Below are positions 1 to 64,000 of a stretch of 64,000 nt of DNA, piece after piece. Under the pieces are notes generated by a model that was not told the DNA's origin, did no database searches, and saw only the letters and a list, made by a program, of their open reading frames with translations. A program made the position numbers and the translations under genes. The stretch covers positions 2,176,001-2,240,000 of the forward strand of contig OY970296.1 of NCBI GenBank assembly GCA_963716175.1. Direction: 5' to 3'. Numbering within the stretch: the stretch's first letter is position 1; the number at the start of each line of letters is the position of its first letter. The DNA comes from an uncultured Armatimonadetes bacterium. GTDB taxonomy: Bacteria > Armatimonadota > Hebobacteria > Hebobacterales > Hebobacteraceae.

Positions 1-375
1 GTCGGGGTCAAGAACGTCACCATCAACGAGGCCCACTTCGTGGGGCACTTCCCGGGGAACCCGATCATGCCCGGGGTGCTGATCGTGGAGGCGATGGCTC
101 AGGTGGGAGGCATCCTGCTGCTGGCCAGCACCGCCAACGAAGGGAAGCTCGCCTTCTTCGCCGGCATTGACAAGCTCCGATTCCGCCGACCGGTGGTGCC
201 GGGGGACCAACTGGTAACCGAGGTGGTTCTCATTAAGACCAAGGGTGACATCGGACGCGTGACTGTGGTGGGAAAAGTAGACGGCCAGGTGGTGGCCGAA
301 GGCGAGTATCTGTTCGCGCTGCGCCCCGATCAAGGCCCGGACACCCTTGTGGCCGGCCCGGCGGAGGAGGCCTGA
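1..375 (+). CDS. fabZ: 3-hydroxyacyl-ACP dehydratase FabZ (5' truncated by window)
   Basis: Frame open from base 1: [34 protein letters not shown], the FabZ signature; directly upstream of lpxA. Confidence 0.95.
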
Positions 376-376
376 G

Positions 377-1168
377 GTGGCGCGCATCCATCCCACGGCC
401 ATCGTAGATCGCGACTGCGAGCTGGCCGACGACGTCGAGATCGGCCCCTATGCCATCATCCGCAACGGCTGCATCATCGGGTCCGGCACCGTAGTGGACG
501 CCCACGTCATGCTGGAGCACACCACCATAGGGGAGGACTGCCGCCTCTACTTCAGCGCGGCCATCGGCGCGCCGCCTCAGGACCTGCACTATCGCGGTGA
601 GCCCACTCGCGTGACCATTGGCGACCGCAACCAGATCCGCGAGCATGTGACTATCCACCGCGCCAGCGGCGAAGGCTGCGTCACCAGCGTGGGCAATGAC
701 TGCATGCTGATGGCCATGACTCACCTCGGGCACAACTGCCAGGTTGGCGACCAGGTGATGTTAGCGACGCTCTCTGGGATGAGCGGCCACGTGATCCTGG
801 AAGATCGAGTGATCATTGGGGGCATGGTGGGCTCCCACCAGTTGGTGCGGGTGGGCACCATGGCCATGGTGAGCGGTTACTCGAAGCTGAGCCAGGATGT
901 TCCGCCCTATAGCCTGGTGGATGGAAAGCCCGCGCGGGTGATCGGGCCCAACATCATAGGGCTGCGCCGGGCCGGGGTGGAACCGGAGACCAGGCGGGCG
1001 ATCCAAAGGGCATTTCGGCTGATCTACCGCTCCGGCCTGGAGATGTCGCGCGCCCTGGAGCAGGTGAGCGAAGAGCTGGGGACCCTCCCGGAGGTGCGCT
1101 ATCTGGTGCACTTCCTGATCCGCATGCGCAATGGCCGGGTGGGACGACAGCAAGAAGTCGCTAGCTGA
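377..1168 (+). CDS. lpxA: acyl-ACP--UDP-GlcNAc O-acyltransferase
   Basis: GTG after GGAGG; IHPTAIV, hexapeptide repeats, PQDL, IREHVTIHR, HLGHNC, GPNIIGLRR. Confidence 0.93.
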   Translation: MARIHPTAIVDRDCELADDVEIGPYAIIRNGCIIGSGTVVDAHVMLEHTTIGEDCRLYFSAAIGAPPQDLHYRGEPTRVTIGDRNQIREHVTIHRASGEGCVTSVGNDCMLMAMTHLGHNCQVGDQVMLATLSGMSGHVILEDRVIIGGMVGSHQLVRVGTMAMVSGYSKLSQDVPPYSLVDGKPARVIGPNIIGLRRAGVEPETRRAIQRAFRLIYRSGLEMSRALEQVSEELGTLPEVRYLVHFLIRMRNGRVGRQQEVAS

Positions 1169-1297
1169 AGAGCCCCCGGAGGTCAGAGCAGTGTCACTGC
1201 GCGCACTCGGTTGCCTGGGAGCTCTCACGTGCCCCGCGTTCCAGGGCGGGGCCGCGTCGCCCGGGCCGGTGAGCCCCGCGCGCGAATCTGGCTAACC

Positions 1298-2532
1298 ATG
1301 GGGACGCGGCAACCGCCGAGAACCGGGGGCTGTGGGAGGCAGGGGGAGCGACACCAGGGCCACCAGGCCTCCGTGTTCCTGGTGGCCGGCGAGGCCTCTG
1401 GGGACTGGGCGGGGGCGCGACTTGCCCGGGCGCTGCACGCGGCGAGCGCCGGCCTGCGGCTGCGCGGGATTGGGGGAAGCAGATGGCGGCGGCCGGCGTC
1501 GAAGTCATCGCTGATAGCTCCAACTGGGCCGCGATCGGGGTGTTCGAGGCCGTCTCCAAGCTGCCGCGAGTCTGGCACGCGCTGCGGGCGGCGCGGGCTG
1601 ATCTCACCAGTGCGCCTCCCGCTGCCCTGGTGCTGATTGACTCCGGAGCCGTAAACATGCGCCTGGCGCGAGCAGTGCGGCGGCTCGGCCTGCCGACCCT
1701 CTACTACTTCCCGCCCGGATCCTGGCGGCAGCGGCCCCGGGGCCTCGCGGTCCGGGACCTGGTTGACATGATCGCAACTCCTTTCCCCTGGTCGCGGGAG
1801 CTGCTGAGCGGAGGCCGAGCGCGAGTGGAATGGGTGGGGCATCCGGTGGTCGAAGCCGCGCGGCCTCAGCTCTCCCGAGAACAGGCCTGGCAGCGCTACC
1901 AGCTCGACCCTCTGCGGCCGGTGGTGGCGCTCGCGCCCGGCAGCCGCGCCCAGGAGATACACTACCTTCTGCCCGTGCTGGCGCAGGCCGCGGCCCGCCT
2001 GTCAGGGCAGTTCCCGGGAGTGCAGTTCCTGGTGCCAGTGGCGCCATCAGTTCGCCCAGACCGGATCGGCGCGGCCCTGCGAGAGGCTGGAGTGCAGGCA
2101 GCGCTGATAGAGGGAATGGATTACGACGCGCTGCAACTGTCGCAAGCGGCCGCGGTCTGCTCCGGGACGGTGACGCTGGAGTTCGCTTGCCTCGGGGTCC
2201 CCATGGTGGTGGTGTACCGCGCCAGCCGGATGACCACCCTGCAATACCGGTTGATCCGGGGTTGGGTCGGGGGCCAGCGTTTCGCGGCCATGCCCAACAT
2301 CATCGCGCGACGGGAAGTGGTGCGCGAGCTGCTGGGGTCAGGCGCGACGCCCGAGGCCATCGCACGGGAGGTGGGATTGCTGCTCTCAGACCAGGGACGG
2401 CGGGCCCGCACCCAGGCCGATCTCACCCAGGTAATAGCTGCGCTGGGGCCGCCCGGCGCCTCCAGGCGAACCGCTGAGATGGTGCTGGAGCTGATCGGAG
2501 AGAGGGAGAGGACTGGTGCGCCAGCCTGCTGA
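1298..2532 (+). CDS. lpxB: lipid-A-disaccharide synthase, with a 1-nt frameshift at about 1472-1476
   Basis: N-terminal VAGEASGD in the 1211 frame; remainder (LIDSGAVN, VGHP, LAPGSR, SGTVTLE, MPNII) in the 1483 frame. Start codon uncertain. Confidence 0.85.
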
Positions 2533-4390
2533 CGGTGGCGCGGGCGGCTTTCAGGCGCTGCGGGTGCTGCGACGCCTGCTGGCTCGAGCACATCCCCAGC
2601 GCTGGTCTGCCCACGGAGCCCTGGCCTGCGTGTTCGGGGAGGCCGTGGTAGAGAACGGCGTCCTCCCGGTGCTGCTGGCCTTCATGCTTCTCGCCATCGC
2701 TCCCTCGCTGGCGGGATCGGCACTGGGCGGAGGCGGGCGGGCGGACTGGATTCAGCGCCTGGGCTGGGTGCAGTCCGATACGCCGGAGCACCGAGTGCGA
2801 AGCCTGCTCATCTTTGCCGCCGCCATGTTGGCGGCCTGGTTCCTCAAGAGCATCTTCACTTTCGGCCGCAGCTACCTCTCGCAGCATTTCGCCCAGGGGT
2901 TCATCCGCGAGCTGCGGCGGCAGCTCTACGACCACCTGCTGAGGCAGTCGCTCGCCTTCTACCGGGCGCGGGAGACCGGCGACCTGCTGTCCCGGGTGAG
3001 CAATGATGTGATGGTGCTGCAGCGCGTGCTGAGCACAGACTTGGTCGACGCGGCGCGGGCGCCCGTCACCATGCTCACCGCGGTGGCCCTGATGGCCTCT
3101 CTGGAATGGCGCTTGATGCTGTTCGCGCTGGCCTGCGTGCCGGTGATCTCGTTCCTGATCGCGCGGTCGGGTGAGCGGCTGCGCCGGCTGGCCCGAGAGA
3201 CGCAGCGCCGCCTGGGGCGGCTGAACTCGTTCCTCCAGGAGCGGCTGGCAGGGGTGGAGACGGTGCAGCTCTTCAGCATGGAAGCGCAGGAGGCAGAGAG
3301 GTTCCGGGAGATCAACGACAGCAATTATCGAGTGAACATCCGGGCCGCGGGGGCCGCCTCCCTGCTGGTGCCACTGGTCGAGCTCGTGGGGGCCGTGGGC
3401 ATGGTGAGCCTGGTATGTGTGGCCGGCTACCTGGCCATCAAGGGGCCGCTCAGCCTACCGACGCTGGTGGCCTTCGCCTACGTCAGTCAGAGCCTGGGGA
3501 GCAAGCTCGGCCTGCTCGGCAAGATCTGGCTGTCCGCCCAGCAAGGCGCGGCCGCCGGCGACCGCATCTTCGAGATCCTGGACATGCACGAGGAGGTGCC
3601 CGAGGCGCCTGGGGCCCCAGAGATGCCACGCCTGCGGGGAAGGATCGTCTTCCACAACGTCGCCTTTCGCTACCGGGAGGGGGAGCCCGTGCTGCGCGGC
3701 GTGGACCTGGCCATCGAGCCCGGCCAGGTGGCGGCCCTGGTCGGGGCGAGCGGCGCGGGAAAGACCAGCCTGGCCAATCTCATCCCTCGCTTCTACGACC
3801 CCGCCTCCGGCCGCATCGAGGTTGACGGGGTGGACATCAGGGGCGTCACTCTGCGGTCGCTGCGGTCTCAGATCGGCATTGTGCCCCAGGAGCCGATTCT
3901 CTTCGGAGGGTCCGTCGCCGAAAATATCGCCTACGGCCAGCCAGGCGCTAGCATAGAGGAGATACAAGCGGCTGCCGGCGCGGCAAACGCGGATGATTTC
4001 ATCCAGGCCTTCCCGCAGGGCTACGATACTCCTATCGGCGAGCGCGGGGTCCGTCTCTCCGGTGGCCAGCGCCAGCGCATTGCCATCGCCCGAGCCCTGC
4101 TGCGAGACCCGCGGGTGCTGATCCTGGACGAGGCCACCAGCGCGCTCGATGCCGAATCAGAGGCCCTGGTGCAGACCGCGCTGGAGCGCCTGATGCAGGG
4201 CCGCACCACGCTGGTGATCGCCCACCGCCTTTCCACCATCCAGCGCGCCGACCGCATTCTGGTGCTCTCCGAGGGGCGAATCGTGGAGGATGGCAAGCAC
4301 AGGGAACTCCTGCGGCGGGGCGGCGCCTACCGGCGCCTGTATGAGGCCCAGCTCCAGCCACCGCGCCAGGAGGCGCCGGCCGCGTCATGA
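2516..4390 (+). CDS. msbA: lipid A export ABC transporter (TMD+NBD), MsbA-like
   Basis: TM domain plus GASGAGKT, LSGGQRQR, ILDEATSALD; lies between lpxB and waaA. Confidence 0.85.
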   Translation: MRQPADGGAGGFQALRVLRRLLARAHPQRWSAHGALACVFGEAVVENGVLPVLLAFMLLAIAPSLAGSALGGGGRADWIQRLGWVQSDTPEHRVRSLLIFAAAMLAAWFLKSIFTFGRSYLSQHFAQGFIRELRRQLYDHLLRQSLAFYRARETGDLLSRVSNDVMVLQRVLSTDLVDAARAPVTMLTAVALMASLEWRLMLFALACVPVISFLIARSGERLRRLARETQRRLGRLNSFLQERLAGVETVQLFSMEAQEAERFREINDSNYRVNIRAAGAASLLVPLVELVGAVGMVSLVCVAGYLAIKGPLSLPTLVAFAYVSQSLGSKLGLLGKIWLSAQQGAAAGDRIFEILDMHEEVPEAPGAPEMPRLRGRIVFHNVAFRYREGEPVLRGVDLAIEPGQVAALVGASGAGKTSLANLIPRFYDPASGRIEVDGVDIRGVTLRSLRSQIGIVPQEPILFGGSVAENIAYGQPGASIEEIQAAAGAANADDFIQAFPQGYDTPIGERGVRLSGGQRQRIAIARALLRDPRVLILDEATSALDAESEALVQTALERLMQGRTTLVIAHRLSTIQRADRILVLSEGRIVEDGKHRELLRRGGAYRRLYEAQLQPPRQEAPAAS

Positions 4391-5736
4391 ACCTCCCTGC
4401 CGGCTCCTCCCCAGCCTACGCGCGGAACGGCGGGAGGCAATGGCGCCTGGCGGCGGAGCTCTTCACCTATAATACGTTGCTGCTGGCAGGGGCTCCAGCC
4501 ATCGCCTGCTGGCTGCTGTGGAGAGCGCTGCGACGGAAGGCATTAGGATGCTGGCGGCATCGGCTGGGGCTGGTGCCTCGGCTCCCCGTGCGGGAGGGCC
4601 CGCGGATCTGGCTGCACGCGGTTTCCGCGGGCGAGGTAGGCGCGGCCAAGCCGGTGCTGGAGGCGCTGCGCCAAGGGCTGCCGGGGGCGCGGATCGCGCT
4701 CTCCACCGTCACTCAGGCCGGGATGACGATCGCGCGAAAGAGCTGCGGCAGCGCCAATGTCTTCCTGTACCTGCCCCTGGATGTCCCGGCGGCGATGGGG
4801 CTTGCCCTCAGCCGCCTGCGGCCCGACCTGGTGGTAGTCACGGAGAAAGAGCTGTGGCCCAACTTCCTGGGCCTGGCCCGCCTCTCGGGGGCGCGGGTGC
4901 TGATGGTGAATGGACGGGTATCCAATCGTATGGCGCAACGGGCGCGGTGGGCAGGGAGATTCGTGCAATGGCTGTACCGTCTGCCCGACCGCCTCTGCGT
5001 GCAATCCCAGCAGGACGCGCGGCGTCTCGTGGACCTTGGCGTAGAGCCAGCGCGCATCCTGGTGGCCGGGAACACCAAGGTGGACGGGATGGCCGAGCGG
5101 GACCAGCAGGCCGAGGCGAAGCTCGCGGCAGAGCTGGCGGTTTCCCCAGGCGACCTGTGGCTGGTGGCTGGCAGCACCCACCCAGGAGAAGAGGAAGCTG
5201 TGATCGAGGCCTTCCGCCTGATTCGCTCTCAGCTCCCCGGGGCGCGGCTGCTGCTCGCCCCGCGCCACCTGGAGCGGGTGCCGGCGATCTCGGCGCTGGT
5301 GGCCCAGCGCGGATTCCCCGTGGTGCGCAGGAGCGAGCGGGCGGCTGCTTCTGCGGCGCCCGTGGTGGTGTTAGATACCATGGGGGAGCTGCGGGCGGCC
5401 TATGGCTGCGCCACCGCTGCGTTCGTTGGCGGCACGCTGGCCCCTGTCGGCGGCCACAACCTGTTGGAGCCGGTGGCTGCAGGGCGGCCGGTGCTGTTCG
5501 GCCCCCACACCGAGGAGTGCGCCGACATGGCGGACCTGGTGCTGGAGTCCGGAGTGGGCTTTCGGGTGAGCAGCGGAGCCGAGCTGGCGGGGCAGTTCAT
5601 CCGGCTCGCCGCTGACGCCTCCCTGCGGGCCCGCATCGCGGCGACGGGAGAGGCGCTGATCGCGGGGCAGCGAGGGGCGGCGCGCCGCTGCGCGGAGGCA
5701 GCGCAGAGTCTGCTGGGCCTGCGGGCCGTGAGCTGA
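4387..5736 (+). CDS. waaA: Kdo transferase
   Basis: IWLHAVSAGE, ELWPN, GNTK, AGSTHPGEE, APRHLER, GGHNLLEP. Confidence 0.93.
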   Translation: MNLPAGSSPAYARNGGRQWRLAAELFTYNTLLLAGAPAIACWLLWRALRRKALGCWRHRLGLVPRLPVREGPRIWLHAVSAGEVGAAKPVLEALRQGLPGARIALSTVTQAGMTIARKSCGSANVFLYLPLDVPAAMGLALSRLRPDLVVVTEKELWPNFLGLARLSGARVLMVNGRVSNRMAQRARWAGRFVQWLYRLPDRLCVQSQQDARRLVDLGVEPARILVAGNTKVDGMAERDQQAEAKLAAELAVSPGDLWLVAGSTHPGEEEAVIEAFRLIRSQLPGARLLLAPRHLERVPAISALVAQRGFPVVRRSERAAASAAPVVVLDTMGELRAAYGCATAAFVGGTLAPVGGHNLLEPVAAGRPVLFGPHTEECADMADLVLESGVGFRVSSGAELAGQFIRLAADASLRARIAATGEALIAGQRGAARRCAEAAQSLLGLRAVS

Positions 5737-6845
5737 TGCAAGCCGACAGCTGGTGGCTGCGGGTAGTGCGGGGAGAGGCGCGAACGCCGGGGCAGCGGCT
5801 GGCCGCGGCCGGCCTGTGGGCGCTCTCCGTCGGCTATGGGCTAGCGCTGCGCGCCCACCTCGCAGGCTATCGTCTGGGGGTGGCCAGGCGAACACGATTC
5901 CCCGCGCTCGTGATCAGCATCGGCAACCTAACCACCGGGGGCACCGGGAAGACCACCGCCTCCCTGGCGGTGGCGCGGTGGCTCTGCGAGCAGGGGCGGC
6001 GGGTGGCCTACCTTAGCCGCGGCTACCGTGGAGCCGGGGAGAGGGAAGCCTTGATCGTGTCCGAGGGATTCGGGCCGCTGCTGCCAGTGGAGGCGGCGGG
6101 TGATGAGGCCTACCTGGTATCGCGCGCTCTGCCGGAGGTGTTCGTGCTAGTGGGCAAGGACCGCCGCCGCACCGGCGCACTCGCCCTCGAGAAAGGGGCC
6201 GATGCGCTGGTGCTGGACGATGGGTTCCAGTATCAGCGGCTGGAGCGGGACCTGGACCTGGTGCTGGTGGACGCGCTGATCCCATTCGGGTATGATTTTC
6301 TGCTGCCGCGAGGGCTGCTTCGGGAGCCCCCCTCCCATCTGGCGAGGGCCGATGGGGTCTGGCTGACCCACTCCGATCTGGTGAGGCGCAGCGACCTGGA
6401 GGCGCTCCGCGCCCGGGTGCAGAGTCTGGCTCCCGGGGCGCGGCTGTGGGAGACAGCCCACCGGCCAGTGCTGCTGCGGGGCCTGACGCGCGACGATGCC
6501 GTTGCGCCGGAGGCAGTGAGGGGGCGCCGGGTGTGCGCTCTCTCGGGCCTGGGCAACCCCCTGGCCTTCGAGCGCAGCCTGGAGCGGCTGGGCGCGCAGG
6601 TGGTGGCCCGCGTGCGTTTTCCGGACCATCACCCGTACCGGGCGGATGAGCTGCGAGAGGTGCTGCCCGCGCAGGCGAGCCGGGCGGAGTGGATTGTCAC
6701 CACTGAGAAAGACGCGGTGAGAATGCCCGAAGGCGATTTCGACAAGCCGGTGTGGGCGCTCGCGGTGGAGCTGGCGGGAGGGCCGGGGGCTCCGGCCCTG
6801 TCGGAGGAATTGGGTTGGCTGCTGGCCGCAAAGCAGAACAGGTGA
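5736..6845 (+). CDS. lpxK: tetraacyldisaccharide 4'-kinase
   Basis: SIGNLTTGGTGKT, LSRGY, GDE, LDDGFQ, PRGLLRE, FPDHH, TTEKD. Confidence 0.95.
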   Translation: MQADSWWLRVVRGEARTPGQRLAAAGLWALSVGYGLALRAHLAGYRLGVARRTRFPALVISIGNLTTGGTGKTTASLAVARWLCEQGRRVAYLSRGYRGAGEREALIVSEGFGPLLPVEAAGDEAYLVSRALPEVFVLVGKDRRRTGALALEKGADALVLDDGFQYQRLERDLDLVLVDALIPFGYDFLLPRGLLREPPSHLARADGVWLTHSDLVRRSDLEALRARVQSLAPGARLWETAHRPVLLRGLTRDDAVAPEAVRGRRVCALSGLGNPLAFERSLERLGAQVVARVRFPDHHPYRADELREVLPAQASRAEWIVTTEKDAVRMPEGDFDKPVWALAVELAGGPGAPALSEELGWLLAAKQNR

Positions 6846-7792
6846 GCCCGATCTACGGTCCTGAGGGGCGCTCGCTTCTCTATGCCTGGCACCGGAGGCT
6901 GCAGAGCCGGCTGGGCAATGCCGCGGTGCTGTGGATGGCGCGCCGCCACCGCAGCATCCCGGAACGGGCCGGCTACCGCCTGGGAGCGGCAGTTGGCACG
7001 CTGATGCGCCGCATCTCGCCCCGCCACTACCGGATCGTGCTCACCAACCTGCGGCTCGCCTTCGGCGAGGAGAAGCGCGAGGCCGAGCTGCGCCAGCTTG
7101 CGATCGAGTGCTATCGCCATCTGGGCAAATGCCTGATCGAGTTCATCCGGCTGCCGGCGATGAGCAGTGAGGAGATCAAACGCGTGGTCCGGATTCAGGG
7201 CAGACAGCACCTTGATGCCGCGCTGGCGGCCGGGAAGGGCGTCATCCTGCTCACCGGCCACCTGGGCAACTGGGAGATGGTGGGGGCGCGCATCGCCGCC
7301 GCAGGCTATCCCCTGAACGTGATCGCGCGGGCGCAGCGGGACGACACGCTCACCCAGTACATCCTGCGCACCCGCGAGGTGGTGGGGATGCACGTCCTGC
7401 ACCAGGAGGTGGCAGTGAGGCGGTCGCTGCTTGCGCTGCGACAGAACCAGCTCGTGGGCATTCTGCTGGACCAGAATGCTGGCGACGAGGGCCTCTTTGT
7501 GGACTTCTTCGGCCGCCTCGCGTCCACCGCTGCCGGGGCCGCTGCCTTCGCCCTGCGCACGGGAGCCGCGGTGCTGCCGACGGTGGGATGGAGAAACCCG
7601 GATGATACTCATACTGCGGCCATCGGTGAGGCGGTCCCACTGATCCGCACGGGCGACCGGGACCAGGATCTGCTGGTCAACACTGCTCGGTATACTAAGC
7701 TCATCGAGCAGGCCATCCGGCAGCATCCGGCGCAGTGGTTCTGGCTGCACAAACGCTGGAAGAGCAGGCCTCCCGAGGAACAGCCGGCATGA
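6842..7792 (+). CDS. lipid A late acyltransferase (LpxL/HtrB family)
   Basis: HLGNWE, LLDQ, FFG, QWFWLHKRWK; GTG start overlaps the lpxK stop. Confidence 0.88.
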   Translation: MSPIYGPEGRSLLYAWHRRLQSRLGNAAVLWMARRHRSIPERAGYRLGAAVGTLMRRISPRHYRIVLTNLRLAFGEEKREAELRQLAIECYRHLGKCLIEFIRLPAMSSEEIKRVVRIQGRQHLDAALAAGKGVILLTGHLGNWEMVGARIAAAGYPLNVIARAQRDDTLTQYILRTREVVGMHVLHQEVAVRRSLLALRQNQLVGILLDQNAGDEGLFVDFFGRLASTAAGAAAFALRTGAAVLPTVGWRNPDDTHTAAIGEAVPLIRTGDRDQDLLVNTARYTKLIEQAIRQHPAQWFWLHKRWKSRPPEEQPA

Positions 7793-8847
7793 TAGCCCCG
7801 GGACGAGTGGAGAGCGTGCTGGTGGTGAAGCTGAGCTCCATCGGCGATGTGGTGCAGTCGCTGCCGGTGCTGGCCGCGCTGCGCCGCCGGTTCCCGCAGG
7901 CCTACCTCGCCTGGGCAGTCAAGCCAGCGGCGGCCGATGTGCTGGTAGAGAGCCCGCATCTGAGCGAGACCTTGATCCTGGGAGGCGAGGGAAGAGAGGG
8001 GCCAGGCGTGCGCTCTCTTCCCCCGCTGACCGCGCCAATCCAGCTGGCTCGCGCCCTGCGCCAGCACAAGTTCGACCTCGCTCTTGATATGCAGGGACTG
8101 CTGAAGAGCGCGCTGGTGGCCTATCTCAGCGGAGCACGGGAACGTATCGGGTTCCACAATCGCCAGGAGGGCGCGTTCCTCCTTAACAACCGGAGCATCG
8201 TGCCGGACCGGCGGGATGTTCACGCGGTGCAAGCCTACCTTGGGTTCGCGGAGGTGGTGGGCGCGCCGGCCGAGCCCCTGGATTTCACCATCGCCACCAG
8301 CGAGGCCAATCGCCGGGTGGTGGACGGTCTGCTGAGGGAAGATGAGAACGTAGTGGCGCTGATCCCGGGCGCGCGGTGGCTGTCGAAGCGCTGGCCGGCA
8401 GCGCGATTCGCGGCCGTGGCCGATGCGCTCGGGGCCGAGTTGGGGTGCACCAGTGTGGTGATAGGAGGGGCCGGCGACCGCCCGTTGGCGGCCGAGATCA
8501 AAGCCCTGGCGCGTTCCGCGGTCTCGGACTTCACCGGGCAGACCACGCTGAAGCAACTGGCCGAGCTGTTCCGCCGCTGCCGGGCAGTGATCTCGAACGA
8601 GACCGGGCCCATGTACATCTCGGCTGCGGTGGGCGCCCCCACGGTTGCGATCTTTGGGCCCACTGATCCACGCCGGCTTGGGCCCTATGGAGAAGGCCAC
8701 GCCAGGGTGACAGCCGATGTGCCTTGCACGCCATGCCGGCGCCGGCGCTGTCGGCCGCTGAAGTGCATGGAAGCCATTGATGCTGAGCAAGTGGTAGCGG
8801 CTGCGCGAAGCGTGCTGCGCCCTGCGGTGGTCGGAGGTGGAGGGTGA
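7789..8847 (+). CDS. GT9 heptosyltransferase (WaaC/WaaF-like)
   Basis: VKLSSIGDV, DMQGLLKS, KRWP, ETGPMY, IFGPT, C-terminal CxPCxxxxC..CM. Confidence 0.88.
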   Translation: MIAPGRVESVLVVKLSSIGDVVQSLPVLAALRRRFPQAYLAWAVKPAAADVLVESPHLSETLILGGEGREGPGVRSLPPLTAPIQLARALRQHKFDLALDMQGLLKSALVAYLSGARERIGFHNRQEGAFLLNNRSIVPDRRDVHAVQAYLGFAEVVGAPAEPLDFTIATSEANRRVVDGLLREDENVVALIPGARWLSKRWPAARFAAVADALGAELGCTSVVIGGAGDRPLAAEIKALARSAVSDFTGQTTLKQLAELFRRCRAVISNETGPMYISAAVGAPTVAIFGPTDPRRLGPYGEGHARVTADVPCTPCRRRRCRPLKCMEAIDAEQVVAAARSVLRPAVVGGGG

Positions 8848-11003
8848 GCGGAGATCAGCCCAGGTCCGGCCTGACCATCCTCCAGGTGCTGTCGTGGCTG
8901 AACTACGGCGGTGTTGAGAGGTACAGCATGCGGCTGGCCCGCGCTCTGCAGGAGCGAGGCCATCGTGTCCTGATCGCCTCCAGTGGGGGCCAGTTGGTGC
9001 CCGAACTGGAGGCCTACGGGATCGAGCACCGCGAAGTGGATTTCACGGGCTGGCGCACTCTCAGCGGTATGCTCGCTCTGCGCCGCCTGCTGGAGCGGGA
9101 GCAGGTGGACCTGGTGAACGCGCACAACTGGCGCGCGGGCATGGTGGCCTCTCTCGCCTGCGGTCTGGCCGGGGTGCCATATGTGCTGACCGTTCACGGC
9201 AGCCGCAGGCCAGTCCATCGTCACGGGGTCTTCTACTGGAGCAAGCGCGTAGTGGTGGTCAGCGAGGCCAGCAAGCGCAATCTCGTATCCGGCTTCGGGC
9301 TGCCCGATGAGCGCGTGTTGCGCAGCATCGTCGGCGTGGAGTGCGATCGCTTCCATCCCGGGCCTGCGGGGGCGGCGCTGGAGGCGGAGTTGGGCCTGCG
9401 GCCGGGCGCGCCGCGAGTGGTGCACGTCAGCCGTTTCAGCCACAGCAAGGCGCCAGTGGCGCTGGCTCTGATCCGGGCCATGGAGACATTGAGCCAGCAA
9501 TGCCCCGGCCTCGAACTGGTGTTGGTCGGACAAGGACCGGAGGAGGCGGCGGTGGCGCGGGAGGCGGAGGCAATGAACCAGCGCCTGGGGCGTCGCGCGG
9601 TCTTCGCCCTGGGCGGGCGCTCCGATATCCCGCAGGTGCTCCGTCTCGCGGCTGTTGTGGTGGCCACCGCCAGCGTCGCCCTGGAGGCGATGGCCTCCGG
9701 CAAGCCCTTGGTGGCAGCGGGAAAGTGCGGCTACGTCGGCCCCGTCACACCCGAGAACCTGCCACAGGCGGAGGCTACCTGCTTCGGGGATCATGCCGCC
9801 GCCGAGGCGACCACGCCGGAGGGGCTCTCCCGCGATCTCGCGGCCCTGCTCGGCAGCAGCAGCGAACGCGCGCGGCTGGGGAGCTTCGGGCGACAGGCCG
9901 CGGAGTCGCAGTACGGCCTGTCACGACTCGGCGAAGAGGTCGAGGGCATCTACCGACAGGCGCTCTGCGAGCGCAGCCAGATCGGGCGCATCCTGGTTTT
10001 CCACCTCAACCAGATCGGCGACCTGATGTTCACACTGCCCGCGCTCAAGGCCCTGCGCGAGGCCTTCCCGCGGGCGCAGATCACGAGCGTGCTGAGGCCT
10101 CACCTCGCCGGCCTGATCTCACACAGCGGCCTGGTGGATGACATCATCCCCAGGCCGCCGGGCGGACCTTCGCCCACCGTCTCCCTGGCGCGGCGGCTGC
10201 GGCGCCTGCGCCCCGACCTGGCCATCGCCTTCTCGCAATCGGCGACCATGGCCTGGTGCGCCTGGGTATCGGCCGCAGCCCATCGCGTGGGCTACGTGGA
10301 TTCCGATCTCTCGCGCCTGCTCAATCACCGGGTGCAGGTGCGAGGCATCCCCTGTCCGGCGAAGGTCATGCGCCTGGTGCGGAGTCTCGGCCTGGCGCCG
10401 GGGAAGTGGGACTACCTGGGCCTGGTTCGGCTATCGCCCGAGGACGATGCCGATGGCGCGCGGCTGCTGTCGGAATCGGAGCTGGCGGGGCGAGGCCCGT
10501 TGATCGCGCTGGCACCAGGCGAATCCAGCGATCGCGCCTACAAGTCTTGGAGCACGCCGGGGTTCACCCGTCTGGCGTCGGCGCTGGCGCGAGAGTATGA
10601 GGCGCGACTGGTAGTGGTAGGCGGAGAGAGAGACCGCGCGCTGGGGGATGAGATCATCGCGGGTGCGGGCGTGAGCGCGGCCAATCTCGCCGGGCGCACC
10701 AGCCCGAGTCAGTTGGCCGCACTGCTGGCGCGATGCGATCTGCTCATCGGCATTGACTCGGGGCCCATGCACGTGGCCGCAGCCATGGGACGCCCGGTGG
10801 TGGGCCTGTTCGGGCCCACGTCCCCAGGGCGGACCGGCCCGCTCGGCGAGGGTCATCAAGTGGTGTTCCATCGCCAGCCCTGCTGGCCCTGCATGAGCCC
10901 CACCTGTGTGGACCGGCCGTGCATGTCCAGCATCACGGTTGATGAGGTGCTGGCAGCCGTCCGCCAAGTGCTGGCGCGGCCGGCGCCGGTGGTCGGCAGT
11001 TGA
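8844..11003 (+). CDS. fused GT4 + GT9 glycosyltransferase
   Basis: N-half GGVERY...NAHN...LEAMASGKP (GT4); C-half NQIGDL...YKSW...DSGPMH...LFGPT (GT9); one uninterrupted 719-aa frame. Confidence 0.85.
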   Translation: MSGDQPRSGLTILQVLSWLNYGGVERYSMRLARALQERGHRVLIASSGGQLVPELEAYGIEHREVDFTGWRTLSGMLALRRLLEREQVDLVNAHNWRAGMVASLACGLAGVPYVLTVHGSRRPVHRHGVFYWSKRVVVVSEASKRNLVSGFGLPDERVLRSIVGVECDRFHPGPAGAALEAELGLRPGAPRVVHVSRFSHSKAPVALALIRAMETLSQQCPGLELVLVGQGPEEAAVAREAEAMNQRLGRRAVFALGGRSDIPQVLRLAAVVVATASVALEAMASGKPLVAAGKCGYVGPVTPENLPQAEATCFGDHAAAEATTPEGLSRDLAALLGSSSERARLGSFGRQAAESQYGLSRLGEEVEGIYRQALCERSQIGRILVFHLNQIGDLMFTLPALKALREAFPRAQITSVLRPHLAGLISHSGLVDDIIPRPPGGPSPTVSLARRLRRLRPDLAIAFSQSATMAWCAWVSAAAHRVGYVDSDLSRLLNHRVQVRGIPCPAKVMRLVRSLGLAPGKWDYLGLVRLSPEDDADGARLLSESELAGRGPLIALAPGESSDRAYKSWSTPGFTRLASALAREYEARLVVVGGERDRALGDEIIAGAGVSAANLAGRTSPSQLAALLARCDLLIGIDSGPMHVAAAMGRPVVGLFGPTSPGRTGPLGEGHQVVFHRQPCWPCMSPTCVDRPCMSSITVDEVLAAVRQVLARPAPVVGS

Positions 11004-11006
11004 GCG

Positions 11007-12074
11007 ATGCCATTCACGGTGCACATTGACGCCAATCGTGGCTGGGGAGGGGGACAGGCGCAGTCGCTGGGGCTGGCCGTGGCCCTGGCGGAGCGGGGAG
11101 AGAACACCTACTTCATCACCCAGACAGACAGTGCTCTCTCGGCGCGTCTGCAGTCCACGAATCTGCCCTGGGAGAGTCTGCACATGCGGGGCCTGCGAGC
11201 GGTGACGGCGGGAAGCTGGCTGCGGTTGGGGCGCCGCCTCCGCCAACTGCGGCCGGACATCCTCCATGCGCATGACGCGGCGGCCGAGGCCCCAGCAATC
11301 CTCGCCGCGAGAGGTTTGAGCAAGCCCCGTCCCCGGGTGGTCGTGACCCGGCGCACGGCACGCGCGCCGCACCGGGCGCTGCTGTGGTGCGACCGGGTGA
11401 TCTGCGTCTCCCAGGCAGTGCGGCAGCGATGTCTGGCCGCAGGGATCGCAGCAGAGCGGCTGGCGGTAGTACCGGATTTCGTGGACTGCCAGCGCTTCGA
11501 CCCCGGGCTGGCTGCCGCCAGGGATGACCCGCGGCCGACGATACTGGCGGTCGGCCGGCTGACCTCCGAAAAGGGACACGCGGTGCTGCTGAGCGCCATG
11601 CCGCGGGTGCTGCAGGGCCTGCCAGAGGCGCGGCTGGTGATCTGCGGCCAGGGGCCAGAGCAGAGGTCGCTGAGCAATCGAGCGGAGGCCGAGGGCATCG
11701 CCAGTCGGGTGGAGTTCGCGGGGTTCGTGCCGGACGTGCGCCAGCGGCTGGCCCAGGCCGACGTTCTCGTCATGCCCTCGCTCTCCGAAGGTCTCGGGGT
11801 GGCGGTGCTGGAGGCGATGGCCATGGGCAAGCCGGTGGTGGCCAGCAACGCTGGCGGGCTGCCGGAAGCGGTGGCCGACGGAGAGACCGGTCTGCTGGTC
11901 CCGCCTGGCAATGCCGAGGCGCTGGCCGGGGCCTTGCTGGCCCTGCTCGAGGATCCGGACCGAGCCCAGGCCATGGGCAAGGCAGGTCGGCGCCGGGCAC
12001 TGGATCATTTCGACCGGCGCGTGGTAGTAGATCGCATGCTCTCGCTCTATCGCGAGGTGCTGTCGGGAGTTTGA
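11007..12074 (+). CDS. GT4 glycosyltransferase
   Basis: WGGGQ, VGRLTSEKG, EGLGVAVLEAMAMGKP. Confidence 0.9.
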   Translation: MPFTVHIDANRGWGGGQAQSLGLAVALAERGENTYFITQTDSALSARLQSTNLPWESLHMRGLRAVTAGSWLRLGRRLRQLRPDILHAHDAAAEAPAILAARGLSKPRPRVVVTRRTARAPHRALLWCDRVICVSQAVRQRCLAAGIAAERLAVVPDFVDCQRFDPGLAAARDDPRPTILAVGRLTSEKGHAVLLSAMPRVLQGLPEARLVICGQGPEQRSLSNRAEAEGIASRVEFAGFVPDVRQRLAQADVLVMPSLSEGLGVAVLEAMAMGKPVVASNAGGLPEAVADGETGLLVPPGNAEALAGALLALLEDPDRAQAMGKAGRRRALDHFDRRVVVDRMLSLYREVLSGV

Positions 12075-12078
12075 TGCG

Positions 12079-12870
12079 ATGGGCCTCTCTGCCATTGTCA
12101 CCACCTACAATGAGGCGGAGTGCGTGGGGGAATGCCTGGCGCGACTTGCGTTCGCCGAGGAAGTGCTGGTGGTTGACTCGTTCAGCACCGACAGCACGCC
12201 CGTGATCGCAGCGCAGCATGGCGCCCGCGTGCTCCAGCACGAGTACCTGTCACCGGCTGCGCAGAAGAACTGGGCGATCCCCAAGGTGCGACACGACTGG
12301 GTGCTGATAGTGGATGCGGACGAACTGGTGACACCGGAGCTGGCCGCGGAGATCAAGCGCGTGATCAGCAGCCCGGAGGCGCGCGACGGGTATGAGATCA
12401 AGCGTCGCAACTTCTTCCTGGGGCACGAGATCCGCTACTCGGGCTGGCAGAACGACTGGGTGCTGCGGCTCTTCCGGAGAGATCGTGGGCGCTACCTGGA
12501 GCGGCGGATTCACGAGCAGCTAGTGGTGGACGGGTCGGTGGGGAGGTTGAGGGGACGGCTGCTCCATCACTCCTACCGCTCTCTCGACGATTACTGGCGC
12601 AAGCTTCGCCGCTATGCCGACTGGAACGCGGCTGAGGCGCGCCGGCGAGGAGCGCGAGTTGGGCCGGCTCGCTTGATGCTTCACCCGCCCCTGCGCTTCC
12701 TCAAGTCCTACCTGCTGCAAGGCGGCATTCTCGATGGAGTTCCCGGCCTGGTGGTCTCGGTCCTGACCGCGGTTTACGCGGCGGCCAAGGATAGCCGCAT
12801 CTGGGAAGACCAATGTAGGGCGCGCAGGGCCGCCTCCGGCGCCAAAGCAGACAGAGACGGCTTGCCATGA
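12079..12870 (+). CDS. GT2 LPS-core glycosyltransferase (WaaE/KdtX-like)
   Basis: YNE, VDSFSTD, QKNWA, VDADE, IHE, G.LDG..G. Confidence 0.85.
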   Translation: MGLSAIVTTYNEAECVGECLARLAFAEEVLVVDSFSTDSTPVIAAQHGARVLQHEYLSPAAQKNWAIPKVRHDWVLIVDADELVTPELAAEIKRVISSPEARDGYEIKRRNFFLGHEIRYSGWQNDWVLRLFRRDRGRYLERRIHEQLVVDGSVGRLRGRLLHHSYRSLDDYWRKLRRYADWNAAEARRRGARVGPARLMLHPPLRFLKSYLLQGGILDGVPGLVVSVLTAVYAAAKDSRIWEDQCRARRAASGAKADRDGLP

Positions 12871-13766
12871 GCCAGGACCGCCCCGACCTCTCAGCCATCG
12901 TCGTCAACTGGAACGGCGGGGAGATGCTGCTTCGATGCCTGCAGTCGCTGCTGGCCGCCGCCCAGGGCATGAGCGCAGGGATCTGGCTGGTGGACAACGC
13001 CTCCGGGGACGGATCGGCGGAGCGCGCCATCCAGACCTATCCGGAGGTGCGCCTGATCCGAAACGACGGGAACCTGGGGTTCGCGCGGGCGGCGAATCAG
13101 GCGCTGGCGCAGGCCGCGGGCGCGTATCTGCTCCTGCTCAACCCGGATGTGCAGATCGGCCGGGAGGCGCTGACGCGCATGCTCGAGGTGATGCGAGGCG
13201 ACTCCCGGATTGGCATTGCCGGCTGCCCGAGCGTGGATGGGCAGGGCCGGCGCGTTCCCGGCTATGAGTTGTCGTTCCCGGGCCAGCGTAGAGCAGCCGT
13301 ATCACAGAGCGAGGGCGAGGTGCAGGAGGTGGCCTGGGTATCGGGCGCCTGCCTGCTGGCCAGGAGGGCGATGGCACAGGCGATCGGCTTCCTCGATCCT
13401 GGATTCTTCATGTACTACGAGGATGTAGACTGGTGCTATCGGGCGCGCGCTGCGGGCTGGCGAGTGGTCACCATCCCTGCGGCCCTGGTGCGACACGAGC
13501 TAGGGAGCAGCTCGGCCCAGGCACCGGCGGCGCGAGCGGCGCAGTGGGCCGCCGGGTCGCGCCTCCGCTTCTACCAGAAGCACTACTCACGCCGGCGCGC
13601 CCGGTGGCTGCAGGTTCGCCTCCAGGCCTCGGCCCTGGCGCACGTGCTCTGGCGGCTGCTCCCCTCTGCCTTCAGCCAGGCGATGAGGGCGGAGCTGCGA
13701 AAGGAACTGGCCTACCTGAGGGCCGCCGTCGGTAGTCATATCGAGGGCAATGAGGGCAAGCGATGA
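12867..13766 (+). CDS. GT2 glycosyltransferase
   Basis: VVNWN, VDNASGD, NLGFARAAN, LLNPD, FMYYEDVDWC. Confidence 0.88.
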   Translation: MSQDRPDLSAIVVNWNGGEMLLRCLQSLLAAAQGMSAGIWLVDNASGDGSAERAIQTYPEVRLIRNDGNLGFARAANQALAQAAGAYLLLLNPDVQIGREALTRMLEVMRGDSRIGIAGCPSVDGQGRRVPGYELSFPGQRRAAVSQSEGEVQEVAWVSGACLLARRAMAQAIGFLDPGFFMYYEDVDWCYRARAAGWRVVTIPAALVRHELGSSSAQAPAARAAQWAAGSRLRFYQKHYSRRRARWLQVRLQASALAHVLWRLLPSAFSQAMRAELRKELAYLRAAVGSHIEGNEGKR

Positions 13767-14275
13767 GCGAGCACGGATTCACACCCACCACCGCCAAGAT
13801 CGTCTCCTTGGAGGAGGCGGTCCAGCGCGCCGCGGCCTGGCGTGAGGCGGGCAAGACCATCGCCTACACTAATGGCTGCTTCGACCTCATCCACGCGGGG
13901 CATGTGCGCACTCTGGAGTCGGCCCGCCGGCTGGCCGATATCTTGATCGTCGGCCTCAACAGCGACGACTCCGCGCGTCAGCTCAAGGGGCCGGGCCGCC
14001 CCATCCTCCCCGCGCAGCAGCGAGCCGAGGTGCTGGCCGCCTTCGCCTGTGTGGACCTGGTGGTGATCTTCCCCGAGCTGAGTTCCCTGGCGACGATCCA
14101 GGCCCTCAGGCCCGACGTCTGGGTGAAGGGGGGCGACTATCGCCTGGACACCGTGCACCAGGAGGAGCGGGCCTACGTCGAGAGCTATGGGGGACGGGTA
14201 GCCCTGGGCGAGCCCGTCCCGGGGGCCTCGACCAGCGAGATCATCGCCCGCACCAAGCGACTGCCCAGCGCTTGA
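13763..14275 (+). CDS. D-glycero-beta-D-manno-heptose-1-phosphate adenylyltransferase (HldE C-terminal/RfaE2-like)
   Basis: TNGCFDLIHAGH, GLNSDDS..LKG, KGGDY, STS.II. Confidence 0.9.
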   Translation: MSEHGFTPTTAKIVSLEEAVQRAAAWREAGKTIAYTNGCFDLIHAGHVRTLESARRLADILIVGLNSDDSARQLKGPGRPILPAQQRAEVLAAFACVDLVVIFPELSSLATIQALRPDVWVKGGDYRLDTVHQEERAYVESYGGRVALGEPVPGASTSEIIARTKRLPSA

Positions 14276-14278
14276 GGC

Positions 14279-14761
14279 CTACCAGTTCCCCAGATTCTGA
14301 AGCGCGGTGACCACCGTGTGGTAAGTGCGGAACTTCAGCAGCTCCTGGCCCATGAAGCTGTTGAGCAGTGCGGTGGCGTCCTGGCCTTCGCCGTAGCCGA
14401 GGAGCAGCATTCTCAGGAAGATGTGAGCTACCATCAGGCCGGAGGCAAGCCCCAGGATCGCTCCCACCAGGGGATCGAGCACGTCCAGGGAGAGCAGCAT
14501 GCTCTCATAGATGAGCTTCGAGGCGATCACGGTGAGAACGGCGAGCACCAGAAACACCGCCACCAGCCAGAAGGCCTCGTTGCTCCCGGGCGCGGCGAGC
14601 ACAGGGACGGCCTCGGATAAGGGGAGGGCAAGCAAGCCAGCGACCTTGAGCGAGATGATGGCTCCCAGCATGTCGAACAAAGCGCGGCCGAAGCCTCTCT
14701 GGCTCTCCAGCCAGGATATGCCAACGATCAGCACGATGGCAGCAGCATCAGACCAGATCAT
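14279..14761 (-). CDS. CvpA-family membrane protein
   Basis: About 4 TM segments, RGF near the N-terminus, LDPLVGAILG motif. Confidence 0.7.
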   Translation of the reverse strand: MIWSDAAAIVLIVGISWLESQRGFGRALFDMLGAIISLKVAGLLALPLSEAVPVLAAPGSNEAFWLVAVFLVLAVLTVIASKLIYESMLLSLDVLDPLVGAILGLASGLMVAHIFLRMLLLGYGEGQDATALLNSFMGQELLKFRTYHTVVTALQNLGNW

Positions 14762-14767
14762 GGCGGC

Positions 14768-15688
14768 TCACCCCTTGCCCACCGGACGCGCGATCGCAAC
14801 CGAGGCGTAACCGACCACCGCGCTGCGATCCCCAATGACATCACCGGAGGTGTAGTAGCGGAGCAGCTGGGCCTCAAGCTTTCTCCCCTCGGCCAAGCCA
14901 GCATCCTGGCGCAACCGCGCCTGGCAGAACAGAAGAGCAATGGCCACCGGGACCGGGCCGCACATGGAGATGCTGAGTTCGGCCACCGTCCGTAGCAGTT
15001 GCTCGGGGTTGACGGCGAGGACGGCATCCAGGGCGAGGCGATCCAGGCGCTCGGCTTCCACCTGTGGCATCTGATGGGAGAGATCCGTGCTGGCGACCAC
15101 TACGCCCCGGCGAGCAGCCAAGGCTTCGGCCAGCGCCTGGCCTATCTCGGCCGCGTCCGCGAGAAGCTGGTCCGAGGCCGACAGGGGATGGGACCGGACG
15201 CAGATCGGGCAGATGCTCGGCATTCGCTCACCATAGATGAACTGCAGGAACGGGACTTGGACCTCCAGCGAGTGCTCGAGACGATGTGCGCGTTCGTCGG
15301 CTACGAGCAAGCGGCACCGCTCCAGCAGCTCCCGGCCGAGGTCCTCATCAAGTTGCACCTCGCCCAGTGGAGTGCGCCAGGCGGAGGCGGGGGAGAGAGC
15401 CGCGCGCCGATCGGTGGCATAGTGGCTGGGGCCCAGGATGATGACTGTGTCAGGCACGCCATCGGCGGCCAGCGCGTGGAAGCTATGGGCGGCGGCCGGG
15501 CCCGAGTACATATACCCGGCATGAGGGCTGACCACCGCGGCGATGCGCCCCGGGCCGTCGGCCGCGGCGCGAGGTAGTGAGCCAGGCCCCAGGGGATGCA
15601 GGAAGCACTGACGCAGCGAGGCGATCAGCCGTTCGGGATCGCGGTCGTAGAAGCGTCCCGCCACCGCGGGCTCTCTCACACCAGGCAT
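14768..15688 (-). CDS. amrB: AmmeMemoRadiSam system protein B (MEMO1 family)
   Basis: REPAVAGRFY, PHAGYMYSG, GPSH, EHSLEVQ, STDLSH, SMCG, VVGY. Confidence 0.9.
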   Translation of the reverse strand: MPGVREPAVAGRFYDRDPERLIASLRQCFLHPLGPGSLPRAAADGPGRIAAVVSPHAGYMYSGPAAAHSFHALAADGVPDTVIILGPSHYATDRRAALSPASAWRTPLGEVQLDEDLGRELLERCRLLVADERAHRLEHSLEVQVPFLQFIYGERMPSICPICVRSHPLSASDQLLADAAEIGQALAEALAARRGVVVASTDLSHQMPQVEAERLDRLALDAVLAVNPEQLLRTVAELSISMCGPVPVAIALLFCQARLRQDAGLAEGRKLEAQLLRYYTSGDVIGDRSAVVGYASVAIARPVGKG

Positions 15689-15801
15689 CCCGCTCTCCCT
15701 CCCTACCCCTCAGCTCTCCGTTGCGCCGCGGTTGACTTCCCGTCTGCTTTCATGCTACGGTGGCTGCGCCGACTTGCGCCAACCGCGAGCGGCGAGCCGC
15801 T

Positions 15802-16944
15802 ATGCGCATCGCGCTCTTCACCGAGTGCTACCATCCAATCGTCAACGGAGTTGTAGTCTCGGTAGCCACCTTCACCAAAGAGCTTCGGAAACAGGGCCAC
15901 GAGGTGCACATCTATGCCCCCGCCTACCCCGGTTACCGGGACCTGGACGGCTACGTGCACCGCCTGCCCTCGCTCAGCCTGCCCACCCGTCCCCGCTACC
16001 CGCTGACTATCCCTTTCGGCAGCCTACTCCGGCGGCGCGAGATGGCGGCCTACCCGCCGGATATCGTGCATGCCCAGCACCCCTTCGTGAGCGGCCGGGA
16101 GGCGCGCCGACTGGCCCGACGCCTGGGGCGCCCGCTGCTACTTACATACCATACTCTCATCCGCGCCTACGCCCATTACGTGCCCCTGCCCCGGCCGTGG
16201 GTGCAGGCGGCGGCGGTCTGGGTGAGCCGCGAGTTCTCCAATTCAACCGATTGCGTGGTCGTCCCTACCCGGGGTGTGGGGGAGATCCTGCGCTCCTATG
16301 GCGTGCGGCGCCCGATCGAGGTGATCCCCACAGGCATTGATCTGGACCTGATAGACAGCAGCGTGCGGCGGCCGGCGCGCCCCCGTTTTGGCATCCCGGA
16401 GGCCGTGCCCGTGATTGCCTACGCCGGCCGGATTGCCAGAGAGAAAACCCTGGAGCTGCTGATCCAGGCCTTCGCCCTGATCGCCGACCGGTTCGCGGAG
16501 GCCTATCTGCTGCTCATCGGTGGCGGCCCGTGGTATGGGCAGTGCCGGGATCTGGTGGACTCACTGGGGCTGGAGGAGCGCGTGCGCTTCACCGGCTACC
16601 TTCCCCGCACCGAGGTGTTTGACTGCCTGGCCGAGTCGCAGGTGTTCGCTTTCCCCTCGCTCACTGACACCCAAGGCGTGGCCGTGCTGGAGGCGATGGC
16701 CCTGGGCTGCGCGGCGGTGGCGGTGCGTTCGGGCGCGGTGGAGGATGTGATCAGGGACGGGACAGATGGGCTGCTGGTGGCGCCCACGAGGGAGGGGTTG
16801 GCGGAAGCCCTGGCCGCGGTGCTGGGGTCGGAGGATTTGCGCCGGAGGCTGGCAGGGCAAGCTCGCGCCCGCGCCGAAGAGTTCAGGGCGGGCCGGATGG
16901 CGGAGCGACTGGCCCGGCTCTACGCGAAGCTGATGAGCGGCTGA
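15802..16944 (+). CDS. GT4 glycosyltransferase (diacylglycerol glucosyltransferase-like)
   Basis: MRIALFTECYHPIVNGVV, HAQHPF, TYHT, DTQGVAVLEAMA. Confidence 0.85.
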   Translation: MRIALFTECYHPIVNGVVVSVATFTKELRKQGHEVHIYAPAYPGYRDLDGYVHRLPSLSLPTRPRYPLTIPFGSLLRRREMAAYPPDIVHAQHPFVSGREARRLARRLGRPLLLTYHTLIRAYAHYVPLPRPWVQAAAVWVSREFSNSTDCVVVPTRGVGEILRSYGVRRPIEVIPTGIDLDLIDSSVRRPARPRFGIPEAVPVIAYAGRIAREKTLELLIQAFALIADRFAEAYLLLIGGGPWYGQCRDLVDSLGLEERVRFTGYLPRTEVFDCLAESQVFAFPSLTDTQGVAVLEAMALGCAAVAVRSGAVEDVIRDGTDGLLVAPTREGLAEALAAVLGSEDLRRRLAGQARARAEEFRAGRMAERLARLYAKLMSG

Positions 16945-16954
16945 GCGAACTCTC

Positions 16955-16982
16955 AAGCGGTCCGTGGGGACCGCTTATTCTG
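16955..16982 (+). terminator. hairpin after the GT4 gene, possible weak intrinsic terminator
   Basis: AAGCGGTCC-gtgg-GGACCGCTT perfect 9-bp stem followed by a short T-rich tract. Confidence 0.4.
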
Positions 16983-17070
16983 TGAGGCCCTGTCAGAGCG
17001 CGTCGGCGCCAGCGTCTGGTATCTGGTGGCCGCACGCGCTCGGCAGCGCTTCCATGGAGGCAGAGCGGCA

Positions 17071-18906
17071 ATGTGTGGGATCGTTGGCTACCTTGGCGGC
17101 CGGGACACGGTGGAGGTGCTGCTGGAGGGACTCCGGCGGTTGGAGTACAGAGGCTATGACTCCGCCGGCGTGGCCGTGTTGGTGGATGGGAAGATCGAGG
17201 TGGTGAAGGCCCAGGGGAAGCTCTCGGTGCTGTCAGGCATTCTGGCGGAAGGGAAGCCCATCGGGCGGCTGGGCATCGGGCACACCCGCTGGGCGACCCA
17301 CGGTCCGCCCTCTGAGAGAAACGCCCATCCTCATACCGATTGCCAGGGCGACATCGCGGTGGTCCACAATGGGATCATCGAGAACTACCTGGACCTGCGG
17401 GAGCGACTGGAGGCCGAGGGCCATACCCTGCGCTCGCAGACAGACACGGAAGTGCTGCCCCATCTCCTCGAGAAGTACTATGACGGCGACCTCGAGCAAG
17501 CGATGCGCCGGACGCTGCGGGAGGTGCGGGGTTCCTACGCGGCGGTGGCGATCTGTGATCGGGAGCCAGGCCGACTGATCGCCGCCCGCCAGTACAGCCC
17601 GCTGGTGGCGGGAATCGGCGAGAACGGCGGGGAGAACTTCCTCGCTTCCGATATCCCGGCGATTCTCTCCTTCACCCGTCAGGCCTATCTCATTGACAAT
17701 GGCGAGATGGTGGTGGTGACCGAAGACGGGATCGAGATCAAGACCCTCGCCGGCAAGAGGGTGGATAAGCCAGTCTTCCACGTCCAGTGGGACGCGAAGA
17801 TGGCGGAGAAGGGCGGCAATAAGCACTTCATGATCAAGGAGATCTTCGAGCAGCCGGCGGCGCTGCGGCAGACCATCGGCGATCGCATCCTGGGGAGGGA
17901 GATGCGGCTCGATCTGGAGGGGCTGGGCCTGCGGGATGCGGAGCTGCGCCGCATCCGCAAGATCGTGGTCATCGCCTGCGGCACCGCCTCCTACGCGGGC
18001 ATGGCCGGTCAGTACGCCATCGAGAAGCTGTGTCGGGTCCCGGTGATCGTGGACGTGGCCTCCGAGCTGCAGCATCGGGAGTCGGTCTTCGACAAGCACA
18101 CCCTGGGCATCGCCATCAGCCAGTCCGGAGAGACCGCGGACACGCTGATGGCGATGCGGATGGCCCGGCGCCAAGGAGCGAAGGTGCTGGCCGTCACCAA
18201 TGTGATCGGCAGCTCGGTGGCACGAGACTCCGATGGACTGCTTTACATCCATGCCGGGCCGGAGATCGGTGTCGCCTCCACCAAGGCCTATACCAGCCAG
18301 ATCCTCGCGGTGTTGCTGTTCTGCGTGCATCTCGGGCTGGTGCGTGGCACGCTGACACCGACCCGGGCGCGCGGTCTGCTGCGCGAGATCAAGCGCCTGC
18401 CGGACCAGGCGGAAGGAGCCCTGGAGGAGGCCGACCAGATCAAAGCGCTTGCTCAGAAGTACAGCCACGTCAAGCGCTACCTCTACCTGGGCCGGGGCGC
18501 CAACTACTGCTCAGCGATGGAGGGAGCGCTCAAGCTGAAGGAGATCGCCTATCTGGACGCCGAGGGCTACGCCGCCGGGGAGATGAAGCACGGGCCGCTG
18601 GCCCTGGTCACCGGTGATACCGCGGTGGTTTCGGCGGTGGTCGAGGGGCCGCATTACGAGAAGAGCCTGGGCAATCTCCAGGAGATTCGCGCCCGCGGCG
18701 GCCAGGTGATCGCGGTGGCCAATGATGACGATGAGGAGATCGTCAAGTACGCGGATGACGTGATCCGCATCCCCAAGACCAACGAGATCTTCTCACCGGT
18801 GCTGGCCGGCATTCCGCTCCAGCTCTACGCCTACTACGTGGCCGATCTGCTGGGGTGTGAGATTGACCAGCCCCGTAATCTGGCCAAGAGCGTCACCGTC
18901 GAGTAG
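17071..18906 (+). CDS. glmS: glutamine--fructose-6-phosphate transaminase
   Basis: MCGIVG, LEYRGYDSAG, GHTRWATHG, SQSGETAD, PRNLAKSVTVE. Confidence 0.98.
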   Translation: MCGIVGYLGGRDTVEVLLEGLRRLEYRGYDSAGVAVLVDGKIEVVKAQGKLSVLSGILAEGKPIGRLGIGHTRWATHGPPSERNAHPHTDCQGDIAVVHNGIIENYLDLRERLEAEGHTLRSQTDTEVLPHLLEKYYDGDLEQAMRRTLREVRGSYAAVAICDREPGRLIAARQYSPLVAGIGENGGENFLASDIPAILSFTRQAYLIDNGEMVVVTEDGIEIKTLAGKRVDKPVFHVQWDAKMAEKGGNKHFMIKEIFEQPAALRQTIGDRILGREMRLDLEGLGLRDAELRRIRKIVVIACGTASYAGMAGQYAIEKLCRVPVIVDVASELQHRESVFDKHTLGIAISQSGETADTLMAMRMARRQGAKVLAVTNVIGSSVARDSDGLLYIHAGPEIGVASTKAYTSQILAVLLFCVHLGLVRGTLTPTRARGLLREIKRLPDQAEGALEEADQIKALAQKYSHVKRYLYLGRGANYCSAMEGALKLKEIAYLDAEGYAAGEMKHGPLALVTGDTAVVSAVVEGPHYEKSLGNLQEIRARGGQVIAVANDDDEEIVKYADDVIRIPKTNEIFSPVLAGIPLQLYAYYVADLLGCEIDQPRNLAKSVTVE

Positions 18907-18957
18907 TCGGCGAAGCCCACCGCAGAGACGCGGAGATCGCAGAGGGGCGCAAAGGCA

Positions 18958-20532
18958 ATGGATTCGCCTGTCGAGGGCGCGAGCGGGTTACGTTCCGGCC
19001 AGTTCGCGGGAGCCGCTCTGCTCTGGCTAGTGTTCTCCAGCGGGGTGGCAGTGATGGGCCTGGAGATGTCCGCCTCCCGGCTCATTGCGCCCTATTTCGG
19101 CAGCACGCTTTCGGTGTGGACCAGCCTCATCGGCCTGGTCCTGATTTTTCTGACCGTGGGCTACTACCTGGGGGGCACGCTCGCCGACCGCTATCCCTCC
19201 CGGCACCTGCTGGGAGCCGTAGTCCTGGTGGCAGGGGTGCTGGCGCTGGCCTTGCCCGTAGTCAGCACCCCGGTGCTGCGCACGGCCTGGGGGCTGACAC
19301 CCAGGGCCGGCCTCCTGCCGGCTTCTCTCGTCGGCACTTTCGCACTCTTCTCTCTGCCCACCATTCTCCTGGGCTGCGTCTGCCCGTTCGCGCTGAAGCT
19401 GAGCATCCAGGACCTGGGCCGCACCGGCCGCACCTCGGGCCACATCTACGCAGTGTCGGCCCTGGGAAGCGTGGTGGGCACTTTCCTTCCTGCGCTGGTC
19501 ACCATCCCCCGGCTGGGGGTGCGCCATTCCATCATGGTGTTTGGCGCGCTGCTGGTGGTCGCGGCCCTGCTGCTGCTGGCGCGGGCGCGTTTCCTGCCTG
19601 CGGCCGGGGCCATGCTGCTGTTCGGGCTGCCGCTGCCGCCCATGCTGCCAACCCAGGGGGCGATAGCCGAACAGGAATCACTGTACAACTACCTCCGCGT
19701 GGTGGAGGCCGGACAGACGCGGCTGCTGATAGTGGACTGGGGCGCCTTCTCCTTCTACACACCTGGCGAGTTCCGCACCCGTCAGTACTACGACTACTTC
19801 CTGCTGGCGCCCCTGCTGCGTCCCACCCCTCCTGGCGCGTGGCTGCGCCGGGTCCTGATCGTCGGCCTGGGCGCGGGCACCGCCGCCAAGCAGATCACCG
19901 CGGCCTTCGGCCCTCTGCCCATAGACGGGGTCGAGATTGACCCGGCCATCGTCGCCCTGGGCCGGCGCCACTTCGCCATGAACGAGCCCAACCTGCGGGT
20001 GCACGTCACCGACGGCCGCGCCTTTCTGGCCGGGACGCGGGCCCCCTATGATTGGGTGATCCTCGACGCCTACCAGGGATCAGACATCCCGTTCCATCTC
20101 ATCACCAGTGAGTACTTCCAGGCGCTGCGGGAGCACATGAGCGCGGCAGGGGTGCTGGCCATCAACCTCGCCTGGTGGCGGCCGGACGATCCGGTGCTGC
20201 TGGGCCGCCTGGTGGCCACGGTCAAGACCGCCTTCCCCAAGGTGTACGCGGTGACTGAGATTTCGGAGCGGGCGGGCGCGGTGCTCCTCGCCGGCGGGCC
20301 CGAGCTCTCGCCCTCCCATCTGCTCCCCGATGCAGAGGCGGTAGGGCACCCCGGGCTGATAGAGATCGCCCGGGAAGTCGCCAGAGGTGGCCCGCCGCGC
20401 CTGACCGCGACCACCGGGATGGGCCCACCGTTCACGGATGACCGCGCCCCGATCGAGGAGATCGCGGATCGGATGTACCGCCAGACCCGCCGGGAAGCCT
20501 ACCAGCGGGAGCTGGGGGTGCTGAAGCCCTGA
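18958..20532 (+). CDS. membrane-fused spermidine-synthase-like SAM-fold protein
   Basis: N-terminal TM bundle (VMGLEM..SR..AP.FG) plus VGLGAG, VEIDP, DGR.FL, LDAY, TDDRAP. Confidence 0.85.
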   Translation: MDSPVEGASGLRSGQFAGAALLWLVFSSGVAVMGLEMSASRLIAPYFGSTLSVWTSLIGLVLIFLTVGYYLGGTLADRYPSRHLLGAVVLVAGVLALALPVVSTPVLRTAWGLTPRAGLLPASLVGTFALFSLPTILLGCVCPFALKLSIQDLGRTGRTSGHIYAVSALGSVVGTFLPALVTIPRLGVRHSIMVFGALLVVAALLLLARARFLPAAGAMLLFGLPLPPMLPTQGAIAEQESLYNYLRVVEAGQTRLLIVDWGAFSFYTPGEFRTRQYYDYFLLAPLLRPTPPGAWLRRVLIVGLGAGTAAKQITAAFGPLPIDGVEIDPAIVALGRRHFAMNEPNLRVHVTDGRAFLAGTRAPYDWVILDAYQGSDIPFHLITSEYFQALREHMSAAGVLAINLAWWRPDDPVLLGRLVATVKTAFPKVYAVTEISERAGAVLLAGGPELSPSHLLPDAEAVGHPGLIEIAREVARGGPPRLTATTGMGPPFTDDRAPIEEIADRMYRQTRREAYQRELGVLKP

Positions 20533-20543
20533 GCCGGCCGCCT

Positions 20544-20567
20544 GTTGGGCAGGGGCTTGCCCCTGCC
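20544..20567 (+). repeat. REP-like palindrome, family B
   Basis: GTTG-GGCAGGGGC-TT-GCCCCTGCC; related copies at 37046, 39519, 39644(-). Confidence 0.7.
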
Positions 20568-20701
20568 AATCGCGCCCAGCAGCCGGCGCCCGCCAGCATG
20601 AGACTCCCCGCCCCTCGCGAGGTATACAAGTGCTTGGTGGGATGGCGACTCCCATCCTTGCCTGACCTGGCATTCATCGCAGCATCGTGGGAGAACAGAA
20701 C

Positions 20702-20941
20702 ATGGCCGGAGGCAGGGACCTGGCGCGCCGCGTGCCGCGCTGGCTCAACTGGCTGGTGTGCTCGTCTGGCTTAACCTCTATCGGGTGCTTCATCTGGCGG
20801 CTGATGCTGTGTGACGGGGAAGTCACCTGCGTGCCGCCCAGTCCGGGTGGTCTCGTCCCCCGCCTGCTAGGTATGGCCGTTCTGCCCCTGCTGCTGCTTG
20901 TAACCCTGATCGAGAAAGCGGCCAGGAGGCTGGTGGAATAG
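20702..20941 (+). CDS. small hypothetical membrane protein
   Basis: Two hydrophobic segments, GGGAG upstream, fills an intergenic gap. Confidence 0.45.
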   Translation: MAGGRDLARRVPRWLNWLVCSSGLTSIGCFIWRLMLCDGEVTCVPPSPGGLVPRLLGMAVLPLLLLVTLIEKAARRLVE

Positions 20942-21016
20942 GCTCACAGGGCGGGAGCACGCTCCTGCCCTTGCGTTCTCAGCGGGAGCGAACCGCTGGC
21001 GGCGATGTGCCCACGC

Positions 21017-21811
21017 CTACGGCAGGGACGCATGGCCGCCCTCCAGAGAAAGCAACTCCCGCATCTCGATGGCGTTCCTCGCGGCCTGGGCCTGGAAGCA
21101 GTTGTTCATGAAGACGTAGACCTTCTGGGTCTCGGCGGCCAATCCCCGAATCCTGGGCACCCACTCTTCCAGCTCTTCCCGAGGGTAGAGGTAGTCATAG
21201 CGAAGCTTGCTGTCCTTGGCCCACCACTGCTTGTAGTTGCGCCCGTGGAAGCGCACATAGCCTATCGGGGAGGTGGCCACCGCGATCGGAGGCATGAGGC
21301 TGCGGAACTGCGGCTCGTCCACCGCGCACCAGCCGACCTGGTGCTCGCGCAGGAACGCGAAGACCTCATCTTTGACCCATTCTCGATTGCGGAACTCCAC
21401 CACCAGCGGAAGCTCAGAGAAGCGGCCGCAGAGCTGGGTCAGGTAGCCCCGGTTGCCGGGTGTGTTGTGAAAAGAAGTGGGGAACTGGGCCAGGATGCAG
21501 CCGAACTTCTTCGCCTCGATCAGGGGCTGAATGGAGGCGATGAAGGTGGTGAAATCGGCCTCGTTCTCGGGGCCGATCTCGTGGGTGAGAGCGCGGTAGG
21601 CCTTCACCGTGAACTCGAACGCATCCGGCACCTTGTTTGCCATGTGAAAGAACGTGGCCGGGTGCATGAGCCGGTAGTAGCTGGCGTTGATCTCCAGGCA
21701 GTTGAACCGCTCGCCGTAGTATTGCAGCCAGTCCTTCTCCTTCACGCTCTCCGGGTAGAAGTGCCCCTTCCAGTCATTGAACTTGAAGCCTGAGGTGCCA
21801 ACGTAGATCAT
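21017..21811 (-). CDS. DUF72 family protein
   Basis: MIYVGTSG, W.G.FYP, EINASYY, QFP.SF, VEFR, YVRFHGRN, RYDYLY, FMNN. Confidence 0.92.
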   Translation of the reverse strand: MIYVGTSGFKFNDWKGHFYPESVKEKDWLQYYGERFNCLEINASYYRLMHPATFFHMANKVPDAFEFTVKAYRALTHEIGPENEADFTTFIASIQPLIEAKKFGCILAQFPTSFHNTPGNRGYLTQLCGRFSELPLVVEFRNREWVKDEVFAFLREHQVGWCAVDEPQFRSLMPPIAVATSPIGYVRFHGRNYKQWWAKDSKLRYDYLYPREELEEWVPRIRGLAAETQKVYVFMNNCFQAQAARNAIEMRELLSLEGGHASLP

Positions 21812-21854
21812 GGTGGTCCATCCGCAGGTCACGGAGATGACACAGATTGAGTTC

Positions 21855-22697
21855 TCACTTCTGGCATTTCGGGCACCAGTGCATGCCGCGGCCACCAGCA
21901 ATGCGGGCCCTGCGGATGGGCGTGCCACACACGCGACAGGGCTCACCGGTGCGCTGGTAGGCCATCAGCCGGTCCTGGAAGCGACCCGGAATGCCGTACA
22001 CGTCGGCAAAGGTTTCGTCTCGGGCAGAGGAGCCGCCTCCCGCGATGGCCTCGGACAGCACCTGTCGAGTAGCTTCCCAGAGGCGCTGGCGCAGGGGGCC
22101 GGTCAGCTTGTTGGCGGCCCGGTTGGGCCTGATGCCGGCGCGAAAGCAGATCTCGTCGGCATAGATCTTGCCGATCCCGGCGATCACGTTCTGGTTCATC
22201 AGCACGGATTCCAGATCCGCGCTGCGGCGCGAGAAGGCCTGTTTGAGATACTCGGGGGTGAAGGCGTCGGAGAACGGCTCCGGGCCATAGCCCGCGAACT
22301 CCGGGCTCCGGTCGGTGTCGTGCCCGGGCCTGGCCGTGATCGAGCCGAACTGCCGCTGATCCACGAAGCGAATCTGGCGCCTCCCGGCCAGCACCAGGAT
22401 GGCGGAGGTATGCTTGTCCAGAGGCTCCTGCGGAGAGACCACCCGTATCAGCCCAGTCATGCCGAGGCGGATGATCAGAGTGGATGGCCGCTTGTGATTG
22501 AGGAACAGCAGGACGGCCTTCCCCCGGCGGCCCACCTGCTCGATCCTGCGCCCCTCCACCAGGGCGGCCAGCTCCTTTGGTGAGCCCTGCTCCCGCGCAG
22601 CGCGGGCAAGGTGCACCTCGATCCGCCGCACGCTGGCGCCGACGACTTCCTTCTCTAATTGTCGCCGAATGGTCTCGGCCTCGGGCAGCTCCGGCAT
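21855..22697 (-). CDS. mutM: formamidopyrimidine-DNA glycosylase (Fpg family)
   Basis: MPELPE, RRGK, LGMTG, H2TH region, C4 zinc finger CRVC..CPKCQ. Confidence 0.85.
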   Translation of the reverse strand: MPELPEAETIRRQLEKEVVGASVRRIEVHLARAAREQGSPKELAALVEGRRIEQVGRRGKAVLLFLNHKRPSTLIIRLGMTGLIRVVSPQEPLDKHTSAILVLAGRRQIRFVDQRQFGSITARPGHDTDRSPEFAGYGPEPFSDAFTPEYLKQAFSRRSADLESVLMNQNVIAGIGKIYADEICFRAGIRPNRAANKLTGPLRQRLWEATRQVLSEAIAGGGSSARDETFADVYGIPGRFQDRLMAYQRTGEPCRVCGTPIRRARIAGGRGMHWCPKCQK

Positions 22698-22868
22698 CGC
22701 TCCCTCCGGCACTCGGTTTCGGCGGGGCCGGTCGCCTGACGGAGGCGTCCGCGCCAGGCTCGCAGGTAGTGACAGCAACCACCAGGAAGCTGGGGCGGCA
22801 ACTTGCCGCCCCAGCCCGTTTCGTCCCCGGTTCATCTGACCCCCACAACGCTTGGGCAGCTCAGGCTG

Positions 22869-24110
22869 CTAGAAAGCGCTGAACAGCTCGACGAAGAACA
22901 CGTTGTTGGGGATCTCGCTCATGCCGGCCGGTGGCTTCTCCTTGTTGCGCTCGTACTCGATCTGCAGCCACTTCGGCAGGTTGCCCAGGAAGTGCTTCAC
23001 CCGGAGCGGGTACACGTAGGAGACGGCCAACTGCTCCGTGTCCCAGGTGATGGGGTCCAGGGTCCTGGGCACATCAATGTCCAGCCGGCCGTAGCGCAGG
23101 AACAACCCCTTGCAGGCGCCGCTGAAGCTGCGCCAGGGAGCGGTGCACTGCGCGCTCGGCTCCACCCCCAGCAGGATCTCCCAACCATTGTTGCGGATCC
23201 CGCCGGTGTCGCCCACGTAGTACTGGGCGCTGCCGATGAAAGGCATGCGGTTGTAGGTCGCGTCCAGGCCATAGCGACGGGCCGTCCGATTCTGGCCGTT
23301 GTAGGTGGCGAACTTCTTCGCCAGGAACGCGACGTCGGTGCGGTCCAGGCCATAGGTCCGACCCGACACGCCGACGTTCATATCGCCCATCTGCCTCCCT
23401 AAGCGAGCGCTTGCCTGCAGCTGGCCGGATCGGTCGGCCGGGGTATCGCGGTCGGTGAGGTGGCCCACTGTGGTGCGCCCCAGGGAGCCCTGATCCAGCT
23501 GCATATCGGCGGTCATGCCGATGAAGCGCTGTCCTGGGCGCTCGGCGTTCAGGATGCCAAACGCCAGCTCGTCCTTGCCGTGCTTGCGCAGGTACTGGAT
23601 GCCCAGCACGCGATCCATGGTGAAGGCCTCGGAGAGCGGGCTGTAGTTGGAGGTCTTGCGGATGCCGTAAGCGGGCACGATGCCAAAGCAGTTGCTGCGG
23701 CCTTTGCCGATGCGGAACTTGGCACCAGGACCAGCCGGGACATCGAGGTAGAAGCTCTCCAGGTAGAGGAAAGACGGGTCGTCGTTGGGCAGCCAGGGAT
23801 GGATGTAGATCTCGGCGTAGCCCGTCTTGCCATTGGCGAGGCGAACCAGCCCGCTCAGCGAGACGCGTTCCCACTTCAGCCGGCTCTCATCCTGCTCGTT
23901 GCTGATGACACCGGAACTGCTCCTAGTGTCGTTCACGGTGACATCCGAGTAGTAGCGGGTGAGCATCCAGCCGTGCACCTCGACTGCCGGCGGGCCAGTC
24001 GCCTCCGCTGCCGCCGCCAGGCTCGCCGCGGCCAGCAGACATAACAGCAGTACCACAGCTCCGCAGCAAAGCCGGAGCCTTTCCAGGGTGAAGATTGGCC
24101 TGCTCCTCAT
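22869..24110 (-). CDS. putative outer-membrane beta-barrel/porin
   Basis: Signal peptide, alternating amphipathic beta-strands, C-terminal Phe (VELFSAF). Confidence 0.6.
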   Translation of the reverse strand: MRSRPIFTLERLRLCCGAVVLLLCLLAAASLAAAAEATGPPAVEVHGWMLTRYYSDVTVNDTRSSSGVISNEQDESRLKWERVSLSGLVRLANGKTGYAEIYIHPWLPNDDPSFLYLESFYLDVPAGPGAKFRIGKGRSNCFGIVPAYGIRKTSNYSPLSEAFTMDRVLGIQYLRKHGKDELAFGILNAERPGQRFIGMTADMQLDQGSLGRTTVGHLTDRDTPADRSGQLQASARLGRQMGDMNVGVSGRTYGLDRTDVAFLAKKFATYNGQNRTARRYGLDATYNRMPFIGSAQYYVGDTGGIRNNGWEILLGVEPSAQCTAPWRSFSGACKGLFLRYGRLDIDVPRTLDPITWDTEQLAVSYVYPLRVKHFLGNLPKWLQIEYERNKEKPPAGMSEIPNNVFFVELFSAF

Positions 24111-24348
24111 AGTCTCCGTCTACCACCTCCTCGCCAGTGCTGTAACGGCCGCACCCGGCCGTCTGCTCCGCCAGCCCAGAGCTTGTTCCTGGGCCGGATA
24201 ACCATTTCCTCTCCCAGCCTGCCTGGTTCGTGCTGCTGCCCTCGCCTTCCTTCCGGCCCCACGGCCGGCGGGCGAGCCCGCCGCTCGGCTCCCAGGATAC
24301 GCCCGGCCGGGCGGCGCCCGCGCCAGCTAGCCCCCGCGGGGTAGCTCC

Positions 24349-25647
24349 CTACCGTCTGTCTACGATGCGAGGCATCCGCGGCTCAGCTCCGCTCAGGGTT
24401 CGCGGCTCCACCAGCCTCACCTCCACCGCCAGCCCCAGCGCCTCCTCCAGTTTCTGACGAAGCTGATTCTGCGTCTGCACCAGGTGTCGCATATCGCCGG
24501 TGAGGAGGCTGCTGGACACCTCCACCTGCACCTCAAGACGATCGGTCGCCCCCACCCGGTCCACGAACACCTGGTAGTGCGGCCCTACGCCTTCGGCGGT
24601 TAGCAGCACGGCCTCGACCTGGGCCGGAGAGAGCTTCACACCGCCGGCGATGATGATATCGTCGGTGCGCCGGAACACCCGCGCCATGCGCGCCAAGGTC
24701 CGGCCGCAGGCACACGGCTCCAGGTTGAGCGAGGTAAAGTCCCGAGTGCGATAGCGGATCACCGGCAGCGCCTCCTTGGTGAGAGTGGTGATCACCAGCT
24801 CGCCGGTCTGCCCTGGGGGCAGGGCCTCGCCCGATTCCGGGTCCACGATCTCGCACAGAAAATGATCTTCATTGATGTGCAGGCCCGCCTTGTGCTCGTT
24901 ACATTCGCCCGATACCCCGGGTCCCATCACCTCCGAGACCCGGTAGTTGTCGGTGGCCGATATGCCCAGTTGGCTCTCGATCCTCTGGCGGAGGCCCTCG
25001 CTCCAGGGCTCACCGCCCAGCATGCCCCACCGCAGATGCAGGCTGGTCCTGGCCACCCCTCTTTCTGTGAGCGCTTCTGCGATGCGGAGCGCATAGGTGG
25101 GTGTGCCCACCAGCGCGGTGGTGCGAAAATCCTGCATGATGCTGATCTGCTGCTCCACCGCGCCGGCCGCCACCGGGATCACAGAGGCGCCGATCTCCTC
25201 CGCCCCCTGGTGCAGCCCGAAGGCATCAGTGAGCAGCCCGTAGGTGAAGGAGATCTGGATCACGTCGTCCTTGGTCATGCCGCCCGCCGAGAGCACCCGG
25301 GCCGCCAGCTCTCGCCAATGGCGGAGATCGTTCTTCGTGTACCCTGCCACCGTGGGCGTCCCCGCGCCATTGGGGGAGCCGTGGATCCTGACCACCTCGC
25401 GCAGGGGCACCGCGAACATATCGTAGGGATACCCCTGCCGCAGGTCCTCCTTGGTGGTGAAGGGCAGCAGCCGCAGGTCGGGCAGAGAGCGAATGTGCTC
25501 CGGCATCAGGCCCTGCTCCTCGAAGCGCCGGCGGTAGAACGGCACTCCCTCCCAGGCCCGATTAGCGGTTACCTGCAGCCGCTCTAGCTGGAGCTGCTCG
25601 AGATCCACCCGGGGCATGGTCTCAATGCGCGGGTTCCAGATTGGCAT
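24349..25647 (-). CDS. phenylacetate-CoA ligase paralog with degenerate catalytic motifs
   Basis: LPFTTKEDLR, GGEPWSE, RYRTRD retained; P-loop reads HGSPNGAGT instead of HASSGTTGK. Confidence 0.8.
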   Translation of the reverse strand: MPIWNPRIETMPRVDLEQLQLERLQVTANRAWEGVPFYRRRFEEQGLMPEHIRSLPDLRLLPFTTKEDLRQGYPYDMFAVPLREVVRIHGSPNGAGTPTVAGYTKNDLRHWRELAARVLSAGGMTKDDVIQISFTYGLLTDAFGLHQGAEEIGASVIPVAAGAVEQQISIMQDFRTTALVGTPTYALRIAEALTERGVARTSLHLRWGMLGGEPWSEGLRQRIESQLGISATDNYRVSEVMGPGVSGECNEHKAGLHINEDHFLCEIVDPESGEALPPGQTGELVITTLTKEALPVIRYRTRDFTSLNLEPCACGRTLARMARVFRRTDDIIIAGGVKLSPAQVEAVLLTAEGVGPHYQVFVDRVGATDRLEVQVEVSSSLLTGDMRHLVQTQNQLRQKLEEALGLAVEVRLVEPRTLSGAEPRMPRIVDRR

Positions 25648-25699
25648 CCCTCACCTCCCCTCTTGCCCGTATCGGCGGCATTCCTGCCGCGACTCCCCT

Positions 25700-26437
25700 C
25701 TATTCCTCCCAGGCCTGGTGATAGCCGCGCCCCAGATAGGCGCGCTGCACCTCCCGCTGGCTGAGCAATTCCTGAGCCGGTCCCTCCATCACCACTCGCC
25801 CCGTCTCCATCACATAGGCGCGATCGGCAATCTGGAGCGCGGCCCGCGCGTTCTGCTCCACCAGCAGCACGGTCAGCCCACGGGCGCGGAACTCCGGGAT
25901 GGCGCCGAAGATCACCCTCGCCGCCCGCGGCGCCAGGCCCAGGGAGGGCTCATCCAGGAGGAGAAAGCGAGGTCGGCTCATGAGCGCGCGCCCGATCGCG
26001 AGCATCTGCTGCTCCCCGCCGGAGAGTGTCCCCGCGGGCTGCTGCCCGCGTTCTCGCAGCACCGGGAAGAGTTGCCAGATCTGGTCGAGGCTATCCGCCA
26101 GCTGGGCCCTCTTCTCTCTCCAGCTCAAGTGGTATGCTCCCAGCATCAGGTTATCGCGCACCGACAGCGGCGCGAACACCTGCCTCCCCTCCGGGACCTG
26201 ACTGATGCCGGCGCGCACGATGGCCTCCGGCGGCCGGCCGCCGATGGCCCGCCCCTCGAAGGTAATGCTCCCCTGGCCGGGTCCCAGCAGGCCCGAGATG
26301 GTCCTCAGGGTGGTGGTCTTGCCCGCCCCATTGGCCCCGATCAGGGCCACCACCTCTCCCTGGTTCACGTGCAGCGAGATGCCCTTTAGCGCCTGCACGC
26401 TGCCGTAATAGGTGGTCACGCTGGTGAGCACTAGCAC
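25700..26437 (-). CDS. livF: branched-chain-type ABC ATPase (LivF-like)
   Basis: GANGAGKTT, PEGRQVF, LSGGEQQM, DEPSLGL. Confidence 0.88.
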   Translation of the reverse strand: MLVLTSVTTYYGSVQALKGISLHVNQGEVVALIGANGAGKTTTLRTISGLLGPGQGSITFEGRAIGGRPPEAIVRAGISQVPEGRQVFAPLSVRDNLMLGAYHLSWREKRAQLADSLDQIWQLFPVLRERGQQPAGTLSGGEQQMLAIGRALMSRPRFLLLDEPSLGLAPRAARVIFGAIPEFRARGLTVLLVEQNARAALQIADRAYVMETGRVVMEGPAQELLSQREVQRAYLGRGYHQAWEE

Positions 26438-26438
26438 A

Positions 26439-27272
26439 TCAGTTGCCCTCGCCCGCCGGCCGTGTGGCGGGTCCGCCCGGCGCGGCCGGGAGGTCGGGGA
26501 CCGCGCTGTCTTCCCCCAGGTAGGCGGCGATGACGCGGGGATCGCGCTGCACCTCCCGCGGCTGTCCCTCCGCGATCTTCACGCCGTGATCCAGCACCAC
26601 CACCTCATCCGAGATTCTCATCACCAGATCCATGTCGTGGTCCACCAGCAGCACCGTCACCCCGAGGTCACGAATGCGCTTCACCAGCTCCCCCAGCCGA
26701 GCGGTCTCGGCCGTCGAAAGCCCCGCGGCGGGCTCGTCCAGCAGCACGAGCTGTGGTTCCGCCGCCAGCGCCCGCGCCACCTCCAGCAGCCGCTGTTGCC
26801 CGAAGGAGAGAGACCGCGCCTCGCGGTCGGCTGGGACGTCGGCCAGGCCTACCAGACGCAGGCACTCCCGCGCCTGCTCGGCCATCCGCTGCTCTTCCTG
26901 CCGCATCGCGGGCAGCCGAAGGGAGGCACTCAGCAGCCCAGCGCGGGTGCGGGCGTGGGCCCCCACCATCACGTTCTCCAGCACGCTCATGTTGGTAAAA
27001 AGCTCGACGTTCTGAAAGGTACGAGCCACCCCCAGCTTCGCCACGCGGTAGGAGGGGAGGCCGCTGGCACGCTTGCCGTCCACGCGGATCTCGCCCCCAT
27101 CCAGCGCGTGGATGGCGGTGATGAGGTTGAAGACCGTAGTCTTGCCGGCCCCGTTGGGGCCGATCAAGGCCTTGATCTGACCCCGGTCCACCTGAAAGCT
27201 AAGCCGGTCCAGGGCCACCAGCCCGCCGAAGCGCTTGCTTGCCTCATCTACCTGCAGTACCGGCTCGCTCAT
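26439..27272 (-). CDS. livG: branched-chain-type ABC ATPase (LivG-like)
   Basis: FGGLVAL, GPNGAGKTT, RTFQN, DEPAAG, AYLG. Confidence 0.88.
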   Translation of the reverse strand: MSEPVLQVDEASKRFGGLVALDRLSFQVDRGQIKALIGPNGAGKTTVFNLITAIHALDGGEIRVDGKRASGLPSYRVAKLGVARTFQNVELFTNMSVLENVMVGAHARTRAGLLSASLRLPAMRQEEQRMAEQARECLRLVGLADVPADREARSLSFGQQRLLEVARALAAEPQLVLLDEPAAGLSTAETARLGELVKRIRDLGVTVLLVDHDMDLVMRISDEVVVLDHGVKIAEGQPREVQRDPRVIAAYLGEDSAVPDLPAAPGGPATRPAGEGN

Positions 27273-27306
27273 CACTGCTCCACTAGCTGTGCCTGCCGGC
27301 TGCGCG

Positions 27307-28320
27307 TCAAGCCGTCCGCCGCCAGGCCCGCGCCCGCAGCCGGCGCAGGGCGGCGACGCCTCCATGCCAGAGACCATCTGGCATGAACACCATGATCATC
27401 ATCAGCACCAGCCCGAACAAGACCGGGCTGAGCTCCTGCCGTGACCGCAAGTACTCGCCGACCAGAGTCACTGTGCCCGCTCCGAAGATCGCGCCCCAGA
27501 TGCTCGCCATCCCGCCGATCACCACCATCACCACCAACTGCAGGGAGTAGCCGAAGCCGAAGCTGTCCGGGTTGACGTAGGTGGCATGGTGCGCAAACAG
27601 AGTTCCGGCCAGGCCCGCCAGCGCCCCCGAGAGCACAAACACCTGAAGCTTGTAGCCGGAGGTGTCCACACCGGAGATGCCGGCTGCGGCCTCGCTGGTG
27701 TGGACCGCTCGCATCGCTCGCCCAACTCGGGAGCCTATGATATTCGAGGCCAGGGCCAAGGTCAACAGCGTGACCGTCGCCACCAGATAGTACATGCCGA
27801 CCGCCGAGTCCAGCTTGACCCCGGCCAGAGAGAGCGGGGGGATACCGCCGATGCCAGTGGTGCCAGCGGTCAGTCCTTCCCACTGCACCATCACGATATG
27901 GACGATCATCCCGAACCCGAGCGTGCCCATGGCGAGATAGTGCCCGCGCAGTCTGAGCAGGGGCACCCCCACCAGGATGGCGATGGCGGCGCTGAACCCA
28001 ACGCCGGCGAGCATCCCCAGCCAGGGAGATAGCCCGAGCTTCCCCCCCAGGATAGCCGAGGAATAGGCGCCGATGCCCACGAAGGCGGCCTGGCCCAGGG
28101 ACACCTGCCCCGCGTACCCCATCAGCAGATTCAGACCGAGAGCCACGATGGCGTTGATGCCGATGGTTACGGCCAGGCCCAGGGCATACTCTCCCCGCAG
28201 CACCAGCGGCAACAGAAGGGCCGCGGCCGCGGCCAAGAGGAACCACCAGACATTCCGATTCGGCGGCAGCCTGCCGCGTGCAGTCTCCCGGGCCGGAACG
28301 CTGCCCTCGCGTGCGCTCAC
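27307..28320 (-). CDS. livM: ABC permease (LivM-like)
   Basis: GLNLLMGYAGQVSLG, LRGHYLA, S.VGRA. Confidence 0.88.
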   Translation of the reverse strand: MSAREGSVPARETARGRLPPNRNVWWFLLAAAAALLLPLVLRGEYALGLAVTIGINAIVALGLNLLMGYAGQVSLGQAAFVGIGAYSSAILGGKLGLSPWLGMLAGVGFSAAIAILVGVPLLRLRGHYLAMGTLGFGMIVHIVMVQWEGLTAGTTGIGGIPPLSLAGVKLDSAVGMYYLVATVTLLTLALASNIIGSRVGRAMRAVHTSEAAAGISGVDTSGYKLQVFVLSGALAGLAGTLFAHHATYVNPDSFGFGYSLQLVVMVVIGGMASIWGAIFGAGTVTLVGEYLRSRQELSPVLFGLVLMMIMVFMPDGLWHGGVAALRRLRARAWRRTA

Positions 28321-29195
28321 CGCAGCCTCCTGCCCAGCAGCCCGGTGGGCTTGGCCAGCAGCACGATCAACATGACGGCGAAAGCGAACGCATCCTTATA
28401 GCCCGACCAGCCAGTCGGGCTCAGTCCTGCTCCCAGTGACTCCAGGGTCCCCAGCAGCAGCCCACCCAGCACCGCGCCCAGGGGGTTTCCGATGCCCCCG
28501 AGGATGGCGGCGGCGAAGCCCTTCAGGCCCAGCATGATGCCCATGTCGTATTGCCCCATGGAGAGCGGAGCCACGATGGCTCCGGCCAGGCCGCCCAGCA
28601 GGCCGCTGAGGCCAAAGGAGAGGCGCACCATGCGCTGTACCGGAATGCCCGCGAGCTGGGCCGCCTCCCGGTTCACGGCGCAGGCACGCATCGCCTTCCC
28701 AACCTGGGTCTTCTCTCCCAGCAGCCACAGCGCAACCATGGTGGCCAGCACTATGCCCATGATCCAGAGGTGCTGGGGAAGGATGCTCGCCCGTCCGAAC
28801 ACCAGCGGCGTCTCCCCCGAGAAAGCGCGCATGGGCAGCGCATCCGGCCCCCACAGCCACATCGCCGCCCCGCGCAGCAGAATCGAGGCGCCGATGGTGA
28901 TGATGATCAGGGTGATCACGGAGGCGTGGCGCGCCGGGCGAATCGCCCCCCACTCCAGAACCGCGCCCACCCCTGTCACCGCGGCCACCGCGACCAGCAC
29001 GGCCAGTGGCATGGGCAGGGCGGCGCCGGAGCAGGAGATCGCGATCAGCGCCCCCAGCGCGACGAACTCGCCTTGCGCGAAGTTGACAATGCCGGTGGCG
29101 TTGTAGATGAGGGTGAAGCCCAGCGCGATCATGCCATAGATGCTGCCCAGGGTAAGACCGGAGATCACGAATTGCAGAACCGCCCAAGGGGTCAT
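28317..29195 (-). CDS. livH: ABC permease (LivH-like)
   Basis: GSIYGMIALGF, NFAQGE, GKAMRA, LKGFAAAILGG. Confidence 0.88.
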   Translation of the reverse strand: MTPWAVLQFVISGLTLGSIYGMIALGFTLIYNATGIVNFAQGEFVALGALIAISCSGAALPMPLAVLVAVAAVTGVGAVLEWGAIRPARHASVITLIIITIGASILLRGAAMWLWGPDALPMRAFSGETPLVFGRASILPQHLWIMGIVLATMVALWLLGEKTQVGKAMRACAVNREAAQLAGIPVQRMVRLSFGLSGLLGGLAGAIVAPLSMGQYDMGIMLGLKGFAAAILGGIGNPLGAVLGGLLLGTLESLGAGLSPTGWSGYKDAFAFAVMLIVLLAKPTGLLGRRLR

Positions 29196-29211
29196 AGCTG
29201 ATCGCGTCTGC

Positions 29212-29253
29212 GCCGGGCCCTTGCCTCCCGACCTGGGAAGGCAAGGGCCCGGC
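29212..29253. promoter_or_regulatory. strong intercistronic hairpin between the binding-protein and permease genes
   Basis: GCCGGGCCCTTGCCTCCC-gacct-GGGAAGGCAAGGGCCCGGC. Confidence 0.55.
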
Positions 29254-29332
29254 CACGTCTATCCAACGACAGAGCTCATCGGGAGCCCCACGGGGCAAGC
29301 CACAGCGAAGCTGCCCACGCCGGGCCCCGACC

Positions 29333-30490
29333 TTACTTCAACAGCCTCCATTTGCCGTCCACGACCTCCACCATCACGAATGCATCCGGGCTGAGGCCGT
29401 TGTGGTCCTTTGGCGAGAAGTTGAACACGCCCCCGGTTCCTACGAAGCCCCGCGTCTGCTCGATGTTCGCCCGAAGCTTGGCCCGGTCGGGGCCCACCTG
29501 GCGCAGCGCCTTCGCCACCAGTTGGACTCCGTCCCAGGCGTGGCCGCCGAAAGTATCGGCCGCTTTGCCGAAGCTGGCCTGATAGCGGGTGGCATATTCC
29601 TTCAACACTTTCTTCTGCGGCTGGCTGGCCGGGATCTGGTCCAGCACCAGCAGCCGGCCCGCCGGCAGCACCACCCCGTCGGCCGCAGGCCCCGCCAGGC
29701 TGAGGAAGGTGGCGTTGGCCACCCCGTGGCTGCACACCAGCGGGATGCGCATGGCCAGCTGCTTCATGTTCTTGGCCACGATCGCCGGACCTGGCGGCGT
29801 GCCCCAGCACACCACGGCCTGGGCATCGGTCCCTCGGATCTTGGTGAGCTGGGTCTCCATCGAGGTGTCCTTGGGCCCGTACTCCTCCTTCGCCACCACC
29901 GCGATGCCAGCCGCGGGGAGCAGGTTCTCGATTTCACGAAGACCGCCTTTGCCAAACGCGGTGTTGTCCGAGAGCGAGGCCGCCCGGGTGATCTTCTTCC
30001 CGCGCAGGTACTTCACGATCCTCTCCACCGCCATGCGATCCGACTGCGGAGTCTTGAACACCCACTTCCTCACTGGCTCGACGATCTCGATCCCAGCCGC
30101 GCAGGAGATCAAGGGGACCTGCACTCGATCCATGTAGTCCACCAGCGCCAGGGTGGTGCCGGTGCGGCTCGGGCCCACGATCGCCAGGACCTTATCCTTC
30201 TCCACCAGCCGCTTGGCCGCGTTCAAGGCCTCTGCGGGCTCCCCGCGGTCATCCTCGATCACGATCTTCAGCGGATGCCCCTTGATGCCACCGGCGGCGT
30301 TGATCATCTTCTCCAGCATCTCGGCGGTGTTGCGCTCTGGGATCCCCAGTGACGAGGCATCCCCGGTGATGGAGAAGATGGCCCCAATGGTGTATGGCGC
30401 TCCGGCCGCAGCCCCGGCACAGCCGACTCCACAGCTCAAGCCGAACACCAACACCCCCAACAGCGCCCACAAGCGAGTCCTTCGTCTCAT
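29333..30490 (-). CDS. ABC substrate-binding protein (LivK/type 1 periplasmic fold)
   Basis: Signal peptide, IGAIFSITG, INAAGGIKG, WVFKT, FNFSPKDHNG. Confidence 0.88.
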   Translation of the reverse strand: MRRRTRLWALLGVLVFGLSCGVGCAGAAAGAPYTIGAIFSITGDASSLGIPERNTAEMLEKMINAAGGIKGHPLKIVIEDDRGEPAEALNAAKRLVEKDKVLAIVGPSRTGTTLALVDYMDRVQVPLISCAAGIEIVEPVRKWVFKTPQSDRMAVERIVKYLRGKKITRAASLSDNTAFGKGGLREIENLLPAAGIAVVAKEEYGPKDTSMETQLTKIRGTDAQAVVCWGTPPGPAIVAKNMKQLAMRIPLVCSHGVANATFLSLAGPAADGVVLPAGRLLVLDQIPASQPQKKVLKEYATRYQASFGKAADTFGGHAWDGVQLVAKALRQVGPDRAKLRANIEQTRGFVGTGGVFNFSPKDHNGLSPDAFVMVEVVDGKWRLLK

Positions 30491-30549
30491 CGTCCCTTCC
30501 TCCTTAGGATCTCTAACCTGCCGGCGGAATCAGCTCCCGCCTAACCGCA

Positions 30550-30981
30550 TCAGATCTCGCTGAGTTCGGCGGCCGTGAGCAGGTGCGCGCCCCGGGCCTG
30601 CAGGGCCGCCATCGCCGCCGCCGCCGCGTCTATCCGGAATATCACCACCGCGTTCTCTCCCCGCTGCCCCACGAAGGCGTAGAGGTACTCGATGTTGAGG
30701 CCGCGCTTGGTGAGCAAGTCCACCACCTCGGCCAACCCCCCCGGCCGATCCGGCATCGCCACCGCGATCACCTCGGTCTCCGTAACCGTGAACCCGGCCC
30801 GGGTGAGCGCGGCCCTGGCCTCGTGCGGCTTGTCCACGATCAGCCGCAGCACCCCATAGTCTATGGTCTCGGCCAGAGAGAGGGCGCGAATGTTCACCCC
30901 GGCATTGGCCAGAGCCAGGGTCACCTCGGCAAGCCGACCGGATTTGTTCTCCAGGAAAACCGAGATCTGTACTGCCGTCAT
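30550..30981 (-). CDS. tandem ACT-domain protein
   Basis: [35 protein letters not shown]. Confidence 0.9.
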
Positions 30982-32300
30982 CTCCCCAAATCCCTCCTGT
31001 CCATCACCCGTTTCGCCTTGCCTTCGCTCCGCGCCAGAGCCTTGGGCTCAACCAGCCGCACCGACACCGCCAGCCCCAGCACGCTCTCGATCTCCCGCCG
31101 GATGCCCGCGGTCAAGGCCTCCAGTCTGGCCATCTCGTCCGAGAAGGTCTCGGCCGACATCTCCACCTGCACCTCGAGCTCGTCCATCTGCCGGGGCTTG
31201 CGATCTACTACCAGCAGGTAGTTCGGAGTCGTTCCTTCGACCCTCATCAGCACCTCTTCGATCTGCGACGGGAAGACGTTCACCCCCCGGATGATCAGCA
31301 TGTCGTCCGAGCGGCCGGTGACATGCTCCATGCGGCGCAGCGAGCGCCCGCAGGGGCACGGTTCGACAATCAGCCGGGAGAGATCGCGAGTGCGGTAGCG
31401 GAGCAGAGGCAACGCCTCTTTGGTGAGGGTGGTGAAGACCAGCTCGCCGCTCTCTCCCTCCCGCACCGGTTCCCCGGTCTCCGGGTTGATCACCTCCGGG
31501 TAGAAGTGATCCTCGTTGACGTGCAGCCCCTGCTTGTGGAGGCACTCAAAGCTGACCCCCGGGCCGATGATCTCCGACAGGCCATAGATGTCGAGGGCGT
31601 CAATGCTGAGGTCGGCCTCGATCTCCTGCCGCATGGTCTGAGACCACGGCTCCGCTCCCAGGAAGCCGACCCGCAGGGGCAGAGACTTGATGTCCACCCC
31701 CATCTCCCGGCCGGTCTCTCCGATCACCAAGGCGTAGGAGGGAGTGCAGCAGAGCACGGTGGTGCCGAAGTCCTGCATAATCTGCACCTGGCGCTTGGTC
31801 TGTCCCCCGGAGGTGGGGATCACCGACGATCCGATCAGCTCGGCTCCGTAGTGGATTCCCAGACCCCCGGTGAACAGTCCGTAGCCATAGCTGTTCTGAA
31901 CCACATCGCTCCGACGGGTGCCGCCCGCGGCCAGCGTGCGCGCCATCACGTCGGCCCACGTTCCCACGTCCTTTCGCGTATACCCCACCACGGTGGATTT
32001 CCCCGTGGTCCCCGAGGAGGCGTGGATGCGCACTACCTCCTCCATGGGCACCGCGAACAGGCCGAAGGGATAAGTCTCTCGCAGATCGTCTTTGCTGGAG
32101 AAAGGCAGCCGCCGGATGTCTTCCAGGCTGGCAATGTCCTCGGGCTTCACCCCGGCCGCGTCGAGCTTGGCGCGGTAGTGAGGCACCCGATGGTAGGCGC
32201 GCTCGACGGTCTCCCGGAGCCGCTCCGACTGAAGCGCGCGGAGCGCAGCCGGCTCCAGGAGTTCGACTTCGCGGTTCCAGCAAGGCGCAGACTGACGCAC
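30978..32300 (-). CDS. paaK: phenylacetate-CoA ligase
   Basis: [39 protein letters not shown]. Confidence 0.92.
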
Positions 32301-32500
32301 GGTGCCCTCCCATGGGCCGCACCCACGGCCTCGCCCGAAGGCCGTCCGTTCAAGTGCTACTGCTTCGACGGTCCGATGACGACACCTCTTGGCCCCGATA
32401 GGGGGAGACCGGCGTGCGCCTTGCCGACGGCCTGGGCCTGTGCTATGCTGAGGCAGATGCCCTGAAGAGAGGGCAAGCGCCCTCTCTCTGTGGAGCCCAC

Positions 32501-34276
32501 ATGATTGAAGCCGCGCCTACAACCCTGCGCGCCCTCCTCTCCGGGGATGAGGCGATTGCCCGGGGAGCCTTCGAGGCGGGCGTGCTGGTGGCCACCTCTT
32601 ACCCGGGAACGCCCGCGACCGAGATCCTCGAGGCGCTGGCCCAGTGCCCCGAGATCAAAGCCGAATGGTCGCCCAACGAGAAGGTGGCGTTCGAGGTGGC
32701 GCTGGGGGCCTCCCTCGCCGGGGCGCGGGCGCTGGTCTCGATGAAGCACGTGGGACTGAATGTCGCCTCCGATCCCTTGGTCACCGCCTCCTATGTCGGG
32801 GTTCGCGGCGGGCTGGTGGTGGTCTCGGCCGACGATCCGGGTATGTTCAGCTCCCAGAACGAGCAGGACAACCGCCACTATGCTCGCCTGGCGAAGGTCC
32901 CCATGCTGGAACCCTCTGACTCCCAGGAGGCAAAGGACTTCACGCTCGCGGCCTTCGAGCTAAGCGAGCGCTTCGACACCCCTGTGCTGCTGCGCATCAC
33001 CACCCGCATCGCTCACTCGAACTCCCTTGTCGCGCTGGGCGACCGAGTGGAGCGGCCCGCCACGGGCTTTCTCCGGGAGCCCGAGAAGACGGTGATGGTT
33101 CCCGGCAACGCGCGCCGGCGACACGAACTGGTGGAGGCGCGCATGGCTCGGCTTGCGAAGTGGGCCGAGACCTGCGCCCTCAACAGGATCGAGAAGGGCA
33201 CCGGCAGGACGGGCGTGATCTGCTCCGGCGTCGCGTACCAGTACGTGAAAGAAGTCAGACCTCGCGCCTCGATCCTCAAGCTCGGCCTCACCCACCCGCT
33301 GCCGGCCGCGCTACTCCGTGAGTTCGCTCAGAGCGTGGATCGGCTCTATGTGGTGGAGGAGCTGGACCCGTATCTGGAGGAGCAGGTCCGCGCCCTCGGC
33401 ATCCAGCTCGCCCATCCGCCCGGCCCGCCTCGCGAAGGAGAGCTGGCGCCCTCCTCCGTGGCCCGCTTCCTGGGCGCCCGCAAAGCAGCCTCGCGCGCCT
33501 CGCTGCCTGGCCTGCCTCCGCGCCCGCCTGTGCTCTGCCCTGGCTGCGGGCACCGGGCCCTGCTCACCGTGCTCAAACGGCTCAAGGTGTTCGTCTCCGG
33601 AGACATCGGATGCTACACCCTAGGCGTGCAGCCTCCGCTTCAGACCATGGACACCTGTGTCTGCATGGGCGCTTCTCTGGGCGTGGCGCTGGGGGTCGAG
33701 AAGGCGACCGGCCGCTCGGATAACATGGTCGCCGTGATCGGTGACTCCACCTTTATCCATTCCGGCATCGCGCCCCTGATAGACATCGTCTACAACCGCG
33801 GTGCCACTACTGTGATCATACTCGATAACGAGACTGTCGCCATGACCGGCCACCAGGATCACCCCGGGACCGGTAAGACCGCGACTGGTGAGCCGACGCA
33901 CCGCCTGAGCCTGGAGGAGCTGGCGCGCGCCGTCGGCGTGAGACACGTCTCGGTGGTTGATCCCTACGATATGAAGCAGACCGGGGAAGTGATCAGCGCG
34001 GCGCTGCAGCGCGGCGAGCCCTCCGTGGTCATCGCCCGCCGGCGGTGCGTGCTGCTGGACCGCGAGAGCCGACGCCCGCCCCGGCGCATTGATGTCGAGC
34101 GCTGCGTGGGCTGCGGGCAGTGCCTCACCCACGGCTGTCCGGCGATCTCCGACAGCACCCCGGCCGGCGGCCGGAAGAAGCGGGTGGAGATCATCGCTCA
34201 GCTCTGCGTCGGGTGCAATGTCTGCGGCCAGCTCTGCTCGGCCGGCGCCATCGTTGGGGAACCGCCCCGTGCCTGA
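32501..34276 (+). CDS. iorA: indolepyruvate:ferredoxin oxidoreductase alpha subunit
   Basis: YPGTP, NEKVA, MKHVGLN, SSQNEQD, CPGC.H, GDIGC, GDSTF, two ferredoxin Cys clusters. Confidence 0.93.
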
Positions 34277-34850
34277 TGTGACCAATGTCGCCATCGCCGG
34301 GGTGGGAGGCCAGGGCATCATCCTGGCCAGTGACATCATCGCCCAGGCCGCCCTGTGCGCGGGACATGACGTGAAGAAGAATGAAGTCCACGGGATGGCC
34401 CAGCGCGGCGGCGCCGTGGTCAGCGAAGTCCGCTTCGGCCGGCGCGTCTACTCGCCGCTCATCCCTGACGGTGCGGTTGATCTGCTCCTCGCGCTGGAAC
34501 TGCTGGAGGGCTTGCGCCATCTGCATCGGCTGCGACCCCAGGGCCTGGTGATCGCGGACGAGCTTCGCATCCGGCCCGCGGTGCGCCCTCCGGGCGCACC
34601 CGACTACCCCCAGGATGTGGCCAATCGGCTGCGGGCTGCGGGCCATCGCGCGGTGCTGATACCTGCGGGCGACCTGGCGCGTCAGGCCGGCAACGTTCGC
34701 GCCGCCAACACTGTGCTCATCGGCGCCCTCTCCCAGCACCTGGGTCTTCCGGCCGAGGCCTGGCAGACTGCCCTGCGCGCGTGCCTGCGGCCGGCGCTGG
34801 TGGAGGCGAACCTGCGCGCCTTCGAGCTGGGCCGACAGACCCAACGGTAG
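34269..34850 (+). CDS. iorB: indolepyruvate:ferredoxin oxidoreductase beta subunit
   Basis: GVGGQG, EVHGMAQRGG, NLRAF..G; overlaps the iorA stop. Confidence 0.92.
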   Translation: MPDVTNVAIAGVGGQGIILASDIIAQAALCAGHDVKKNEVHGMAQRGGAVVSEVRFGRRVYSPLIPDGAVDLLLALELLEGLRHLHRLRPQGLVIADELRIRPAVRPPGAPDYPQDVANRLRAAGHRAVLIPAGDLARQAGNVRAANTVLIGALSQHLGLPAEAWQTALRACLRPALVEANLRAFELGRQTQR

Positions 34851-34906
34851 GGCGGCCATGCGGGCAGCGGCTGCGAAGCAGCGCTGCCGGTTCGTATGCC
34901 CGCCGG
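34847..34906 (+). repeat. GTAG-type REP-like element, family A
   Basis: GTAGGGCGG-internal hairpin-GCCCGCCGG; related copies at 35858, 36970, 39576-39628(-). Confidence 0.6.
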
Positions 34907-34979
34907 TTGGTTCGCTTCCGGAACCTGCCCTTCAGCAGGAACCCCAGCAGCCGCGCCGTAGTAGCAGGACGCACCGCCA

Positions 34980-35858
34980 GTGAGACTATCCGTGAACGCC
35001 CCAGACATGCTGCAGGTGTCCGTTTCCCAGCTCCAGTGGGCCCAACCCCTGGAGCGGCTGCTTCGCCGTACGCTCGAGCACCTCGCCATCGCCGCCGACG
35101 AGGGCAGTGACATCATCCTCTTCCCGGAGGCGAGCCTCACGGGTTACGATTTCCCCTATCTGCTCGGGCTGGACCCGGTCCAGGTGGAGCAGGCGCTGGC
35201 CCAAGTTCAGGAAGCAGCGCGCGCCCGCCGCATCTACGTGATCTGCGGGACGATTCAGCGGCGGCCCGGGGGTGAGAGGCCGATCAACCTCGCCCATGTG
35301 ATAGACCCCGATGGGAATATCATCCACGAATACGCCAAGATCCAGATGGCAGGAGCAGATGAGCGAAAGTATTGTCGGCCGGGCAACAAGCTGTCACTGT
35401 TCGAAGTGAAGGGCATTCTTGCCACCATGGTGATCTGCCGGGACGGCCGCCATCCGGAGCTGTACCGGTTGCCGGCGATGGCCGGAGCGCGCATCCTCTT
35501 CCACCCCGCGTGTTCCACGGAGTCCATCGAGGCCATCTACTGGAAGCGCGCCGCCGGCCGCGCCACTCAGCCTGCGGGCCCGAATTCGTCCATCTATCAC
35601 TGCTGCGCCAACACAGTGGGGCAAGACTACCGCGGCCGGCAGAGCTCGAGCGGCGGCTCCTTCATCAAGCATCCGACCGGCCTCTCGCTGGCGGAGGCGG
35701 ATGGTTACAGCGAGATGGTGATCACTGCGCGACTCGACCTGGCGGCGGCCGACGGCCGCTACGCCCTGGCCAGCGCCGAGCACCCGGAGTTCCTTCGCCC
35801 CTACTATCGGCAGATTATCCAGGAAATCCAGGCGCGCAAGGACGAGCGGCCCGAGTAG
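34980..35858 (+). CDS. carbon-nitrogen hydrolase (nitrilase family)
   Basis: Triad motifs LFPE, YAK, ICRD. Confidence 0.85.
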   Translation: MRLSVNAPDMLQVSVSQLQWAQPLERLLRRTLEHLAIAADEGSDIILFPEASLTGYDFPYLLGLDPVQVEQALAQVQEAARARRIYVICGTIQRRPGGERPINLAHVIDPDGNIIHEYAKIQMAGADERKYCRPGNKLSLFEVKGILATMVICRDGRHPELYRLPAMAGARILFHPACSTESIEAIYWKRAAGRATQPAGPNSSIYHCCANTVGQDYRGRQSSSGGSFIKHPTGLSLAEADGYSEMVITARLDLAAADGRYALASAEHPEFLRPYYRQIIQEIQARKDERPE

Positions 35859-35929
35859 TAGGGCAGGTCCGCCCTGGCCGCCGGCCGTGTGGCGGCGACC
35901 TGCCCAGTCTGGCGGGGAGGTGACCACTG

Positions 35930-36784
35930 TTGGGGGCGATCTGGGCGTCAATCCAGAGACAGGTTCCGCTCGAAGAGGTGCTGAGGCGGGGACTAGGCAT
36001 CATCTTCGTCATCGCCATCGCCTGGCTGGCCTATTGGCTGCTGCGCCGGGCGCTGATGGGCGCGATGCGGGCCACCGCCGGCCGGGTGGAAGATAGCGCC
36101 CATCGCCAGCGCATCACCACTCTGGTGCTCCTCGTGGGGAGCATCGCCAAGTACGTGGTGATCTTCGTAGCCGCGGTGGTCATCCTGCAGCGGCTCGGCA
36201 TTGACCCCACACCCGTGCTCGCCGGTGCGGGCGTGGTCGGCCTCGCGGTTGGCTTCGGAGCCCAGAACCTGGTGCGCGACGTGGTCTCCGGCTTCTTCAT
36301 CATCATGGAGGGCCAGTATGCGGTGGGCGATCTGGTCGAGATCAACGGGGTCTTCGGCCGGGTAGAGGAGGTGGGGCTGCGCGTCACCAGACTGCGCGAC
36401 CCCAGCGGCCAGCTCCGCTACTTCCCCAATGGCGGCATCACCACCGCCAACAACTACGTAGAGCGCTACATCGCCTATCTGCTCAGCGTGCCCTTCGCCT
36501 CCCCGGAACCGGCCGGCGCCGCGGCCCTAGTGCGAGTTGCGCTGGAGGATTTCGACCGAGAGTTCCAGGTCTTCGCCCAGCCGCCTGTGCTCGGCGCGAT
36601 GGAGGATCTGCCCACCTATGCTCGCGTGCTTCGCGCGGAGATTCGCACCCTCCCAGGCCGCCAACTCATCGTCGAGCAGAAGCTCGCGGCCCGCCTCACC
36701 GCCGGGCTGGAACGCGCCGGTCATGCCCTGCCGGCGGGGGCCGATATCGGGCTCGCGCTCCGCCCCCTGCCGCCTGCGTCCTAG
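35930..36784 (+). CDS. mscS: small-conductance mechanosensitive channel
   Basis: GLAVGFGAQNLVRD..SG, VGD.V, G.VEE.GLR.T, PNG; GGAGG 9 nt before TTG. Confidence 0.85.
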   Translation: MGAIWASIQRQVPLEEVLRRGLGIIFVIAIAWLAYWLLRRALMGAMRATAGRVEDSAHRQRITTLVLLVGSIAKYVVIFVAAVVILQRLGIDPTPVLAGAGVVGLAVGFGAQNLVRDVVSGFFIIMEGQYAVGDLVEINGVFGRVEEVGLRVTRLRDPSGQLRYFPNGGITTANNYVERYIAYLLSVPFASPEPAGAAALVRVALEDFDREFQVFAQPPVLGAMEDLPTYARVLRAEIRTLPGRQLIVEQKLAARLTAGLERAGHALPAGADIGLALRPLPPAS

Positions 36785-36896
36785 CCCGCTGGCCCAGGTT
36801 TCTACCGGCCGCACCAGGCCCCACAGTGGCGTGGGTTTGTCGCGAGCACCGGGAGCGACAACCCGGGTCGCTCCCTGCCCCAGGGCCCCTCCGCCG

Positions 36897-37105
36897 GTAG
36901 ACGCCGATGTCCTGCCACCATCTTGGCCGCCCGGGACAGGCTGGGAGGCTGTGCTACTGGAGTCGGTCTGTAGGGCGGATATCCTGCGGAGCCTCGGCGA
37001 AGCAGGATGCCCGCCGGCCGTTTCATCCGCGTCTATCCATCACCCGTTGGGCAGGAGCTTGCTCCTGCCATTCCCACAGGCTGGGAGCCTGTGCTACCGG
37101 AGTCC
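36897..37105. repeat. mosaic of REP-like palindromes (BIME-like)
   Basis: Two copies of GTAGCACAG(C/G)CTCCCAGCCTGT on - (36936-36957, 37076-37097), family A at 36970-37020, family B at 37046-37069. Confidence 0.65.
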
Positions 37106-37436
37106 GGCGGGTATGGCCGGCCGCCCGGCTCACATGAGCACTTCGAACGACCATGCACTTGCGGGGCGACAAACGGAATGCCCCTGAACCGCTGCTGTCG
37201 TTCTCCATCTTGGTGCCAAAGGACGACCTTTCGGCGGCCCGTTCGCCCCTCGGCCGGTAAGATGGTGGCCACGGCCCCGGACGCGAATCCGGGGCGACAG
37301 CACCCCGAGTGGGCTGCTTCGCCTCGTGAGAACTCGCCTTGCGGCCGTCTGGGCAGTGCCAGTGGCTTCTCGATACCTTCCCGCTCTTTGGAAGAAGGCT
37401 GGGCGATCACGCCTGGCCGTACTCCTGACGCGTCGC

Positions 37437-39350
37437 CTACAGAAACCATTCTGGCCTGATCCGCCAGTCCTTGTTCGGGAGCAACTCCGGGCTCGCCACG
37501 AGGAACCCGCGTGGGTCGAAGCCACTCACCCCGATCAGGGACGATTGCGGCCACCGTGGTATCGCTGCCCCCGGCCCCAGTTTCAGCGCGAGTCGCATGA
37601 GGAACTCTCTCGCGATCCGGGACATCTCGTGGACGCGACTCCAGATGAGGTCCTCGTGTTCGCGACGCCGCTGAGACAGGCGACCATGGGCGATCGCACT
37701 CCGCATGCTGCTGAGCGAGTAGCCGTTGCGCTTCTCGAAGAGAGCGTGCACATACTCGTGGTTAGGTCCAAAGACGTTCTCGGCCACCCCTCGGAACCGC
37801 TGGGCTAAGCCCACGACGCACTCCGAGTATGCCTCCTCTACGAAACGCGTAGGGCTGATAGCGTAGAGGTCTTCGTACTTGCGTGCGATGCATTCATCGC
37901 GTTGCTGCTCTCTCTGCTTCTTCGGAACGCGGAGAGGTGCCCACGCCATACCGAAGTCAGCCTTGCCTTCATGCAGGGCGTTTGCCACGCTCTCCATTGC
38001 GACGTAGTAGCACAGGAATTCGGTGAAGACGTTTCGCGCCGACGTGCCGCGATTGTACCAGTCAATGGCGGCGTGAAGGACGAACGCGTCGTCTGTCCGA
38101 CTCAAGTTCCCCAGCATCGAGTGCAGAGCCGAGAGCCCGTCCGCGGACGGACGTGCACAGCCCTTAGAGCGATCTCGCATCTGGTATTTGAGCTGCCAGG
38201 ACGCGCTTACCCTAAAGGCAAGTGCCATCATGTTCACGTGCAAGCCGATCTCAGAGATTGCGAGCCGAATCGCGTCCGGCTCGATTGAGTCGAGGTCCCA
38301 CCAGCCATCGTAGACATGCTGGTAGCGACTGCGCTCGGCGAGGCCTTCGAGCGGCGGGCACCTGTACAGATGTAGCCTCTCCCCGAATGTTACCTGTTCC
38401 GACGGCAGTTCTAGAGGCGCGAGTACAGCGAACTCAACGACCCAGTGTCCGGTACACATGATGTAGAAGAGTGCTCCCTGGACATCTGGGTCCGGTGACG
38501 CGGCCTCGGCCCTAGCTTTGATCGGTTCACAGTCTCCTGGGTAGGAAATCGGCTTCCACTCGCCCAGTTCATTGTAGCGCCCAGGTAGTCCGATCTCATA
38601 TAGGCGCTTCGTGCCCAGACGCCACTCATCTGGTGGCTTGGTGAACGACGTCATGCCAAAGCGTACCAGCTGCCCCGTACCTGCGACCGCACATCTCGTC
38701 GAGTCAGGGCGGCGGATGAGACCATCGGATTCCCCGTTCGGATAGTGCATCCGGACCCCATAGAGGCCAGTTTCATCGTCAACGAGGAGTTCCAAGACGT
38801 AGAAGCGCGGCAGCTTGTGGAACCTCGACCATTCGCGGTACTTGAGCCGCTCGGTCGAATAAAGCCTCAGCAAAACGGATAGAAACGAAGCGCACGCCTG
38901 CAAGGCCGCCTCAACCTCTGCCTTCGGAGGTGCAGTGCCGCCGGGAGCGGCCGCTACCAGCAACTCTGGATTGTAAGCGCGTCTCAGCAACGCCGAGATG
39001 TCCGGTCTTGCGTCTCGGTCGGCTGTTGACGCCAAGTCCTCAGCCATCTCCGCGGCCGTTGCTTTCGTATGCGGGAACTCGCTCCCACAGAGGTGCAGGA
39101 AGGGGAACATGTGATACGGTTCGCCACGTGCGCACCTGAGTAGATTGGCGACCGATTCGAGCGGTGCACCGCACGTGGCGAGCGTGCGATACTGAGACAG
39201 AAGCGCCTCCTCGCTGGCGGCTAAGTCCAGTGCATCCAGTCGGGACTGGAGTACCAGGAAGGTATCAGGAGTGTTGTAGCTCTCCCCTGAGACACGAATG
39301 AGCGTGTAGATGAACTGAATGAAGGTCGTCGTGAAATGCAGCGGCCTCAA
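37437..39350 (-). CDS. hypothetical protein with C-terminal HEPN-like (Apea/MauJ-like) domain
   Basis: AIDWYNRG...EFLCYYVAMES...MRSAIAHG (Rx4H); less GC-rich than flanks; the true start may be 39408 with a frameshift near 39325. Confidence 0.6.
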   Translation of the reverse strand: MRPLHFTTTFIQFIYTLIRVSGESYNTPDTFLVLQSRLDALDLAASEEALLSQYRTLATCGAPLESVANLLRCARGEPYHMFPFLHLCGSEFPHTKATAAEMAEDLASTADRDARPDISALLRRAYNPELLVAAAPGGTAPPKAEVEAALQACASFLSVLLRLYSTERLKYREWSRFHKLPRFYVLELLVDDETGLYGVRMHYPNGESDGLIRRPDSTRCAVAGTGQLVRFGMTSFTKPPDEWRLGTKRLYEIGLPGRYNELGEWKPISYPGDCEPIKARAEAASPDPDVQGALFYIMCTGHWVVEFAVLAPLELPSEQVTFGERLHLYRCPPLEGLAERSRYQHVYDGWWDLDSIEPDAIRLAISEIGLHVNMMALAFRVSASWQLKYQMRDRSKGCARPSADGLSALHSMLGNLSRTDDAFVLHAAIDWYNRGTSARNVFTEFLCYYVAMESVANALHEGKADFGMAWAPLRVPKKQREQQRDECIARKYEDLYAISPTRFVEEAYSECVVGLAQRFRGVAENVFGPNHEYVHALFEKRNGYSLSSMRSAIAHGRLSQRRREHEDLIWSRVHEMSRIAREFLMRLALKLGPGAAIPRWPQSSLIGVSGFDPRGFLVASPELLPNKDWRIRPEWFL

Positions 39351-39518
39351 ACAGTGACGCTAGAACAGCGTCGGTAACATCCTCGCCATGGGATGCCGCT
39401 TCGCCCATTCCGTTCTCGCTCCTGTATCCATCGATGCCGAGAGCCGGTGCAGCCAGCCCGACCCTCGCAAGCTAGATCCCGAGGGATCGCGTCCTCAACA
39501 CGAGCTTCACGGATGCTG

Positions 39519-39735
39519 GTTGGGCAGGAGCTTGCCCCCTGCCCCTAGCACGTTCCGTATCTAGATGCAGAGCAGCGGCCGGCGGCGATGCTTATGCGCC
39601 TGCGGCGCATCGCGCATGGCCGCCCTACATGCGGCAACGACGTGGCAGGAGGCAAGCTCCTTGCCCAACACTGGCATCCCCTTGGGCCTTCCTGCCTTAT
39701 CCCTTTCATCTGCGTGATCCGCCTGAGGCGGATGA
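39519..39735. repeat. second REP-like mosaic
   Basis: Family B (+) 39519-39543 and (-) 39644-39669 as an inverted pair enclosing family A (-) 39576-39628; ATCTGCGTGATCCGC unit at about 39708. Confidence 0.65.
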
Positions 39736-39745
39736 TTCCGTCGTT

Positions 39746-40270
39746 CTACCGCCACCGGTCCCAGGAGATGAACTGCTCCAGCGGTATGCGACCTTCGGGG
39801 CCGGTGAACGGATCGCCCTTGGGATAGCCCAGCGGGGTGAGCGCCACCACGTCCACGTCCTGAGGAAGCTTGAAGTACTGCTTCAGCGCGGCGTTCTTGA
39901 AGGACCCGATCCAGCAGGTCCCTAGTCCCTCCGCCCGCGCCGCCAGGGTGAGGTGATCCACTGCGATCGCTGCATCCACGAGCACAGCATAGCGGCCCAT
40001 CCACTCCCCACGATTGTGCTTGATGTCGCGCCCGCAGGCGACGACCACCACCGGCGCGGTGGCGATGAAGGCCTGGTCATGGCACATGGGCACCAGCTCT
40101 TGCTTGATCTTGTCATCCCTGACCAGGATCAGGCGCGTGGGCTGACGATTGCTGCCGGAAGGCGCGATCCGCGCTGCCTCCAGTACGCGGTTCAGCACCT
40201 CCTGGGGGATGGGATCAGGGCGATAGGCCCGCACACTCCGGCGCGTCCGCACCACCTCGTAGAGATCCAT
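39746..40270 (-). CDS. nitroreductase family protein
   Basis: RRSVRAY, APSGSNRQP, LAARAEGLGTCWIG, LGYP. Confidence 0.92.
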   Translation of the reverse strand: MDLYEVVRTRRSVRAYRPDPIPQEVLNRVLEAARIAPSGSNRQPTRLILVRDDKIKQELVPMCHDQAFIATAPVVVVACGRDIKHNRGEWMGRYAVLVDAAIAVDHLTLAARAEGLGTCWIGSFKNAALKQYFKLPQDVDVVALTPLGYPKGDPFTGPEGRIPLEQFISWDRWR

Positions 40271-40330
40271 CGCTCTCCTCCTTACAAAGGCGGTCCGCAG
40301 ATTACGCAGATGCCGCAGATGATGCCGATC

Positions 40331-41257
40331 TCAGAACCTGTTCGCGAACACAATCCCAAGTGCCACCAGCCCGGCGCCCGTCAGCAGGCTGAGCGTCAGC
40401 GGCTCGCCAAGCGCGACCGCGCTCAAGCCCACGCCCACAAGCGGCGCGATGAAACCGAAGATCGCCACCCGGCTGGCGGCATGGCGGTTGATGAGCCAGG
40501 TCCAGATGGTGAAGCAGAAGGTGCCAATGATCAGCCCCTGGTAGAGCACCGCCGCGGTCACCTCCGTGTCCGGGCGCGACCTGGCGAGGCCCTCAAGGCC
40601 GAAGCTGTAGGCCAGGAACGCGGCCGCGCACACCACCATTTGCCACAACACCACCCGGTTCGAGTCAACGCGGGCCAGCGCATGCTTGAGAAAGACCACC
40701 TGGCCCGCCAGCAGCACCGCGCTGGAGAGCTGCACCGAATCGCCCAGCAGCTGTGTTCCTTGCCACCTTCCCCAATCACCCGCGAAGATGGCAATGATCC
40801 CCGAAAAGGCAAGCGTCAGCCCCAGCAGCTTCCCCGCGGTGGCGCGCTCTCCAGGTATCAGGAAGTGGGCCAAGGCCACCACGAAGAAGGGATACGTGTG
40901 CAGGAGCACGATGGAGTGCCCGGCCGTCCCCCAGTATACCCCCAGAGTGAAAGTCGCGATCTGCACCGCGAAGAAGAGTGCCGTTCCCGCCAGCCACCAC
41001 CCTTCACTTCGCCGGGGCCAGACTCTCACACCGGTCAGCCAGCACCAAGCCCACACTCCAGCCGCGGCAATGCCAAAGCGCAGCCCGGAAGAGCCGATCG
41101 GGGGCAGTCCTCGCAGCGCGATCTTCAGGGCTGTGGGGTTAGTCCCCCACAAGGCTGTGATCAGTGTCGCCAGCAGGGCCGCGCCTGCACTCAGCCTGCC
41201 TCCGGCTGCCTGCGGCCCAGCCTCTATCGCGCTCTCCTCCGCCAGTACTTCGGTCAT
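40331..41257 (-). CDS. EamA/DMT family transporter
   Basis: LWG..., R motif, PGE, LGE; about 10 TM segments in two EamA repeats. Confidence 0.88.
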   Translation of the reverse strand: MTEVLAEESAIEAGPQAAGGRLSAGAALLATLITALWGTNPTALKIALRGLPPIGSSGLRFGIAAAGVWAWCWLTGVRVWPRRSEGWWLAGTALFFAVQIATFTLGVYWGTAGHSIVLLHTYPFFVVALAHFLIPGERATAGKLLGLTLAFSGIIAIFAGDWGRWQGTQLLGDSVQLSSAVLLAGQVVFLKHALARVDSNRVVLWQMVVCAAAFLAYSFGLEGLARSRPDTEVTAAVLYQGLIIGTFCFTIWTWLINRHAASRVAIFGFIAPLVGVGLSAVALGEPLTLSLLTGAGLVALGIVFANRF

Positions 41258-41496
41258 GCTGCTCCCGGCCGCCGGTGGTCTGTCGCTTCCTGACCCGCTT
41301 CTGGCCTTTCCTCTTGGGGACTCCCAGTCCTTTCGCCATCGAGCCGGCAGGATGGAAGTTAAGGCGAGCCCGACGGAGAGCCCTGATAGGCCGGCGCGGC
41401 CAGCAAGCGGAACCGCCACCTCGAGAGCGCAGGTCACAGGGATGGCCCCTGCGGGAGTGGAATCCTACCAGCATTGTCACCATTGGGAGGAGCGCC

Positions 41497-42612
41497 GTGG
41501 AGGGCCCCCGCCGAGTGCGCCGAGAGGAGGTAGCAGAGCTCTCGGCGCTGCTCTGCAGCATTTTCGGCTTCGACAGCTACCACAACATGACTTGGTCCGC
41601 CAGGTCACTCCTTCGCCCAATCCACCGGCGCGGCGCCAGGGTCATTGCCGAGGACGGCAGGCCCGTATCTCACATTCTCACCACCGTGGACGAGATTTCC
41701 CTCTACGGTTGCCGTCTCAAAGTCGCCAGCATCGGCGCGGTTGGCACTCACCCCGCGTACCGTAACCGCGGCTACGCCAGCCTGATTCTCCAGGAAAGCC
41801 TGCAGGCCGCGACGGCCGCTGGGGCGAGAGTTCTCATCGTCTCCGGCGACCGCGGCCTCTATCGCCGCAACCACTGCGCCCGGGTTGGCGACCTGCTAGC
41901 GGCGCGGGTCAGGCGAGATTCGCTTCGCCAGGCCGACGTGAAGCTCACCGCGCGCCGCGTTGCCGCCGACGACTGGCCTGTCCTGTCCCCTCTCTACTCG
42001 GCCGAACCGGTGCGCTTCATGCGCGGCGCCGACTTCTTCTCCCAGTGCTGCTGCTGGTGGGACTGCACCTCCCCGGAGGTCTGGCGCTTGAGCTCCGAGG
42101 GCAAGCCGGTGGCCTATCTCTGCCTGCTGCCTCCCTGGCGCGAGGAACACCGCCGGGTGCGCACGCTGGGCGAGTACGCGGGCTCCCGGGCCGCGATCGT
42201 AGACGCCCTGCCTATCATCTTCGAGAAGACCAACATCGAGGAGATCAACCTCACCTTCTCAGCCCAGGACGAGGAGTTCATCTATCTGCTGGGTCGTCGC
42301 GGCATGCCTCTGAAGGCCACCACCCTACCCGGGACCCATCGCCTGCTCAACCTGCCGGGGTTAATGCGCGACCTCCGACCCTACCTGGCCGCGCGCCTCC
42401 CGCGGCCGACGCTGCGGCAGCTAAGCTTCGACCAGGATGGCGAGGCCTGTCGCTTTTCCTTGGGCCAGCAGCGAACTGAGATGGATCTGTCGGGCGCGGC
42501 CAAGCTGGTTCTTGGGGCGCCTGATGCCCCGCAGGTCAGCGGCGACCTGGGGGCAGCGCTCTCGGCCCTTTTCCCTATCCCCTTCCCGATGGCCGGCTTC
42601 AACTACGTGTGA
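41497..42612 (+). CDS. GNAT acetyltransferase (Eis-like tandem GNAT)
   Basis: IGAVGTHPAYRNRGYAS acetyl-CoA motif; GGAGGAG before GTG. Confidence 0.8.
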   Translation: MEGPRRVRREEVAELSALLCSIFGFDSYHNMTWSARSLLRPIHRRGARVIAEDGRPVSHILTTVDEISLYGCRLKVASIGAVGTHPAYRNRGYASLILQESLQAATAAGARVLIVSGDRGLYRRNHCARVGDLLAARVRRDSLRQADVKLTARRVAADDWPVLSPLYSAEPVRFMRGADFFSQCCCWWDCTSPEVWRLSSEGKPVAYLCLLPPWREEHRRVRTLGEYAGSRAAIVDALPIIFEKTNIEEINLTFSAQDEEFIYLLGRRGMPLKATTLPGTHRLLNLPGLMRDLRPYLAARLPRPTLRQLSFDQDGEACRFSLGQQRTEMDLSGAAKLVLGAPDAPQVSGDLGAALSALFPIPFPMAGFNYV

Positions 42613-42714
42613 GACCTGCGGCCCAGTTGGACCGCAGCTCGCACAGGGGACACACTTCCTCTGTCGCCAAGAGAGGACAGCATGGCTATGCCAGCGGGTC
42701 CAGGGCGTGGTGAG

Positions 42715-42744
42715 TTGACAGGCGATTGCGAGCTCTGGTAGACT
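42715..42744 (+). promoter_or_regulatory. sigma70-type promoter of the tRNA pair
   Basis: TTGACA-18 nt-(TG)gTAGACT, 14 nt upstream of tRNA-Gln. Confidence 0.7.
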
Positions 42745-42758
42745 CACCCCAGTCGGAC

Positions 42759-42834
42759 TGCGGGGTGGTGCAATTGGCAGCACGCCTGACTCTGGATCAG
42801 GAAGTTCTAGGTTCGAGTCCTAGCCCCGCAGCCA
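42759..42834 (+). tRNA. tRNA-Gln(CTG)
   Basis: TGCGGGG/CCCCGCA acceptor stem, CCTGA-ctCTGga-TCAGG anticodon arm, GGTTCGAGTCC T-arm, encoded CCA. Confidence 0.95.
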
Positions 42835-42851
42835 GACAGGTGATGGATTAC

Positions 42852-42925
42852 GGCCCCGTCGTCTAGCGGCCTAGGATGCATGGTTCTCAGCCATGAGATC
42901 GCGGGTTCGAATCCCGCCGGGGCTA
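42852..42925 (+). tRNA. tRNA-Glu(CTC)
   Basis: GGCCCCG/CGGGGCT acceptor stem, CATGG-ttCTCag-CCATG anticodon arm, GGTTCGAATCC; no encoded CCA. Confidence 0.92.
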
Positions 42926-44586
42926 TTGCCACCCTTGATTTTCTGCTCGGCCATTTGCAGTACGGCCTCCAGGTACCCTCGCAGCACCAGCACCGCCCCA
43001 GGTCGCTTCCGCCCCGGCCGCTCCTCCCCGTGAACCTCGATCTTCCCCACCAATCGCTTCAGCGCGCCCTTCACCTGGTCGACCTGGCCGGCCGCCAGCA
43101 TCCGCGGTAGGTCTGACACCATCCGCCGCACCGTTCCTGGCAGCACGCTCAGCGCGGCTGGCAGGTCGGCGCCTTCCGCTGCAGTGGTCTGCTGGCGCAG
43201 ATAATCGCGTCTCGCCTCCGCGGCCCGCATCTCCTCTTCCAGGTCCTCTACCAGAAGGCCCTTCGCTATCGCCTTCACGAGTTGCTGGATCTCCCCCTCG
43301 ACTCGGGCAAGCTCATCTCGAAGCGCCGTTAGCGATGTCTCGTGTTGGACCTGAGCCGCGCGTGCTTGCTTCCACCGCTGCTGCACCTGCTGAACTAACC
43401 TGTCAAGGAAACCGTCAGTGCAGAACAGATCCTCCAGCTCGTGCAGGATCGCGTGCTCTGCCGCGGCCGCATCCACGGTGACCATGCAGTCGCAGACCAC
43501 CTCGCCCCGGTTCTGCCGAGTGCTGCAGGAGTAGGTGTTCGCCCCGCGCAGCACATAGGTGCCGCCGCACTTGCCGCAGATCAGCAGACCACTCAACAGA
43601 CGCCGATTGCGCCAGTGTGCCGCTGACCGTGACCCCCCTCGCGACCGCTCTTGCTGCCGGGCCTTGGCCGCCTCCCACAGCTCCTGGGGCACGATGCGCA
43701 ACTCCGGCGCCTCCTGGACTACCCACTTCTCCTCGGGCAGGTCTCGCCGCACTTGCGTGGCATCTCGATCCGGGTCTCTCGGCCAGGTGCTGCGGTTCCA
43801 GATCAGCCGACCGACGTACTTCTGGTTGTTGAGGATGCCCAGGCCGTGTTTCGGATTACCGAAGATGGCTCCATGCGACCACGTGCGCCGCACCCCTTGG
43901 CGGTCTCGCCATCTGGCGCCGGGCGGCACTACCCCCTCCGCGTTCAGCAGCGCAGCAATCCGGCGCGTGCTCATCCCGTCAGCATACATGCGGAAGATCC
44001 GCCGGATCACCTCGGCCTCGCCCTCGTGGATGACATAGGCGTGCCCGATCTCCAGGCCGGTCCCGGGTGGGTCGCCAGGTTTGTCTGCGTGCACCGGCCT
44101 CGTGCGATAGCCGTAGGGCGCTCCCCCCGCGTGAAGCCCCGCCAGCACTCTCCCCGCGAGGCCCCGGCGACTGCGGTGGGCGTTCGCCTGGCCTTCGGCC
44201 TCGTTCGTGTAGCTCTTCAGCGCGATGATGGCTTTGGCAGCCTCCGGAGACATGACGGAGTCCATTCCGTCCAGCACCGCGACCAGGCCGATATCCCAGA
44301 ATCGGAGTCGCTCGGTGAGAGAGACCAACTCCGAGGATCGCCGCGCCAATCGGGAGAGCTCATCGACGACGATCACGTCGAACTCGCGTGTCTTCGCAGC
44401 CTTGAGCAGCCGCTGATAGCCGGGGCGTCCCTGGGAGACCATCCCCGGGATCTCGCTGTCCGAGTGGACAGCCACCTCCTGCCAGCCCCGGCGCGCGATC
44501 TCCGCGCGGCACTGGCGCACTTGGTCCTCAATCGAGGACGGCCGCTGGAGGTCGCTGCTATACCTTGCGTAGATTGCCGCTCGCAT
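42871..44586 (-). CDS. large serine recombinase (integrase)
   Basis: AAIYARYSS catalytic Ser, DELSRLAR, PYGY recombinase domain, LLSGLLICGKCG zinc ribbon, coiled coil; the 3' end overlaps tRNA-Glu. Confidence 0.95.
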   Translation of the reverse strand: MRAAIYARYSSDLQRPSSIEDQVRQCRAEIARRGWQEVAVHSDSEIPGMVSQGRPGYQRLLKAAKTREFDVIVVDELSRLARRSSELVSLTERLRFWDIGLVAVLDGMDSVMSPEAAKAIIALKSYTNEAEGQANAHRSRRGLAGRVLAGLHAGGAPYGYRTRPVHADKPGDPPGTGLEIGHAYVIHEGEAEVIRRIFRMYADGMSTRRIAALLNAEGVVPPGARWRDRQGVRRTWSHGAIFGNPKHGLGILNNQKYVGRLIWNRSTWPRDPDRDATQVRRDLPEEKWVVQEAPELRIVPQELWEAAKARQQERSRGGSRSAAHWRNRRLLSGLLICGKCGGTYVLRGANTYSCSTRQNRGEVVCDCMVTVDAAAAEHAILHELEDLFCTDGFLDRLVQQVQQRWKQARAAQVQHETSLTALRDELARVEGEIQQLVKAIAKGLLVEDLEEEMRAAEARRDYLRQQTTAAEGADLPAALSVLPGTVRRMVSDLPRMLAAGQVDQVKGALKRLVGKIEVHGEERPGRKRPGAVLVLRGYLEAVLQMAEQKIKGGNSPGGIRTRDLMAENHAS

Positions 44587-44797
44587 CGTCATCTTCGTTT
44601 GGCTCGGCCGCCGCCTGGCTCAGCAACATGGCCACCACCGCCTCCGCTATGTCCTGGACCAATTGATCCATAACGTCCGCGGGAAGTCCAGCGAGAACCT
44701 CCTCGGGTGGGCGCCTATTCGTGCTGATGTTGCGCGCTTTCACTGGTCTTCCCAAAGGAAAACGCCGAGGAGGCTGCTCCCCGGCGCCTTTCGCCAT
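44558..44797 (-). CDS. small hypothetical protein overlapping the integrase start
   Basis: Helical C-part MDQLVQDIAEAVVAMLL; position typical of small integrase-linked genes; start uncertain. Confidence 0.4.
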   Translation of the reverse strand: MAKGAGEQPPRRFPLGRPVKARNISTNRRPPEEVLAGLPADVMDQLVQDIAEAVVAMLLSQAAAEPNEDDDASGNLRKV

Positions 44798-44898
44798 CAC
44801 ACATTGGTGGCCGCAGGCCGCCCGCGTCATCGCATCATCTCAGGGCTTGCGCTCTGGGCTCACTCCCGCTGAGCGCGTTCCACTGACTGTTTCCTCCG

Positions 44899-45186
44899 TC
44901 ACTCTCGCCTGCTCAGGCCGCCTCGCCCCGCTTTCGCCATTCGTGCCCGCTTCATGTTCTTCACCAACCATCTTCTGGCGGCGGCGTCGATCGTGCCCTT
45001 GACCCCCAGCAGCAGGTGCTCGTCATTCCCGAAGTGGTAATCCATCTCGGGGGTCACGATCATCTGCACCCCGCCCTCCTCGAGCGCGTCGTAGATCTCG
45101 TAGAAGGCGCCTTCCTTCCTGGCGAGTCTGTTTGTGTCGAGCAAATCGCGCACCGCGTCTGCTTCTCGTCGCTTATTTCCCCACAC
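44899..45186 (-). pseudogene. fragment of a second serine-recombinase catalytic domain
   Basis: DTNRLAR...LEEGGV.IVTP..DY...LLLGVKG...KRARMAKA.RG resembles the DRLSR-to-E-helix segment; no YxRxS motif. Confidence 0.55.
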
Positions 45187-45257
45187 TTTCTGGCCCCGGC
45201 CGGTCGGGTGTGCGGGGACCTGCCGACCGGGGCCGAATCTGATCTGGCGCGCCTGGT

Positions 45258-46112
45258 CTAGACCTCGCCTACGGCCTTCGCCAACTCAGACCGAGTGAGC
45301 GTGGTGGTGTAGATGCAACGGATTTCGGTGTTGTCCTCGGGCATTACCTCGCGCCAGAGTTCGCGGTCTCCCTGACTCACCAAGTCCGCCAGCGCGCTTG
45401 CAACGCCTTTGCGGGCCCACTTGCTGTGCCGTTCCTCTGCTGCCAGGAACCCGCCCTCAACCATATCATCGAGGAGCTCGTCCACATCGATATCCCGCAC
45501 CTCATCGAGTAGGGTTTTGCTGATTGACCTTCCTTCAGGGTCCATCCGCCCCGCCAGGATCGCCACCGCTTTGTCGAATGGAACCTTCTCGATTAGCTCC
45601 ACGAATCGAAACACATCACCCCCGGTCTTGCAGGCGGAGCAATACCAGAGGCCGGTCTCGGGGTCAACCTGGAACAGAGAGGGAATGTCCTGCGGACAGA
45701 AGGGGCAGAGGCCGCTCAGGCGTCGCCCGGTCTTGCGCAGCTGGACGTGAGTCGAGATGAGGTCGACGATGTCCGTGCGTTCACGGATCGCCTCCAGGTC
45801 TCGAGCTGAACCGGGTCTGCGATCCGAATCGGCGTCGGTGCAGGGGCAGCTCGAGAGGTGGAGCACTGCCTCCCGCGATCCCACGGCCCGGCCGACTGCC
45901 GCGATAAGGCGCTCCACCCAGGCCTGCGCTGTCTCGACTGTGAGAATGGCCGTGGCGAGCCCACCCCCTTCTATCTCCATCACGACATACACGCCGGCGG
46001 CCTGGTCTGGCGCTCGTGTGTCTCCCGGCCATGGTGAGGCGGGGTCGGCCAGGGGTATGGCCGTCATCCTGATCTCTTCCGTGCGCTCATAGTCCTTCTG
46101 GAACCACGCCAT
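45258..46112 (-). CDS. protein containing a DnaG-type CHC2 zinc finger, no TOPRIM
   Basis: IRERTDIVDLI...LCPFC...WYCSAC..GGDVFRFV...F..AV..LA; AAGGAG RBS. Confidence 0.8.
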   Translation of the reverse strand: MAWFQKDYERTEEIRMTAIPLADPASPWPGDTRAPDQAAGVYVVMEIEGGGLATAILTVETAQAWVERLIAAVGRAVGSREAVLHLSSCPCTDADSDRRPGSARDLEAIRERTDIVDLISTHVQLRKTGRRLSGLCPFCPQDIPSLFQVDPETGLWYCSACKTGGDVFRFVELIEKVPFDKAVAILAGRMDPEGRSISKTLLDEVRDIDVDELLDDMVEGGFLAAEERHSKWARKGVASALADLVSQGDRELWREVMPEDNTEIRCIYTTTLTRSELAKAVGEV

Positions 46113-46113
46113 G

Positions 46114-46401
46114 CTATCGCTCCTTCCCGTAGGGTCGGGGCCGGCAGCCCCGCCGTATGCTCTCCGTTGACCGTTCCCTCCGCCACTCTCGCCTGCTGAG
46201 GCCGCCTCGCTCGGCCTTCACCGGCGATTCGCGACGACGCCGCGCTCGGTTTAGGGCCAGCTGCAGCGTAGGGCCGGGCAGATACCCATTGGTGTGCAAG
46301 TATTCACCCACATAGTTGATGTCATCGTCGGCACACGACCGACCATAGACACCCAGGTTGAGGTCTGATGCCTTACCGCGAACCACGCGTGGTTCGTACA
46401 C
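46114..46401 (-). CDS. hypothetical protein
   Basis: GGGAG before GTG; ends 1 nt before the next ATG. Confidence 0.4.
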   Translation of the reverse strand: MYEPRVVRGKASDLNLGVYGRSCADDDINYVGEYLHTNGYLPGPTLQLALNRARRRRESPVKAERGGLSRREWRRERSTESIRRGCRPRPYGKER

Positions 46402-46537
46402 TGATATTGCTCCCGTCGTGCCTCACGAGGAGGCCGCGTCTGCAGATTGACCGCTCCGCGACAAGGCCGGTTATGAGAAGCGAAGGTCCTTCGTATTGGC
46501 GGCGCCCAGACTACGCTCATCGCCTCTGCCTTCGGGC

Positions 46538-46708
46538 CTATCCCTCGTCGGCCCACCTCTCGCGCTGTAGCCGGTTCACTTCGGTTGCCGGGATCGCGCG
46601 CTGCCGTCCGATCCGCACGAATCGGACTCGACCCGACGCCGACCACCGTCTGATCGTTGCCGGGTGCACACAGAGTCGTTCGGCCGCCTGTTTCGTAGAA
46701 AGCAGCAT
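46538..46708 (-). CDS. excisionase-like MerR/HTH_17 DNA-binding protein
   Basis: MLLSTKQAAERLCVHPATIRRW...G....RIG.QR.I. Confidence 0.8.
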   Translation of the reverse strand: MLLSTKQAAERLCVHPATIRRWSASGRVRFVRIGRQRAIPATEVNRLQRERWADEG

Positions 46709-46854
46709 CCTACGCCCTTTCTCGGTGCTTGCGTGTAACCGTGCACTGGTTATAGAATTGGGGCGCAAAGCGCGTGTGCGCTTGCGCGCATCAGACATCG
46801 GTCAAGTACCTCGGCGGCAGCGGCGTACCAGTGCCAGATTTCATAAGCACGAAA

Positions 46855-47793
46855 ATGACACCCCTTCCCGCAGCAAGGAAGCCTGACGCGTATCGTAAGG
46901 TGCGGCAGAGCTATGAACGCAGGTACGGTGTGCGCTTCAGCGACGAGCAGTGGCTTGTAGTCGTCGACGAAGCGATGTCCATGTCGGGCCCGTCCACCAG
47001 ATCAGACGCTTATCTGCTACGCCTTCACCAGACGGCTGATTCGTACGCGAAGTTCCTGAGCCTCGGGACCCGCAAAGCGAAGGGCCGTCGCAAGCGGAAA
47101 ACCGTGAAAGGGAAGAAGCGAGGCCCGTATGCTCGACCGCTGCTCGAACGCATCGACTTGGTGCTGCACGTGAACGGGTGCAGGAGTATGGCCAGGCAAC
47201 TGGGGATTCGATGGCTCTGGCGGGACTTCGCAGAGGCACACTGGAAACAGACAGGTAAAGAGGAGAGCCCCGGCGTGCTGAGACGTCGCCACCAATCTGC
47301 GAAGAAGCGGCTCTACACCGCCGTGCCTGTCAACCTACGCTGGCTGCTATGGCCCGAGCACAGGGCCGAGTTGCTGAGACTCCTGGGCGTGCGCAACCTC
47401 AAGGCCTTGGCTGAAGAGCAGGAGAGGCCGACCGAGTGGGTGCGTGGACTTGAGGCGCGGCTTGCTGCGGACCAGGCCCATGTGAAATCAGTTCCTGCTG
47501 CGCGGCGCGAGCGTACCCGTACCCTACTCGAGAAACAGCACGCGCGGGCCATTGCTTTCACCAAGGCCCAGGGTCTCAAGCCCTACCATCTGCCAACTGC
47601 GTGGGAGCCGAAACTCAAGGCTCAGCACGACGCCGACCTTGTTTACCTGAGATCCCTGCCGCCCGTCGACCCCAAGCAGAGGAAGGCAGACCGCCAGGCT
47701 CGGACTGCCAGAGCCGCTGCCGCCCGCAAGCGCTTGAAGAAGCAGCTGTGCGAAGAAGACCTCGCCTATCTGAGATCCATCTCTCGAGAGTAG
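46855..47793 (+). CDS. basic hypothetical protein, divergent from the Xis-like gene
   Basis: 312-aa open frame, K/R-rich, repeated DL(V/A)YLRS motif. Confidence 0.55.
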   Translation: MTPLPAARKPDAYRKVRQSYERRYGVRFSDEQWLVVVDEAMSMSGPSTRSDAYLLRLHQTADSYAKFLSLGTRKAKGRRKRKTVKGKKRGPYARPLLERIDLVLHVNGCRSMARQLGIRWLWRDFAEAHWKQTGKEESPGVLRRRHQSAKKRLYTAVPVNLRWLLWPEHRAELLRLLGVRNLKALAEEQERPTEWVRGLEARLAADQAHVKSVPAARRERTRTLLEKQHARAIAFTKAQGLKPYHLPTAWEPKLKAQHDADLVYLRSLPPVDPKQRKADRQARTARAAAARKRLKKQLCEEDLAYLRSISRE

Positions 47794-48117
47794 ATCGCCC
47801 TACGGCGCAGGGTCTACTTGGCCGAGCGAGCCACCTCCCGATTGCGCCCGCCCGGCTGGCTGGAAGTCTTGCCGAACCCCGTGGATCACCCTTCCATCTT
47901 CCTCCCGAATGGCCGCGCGAGCACCAAGCTCTCGTTCTGCTGTACCATCAGCGGTTCGATAGCCACCACACCTTGCACAAGCCAGCGGGCGGTGGATCAG
48001 TTTGACGAGGAGGCCACCGCGTGGTAATCTTCCGCTGGCGAGGGGGGATGGCTAAGGTGGGGTGTCTAGGGGTGAACAGAGATACCCACGCCTCTCGACA
48101 AGCTCACCGTCGGTCAT

Positions 48118-48552
48118 GTGGGGCAGTTCATCGCAGCCGAGAAGACTGCTGACCTCGCTTCTGCGATCCGTCGGGGACGCGGAGGCAGGTGGTGTCCACG
48201 CGTTCCGATACTTGGCGCGAGAGTTGCTCAGTACCGCGCGGAGTTACTCCTTGTTCTTGATCCCGGCGATGTCTGCGAGAGTTCATGCAGGATTGTGTTC
48301 GCGGGAACTATAGAACGTGTTCGGGCTGTGAATTGGAAGGAAAGCTATCCCAGTGCTCTTGACCCCTCGGTATTCTGCTCCGGCTGGCATGAGCATAGGT
48401 GGGACCCGGTCAATCGCGACCGGAATCATTATCCCGTTCCCGATCTCCAGGAGCCCAGGTCTTTCCGTGAGGTTTTGCAGTGGGCACAACTACAATGGGG
48501 CCTCGAGATCAGCGGGTTATACTTGATACCCCAGTCACTTATGAAAGGCTGA
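48118..48552 (+). CDS. hypothetical protein (DUF6978-like partner of DUF1828)
   Basis: LT..V.QFIAAEK near the N-terminus, WHEHRW, stop 2 nt before the next ATG; true start probably slightly upstream. Confidence 0.5.
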   Translation: MGQFIAAEKTADLASAIRRGRGGRWCPRVPILGARVAQYRAELLLVLDPGDVCESSCRIVFAGTIERVRAVNWKESYPSALDPSVFCSGWHEHRWDPVNRDRNHYPVPDLQEPRSFREVLQWAQLQWGLEISGLYLIPQSLMKG

Positions 48553-48554
48553 AA

Positions 48555-49400
48555 ATGGATATCATGGAGGAAGCTAAGGGTCTGTGTGAGGACCTACGCA
48601 GAGTGTACGAGAATCGCGTGCGGGTTGTTGTCCGGCCAGACGGCAAGCACGTCGTGACCGTCCCTCACTCTACGCTGGAAGGAGGCGATACTTCGCTGTT
48701 TGTGGATGCCGTGGACGGCTTACTGTTCCTGCACGATAACGCGCGAACTGCTGTGTTCCTGGAATCTCTTGGTGTTGATCCGCGGGCCAGCGGCCGTAGA
48801 ACCCATATTGAGACCTTGGCCCGCGAGCGTGGTTGCGAATACAGAGTCGGACGGCTTCAAGTCCTCGTGCGAGCAACCAAGGATCGAGCTTCGTCTGCGG
48901 CGGGCCTTGCAGACCTGATCAAGACCGTGTCCGACCTAGGGCTCCAGTCCAGGCCCAAGCCGATTCAAGATCGGGCACTGGTGAGTCGAGTCAGGAAGAG
49001 GTTGTCCGAATGGTATCCTCCGACCACTCGGACTGCGGTGCATGCTCCTTATCGGGTACGTGGAGAAGTGGCGGAGCATACAGTGGAGTTCGCTGTCGCA
49101 AGAGGTGGGCGTTGGTGCGCCGTGAAGCCCGTTCAGGGCAGACAAATGGTAATGCAGGCCGCGAGCTGGCTGGGTACATGGCGGGATATCTGGTTAGGGC
49201 GCTCATCTGAGGCGAACGGAAATGGCCTCGTGGGAGCTGTCAGTATCTATCCGACCGCGGATGTGTCAACGACAGAAGTTGATGTCGTTAAAGACATCTT
49301 AGGAAGGTTTGGCAGCGAACACATTCCTGTTGCGGAGGAAAGCTCGCAGGGCGTACACGATGCCATTGAATCGGTGCTGCGGGTCGGCATGCTACAGTGA
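48555..49400 (+). CDS. DUF1828-like protein with a restriction-fold-like C-terminal region
   Basis: VTVP....GGD..LFV....G...LHDNART...L...GVD; C-terminal VRGEVAEHTVEFAV. Confidence 0.6.
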   Translation: MDIMEEAKGLCEDLRRVYENRVRVVVRPDGKHVVTVPHSTLEGGDTSLFVDAVDGLLFLHDNARTAVFLESLGVDPRASGRRTHIETLARERGCEYRVGRLQVLVRATKDRASSAAGLADLIKTVSDLGLQSRPKPIQDRALVSRVRKRLSEWYPPTTRTAVHAPYRVRGEVAEHTVEFAVARGGRWCAVKPVQGRQMVMQAASWLGTWRDIWLGRSSEANGNGLVGAVSIYPTADVSTTEVDVVKDILGRFGSEHIPVAEESSQGVHDAIESVLRVGMLQ

Positions 49401-49439
49401 ATGCTGGACGGCCGATGGTGTCTGTGGTATCGTACTGTT

Positions 49440-49694
49440 ATGCCTAAACGCTCAAGCAAGCACAAGCAGGGACCTGAGGACGTGAACGAGATCGCCTTCC
49501 GGGTGACGCAGAGGGCGGCGGGGGAAGCACCGCAGGAAGCGTCAAGTGGGAAGAACCCCGCGGCAGTCGCACTCGGCAAGCTCGGCGGCGCGAAGGGCGG
49601 CAAGGCGCGGGCCGCTAGACTCAGTGCGGATCAAAGGAGAAGTATTGCAGTGAGAGCCGCGCGCATTCGCTGGGGAGAGTCTCGTGAAGCCTAA
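49440..49694 (+). CDS. small basic protein (KNPAAVALG...KGG family)
   Basis: MPKRSS...DVNEIA...KNPAAVALGKLGGAKGGKARA..LS...R..IA..AA..RW. Confidence 0.75.
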   Translation: MPKRSSKHKQGPEDVNEIAFRVTQRAAGEAPQEASSGKNPAAVALGKLGGAKGGKARAARLSADQRRSIAVRAARIRWGESREA

Positions 49695-49905
49695 CCCTGC
49701 GACTGCTTGATTGCAGCCAACTTGTCCTTGTCTATAAGGTTGTTTGCTTTTCCTTGCATGATAATGTAAGGCTGCATGAGCGGGTTCATGAACCGAAATC
49801 TGTAGCGGTAAGCGGTCCCGGTCTTTTGTAACACAGGTCCTCTCTCACTCCCGCAGAAGTCATTCAGGTGGCGCGAGAAGCTGGCAATTCCATAGCTTTT
49901 CGCCA
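49691..49905 (-). pseudogene. C-terminal remnant of a larger protein, probably an AAA-ATPase wHTH tail
   Basis: FSRHLNDFC..ERGPVL..TG...YRFRF.NPLMQPYIIM; low GC, no N-terminal part. Confidence 0.4.
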
Positions 49906-50020
49906 TGACAGTACTTGACCTTGCTTCCCAGGCGATTCGCCCGTACACTTGGCGCGATCTTGCTCCCGCCTGTGTATCTTGAGGTAGTCATTCCAGGCCA
50001 AAGCGATAACGACTACGGCG

Positions 50021-50836
50021 ATGATGCACATACTGACCACGAAGGCGGCAACCGTTATGTCAATGACTCGACCATCAAGCTTGTCGCCCATTGATACTGC
50101 GGCAAGGGCGCAGACCGTCTGGTTTGTCGTGGAGACTGTCCTTCTCCTGGCGACAGTCGTGGTGTCCGTGTTGGTGTGGCGGTCCACCAACCGATACCAG
50201 GATCTTGTGAGGCGCGAGGCTGATGCCCGGATTGCAGAAGCTACCCTTGGAGCGGCCCAAGCGAACGAAAGGGCCAAGGCCCTAGAGGCCAGCAACCTCA
50301 TCCTGCGCAAGGACGTGAATGAGGCAAGCGCCAAAGTCGCCAGCGCCCAACGGGACGCCGCAGATGCGCAGAAAGCTGCTGCCGAAGCAATAACACGCCA
50401 GCAGAGGGTCGAGATCTTGCTGGCCAGACAGCAGGAGCGCGCAGCAAGAGCAGAAGCGGAACTGGCGAAACTACAGCCTCGCTTCCTCTCTAGTAGGCAG
50501 CGCGGCCTCTTGCTAGAGGCCTTGACGGCCTCCCGCAAAGGCCCGGTAGAAGTCTTCTGCCTCGTCAATGATGCCGACGGGGAGCAGTACGCAACACAGA
50601 TCAAGGAGGCGCTACTAACATCCGGATGGCCGACCGCTGGCGTCACTATGGCGAGGCTGATACCCGGACCGCCTCCAGGTCTCTCCATCGCCGTACGTGA
50701 CAGGGCGTCTCTGCCGCCCCACGCCCAGAGTCTGCTGCACGCGTTGGCCACCGCAGGACTTCGTACGAACTTGGACGAGGAGCCTGATGTACCCGCAGGA
50801 GTGGTTAGAGTGATCGTTGGCCACAAGCCGCAATGA
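50021..50836 (+). CDS. membrane-anchored coiled-coil hypothetical protein
   Basis: One TM helix, long Ala/Glu/Arg coiled coil, globular C-domain starting LQPRFLS; start uncertain. Confidence 0.6.
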   Translation: MMHILTTKAATVMSMTRPSSLSPIDTAARAQTVWFVVETVLLLATVVVSVLVWRSTNRYQDLVRREADARIAEATLGAAQANERAKALEASNLILRKDVNEASAKVASAQRDAADAQKAAAEAITRQQRVEILLARQQERAARAEAELAKLQPRFLSSRQRGLLLEALTASRKGPVEVFCLVNDADGEQYATQIKEALLTSGWPTAGVTMARLIPGPPPGLSIAVRDRASLPPHAQSLLHALATAGLRTNLDEEPDVPAGVVRVIVGHKPQ

Positions 50837-50900
50837 GCGCGTGTCTCTATTCTCAGCGCCTTCCCCCTCATCTTAGGACACCACCAGCCAGCGAGGGGCC

Positions 50901-50928
50901 TTTACGGCCGCGCGTTTCGTGGTATACT
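50901..50928 (+). promoter_or_regulatory. putative promoter of the ParB-MTase-terminase operon
   Basis: TTTACG-16 nt-(TG)gTATACT extended -10. Confidence 0.5.
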
Positions 50929-50943
50929 CTGAGCGGACAGTAA

Positions 50944-51045
50944 GGCCCCTGGCCCTGGTGGGTTTGGGGTGAAGAGCTGGCGGATATCAGCCGGCGTCTG
51001 ATGCGAGATAGGAAGGGACGCCTTCCAAATCTGGCACCAGGGGCC
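50944..51045 (+). ncRNA. candidate structured 5' leader RNA
   Basis: Nested stems GGCCCCTGG/CCAGGGGCC, GGTTTGG/CCAAATC, GCTG/CAGC, GGCGTC/GACGCC. Confidence 0.4.
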
Positions 51046-51075
51046 GGCTTCGTCTTTCTGCCAGGAGATATCGAA

Positions 51076-51708
51076 ATGGACCAGTCGCCAGGACGCGCAA
51101 CGACCGAGACCGCCAGAGAAGTGGAAGTCGTCTATGCCTCCGGCATTCCTGTGCATTGCGCGCATGATCAGATCGCCGATGTCGATGTACTCGTCCCCAA
51201 TCCGCGCAACCCCAACCGTCACTCGGACGAACAGATTCGCCTGCTGGCGAAGATCATCAAGCACCAAGGCTGGCGGGCCCCAATCACGGTCTCGAACCGC
51301 TCCGGCTTCATCGTCCGCGGCCACGGGCGCCTGACAGCGGCCAAGCTGCTGGGTGTTGACCTCGTGCCCGTGGACCGCCAGGACTACGCCACCGAAGCGG
51401 AGGAGTGGGCCGATCTCATCGCCGATAACCGACTCTCGGAGCTCAACGAGATGGACGGCGCCAGCCTCACGGAGTTGCTCCGGGAACTCGATGCCGGGAT
51501 GCTGGCGGTCCTGGGCGCGGACATGGAGTTGACCGGCTTCACGGAGGCCGCTCTGGCTGAGGTGATGAGCCAGCTCCAGCCGGAGGAGGAGCTGGAGGAG
51601 GTGGAGGCCCCGGAGCCGCCTGCCCAGCCGGTAACGCGGCCGGGCGATCTCTGGCTGCTGGGTCGGGTCGTGCAGTGTCCTCGTTGCGGGAGGCTGACTG
51701 ATGTCTGA
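51076..51708 (+). CDS. ParB/Srx-like N-terminal domain protein ending in GDLWLLG + CxxC
   Basis: LVPNPRNPNRH, GWRAPI, GHGRL.AA, IADNR, LTGF, acidic linker; AGGAG RBS. Confidence 0.88.
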   Translation: MDQSPGRATTETAREVEVVYASGIPVHCAHDQIADVDVLVPNPRNPNRHSDEQIRLLAKIIKHQGWRAPITVSNRSGFIVRGHGRLTAAKLLGVDLVPVDRQDYATEAEEWADLIADNRLSELNEMDGASLTELLRELDAGMLAVLGADMELTGFTEAALAEVMSQLQPEEELEEVEAPEPPAQPVTRPGDLWLLGRVVQCPRCGRLTDV

Positions 51709-52453
51709 ATGCGTCTGTCAGCACTGCCGACATCGATTCGAAGCGGAGCCGAAGGTGAAGCATCGCGTCCTCTGCGGCGATGCCACCAGTGACGCGGATC
51801 TCGCGACGCTGACTTCCGGCGAAGCCTGTCAGTTGCTGACGACAGATCCGCCATACAACGTGGGCATGGACTACCGCGAGGAGACGGACGATGACAAGAG
51901 CGGGGAGTCCTATCGGGAGTTCACACAGCAGTGGTTTGAGGCGACGCGTGCCCTCACCGAAAGGCAGATCGTGACCCCCGGCTGCAACAACCTGGCGATG
52001 TGGCTCCGGCTCTACGGCCCCTACCACGTGGCGCCGTGGACGAAGACCAACGCCATGACCAACGGCAAGGTCTCCCGTTTCTGGTGCTGGGAGCCGATCC
52101 TGTTCTTCGGGGAGAAGTGGCCACGAACACGGCCCAACGACGTTTTCGACTTCCCGGCTGGCACCCACAAAGATACCGGAGGGCATCCCTGCCCCAAGCC
52201 TCTGAGGATGTGGGCCGATCTGCTGACCCACTATGCAGCTGAGGGGGGAACCGTCCTGGAGCCATTCCTGGGCAGCGGCACGACCTTGGTAGCGGCCGAG
52301 CAGGTGGGCCGGAGGTGCATGGGCCTGGACATCTCGCCGGCCTATGTGGATGTCGCACTGATACGCTGGATGAAGCTCACCACCAAGCAGCCGATCCTTG
52401 CGGCCACCGGCCAGACCTTCGAGGAGGTGCACGATGAGCGAAGCAGTTCCTGA
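51701..52453 (+). CDS. beta-class N6A/N4C DNA methyltransferase 1
   Basis: HRVLCGD, TDPPY, HPCPKP, EPFLGSGTT; own GGAGG RBS. Confidence 0.9.
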   Translation: MSECVCQHCRHRFEAEPKVKHRVLCGDATSDADLATLTSGEACQLLTTDPPYNVGMDYREETDDDKSGESYREFTQQWFEATRALTERQIVTPGCNNLAMWLRLYGPYHVAPWTKTNAMTNGKVSRFWCWEPILFFGEKWPRTRPNDVFDFPAGTHKDTGGHPCPKPLRMWADLLTHYAAEGGTVLEPFLGSGTTLVAAEQVGRRCMGLDISPAYVDVALIRWMKLTTKQPILAATGQTFEEVHDERSSS

Positions 52454-53312
52454 GCCGGCAGGCCGGGATGGCGGCCCGCAGGGCCCAGCCATTGCGTGCA
52501 CCTGCGCCCACTGTGGCAAGCGGTTCGAGGCCGTCCCGATGCCACAGCATCGCATCATGTGCGGAGACTCCACCGATCCGGCCGCGGTCGCGGCGCTGAT
52601 GGCGGGCCAGCAGGCGAGGCTGCTTGCCAGCGACCCGCCCTATGGCGTGCGCTATGACGGCAACGCGCACCGGCGGGAACACAGCGGGGGCAGAGTCTAC
52701 GATCCCATCGCCAACGACGATCTCGACGGACCTGCGCTGGAGGCATTCCTGACGGCCGCCTTCCGCGCGGCCTTGCCCCACCTCTCCGACGATGCCGCCT
52801 GGTATGTCTGGCACGCCTCCAGCACGCGTCCCCACTTCCTGGCGGCGCTAGCCTCTGTGGGGGTGGAAGTGCACCAGGAGATCGTCTGGGTCAAGGAGGG
52901 CTTCCAGTTCAGCCGCTCCGATTACCACTGGCAGCACGAACCCTGCCTGTATGGCTGGCGCGAGGGTCACGTCTTCCTGGGGGAGCGCAATCAGTCGACG
53001 GTGTGGCCGATCGCCCGGCAGAGCGAGCATAGGCATCCGACCTCAAAGCCGACGGAACTCTGGCGCATCCCGATCCGCAATCACTTGCCACCCGGCGAGA
53101 TCGTGCTGGATCTGTTCCTCGGCAGCGGAACCGCGATCATCGCCGCCGAGCAGTTGGAACGGCGCGGCTTCGCAATGGAGATCGGCGCCGCCTACGTGGA
53201 CGTGTCCGTGCTCCGCTGGCAGGCGCTGACTGGCAAGGAGGCCATCCTGGAGGCGACGGGGCAGAGCTTCTCCGAGGCGGCCGCGGCGCGGGGGGTGGAG
53301 ATCGAGTGCTGA
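52434..53312 (+). CDS. beta-class N6A/N4C DNA methyltransferase 2
   Basis: HRIMCGD, SDPPY, YHWQHEP, HPTSKP, DLFLGSGT; GAGGAGG RBS. Confidence 0.9.
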   Translation: MSEAVPEPAGRDGGPQGPAIACTCAHCGKRFEAVPMPQHRIMCGDSTDPAAVAALMAGQQARLLASDPPYGVRYDGNAHRREHSGGRVYDPIANDDLDGPALEAFLTAAFRAALPHLSDDAAWYVWHASSTRPHFLAALASVGVEVHQEIVWVKEGFQFSRSDYHWQHEPCLYGWREGHVFLGERNQSTVWPIARQSEHRHPTSKPTELWRIPIRNHLPPGEIVLDLFLGSGTAIIAAEQLERRGFAMEIGAAYVDVSVLRWQALTGKEAILEATGQSFSEAAAARGVEIEC

Positions 53313-53313
53313 C

Positions 53314-53748
53314 ATGGCCGATGAGGTTCAGGAACAACCGAAGAGCAACGTGGGCGGCATTACCGGCAAGGGGTTCACTCCCGGCCGCTCCGGCAACCCC
53401 GGGGGACGGCCTCGGGGCAGCAAGAGCCTGCGGAATCTGCTGATCGAGGCGCTGCGCAAGAAGGCCAAGGACGGCAAGGGCGGTGAGAAGGAGTTCTACG
53501 AGCTGCTCACCGAGTCCATCGTGGTGAACGCGGCCAAGGGCAATGCGGCCCTGGTGAAGCTCATCTTCGACTACCACGAGGGACCGCCGCCGCAGAAGCA
53601 TGAGCTGACCGAGTTCGTCTATCAGGCGACGGAGCTGCGTGAGACCGTCCGCAAGGTGGCGGAACTGATGCGGGACTTCGTCCCGCCGGAGCGATGGGAT
53701 GAGCTCGCCGCTCGTCTCGACGAGATCGACAGAGCCAGCGCCGCGTAG
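53314..53748 (+). CDS. putative terminase small subunit (DUF5681-type)
   Basis: GFTPGRSGNPGGRPRGS; A.KGN...KLIFDY.EG.P; directly upstream of terL. Confidence 0.75.
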   Translation: MADEVQEQPKSNVGGITGKGFTPGRSGNPGGRPRGSKSLRNLLIEALRKKAKDGKGGEKEFYELLTESIVVNAAKGNAALVKLIFDYHEGPPPQKHELTEFVYQATELRETVRKVAELMRDFVPPERWDELAARLDEIDRASAA

Positions 53749-55195
53749 CCTCCTGGGCGTGCTCGCCCGGGAGTTCAGGGCCCAGGCATCCGAGGCCTCC
53801 TTCGCACGCTACCGGGATGACCCGGCGCGGTTCGTACTGGACATCTTCGACTGGCGAGAGGGCGAGGGGCCGACGGCCTACCAGCGGGAGGCGCTGCGCG
53901 AGTTCCCGCGGCGGCGCCGAGTCTGCCTGCGGTCCCCACACTCAGCAGGCAAGACGGCCCTGGCGGCATGGATCGTGCTTTGGTTCGCGTTATCCAGGGA
54001 GCGCATGGAAGGCGATTGGAAGGCCGTGTTGACCGCCAGCGCATGGCGGCAACTATCGCACTACCTGATGCCCGAGATCCGCAAGTGGGTCGGACGCCTG
54101 GATTGGGCGAAGGTCGGCCGGCGGCCATTCGACCAGCGCACCGAACTGCTGGCACTCAACCTGAAGCTCTCCCGGGGTGAGGCCTTCGCGGTCGCCTCGG
54201 ACAAGCCGGAGCTGATCGAGGGGGCCCACGCCGACCGGCTGCTCTACATCTTCGATGAGGCCAAGGCCATCCCATCTGCCACCTGGGACGCGGCGGAAGG
54301 CGCGCTGGCGTCGGGCGACTGCCTCGCGCTGGCGATCTCTACGCCGAGCGAGCCGCAGGGGCGATTCTACGAGATTCAATCGCGGAAGCCGGGCACCGAG
54401 GATTGGTGGGTGCGCCACGTCACGCGGGACGAGTGTCTGGAGTCCGGGCGCATGGACCCGGAATGGGCGGAGCAAAGGAAGGTGCAATGGGGAGAGGGCT
54501 CGGCCGTCTACCAGAACCGCGTGCTGGGCGAGTTCGCGTCATTGGAGGAGGATGGTGTGATTCCCCTGGCGTGGGTCGAGGCGGCGAACGAGAAATGGCG
54601 GGCGCTGGAGGAATCGGGGGAGTGGGGAGGGTTCAGCTGCTGCGGGGTGGACGTGGCAAGAGGGGGTGAGGACCGGACGGTCATCGCCCTCCGGTACGGC
54701 GACGCCATCCGGGAGCTTCGGCGGTCCTCGAAGCGGGACACGATGGAGACCACGGGCGCGGTGGCGGGGATCCTCCAGGCACACGGGGGCGAGGCTATCG
54801 TGGACGTGATCGGGATCGGCGCCGGCGTGGTGGACCGGCTCAAGGAGCAGAGGAAGGCGGTGAGGGCATTCAACGCCTCCGAGCACACCGATGCGAAGGA
54901 CCGATCGGGCGAGCTGGGCTTCGTGAACAAGCGCAGCGCGGCCTGGTGGCACCTGCGGGAACTACTCGACCTGGCCTCCGACAGGCAGATCGCCCTTCCG
55001 CCAGACGACCTGCTGACCGGGGACCTGACGGCGCCGCATTGGCATCCCATGTCCGCGGGAAAGATCCAGGTCGAGGCCAAAGACGATATCAAGAAGCGCA
55101 TTGGCCGCTCCACCGACGACGGCGACGCGGTGGTGATGGCGTTCTGGAAAGAGCCAGCAGTAGTGTATCCGAAGTTCAGGATCGCGAGGGCGTGA
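53699..55195 (+). CDS. phage terminase large subunit
   Basis: SPHSAGKT Walker A, IFDEA Walker B, ISTP, RVLGEF, GVDVARGGED nuclease, STDDGDA. Confidence 0.9.
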   Translation: MSSPLVSTRSTEPAPRSLLGVLAREFRAQASEASFARYRDDPARFVLDIFDWREGEGPTAYQREALREFPRRRRVCLRSPHSAGKTALAAWIVLWFALSRERMEGDWKAVLTASAWRQLSHYLMPEIRKWVGRLDWAKVGRRPFDQRTELLALNLKLSRGEAFAVASDKPELIEGAHADRLLYIFDEAKAIPSATWDAAEGALASGDCLALAISTPSEPQGRFYEIQSRKPGTEDWWVRHVTRDECLESGRMDPEWAEQRKVQWGEGSAVYQNRVLGEFASLEEDGVIPLAWVEAANEKWRALEESGEWGGFSCCGVDVARGGEDRTVIALRYGDAIRELRRSSKRDTMETTGAVAGILQAHGGEAIVDVIGIGAGVVDRLKEQRKAVRAFNASEHTDAKDRSGELGFVNKRSAAWWHLRELLDLASDRQIALPPDDLLTGDLTAPHWHPMSAGKIQVEAKDDIKKRIGRSTDDGDAVVMAFWKEPAVVYPKFRIARA

Positions 55196-55301
55196 GGTTG
55201 GGAAGCAGAGACGGCGTCTCGCGCGGTAGCGACAGCCCCCGGGCGTGGACTGAGCTAGAGGGGGCATACCCGACGTCCGTGGATCGCCTGCGTCGCTGTC
55301 T

Positions 55302-56141
55302 CTATCGGCGAGCTTCATGCGAGCGTCCGCCGGGATCAGCACGCAAGGCCTGCATTGCAGATCTCAACTCCAGCACCTCCACCGGGCAGCCGAAGTAGTC
55401 ATTCTCCCAGCACACCACGTAGTCGCAGCGAATGTCACGGTGCCGTGGGCTATCCACGTGCTGCCGAAATCCACTCGCCCGGTATTCGAACTCGATGAAC
55501 TTGCGCGTGAAGGTCGTACCCACTCGCTGGATGGCGCAGGCATCCGGGAAGCCTGCCCTGATGAACTCCAGCTTCTCGAAGCCCAGTTGCTTCATGTAGT
55601 AGACGAAGATCGCGACCACGCCCTGCTCGCTGGTCGGCGCGTAGTTCAGGACGCCGTAGTCGCCTGGCTCGCCCAATCCCGCGTCGTTCTGCGGCCCTCT
55701 GAAGTACTCGGTATCAGGTGGCTGATACTGGCGAATGTACCTGGATACCATGTCGAAATCGCGCTTGGTCAGCGGAAGCAGGGTCCGCCCCTTCAGTCGG
55801 ACTCCCCGGACCAGCCGCTCAGGGAACAGGGAGAGCGCGTGCGGCAGCGCCGCCAGCATCGGACGTACCGGCACCGGGCGCCTGTCACGCGGGACGGCTA
55901 CAGGCTGTATCTCTGCTACGGTATAGGGCCCTCTCCAGTACTCATCGTCATTGATCTGGCGCGCCCGTCGCTTGACCTTGAAGGTGCCAGCAACTGCAGC
56001 ATCTCCCGTGCAGTAGTAGACGATGCCGTCGCCGGCCCTGAGTCGCTCGAACTCGACCGGGATTCGGTCGCCGGCCTTGCCGATCCAGTTGGGGTGCTGG
56101 TGATAGGACTTGGCATCATGGACCACGAGCCAGTATTTCAT
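55302..56141 (-). CDS. EVE-like domain fused to a PD-(D/E)xK-type nuclease domain
   Basis: MKYWLV...LRAGDGIVYY (EVE/PUA); EQGVV...FPDA...IEFEY...H...CDYVVCWEND. Confidence 0.7.
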   Translation of the reverse strand: MKYWLVVHDAKSYHQHPNWIGKAGDRIPVEFERLRAGDGIVYYCTGDAAVAGTFKVKRRARQINDDEYWRGPYTVAEIQPVAVPRDRRPVPVRPMLAALPHALSLFPERLVRGVRLKGRTLLPLTKRDFDMVSRYIRQYQPPDTEYFRGPQNDAGLGEPGDYGVLNYAPTSEQGVVAIFVYYMKQLGFEKLEFIRAGFPDACAIQRVGTTFTRKFIEFEYRASGFRQHVDSPRHRDIRCDYVVCWENDYFGCPVEVLELRSAMQALRADPGGRSHEARR

Positions 56142-57176
56142 CTGACACCCCCCCGGCGCAATCGCAGGGATGCGGAGCGTCCGGGTTCCTCGCGCGGTAC
56201 CACTTGGGTCGCGGGTGGGCCATCGTTGCACCCGTCTGTGAGGGGGGAGATAATGGTCACTGTCGCGGGGTAGAGGCCAGCTAGGTGCTGCACCCATGTC
56301 GGCACGATTCGCCACCTCTTGCTCGGCTGGTGGCGGCAATCCGGGTCTGCCTGGGCCAAAGAGAGCCCGCGGCAGCCTGGCCGCCAGCCTTGCTACAGGA
56401 GTGGCGTTGGCCACCGCGGGCAAGCCCGCGTGGCCAGCGGCCATCGAAAAGAAACACCACTCCTGTAGCGGCATGACTATATCAGACTGAAACCTGCGCG
56501 TCCACTTCCCGGCCAACCTGCGGATTGATCCTTCGTCGGTCTATTCCCAGCGAGGGTCGTCGGCTGGCATGCTCGTCCCGACCGTCGGCAGCTGTGGATT
56601 CCAGTCCGCGCGGTGGCTCGTTCTACTTCCCCGAAGTGTCCCCGAGACGGCGCTCCACGTCGGCTTCAGGGGCGCGCTCGGCAGCGAGGTGGCGATGGGG
56701 GTGCGACTACCTCCCCCAGGCGCGACAGACCCCCGGGCGAGGGACCAGAGCCGAGGGGGTTGGCCCGGATCCCGGGGGTGCCCAGGGGCTGTCTGCCAGA
56801 ATAGCTTCGGCGGCCTGGGGGCGGCTCCTCCCCCTGTGTGGAACCATGGGCCGACAGCGAACAGCCGCGGGCTCGCGGTGCTTGCCATGCACAGGCTGCT
56901 GCGGCAGCCCGGTTATCTCGATCTTCCGCTCTCCTCCTGGCGCGAATACGCGTCCGATAGTGCCCCTTACTGGACGCAGACCCGGGGCGCCGCCACAGCG
57001 CAGATCACAGTGTGCTCCGCGATGGCCGCACCCGCCGGCCGGCCATCGAAGCGGATGCCCCGGCGAGTCAGGATGGTCCAGAAGGACCAGAGGACGCGGG
57101 GTGTGAACTTCAGGAATCATGGCGGCCTCTCCAGGCCGTCGCGGCGGAGCGAGCCCGGACAGAGGAGGATCGCCAC

Positions 57177-58112
57177 GTGGACTACACTACCCTTGGACGC
57201 ACGGGCCTGCGCGTCAGTGTCATGGGGCTCGGGTGCGGAGGACACAGTCGGCTCGGCCAGAGCTACGGCAGGAGCGAAGAGGAGTCTGCGGAGGTCGTGC
57301 AGGCCGCGCTCGCCCATGGGATCACGTTCTTCGACACCGCCGAGGCCTACGGCACGGAGAGTATCCTCGGCACGGGCCTGAGTCGGGAGCGGCGCGAGAG
57401 CGTGGTTATCTCGACCAAGATGACCTCATCCGTGGGCGACCGTCTGGTGCCTCGCGAGCAGGTGGGTTCCGGGCTGGAAGGGAGTCTGCGCCGGCTGCGC
57501 ACTGACTATGTGGATGTCTACCTCATCCACGGCCTGAGGGCCAAGCACTACCAGGAAGCCGTCAGTGAACTTGTCCCAGAACTGGTGAAGCTGCGAGACC
57601 AGGGCAAGCTAAGGTTCCTGGGAGTGACGGAGGCGTTTGCGTCCGATCCTGGACACAACATGCTGCGACGGGCGGTCCAGGACGACTGCTGGGACGTGAT
57701 CATGGTCGGGTTCAACATCCTGAATCAGGCCGCCCGTGAGCGAGTGCTGCCCGCCTGTCGGGAGAAAGCGATTGGCGTGCTGAACATGTTCGCGGTGAGG
57801 CGGGCGCTCGGCGATTGGGCGTGCCTGGAAGACGTCCTCGCCGACCTGGGGAAGAGAGAACTGGTGGACGGGCGAGCTGTCAAGGACACTCTCGACTCCC
57901 TAATCCGCGAGGGCGGAGCAACCAGTTTGCAGGACGCCGCCTATCGGTTCTGCCGATACGAGCCAGGCATCCACATCGTCCTGTCTGGAACCGGGAACCT
58001 GGGGCATTTGAAGGAGAACGTGGACTCCCTCGCGCGGCCTCCTTTGCCAGCAGAACATGCGGCGCGCCTCCGGGGGCTGCTGGTGAGGGTGGATGACATC
58101 TCGGGGAACTAG
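57177..58112 (+). CDS. aldo/keto reductase
   Basis: LGRTGLRVS, FDTAEAYG, ISTK, SLRRLRTDYVD.YLIH. Confidence 0.92.
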   Translation: MDYTTLGRTGLRVSVMGLGCGGHSRLGQSYGRSEEESAEVVQAALAHGITFFDTAEAYGTESILGTGLSRERRESVVISTKMTSSVGDRLVPREQVGSGLEGSLRRLRTDYVDVYLIHGLRAKHYQEAVSELVPELVKLRDQGKLRFLGVTEAFASDPGHNMLRRAVQDDCWDVIMVGFNILNQAARERVLPACREKAIGVLNMFAVRRALGDWACLEDVLADLGKRELVDGRAVKDTLDSLIREGGATSLQDAAYRFCRYEPGIHIVLSGTGNLGHLKENVDSLARPPLPAEHAARLRGLLVRVDDISGN

Positions 58113-58279
58113 CACCTGAGGTGGAGCACTGCTGAGGGGGTCGCGCCGGCTCTGTCCGTGCGTGAATCGCTCTTGATCCCTCGCGTTCTGTATTCGGGGG
58201 TGATGGACGGCGCGTCGTGCCGGAACCTACTCTCTCCAGGAATGCCGCGCCACGCTTGTCAGCCTCTGACTGGTTGGCC

Positions 58280-59011
58280 TCAGTGCCGCGCTCGGGAGCG
58301 GGGTGGTGATGCAGCCGCTGGATGCAGGAGCGGCACGAACTTGACCGGAGTGACGGCGGTGGTGACCAGCTTGCCCCTTCGCTTCTCCAGCAGACAGAGC
58401 GTCTGAGGCCCGCCTTCTGGCCCCACCGGGATCACCATGCGCCCCCCATCCTTGAGCTGGTCCACAAGCGGCTCGGGCACATGGTCGGGTGCGCAGGTGA
58501 CGATGATCGCGTCAAATGGCGCATACTCGGGCCGGCCCTGGTAGCCGTCTCCGGTGCTCACCTGCACTGCGGCGTAGCCCAATCGCTTCAGTCTGTCCCG
58601 AGCTGCGCTGGCGAGCTCGGGCACGATCTCGATGCTGTAGACATTCCGCGTGAGTTCCGCCAGTATCGCCGCCTGGTAGCCGGAGCCGGTGCCGATCTCC
58701 AGCACCTTGTCCTCGGGGCCGATCCGGAGCAGGTCGGTCATCAGCGCGACAAGCGAGGGCTGGGTGATGCGTTGGCCCCGGCCGATAGGCAGGGATCGGT
58801 CCTCGCAGGCATGCTTCCGCTGATCCTGCGGTACGAACTCCTCCCGCGGGACCTTTCCCAGAGCCCCCAGCACGCGCCCGTCCCTCACGCCGTTCGCCCT
58901 CGCGGCCGCGACCAGGCGCTCGCGAACCTGCCTCGCCCCGGAGGACCGTTTCGCGCAGCAGACCAGCAGCGCGGGCAGCGCCAGCAGGCATGCGATCAGC
59001 CCTGCCCGCAT
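58280..59011 (-). CDS. pcm: protein-L-isoaspartate O-methyltransferase with N-terminal signal-like peptide
   Basis: VPREEFVP, VLEIGTGSGYQAA, APFDAI.VT, GGRMVIPVG, FVPL. Confidence 0.88.
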   Translation of the reverse strand: MRAGLIACLLALPALLVCCAKRSSGARQVRERLVAAARANGVRDGRVLGALGKVPREEFVPQDQRKHACEDRSLPIGRGQRITQPSLVALMTDLLRIGPEDKVLEIGTGSGYQAAILAELTRNVYSIEIVPELASAARDRLKRLGYAAVQVSTGDGYQGRPEYAPFDAIIVTCAPDHVPEPLVDQLKDGGRMVIPVGPEGGPQTLCLLEKRRGKLVTTAVTPVKFVPLLHPAAASPPRSRARH

Positions 59012-59159
59012 CAGGGGGGATTGGATGCTCAACCGATGTCGCGTGGTGTCACCTCCGAGCGTGTTCACTGCCTGGCGACGTGAGCGACCGCGCAAGGGTG
59101 TACTGCCAGAAGCGGCATCATGCCTGACGCGGAGATAGCAGTTTCGCCCGTTCGGTGGC

Positions 59160-59729
59160 CTATGGACGAACCGCCAGACCGATGAAAGCGGTGATCACTC
59201 CCAGCACCGCATAGGACCCAGCATTCGCGGCGAGAACCGCCTTGATGGTCGTCTCGAAGTCCCGCTGCTTGCGCAGCAGAAGCATAACGACCACCGTTTC
59301 CTCCGCCACCGTGATGGTGAAGGAGCGAAGCAGGAGCCACGCGACCATCCGGAACTGCCCCTGTATCAGCGCCGTCTTCCACCCCACCTGCCCGCCGGCA
59401 TGATACCAGATCAGACCCAGGCCCATCGAGACGAGATTCGCCACCACTGCGTACCAGAAACACCGCCGGTAGCCGAGCTTGAGGAAGTGGTCCATCAGAG
59501 CCGCTTCCAGGAGACACACCCCCGCGGTGAAGCCCCCCACTGCCGCGACAGCGACGAGAGCCCCTACTCCGAGGATCAGCAGCGCACCGCCAAGATTCCC
59601 CATGATCATGTCGTCCGCGAGAACCGCGGTGGGCAGCAACACGAGCAGCGCTGAGAACCCCAGGAATGGTCGGACGGGCAACGGCCTCTTCACCCTATCG
59701 GGTGGCAGACCAGCAGTTCCAGCAGGCAT
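59160..59729 (-). CDS. hypothetical membrane protein
   Basis: 4-5 hydrophobic helices with internally repeated E...AN..S pattern. Confidence 0.6.
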   Translation of the reverse strand: MPAGTAGLPPDRVKRPLPVRPFLGFSALLVLLPTAVLADDMIMGNLGGALLILGVGALVAVAAVGGFTAGVCLLEAALMDHFLKLGYRRCFWYAVVANLVSMGLGLIWYHAGGQVGWKTALIQGQFRMVAWLLLRSFTITVAEETVVVMLLLRKQRDFETTIKAVLAANAGSYAVLGVITAFIGLAVRP

Positions 59730-60337
59730 CTCGGACCCCCTCCTCTCGCGCCGCTCTGCGCCGTGGGCGTCATCGCCTCAATCCGGGCGAGCCCGTGCTT
59801 GGGCTGGACCATCGCCCGGCATTGTAACAGGTGCGAAGACGGAGAGCAATCTCCAGCGGGGATCGGGGCTGCTGACCGCGGGGCGACGGGTAGCGGGTCC
59901 GGCACCAGCTGTGGCTAGCTGCGAATCTGGGCAGGGCCCCCCGGTCCGGCACACCCGTTAGCCCAGCGTCCCGCCGCGGCCAGCGCTGCACCGCAGGCAC
60001 CCCTGAGGCTGCGGCAGAATGGCGCACGAGGTTGGCATCAGGGCCGCGCTTGGGAGCGGGGTGGAGGTGGGGCCGCGGGGCCCCTAGGCCCACCCGAACG
60101 CGGAGCTGCCAGCTGCCGCGCTGCTCAAACGCGCACTGCGCCGTCACTAGTGCTGGGACTTGCAGCGTGTGTAAGTTCGCGCTATCCTGGTGCTGCCGCT
60201 AGCGGAATGCCGGACGCTCCGAGGGGCACTTGTACCCGGGGCGGTACGCGCGGGGGAGGCCGTGATGAGCGGCAAGTGCTCATCGCGGCGCATGCCCATG
60301 TCTCGTGTGCGCCCTTTCTTCATCTGCTGAGTGAGAC

Positions 60338-63300
60338 ATGACCGATCTCCTGGCCGAACTCAGAAAGCCAGCGGATGCCGTGGTTGATCCGCCTGTCCAG
60401 CCACGTCTACAGGCGCTACCGTTCCAGCAGCTGACTTGGCAGAACTTCGAGCGTCTATGCCTTCGTCTTGCTAGCGCAGAGTCTGACGTCAGGTCGGCTC
60501 GCCCCTATGGAGGGCCGGGTCAGTCCCAAGAGGGGATCGATTTCGTCGCCTCCCCCAAGGACGCCCCTGGAAAGGTGACCTGGGTCTACCAGTGCAAGCG
60601 GTGGGGACACGTCACCGCTCCCGATCTCGCTGGATGGGTGAACGTGTTCCTCGAATCCTGGCGGGGCTCTTTGCCGACAAGATTCACCGTCTGCGTGAGC
60701 CAGGCGCTTACCGCGCCTGACGTAATCAGAGAGATAGCCGCCCAAGAGCGCAGGCTTGCGGAAGGCCAGGTTGAGTTCGACGTGTGGGATGGCGAGCATC
60801 TCAACCAAAGGCTGAAGCAGCGCTCTGACTTGGTGGACGACTTCTTCGGTCGCGCTTGGGTCGAGGCCTTCAACGGGAGTGACGCTGCCTCCGCTCTCTC
60901 GGCCCGGCTCGCGGGCGCAGACGCACTTCAGTTGCGCCGTAGGCTACTGGCGCTGTATGAGCGCCTCTTCGGTCAGCACGATCCCGGTATTGCGCCAGTG
61001 TCGGCGCGCGCCCTCCCGCTGCGCTCCCGCTATGTCTGGCCGGACGTTCTTGTCGAGCGCGAGGTCGCGACCTCTGCCGCCGATGGAACCGGCGCTCTGA
61101 CAGCGGGGGCACGGGATGCTGGTGGCGACCTACTGGCCGCTCGTGAGAGGAGGGAAGGCGCCGCGCGGCCGTCGCGTTCTCAGGCTGTCCGAATTCCCGT
61201 GGCGCAGTGGCTGGCACGCCAGCATAGAGCCGTGGTGTTGGGTGACCTCGGCACGGGGAAGAGTTCGCTGCTTCGAAGCGTGGCGCTGGAGATCCTGTCT
61301 GCGGATGCCAAGGCTCCTGAGCTTTCCGGTGCGTGGGACGAGTTTGTGCCGATCTGGGTGCCGTTCGCCGGCTGGACTAAGGCCGTCCTTGAGGCACAGC
61401 CAGGGGTCAGCCTAGTTGACTATGTGACGACCTGGTTGCACCGGCATGGCGCCGATGACATTGCTGACATCGTCAGCCGGTTGGTCGGTGATGGACGGTT
61501 ACTGCTCCTGGTTGACGGCCTCGATGAGCGCAGGAGCGACGAGGCCGGCATGATAGCACTCGATCTGCTGGAGGCATTCCTCGCGAACCACGATGTCCCA
61601 GTCATCATGACGAGCAGGCCGGTAGGCTATGAGATGGTCGCTCGGGCAGAGTCAGAGTGGGCTCATGCTCACCTTGCTCCGCTATCTGAAGAGCAACAGC
61701 GTCACTTCGCACTCTTCTGGTTTCGCTGGCTCAGTGACTCCGGCAAGGATCTGAAGGCGCAGACTCTGGCAGACCGAGAGGCGGACTCCCTACTCGCGGA
61801 GGTCACCTCTAGGTCGGAGCTGTCAGCCCTAGCAGAGGTGCCGCTCACGCTCGGAATGCTGATAGAGCTGCGACGGCGCGGGGTGACGATTCCGCAGAGG
61901 CGCTTTGAGGTCTACAGCAAGCTGGTTGACTGCCTACTCGAGGAGCAGCCCGCACATCGCCGCCGCGCGGCTGGTCAGATCTCGGACGGTGACCTCGATC
62001 TGACGGATCGTCGGAACCTGCTGGCCTGCCTGGCACTCGAATTCCAGACACCGAGTGGTGCGGGCACTATGGCGGAGCAGCAGTGTGTGGAGTTGATTGC
62101 TGCTCGGCTCAGTGATCTGAACCATGTATGGGGCTACGACCGCGCTCGAGCGCGGCAAGTGGCGCGTGCGTTGATCGAAGAGGCGGTGCGAGAGGCTGGT
62201 ATCCTCACGAAACAGCCGCCGGACGGAATCGCCTTCTCTCACCTTGGTCTGCAGCACTGGCTGGCAGCGGTTGGCCTTTCGCTGCGACGTGCGGAGGAGC
62301 AGTCGCGATGCATCTCTCAACACTACCTGGAGCCCCAATGGCGAGAGGTCGTATTGTCCTTTCTGGAGATCCGATGCAGCACCGAGGACGGGCGCCAGTT
62401 CGCCGTCAAGCTCCTTGACGATCTGAAGGCCCGAACTACATCAACCTTCAGTCGGTGCCAGCTCGACATACTGCTGGCGGATGCTGTGTTCGCTGGCCTG
62501 GGGCTTCCAGCACTGTATGCCCGTACTGAGGCTCAGCGCCTGCTAGATCTAGTGCAGAAGTCGCCTTTCCCAGACCAGGCAGCCGACCTTGCCCAGGCCG
62601 CAGTCTCAGGTCTCAACAGCAGAGCGGTCAAAGAGGTCGTGGCGCGCAGCGCGTACAGGTGGTTCCCTGCTTGGAGCGAGCTCAGCCGGGCGTCGATCGT
62701 TGAGCGGCTCGGCAAGTGGGACGCGGCACCGGATGTCCGGGAGACTCTCATCGGGGCGTTGTACGACGAGGACTCGGGATGTCGCGCTGTGGCAGGGCAA
62801 TCCATCAGTCGCGTCTACGGCGGTGACGAATCTCTTGGTGGCGAGTTGCTGCAGATCGCGTGCCACTCGGTGGCGCCCGGCCCGCGGGAGGGAGCACTGC
62901 TGGCGCTGGCATTCGGGTGGCCTGATAGGCCCGAACTACCTGACCTGCTTGCGCAGAGCACACAGGATGGGGATCAGGGCGTCCGCCTGTCCGCCATCGA
63001 GGCCAGAATCCATCTCTCGCTTCACACAGACGAGGATCGACAGGTCCTGTGGTCACTTGTCAAAGAGAATACTGCCCTCGATTACTGGCGGCGGGATGAA
63101 GTGGGACCTGCGCTGCTTCTGGGCTGGCCGTCGAGTGACGATCTGCGGAGAGAGTGCTTCGACGTGCTCCCACGCGCCGCAGGCTTCCTTCACGGTGACC
63201 TGGCGGAGCAGGCCGTCTTCGTGCTCCTAACCGGATGGCCTGGCGACGATGAGATAGCGGCGCGCTTCGCTCACTGGTTGTCGTCAGACGAGCGCGACCC

Positions 63301-64000
63301 ATTCAGCATGCTGCATCTGCCTGGGTGGACAAGTGTCTGGGATCTTCTGGCGCGGAACTTCAGAGGGCATGCGGCCCTCGTTCCCGCGATCTTAGGCTAC
63401 CTCAGGAGATACCCGAGCTGGTACTTCTCAGACCGTGGCAGAGCGGTAGTTGCGTGCGGTACCGATGAAGCCAGAGAGTTCGCGCTTGGGTGTTTCCCGA
63501 CTAACCAGGGCATCCTCACCGACTCCATCGTGGCAGCGAACCTGCTTACAGGCTGGCCCGAAGACTGTGCTGTTCTCGACCGCGTCAAGGAGTGGGTGGA
63601 GCAGAACCCTCTGCACGCAGAAAGCCTGACCCGGTTCCTCAGGCTAATCTACCCTGACTCCCAGCACAGGAGGGAACTCCTGCTCTCGCTGTTGAGGGCC
63701 GAGCATCGGCGTGAGCCACACATGGTGCTTCAGGCATTGCTCGATGAGGACGTTCAGTGGGACCCAGACGAGCTGATCGACCTGGCCCTGCAAGGGCTCG
63801 ACAAGGTTTGGGAGCCGGCAGCCGAGGCTGTACAGGGGATCATCATTGAGACCTTCCCCTGCCATCCAAGGGCGAGGGAGGCGGCACGGACGCTGTTGCA
63901 GAGGTCCACGGCACTCTTCCCCGTGGCGCTCGCGAGAGTCTATGAGGATGATGACGAGTTCAGGCCGGTCATCCTGCGCGCGGCCATGTCCGCTCCGACC
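60338..64000 (+). CDS. Mrr-like nuclease-NACHT/STAND ATPase-helical repeat protein (3' truncated by window, at least 1221 aa)
   Basis: Translated by hand: LPFQQLTWQNFERLC...GQSQEGIDF...YQCKR; Walker A VVLGDLGTGKS (about 61232-61264); Walker B LLLVDGLDE (about 61500); IMTSRP; no in-frame stop found, which explains its absence from the ORF track. Confidence 0.85.
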   Translation, partial: MTDLLAELRKPADAVVDPPVQPRLQALPFQQLTWQNFERLCLRLASAESDVRSARPYGGPGQSQEGIDFVASPKDAPGKVTWVYQCKRWGHVTAPDLAGWVNVFLESWRGSLPTRFTVCVSQALTAPDVIREIAAQERRLAEGQVEFDVWDGEHLNQRLKQRSDLVDDFFGRAWVEAFNGSDAASALSARLAGADALQLRRRLLALYERLFGQHDPGIAPVSARALPLRSRYVWPDVLVEREVATSAADGTGALTAGARDAGGDLLAARERREGAARPSRSQAVRIPVAQWLARQHRAVVLGDLGTGKSSLLRSVALEILSADAKAPELSGAWDEFVPIWVPFAGWTKAVLEAQPGVSLVDYVTTWLHRHGADDIADIVSRLVGDGRLLLLVDGLDERRSDEAGMIALDLLEAFLANHDVPVIMTSRPVGYEMVARAESEWAHAHLAPLSEEQQRHFALFWFRWLSDSGKDLKAQTLADREADSLLAEVTSRSELSALAEVPLTLGMLIELRRRGVTIPQRRFEVYSKLVDCLLEEQPAHRRRAAGQISDGDLDLTDRRNLLACLALEFQTPSGAGTMAEQQCVELIAARLSDLNHVWGYDRARARQVARALIEEAVREAGILTKQPPDGIAFSHLGLQHWLAAVGLSLRRAEEQSRCISQHYLEPQWREVVLSFLEIRCSTEDGRQFAVKLLDDLKARTTSTFSRCQLDILLADAVFAGLGLPALYARTEAQRLLDLVQKSPFPDQAADLAQAAVSGLNSRAVKEVVARSAYRWFPAWSELSRASIVERLGKWDAAPDVRETLIGALYDEDSGCRAVAGQSISRVYGGDESLGGELLQIACHSVAPGPREGALLALAFGWPDRPELPDLLAQSTQDGDQGVRLSAIEARIHLSLHTDEDRQVLWSLVKENTALDYWRRDEVGPALLLGWPSSDDLRRECFDVLPRAAGFLHGDLAEQAVFVLLTGWPGDDEIAARFAHWLSSDERDPFSMLHLPGWTSVWDLLARNFRGHAALVPAILGYLRRYPSWYFSDRGRAVVACGTDEAREFALGCFPTNQGILTDSIVAANLLTGWPEDCAVLDRVKEWVEQNPLHAESLTRFLRLIYPDSQHRRELLLSLLRAEHRREPHMVLQALLDEDVQWDPDELIDLALQGLDKVWEPAAEAVQGIIIETFPCHPRAREAARTLLQRSTALFPVALARVYEDDDEFRPVILRAAMSAPT

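Follow-up and report, generated by a model that had tools for sequence, protein, structure and literature searches.

The question raised by this locus is whether a phage ParB-DNA methyltransferase, which in related elements is a single polypeptide, can be encoded as separate subunits that are then reassembled into an enzyme. Fusions of a ParB-like domain to an N6/N4 DNA methyltransferase (MTase) are reported in PMC12704722 to be enriched in prophages. For the MTases encoded in ParB-terminase loci PMC4738411 predicts a role at packaging, and PMC13229309 describes a phage ParB that is a separate protein and activates, in trans, an enzyme modifying DNA. The DNA analysed here (the window) is a stretch of 64,000 nucleotides from an uncultured Armatimonadetes bacterium. 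We consider it on balance probable that it carries a naturally split phage ParB-N6/N4 MTase, whose pieces would be joined through a split zinc ribbon and whose catalytic subunits would be exchangeable. No published account of such an arrangement was found, though the supplementary information of PMC12704722 and PMC13229309 could list unfused ParB neighbours.

The features of the locus are collected in the table below. The ParB-like reading frame is open from 51001 upstream, and a start at the ATG of 51076 agrees with the length of its homologues, 210-211 aa. The preliminary description of the sequence had claimed that the junction between the two domains is cut, and this is what the reading frames contain: the ParB-like ORF ends in VTRPGDLWLLGRVVQCPRCGRLTDV followed by the stop codon (GDLWLLG, then RVVQ, CPRCG and RLTDV), MTase1 begins MSECVCQHCRHRFEAEPKVKHRVLCGD, and MTase2 continues with CTCAHCGKRFEAVPMPQHRIMCGD after a 21-residue leader, both methylases having a CxxC ahead of HRxxCGD. 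The leader is absent from most relatives and also from a contig of run X6 (joint 52440 to 52503). It had likewise been claimed that each MTase has its own Shine-Dalgarno sequence and overlaps the upstream stop, and both points held: GGGAGG (51688-51693) lies upstream of MTase1 with a spacer of 7 nt, the MTase1 start overlapping the ParB stop by 8 nt in a frame shifted one base on, and GAGGAGG (52421-52427) lies upstream of MTase2, which shares 20 nt with the end of MTase1, stop codon included. A search around 42-57 kb yielded no convincing attachment-site repeats. No portal or capsid genes were found downstream of the terminase, and the element may be a remnant, a point against the favoured reading.

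Features of the split ParB-methyltransferase locus (positions within the window)
Feature	Position	Strand	Basis or remark
ParB-like (ParB/Srx N-terminal fold) subunit, 210 aa	51076..51708	+	ORF, PHROG and PDB matches
GDLWLLG codons, residues 189-195	51640..51660	+	precedes HRxxCGD in fused enzymes
First zinc knuckle CPRCG (C201, C204), ParB C-terminus	51676..51690	+	candidate, from motif
ParB/MTase1 junction: Shine-Dalgarno GGGAGG, MTase1 ATG 51701, ParB TGA 51706-51708	51688..51708	+	
MTase1, beta-class N6/N4 DNA methyltransferase, 250 aa	51701..52453	+	PF01555 81.7 bits
Second candidate zinc knuckle C-V-CQHC-R, MTase1 N-terminus; conserved pair C6 and C9	51710..51730	+	
HRVLCGD, MTase1 strand beta1, predicted partner of the ParB GDLWLLG strand	51761..51781	+	
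MTase1 C-terminal module KQPILAATGQTF, predicted cover on the other side of the ParB strand	52385..52420	+	
MTase2, second beta-class N6/N4 DNA methyltransferase, 292 aa	52434..53312	+	PF01555 67.1 bits
MTase2 candidate zinc knuckle CTCAHCG, residues 22-28	52497..52517	+	
DUF5681 protein, small-terminase position	53314..53748	+	PF18932 47.6 bits
Large terminase subunit	53699..55195	+	phrog_2 7e-38, weak PF03237 match

The ParB-like protein scores 22.4 bits against PF02195 (ParB_N), under the Pfam cut-off of 26.3 bits; it matches the ParB family phrog_620 at 1.3e-33, the fused ParB-MTase family phrog_498 at 1.2e-45, and ParB/Spo0J chains in the PDB with E values of 1.5e-5 and 2.3e-5. Its RGHGRL sequence, which we take to be a Box II-type G-x-x-R motif with putative nucleotide binding, keeps H83 and R85 in all of 80 sequences with a terminal knuckle, and G82 and G84 in at least 90% of them. 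The features of a segregation ParB were not found: a helix-turn-helix (HTH) and a C-terminal dimerisation domain are absent from the 210-aa protein by Pfam search and in the AlphaFold2 (AF2) model, and no parA gene adjoins it. The junction strands and the terminase neighbourhood of phrog_498 are present in the window, the single polypeptide is not. When ParB was modelled alone, residues 20-115 were confident and were followed by few helices and a tail of pLDDT 53-64, with CPRCG on a hairpin (E198-200/E207-209). The same 80 sequences, which were selected for a terminal knuckle, all have C201 and C204, and at least 90% of them have P202 and G205. Completion of the ParB half site within its own chain by Cys28, His27 or His30 (VHCAHD) was considered and rejected, Cys28 being equally conserved in fused, knuckle-tailed and other ParBs.

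Both methylases exceed the PF01555 cut-off of 26.7 bits, and in MTase1 motif IV (DPPY, 49-52) precedes motif I (FLGSG, 189-193), an order that is identical in MTase2. MTase1 is modelled at a pLDDT of 88 with its knuckle CQHC on a hairpin (E2-5/E12-15), and its nearest relatives are fused ParB-MTases, whose alignment with it begins at residue 20. MTase1 and MTase2 are 32.5% identical overall; they share N- and C-terminal modules with each other and with a third type (P0219), and the cores differ. A target sequence of its own may be presumed for each methylase.

An important consideration is whether the break is real. One explanation would be a frameshift in the assembly or a fused gene that has decayed to a pseudogene, since the ParB and MTase1 frames lie only one base apart and broken copies do exist elsewhere (L098, L039, the frameshifted MT-A gene of L286 and the garbled P0295; the last, 619 aa, was tried as a triple fusion and set aside as a multi-frame gene call). 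That explanation is very improbable and is already contradicted. A contig of 496 nt from metagenome run X2, identical to the window, bridges the junction from 51622 to 52117, and no indel at 51650-51720 was listed in the Logan contigs of the four runs compared; these contigs agree with separate frames for ParB and MTase1. The split junction moreover differs from fused forms by about 33 extra residues, not by a change of one nucleotide, and its architecture recurs, with the Shine-Dalgarno sequence and the start/stop overlap conserved.

The recurrence of the cassette is extensive among close relatives. A ParB tail with the strand and CPRC was found in 49 of the 120 best ParB relatives, a count that takes in the protein of the window itself, at identities of 63-90%. 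A strand-plus-knuckle tail was also found in 28 fetched records, 21 of them distinct, and 18 distinct related metagenome loci carry it. Two knuckle MTases follow in all 12 such loci with enough downstream sequence, the first knuckle MTase is visible in four truncated loci, L214 ends before any downstream sequence, and in L211 a gene of MTase2 type lies directly 3' of ParB. The cassette is also present in all six of the closest IMG/VR loci and in a genome of the same class (G032). Among seven loci the junction GATGTCTGA is invariant, Shine-Dalgarno sequence and start/stop overlap included, and the cysteine codons vary synonymously (TGT/TGC). The same anatomy occurs in two or three distant lineages: L348, whose ParB is 38% identical to the window's, has the tail GDLWLLGAKVTCPNC followed by two knuckle MTases, and L286 is of the same type; in L370/L371 only the ParB tail, GNMYGLGAFTVCPKCG, can be aligned with the window's, and a knuckle MTase lies downstream. 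In the loci L285-L391 all six knuckle MTases come after a stop codon. The expectation that the same split would occur in other genomes has thus been confirmed by search, and the split is genuine, conserved and under selection. In other collections, the strand-plus-knuckle tail was found in none of 32 ParB loci of GTDB species genomes, a sample of the phylum gave a match in 3 of 401 genomes, the window's own among them, and no split form was found among the cultured phages of INPHARED, in which the best MTase1 match is 35% identical. INPHARED also holds phage H25 with a fused form and AcaML1 with two tandem methylases. For two further knuckle MTases, P0173 matched no IMG/VR locus and the 79 distant loci retrieved with P0131 carried no knuckle.

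A programmed +1 frameshift at the overlap, by which a fused ParB-MTase1 would still be made, is likewise hardly to be believed. An overlap of 8 nt with a strong Shine-Dalgarno sequence before the stop has a superficial likeness to a prfB site, yet the slip would have to fall within three codons, because the MTase1 frame has a TGA two codons ahead of its ATG, and GTC to TCT does not make a slippery pair. The overlap in L348 differs from that of the window, the halves in L370/L371 are separated by 0.7 kb and a gene on the opposite strand, and MTase2 has no upstream ParB frame with which it could be fused.

In fused relatives the junction reads GDLWxLGxHRLxCGD with no knuckle in those inspected, and all eight knuckle MTases among the 150 best MTase1 representatives stand alone. 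No junction knuckle was found in the best 120 longer ParB relatives, and the sole long protein that matches residues 1-60 of MTase1, itself a fusion, lacks one too. P0271, fused and 71% identical in its ParB domain, has the junction GDLWICGSHRVMCGD without insert, and the fused L367 and L372-L379 lack the insert present in L370. Judged by sequence against the nearest fused forms, both knuckles are inserted at the turn of the hairpin. The search for a Rosetta stone with the two knuckles in one chain covered the 150 MTase1 representatives and the 120 longer ParBs and yielded none, a blank that is weak evidence but counts against the idea that the knuckles once formed a single domain. When MTase cores were placed in a tree, the split forms lay at scattered positions between fused ones.

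A clue to the origin of the split comes from L370/L371, where an HNH gene sits exactly in the break (ORF 404-1111, minus strand, PF01844 28.5 bits), the 3' end of its ORF overlapping the ParB tail. Insertions of homing endonucleases are known to split phage genes whose products reassemble, as PMC2988022 records. A homing endonuclease gene has been inserted at this turn at least once, in L370/L371, and the split probably arose via insertions at a permissive hairpin turn. No endonuclease ORF was found in the break in the window; in its lineage the endonuclease gene would no longer be left and the genes would be translationally coupled. A bolder proposal, which we hold to be rather unlikely, is that the insert with its two knuckles is a mobile module for splitting genes. 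It would enter ParB-MTase genes at the hairpin turn, at least in some cases together with a homing endonuclease, cut them in two, supply a zinc-dependent clasp for reassembly and allow cores of different specificity to be swapped or stacked. If so, the clasp and the C-terminal strand would form a standard plug behind one ParB loader, and phages would gain a quick route to a changed methylation pattern.

Whether the separated halves would find each other again was approached by predicting a complex of the ParB tail, MTase1 and zinc. An alignment that included fused forms (A2) scattered the MTase1 N-terminus over ParB columns, and another alignment (A3) was used for folding. Three runs gave ipSAE values of 0.92, 0.93 and 0.92, with 0.35 for the best control; since the halves of a split gene may score high for the sole reason that fused relatives teach the model their intramolecular packing, these values show that the ancestral interface has been kept, not that binding occurs in the cell. 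Among solved complexes 58 of 80 attained the ipSAE mark, as did 2 of 110 mismatched pairs, counts that are approximate and serve as only a rough calibration here because custom alignments were used and a zinc ion was included. At least 94% of the contacts are common to the runs, and the partner pLDDT is at least 84. The lowest expected error is that of ParB 191-195 against MTase1 20-25 and 232-234, the pairs of MTase1 232-234 with ParB 192-194 being among the lowest-error contacts, and MTase1 231-235 and 240 also lie in the interface. The model thus predicts with high confidence that the GDLWLLG strand slots between MTase1 beta1 and the conserved C-terminal strand. The restored GDLWLLG/HRxxCGD hairpin of the preliminary description is reproduced, GDLWLLG pairing with HRVLC in this model. 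The MTase1 knuckle residues 4-9, 11 and 13 and the ParB knuckle are within the predicted interface as well.

The docking surface is shared by the methylases. MTase1 and MTase2 are identical at 35 of 64 interface positions (55%) and at 51 of 186 other positions (27%), and MTase1 and the third type at 46 of 64 and again 51 of 186 elsewhere, figures to be read with the caveat that the interface set consists partly of general MTase motifs (FxGSG, HRxxCGD). The earlier claim that both methylases keep DPPY and FLGSG and share terminal modules around different cores holds, and from the conserved surface MTase2 would be expected to dock on ParB too. As the same surface occurs on MTase1, MTase2 and the third type, one ParB might load either methylase, or two if ParB dimerises. 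The mechanism that may be envisaged is as follows. The cut falls at the turn of the domain-joining beta-hairpin (GDLWxLG/HRxxCGD), where a putative zinc ribbon of about 33 residues has been inserted with the gene boundary between its two knuckles. ParB is predicted to be made with a disordered C-terminal tail of GDLWLLG, four residues and CPRCG, and each methylase to present an N-terminal CxxCG knuckle hairpin before beta1 together with a conserved C-terminal strand. The ParB strand is predicted with high confidence to insert between beta1 and that strand, the knuckles could then close on one Zn(II) with two cysteines per chain, and the complex may methylate the DNA of the element around packaging, as proposed for ParB-terminase loci. 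Metal geometry is absent from the prediction output, so the putative Zn(Cys)4 site shared between the chains is read from the motifs.

Two alternatives bear on that last step. According to the first, which is distinctly unlikely, the subunits associate by metal-independent strand insertion and the knuckles are leftovers of the gene-splitting insertion with no shared zinc. The lowest-error contacts of the model are strand-strand and not knuckle-knuckle, which agrees with this, as does the HNH gene of L370/L371 with its 3' end over the ParB tail. The knuckles, moreover, are not uniform: in the MTase1 of the window an arginine replaces the relatives' glycine (CQHCRH for CQHCGH), and whilst the CxxCG part of the CxCxxC half site is conserved, its first cysteine is not, the position being taken by H, Y or R in the loci L210, L218 and L207. 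Mere leftovers, however, would hardly keep both cysteine pairs where the ParB domains are 38% identical or cannot be aligned, and the synonymous variation of the cysteine codons argues in the same direction. CPxCG and CxxCG on short hairpins are also the usual signature of a zinc knuckle.

According to the second alternative, also unlikely, the half sites are not complementary, serving instead as a ParB-ParB zinc hook, in MTase-MTase dimers or in some other role, with the methylases acting unheld by ParB. Of the 120 best ParB relatives 87 end in a CxxC, and once the 50 that have the GDxW strand are taken away, 37 are left with a lone terminal knuckle; the inspected neighbours of such ParBs are C5-methylases without CxxC or a small terminase. 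Lone CPxCG ParBs beside knuckle-less C5-methylases (e.g. L022, L035, L050, L065, L082 and L093) show that the product of the next gene is not necessarily the partner of a ParB knuckle. The ParB family found here is also without the dimerisation domain that the ParB-5mYOX system needs according to PMC13229309, and homodimers mediated by zinc are known, the Rad50 hook being an example. Homodimers would nevertheless leave the high-confidence heteromeric model unexplained, and equally the restriction of the MTase knuckle to split forms, where it was always paired with a GDLWxLG-keeping ParB tail in the loci compared (the neighbours of P0131, P0173, P0190, P0252 and P0219 lying outside the comparison).

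Zinc sites shared by two different proteins are rare, and abstracts in the literature name the Rad50 hook and the CD4/CD8-Lck clasp as the best studied. If the split zinc ribbon is confirmed, a ribbon naturally divided into halves of about 15 residues, through which an enzyme is reassembled, would add to these cases and might serve as a small tag for metal-dependent dimerisation. It would also show phages making a modular system with exchangeable specificity subunits out of a ParB-methylase of fixed composition, which bears on restriction evasion. Trans-acting phage ParB activators would gain a concrete, testable interface, and gene splitting by homing endonucleases would be linked to a structural route for reassembly.

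Among known systems, the fused ParB-MTases (phrog_498; PF02195 with PF01555) resemble the window in their domains, junction strands, C-terminal tail and place upstream of the terminase (PMC12704722, PMC4738411); unlike the fused forms inspected, the window has separate polypeptides, a junction knuckle pair and two methylases per ParB. The pair 5mYOX176/ParB176 likewise combines an HTH-less ParB fold with a neighbouring cognate DNA-modifying enzyme on which it acts in trans, and a multimer model places the ParB176 C-terminus near the 5-methylpyrimidine dioxygenase (PMC13229309). It differs from the window in its other class of enzyme, its C-terminal dimerisation domain, the lack of a knuckle and the fact that no stable complex was seen, and the modelled interface of the window would, in contrast, be the remnant of a covalent junction. 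Aeh1 nrdA with mobE, T4 gene 39/60 with mobA and the split gene 43 are cases in which one gene has become two ORFs with reassembling products (PMC2988022), and L370/L371, with an HNH gene in the break, is like them. In the window, as against such genes, no endonuclease is left, the two-knuckle insert is a possible clasp and there are several alternative downstream halves. In the Rad50 zinc hook and the CD4/CD8alpha-Lck clasp two cysteines from each chain bind one zinc, and the window would, from its motifs, match them. The Rad50 site, however, is the apex of a homodimeric coiled coil and the Lck clasp joins short tails of signalling proteins, whereas the halves in the window resemble the hairpins of a zinc ribbon combined with the insertion of a beta-strand.

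The preliminary description of this locus held that a ParB-like gene and two methyltransferase genes, MTase1 and MTase2, form a split cassette with putative half zinc sites, and this arrangement is confirmed in the sequence of the window, where a CxxC(G) knuckle stands at the C-terminus of ParB (C201, C204) and another at the N-terminus of MTase1 (C6, C9). The ParB stop lies 8 nt past the start of MTase1, the frame of which is one base further on and which has GGGAGG ahead of it; the MTase1 stop lies 20 nt past the start of MTase2, with GAGGAGG ahead of the latter. Both methylases match PF01555 well over its cut-off, and the ParB_N match of the window ParB is slightly under the Pfam cut-off and clear with PHROGs and PDB ParB chains. 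The earlier account of these sequences was accurate overall, except that the first Cys of CxCxxC varies and that in MTase1 of the window R replaces the knuckle glycine of its relatives. The cassette is contained in a 12-kb island (42871-55195) together with a recombinase, a primase-like gene, a DUF5681 protein and TerL. On either side of the primase-like gene lies one copy of a 74-nt direct repeat, at 44865-44938 and 46149-46222, the copies being 78% identical. No att repeat was found around the island and no portal or capsid genes were recognisable after the terminase, and the element may be a remnant prophage or satellite; the element in G032 resembles it.

Features of the cassette, its surroundings and the loci compared with it (window coordinates unless another record is named)
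Feature	Position	Strand	Remarks
Large serine recombinase	42871-44592	-	
CHC2 zinc-ribbon primase-like gene	45258-46112	-	
ParB-like ORF	51076-51708	+	C-terminal end ...VTRPGDLWLLGRVVQCPRCGRLTDV, then stop
MTase1	51701-52453	+	N-terminus MSECVCQHCRHRFEAEPKVKHRVLCGD
MTase2	52434-53312	+	...IACTCAHCGKRFEAVPMPQHRIMCGD preceded by 21-residue leader
DUF5681 protein, then large terminase	downstream of MTase2	+	
Aldo-keto reductase	57012-58112		non-phage, beyond island
NACHT/STAND protein	from 60338		non-phage, beyond island
Fused ParB-MTase genes (window's own genome, G000:C1)	2845751-2847130, 2879226-2880569, 2963470-2964813	+	
Fused ParB-MTase gene (G000:C1)	814434-815780	-	
HNH endonuclease gene (L370)	404-1111	-	exactly between knuckle-tailed ParB and knuckle methylase; 3' end overlaps last ParB codons

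The relatives of MTase1 are for the most part ParB-MTase fusions 370-445 aa long, to which the alignment begins at MTase1 residue 20 and in which the junction is GDLWxLGxHRLxCGD. The window's own genome also has four fused genes (open frames of 448-460 codons, junction GELWxLGRHRxxCGD). Compared with the closest fused relative of the window ParB (P0271, 71% identity, junction GDLWICGSHRVMCGD), the split locus has about 33 residues extra, RVVQCPRCGRLTDV belonging to ParB and MSECVCQHCRHRFEAEPKVK to the MTase, which correspond to a pair of putative zinc knuckles separated by the gene boundary. In AF2 models the MTase1 knuckle is a short hairpin (E2-5/E12-15, pLDDT about 75), as is the ParB knuckle (E198-200/E207-209); apart from this hairpin the ParB tail, modelled on its own at pLDDT 53-64, has no structure.

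The split architecture is widely repeated. Of the 120 top-ranking ParB relatives similar in length, 49 (63-90% identical, with the window's own among them) have a C-terminus in which GDxWxLG and CPRC stand four residues apart and six more residues follow, and all three knuckles are present in a ParB-MTase1-MTase2 cassette in 6/6 of the closest IMG/VR loci and in G032, a genome of the same class and a different family. Among 80 metagenome loci the strand-plus-knuckle tail was found in 18, and two knuckle methylases follow in all 12 of these having enough downstream sequence; four end or break off after the first knuckle methylase, L214 is without downstream sequence, and in L211 an MTase2-type gene takes the first position, immediately 3' of ParB. 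Removal of duplicates across collections reduced 28 records to 21 distinct loci. In seven loci the codons for ParB C201 and C204 and for MTase1 C6 alternate between TGT and TGC, and the overlap GATGTCTGA is unchanged. A 496-nt contig of sequencing run X2, identical to the window, spans the ParB/MTase1 junction, near which no indels are listed in contigs of four runs, although run X2 may be the window's own source and the weight rests on independent assemblies. Assembly error and pseudogene decay are excluded because the split is conserved across independent loci and assemblies. Recoding that joins the ParB and MTase1 frames is unlikely, given a TGA in the MTase1 frame two codons upstream of its ATG and junctions that differ in other lineages.

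The knuckles coincide with the split, being seen in stand-alone MTases and absent from the fused forms inspected. A knuckle precedes HRxxCGD in eight of the 150 best MTase1 representatives, every one of them stand-alone with the knuckle within its first 5-27 residues; no junction knuckle occurs in longer ParB relatives (0 of the 120 best), and the one long protein with a match to MTase1 residues 1-60 is of the fused kind and has no knuckle. Independent lineages were reached by searches from two distant knuckle methylases. At locus L348, a ParB with 38% identity to the window's ends in GDLWLLGAKVTCPNCRKATPLERAIRK, and two knuckle methylases and terminases lie downstream; L286 belongs to this type too, its first methylase being frameshifted. 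The ParB of L370/L371 (C-terminus ...KWGVKTGNMYGLGAFTVCPKCGKIHDL) aligns with the window's in the tail only, the methylase begins MRCECGYEFEPEIKYRHYIICGD, and the closest fused relatives of L370 have the junction ...KWGVE(S/T)GQLWQLGEHRLICGD. In L370 and L371 the halves are 0.7 kb apart, and on the opposite strand of this interval lies an ORF that has an HNH endonuclease domain (PF01844, 28.5 bits). In a quick maximum-likelihood tree built from 116 MTase cores, the split-knuckle state of 14 rows requires 11 changes, of which well-supported branches force at least 10; after shuffling the mean is 13.4. The split state is thus scattered among fused relatives, a pattern compatible with repeated gain as well as with a swap of cores behind a conserved junction. 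P0052, the C-terminus of which is a variant of the strand-plus-knuckle tail (...GDIWQLGRWVYCKKC...), is a ParB of 193 aa ending ...GDIWQLGRWVYCKKCRKKHYVE; it is nested within Sporomusa-type fused forms (...GDIWQLGRHRLMCGD) and probably represents one more split lineage of independent origin.

Multimer prediction of ParB and MTase1 with zinc had been proposed as a check, and the tail is predicted to dock. ParB tail residues 166-210 (alignment A1), MTase1 (alignment A3) and a zinc ion were folded together, giving ipSAE of 0.92, 0.93 and 0.92, against a top value of 0.35 for three controls; in calibration of the tool, 58 of the 80 solved complexes and 2 of the 110 mismatched pairs attained that mark. 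The use of own alignments and a zinc ligand departs from this calibration, metal geometry lies outside the output, and for halves of a split gene the model may echo the intramolecular packing of fused relatives. A PDB sequence search found no solved ParB-MTase structure. The runs share at least 94% of contacts, with partner pLDDT of at least 84, and place ParB 173-210 against MTase1 4-9, 11, 13 and 15-26 (knuckle hairpin and beta1) and 211-248; in the lowest-error pairs, ParB L191-G195 lies beside MTase1 K20-C25 on one face and I232-A234 on the other. Beta1 and the conserved strand at the C-terminal end of MTase1 are thus predicted to enclose the ParB strand, an arrangement that would account for the N- and C-terminal modules shared by the methylases.

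MTase1 and MTase2 are 32.5% identical overall, with identity at 35/64 predicted interface positions versus 51/186 others, and P0219, a third type, matches MTase1 at 46/64 versus 51/186, a contrast that is not decisive since the interface set consists partly of generally conserved MTase motifs. Such conservation across methylase types is suggestive of common docking. P0219 (306 aa) has a TSPPY core with a large insert, and an N-terminal knuckle and C-terminal tail as in MTase1. In the L348/L286 lineage, too, two knuckle methylases follow one knuckle-tailed ParB. Contigs of run X1 (window 52302-53190) fuse the C-terminal modules of MTase1 and MTase2 with 856-887 nt left out, and at 80% likeness could be other organisms' contigs; the joins hint at recombination between shared modules or at one-methylase recombinants. 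A contig of run X6 (52440-52503) is without the 21-residue MTase2 leader. In a cultured phage, Acidithiobacillus phage AcaML1 (L201, record 16791-19606), 'DNA modification methylase' genes Gp24 and Gp25 stand in tandem.

A C-terminal CxxC is present in 87 of the 120 best ParB relatives, 37 of which are without the GDxW strand. In the inspected loci of this lone-knuckle type, ParB is 160-195 aa long, with a single CPxCGxEF knuckle, and the next gene overlaps. This gene encodes a C5-cytosine methylase without CxxC in L022, L035, L050, L065, L077, L082 and L093 and one with CGGFPC only in L080, and in L044 a small terminase follows. A ParB knuckle can therefore lack a complementary neighbour. It may bridge two ParB molecules in zinc-hook fashion, and by this rival reading the half sites of the window would be homotypic. 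The comparisons and the structure prediction largely support the interpretation of a ParB-MTase held by a split zinc ribbon, the inter-chain metal site, the docking of MTase2 and the function of the cassette being its putative parts.

Enrichment of fused ParB-N6N4 methylases among phages and prophages has been described (PMC12704722), and methylases of ParB-terminase loci have been predicted to modify phage DNA at packaging (PMC4738411). A stand-alone phage ParB was shown in 2026 to activate an adjacent DNA dioxygenase in trans, a stable complex not being detected there (PMC13229309). Phage genes split by homing endonucleases, the products of which reassemble, are known (PMC2988022), and, going by abstracts, the list of intermolecular Zn(Cys)4 sites is short. 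Judged by title and abstract, no paper was found describing a split ParB-methylase with a zinc ribbon. Known elements are thus joined in an arrangement not found described, in which the break between the knuckles of a putative junction zinc ribbon recurs over lineages and the catalytic halves would be exchangeable.
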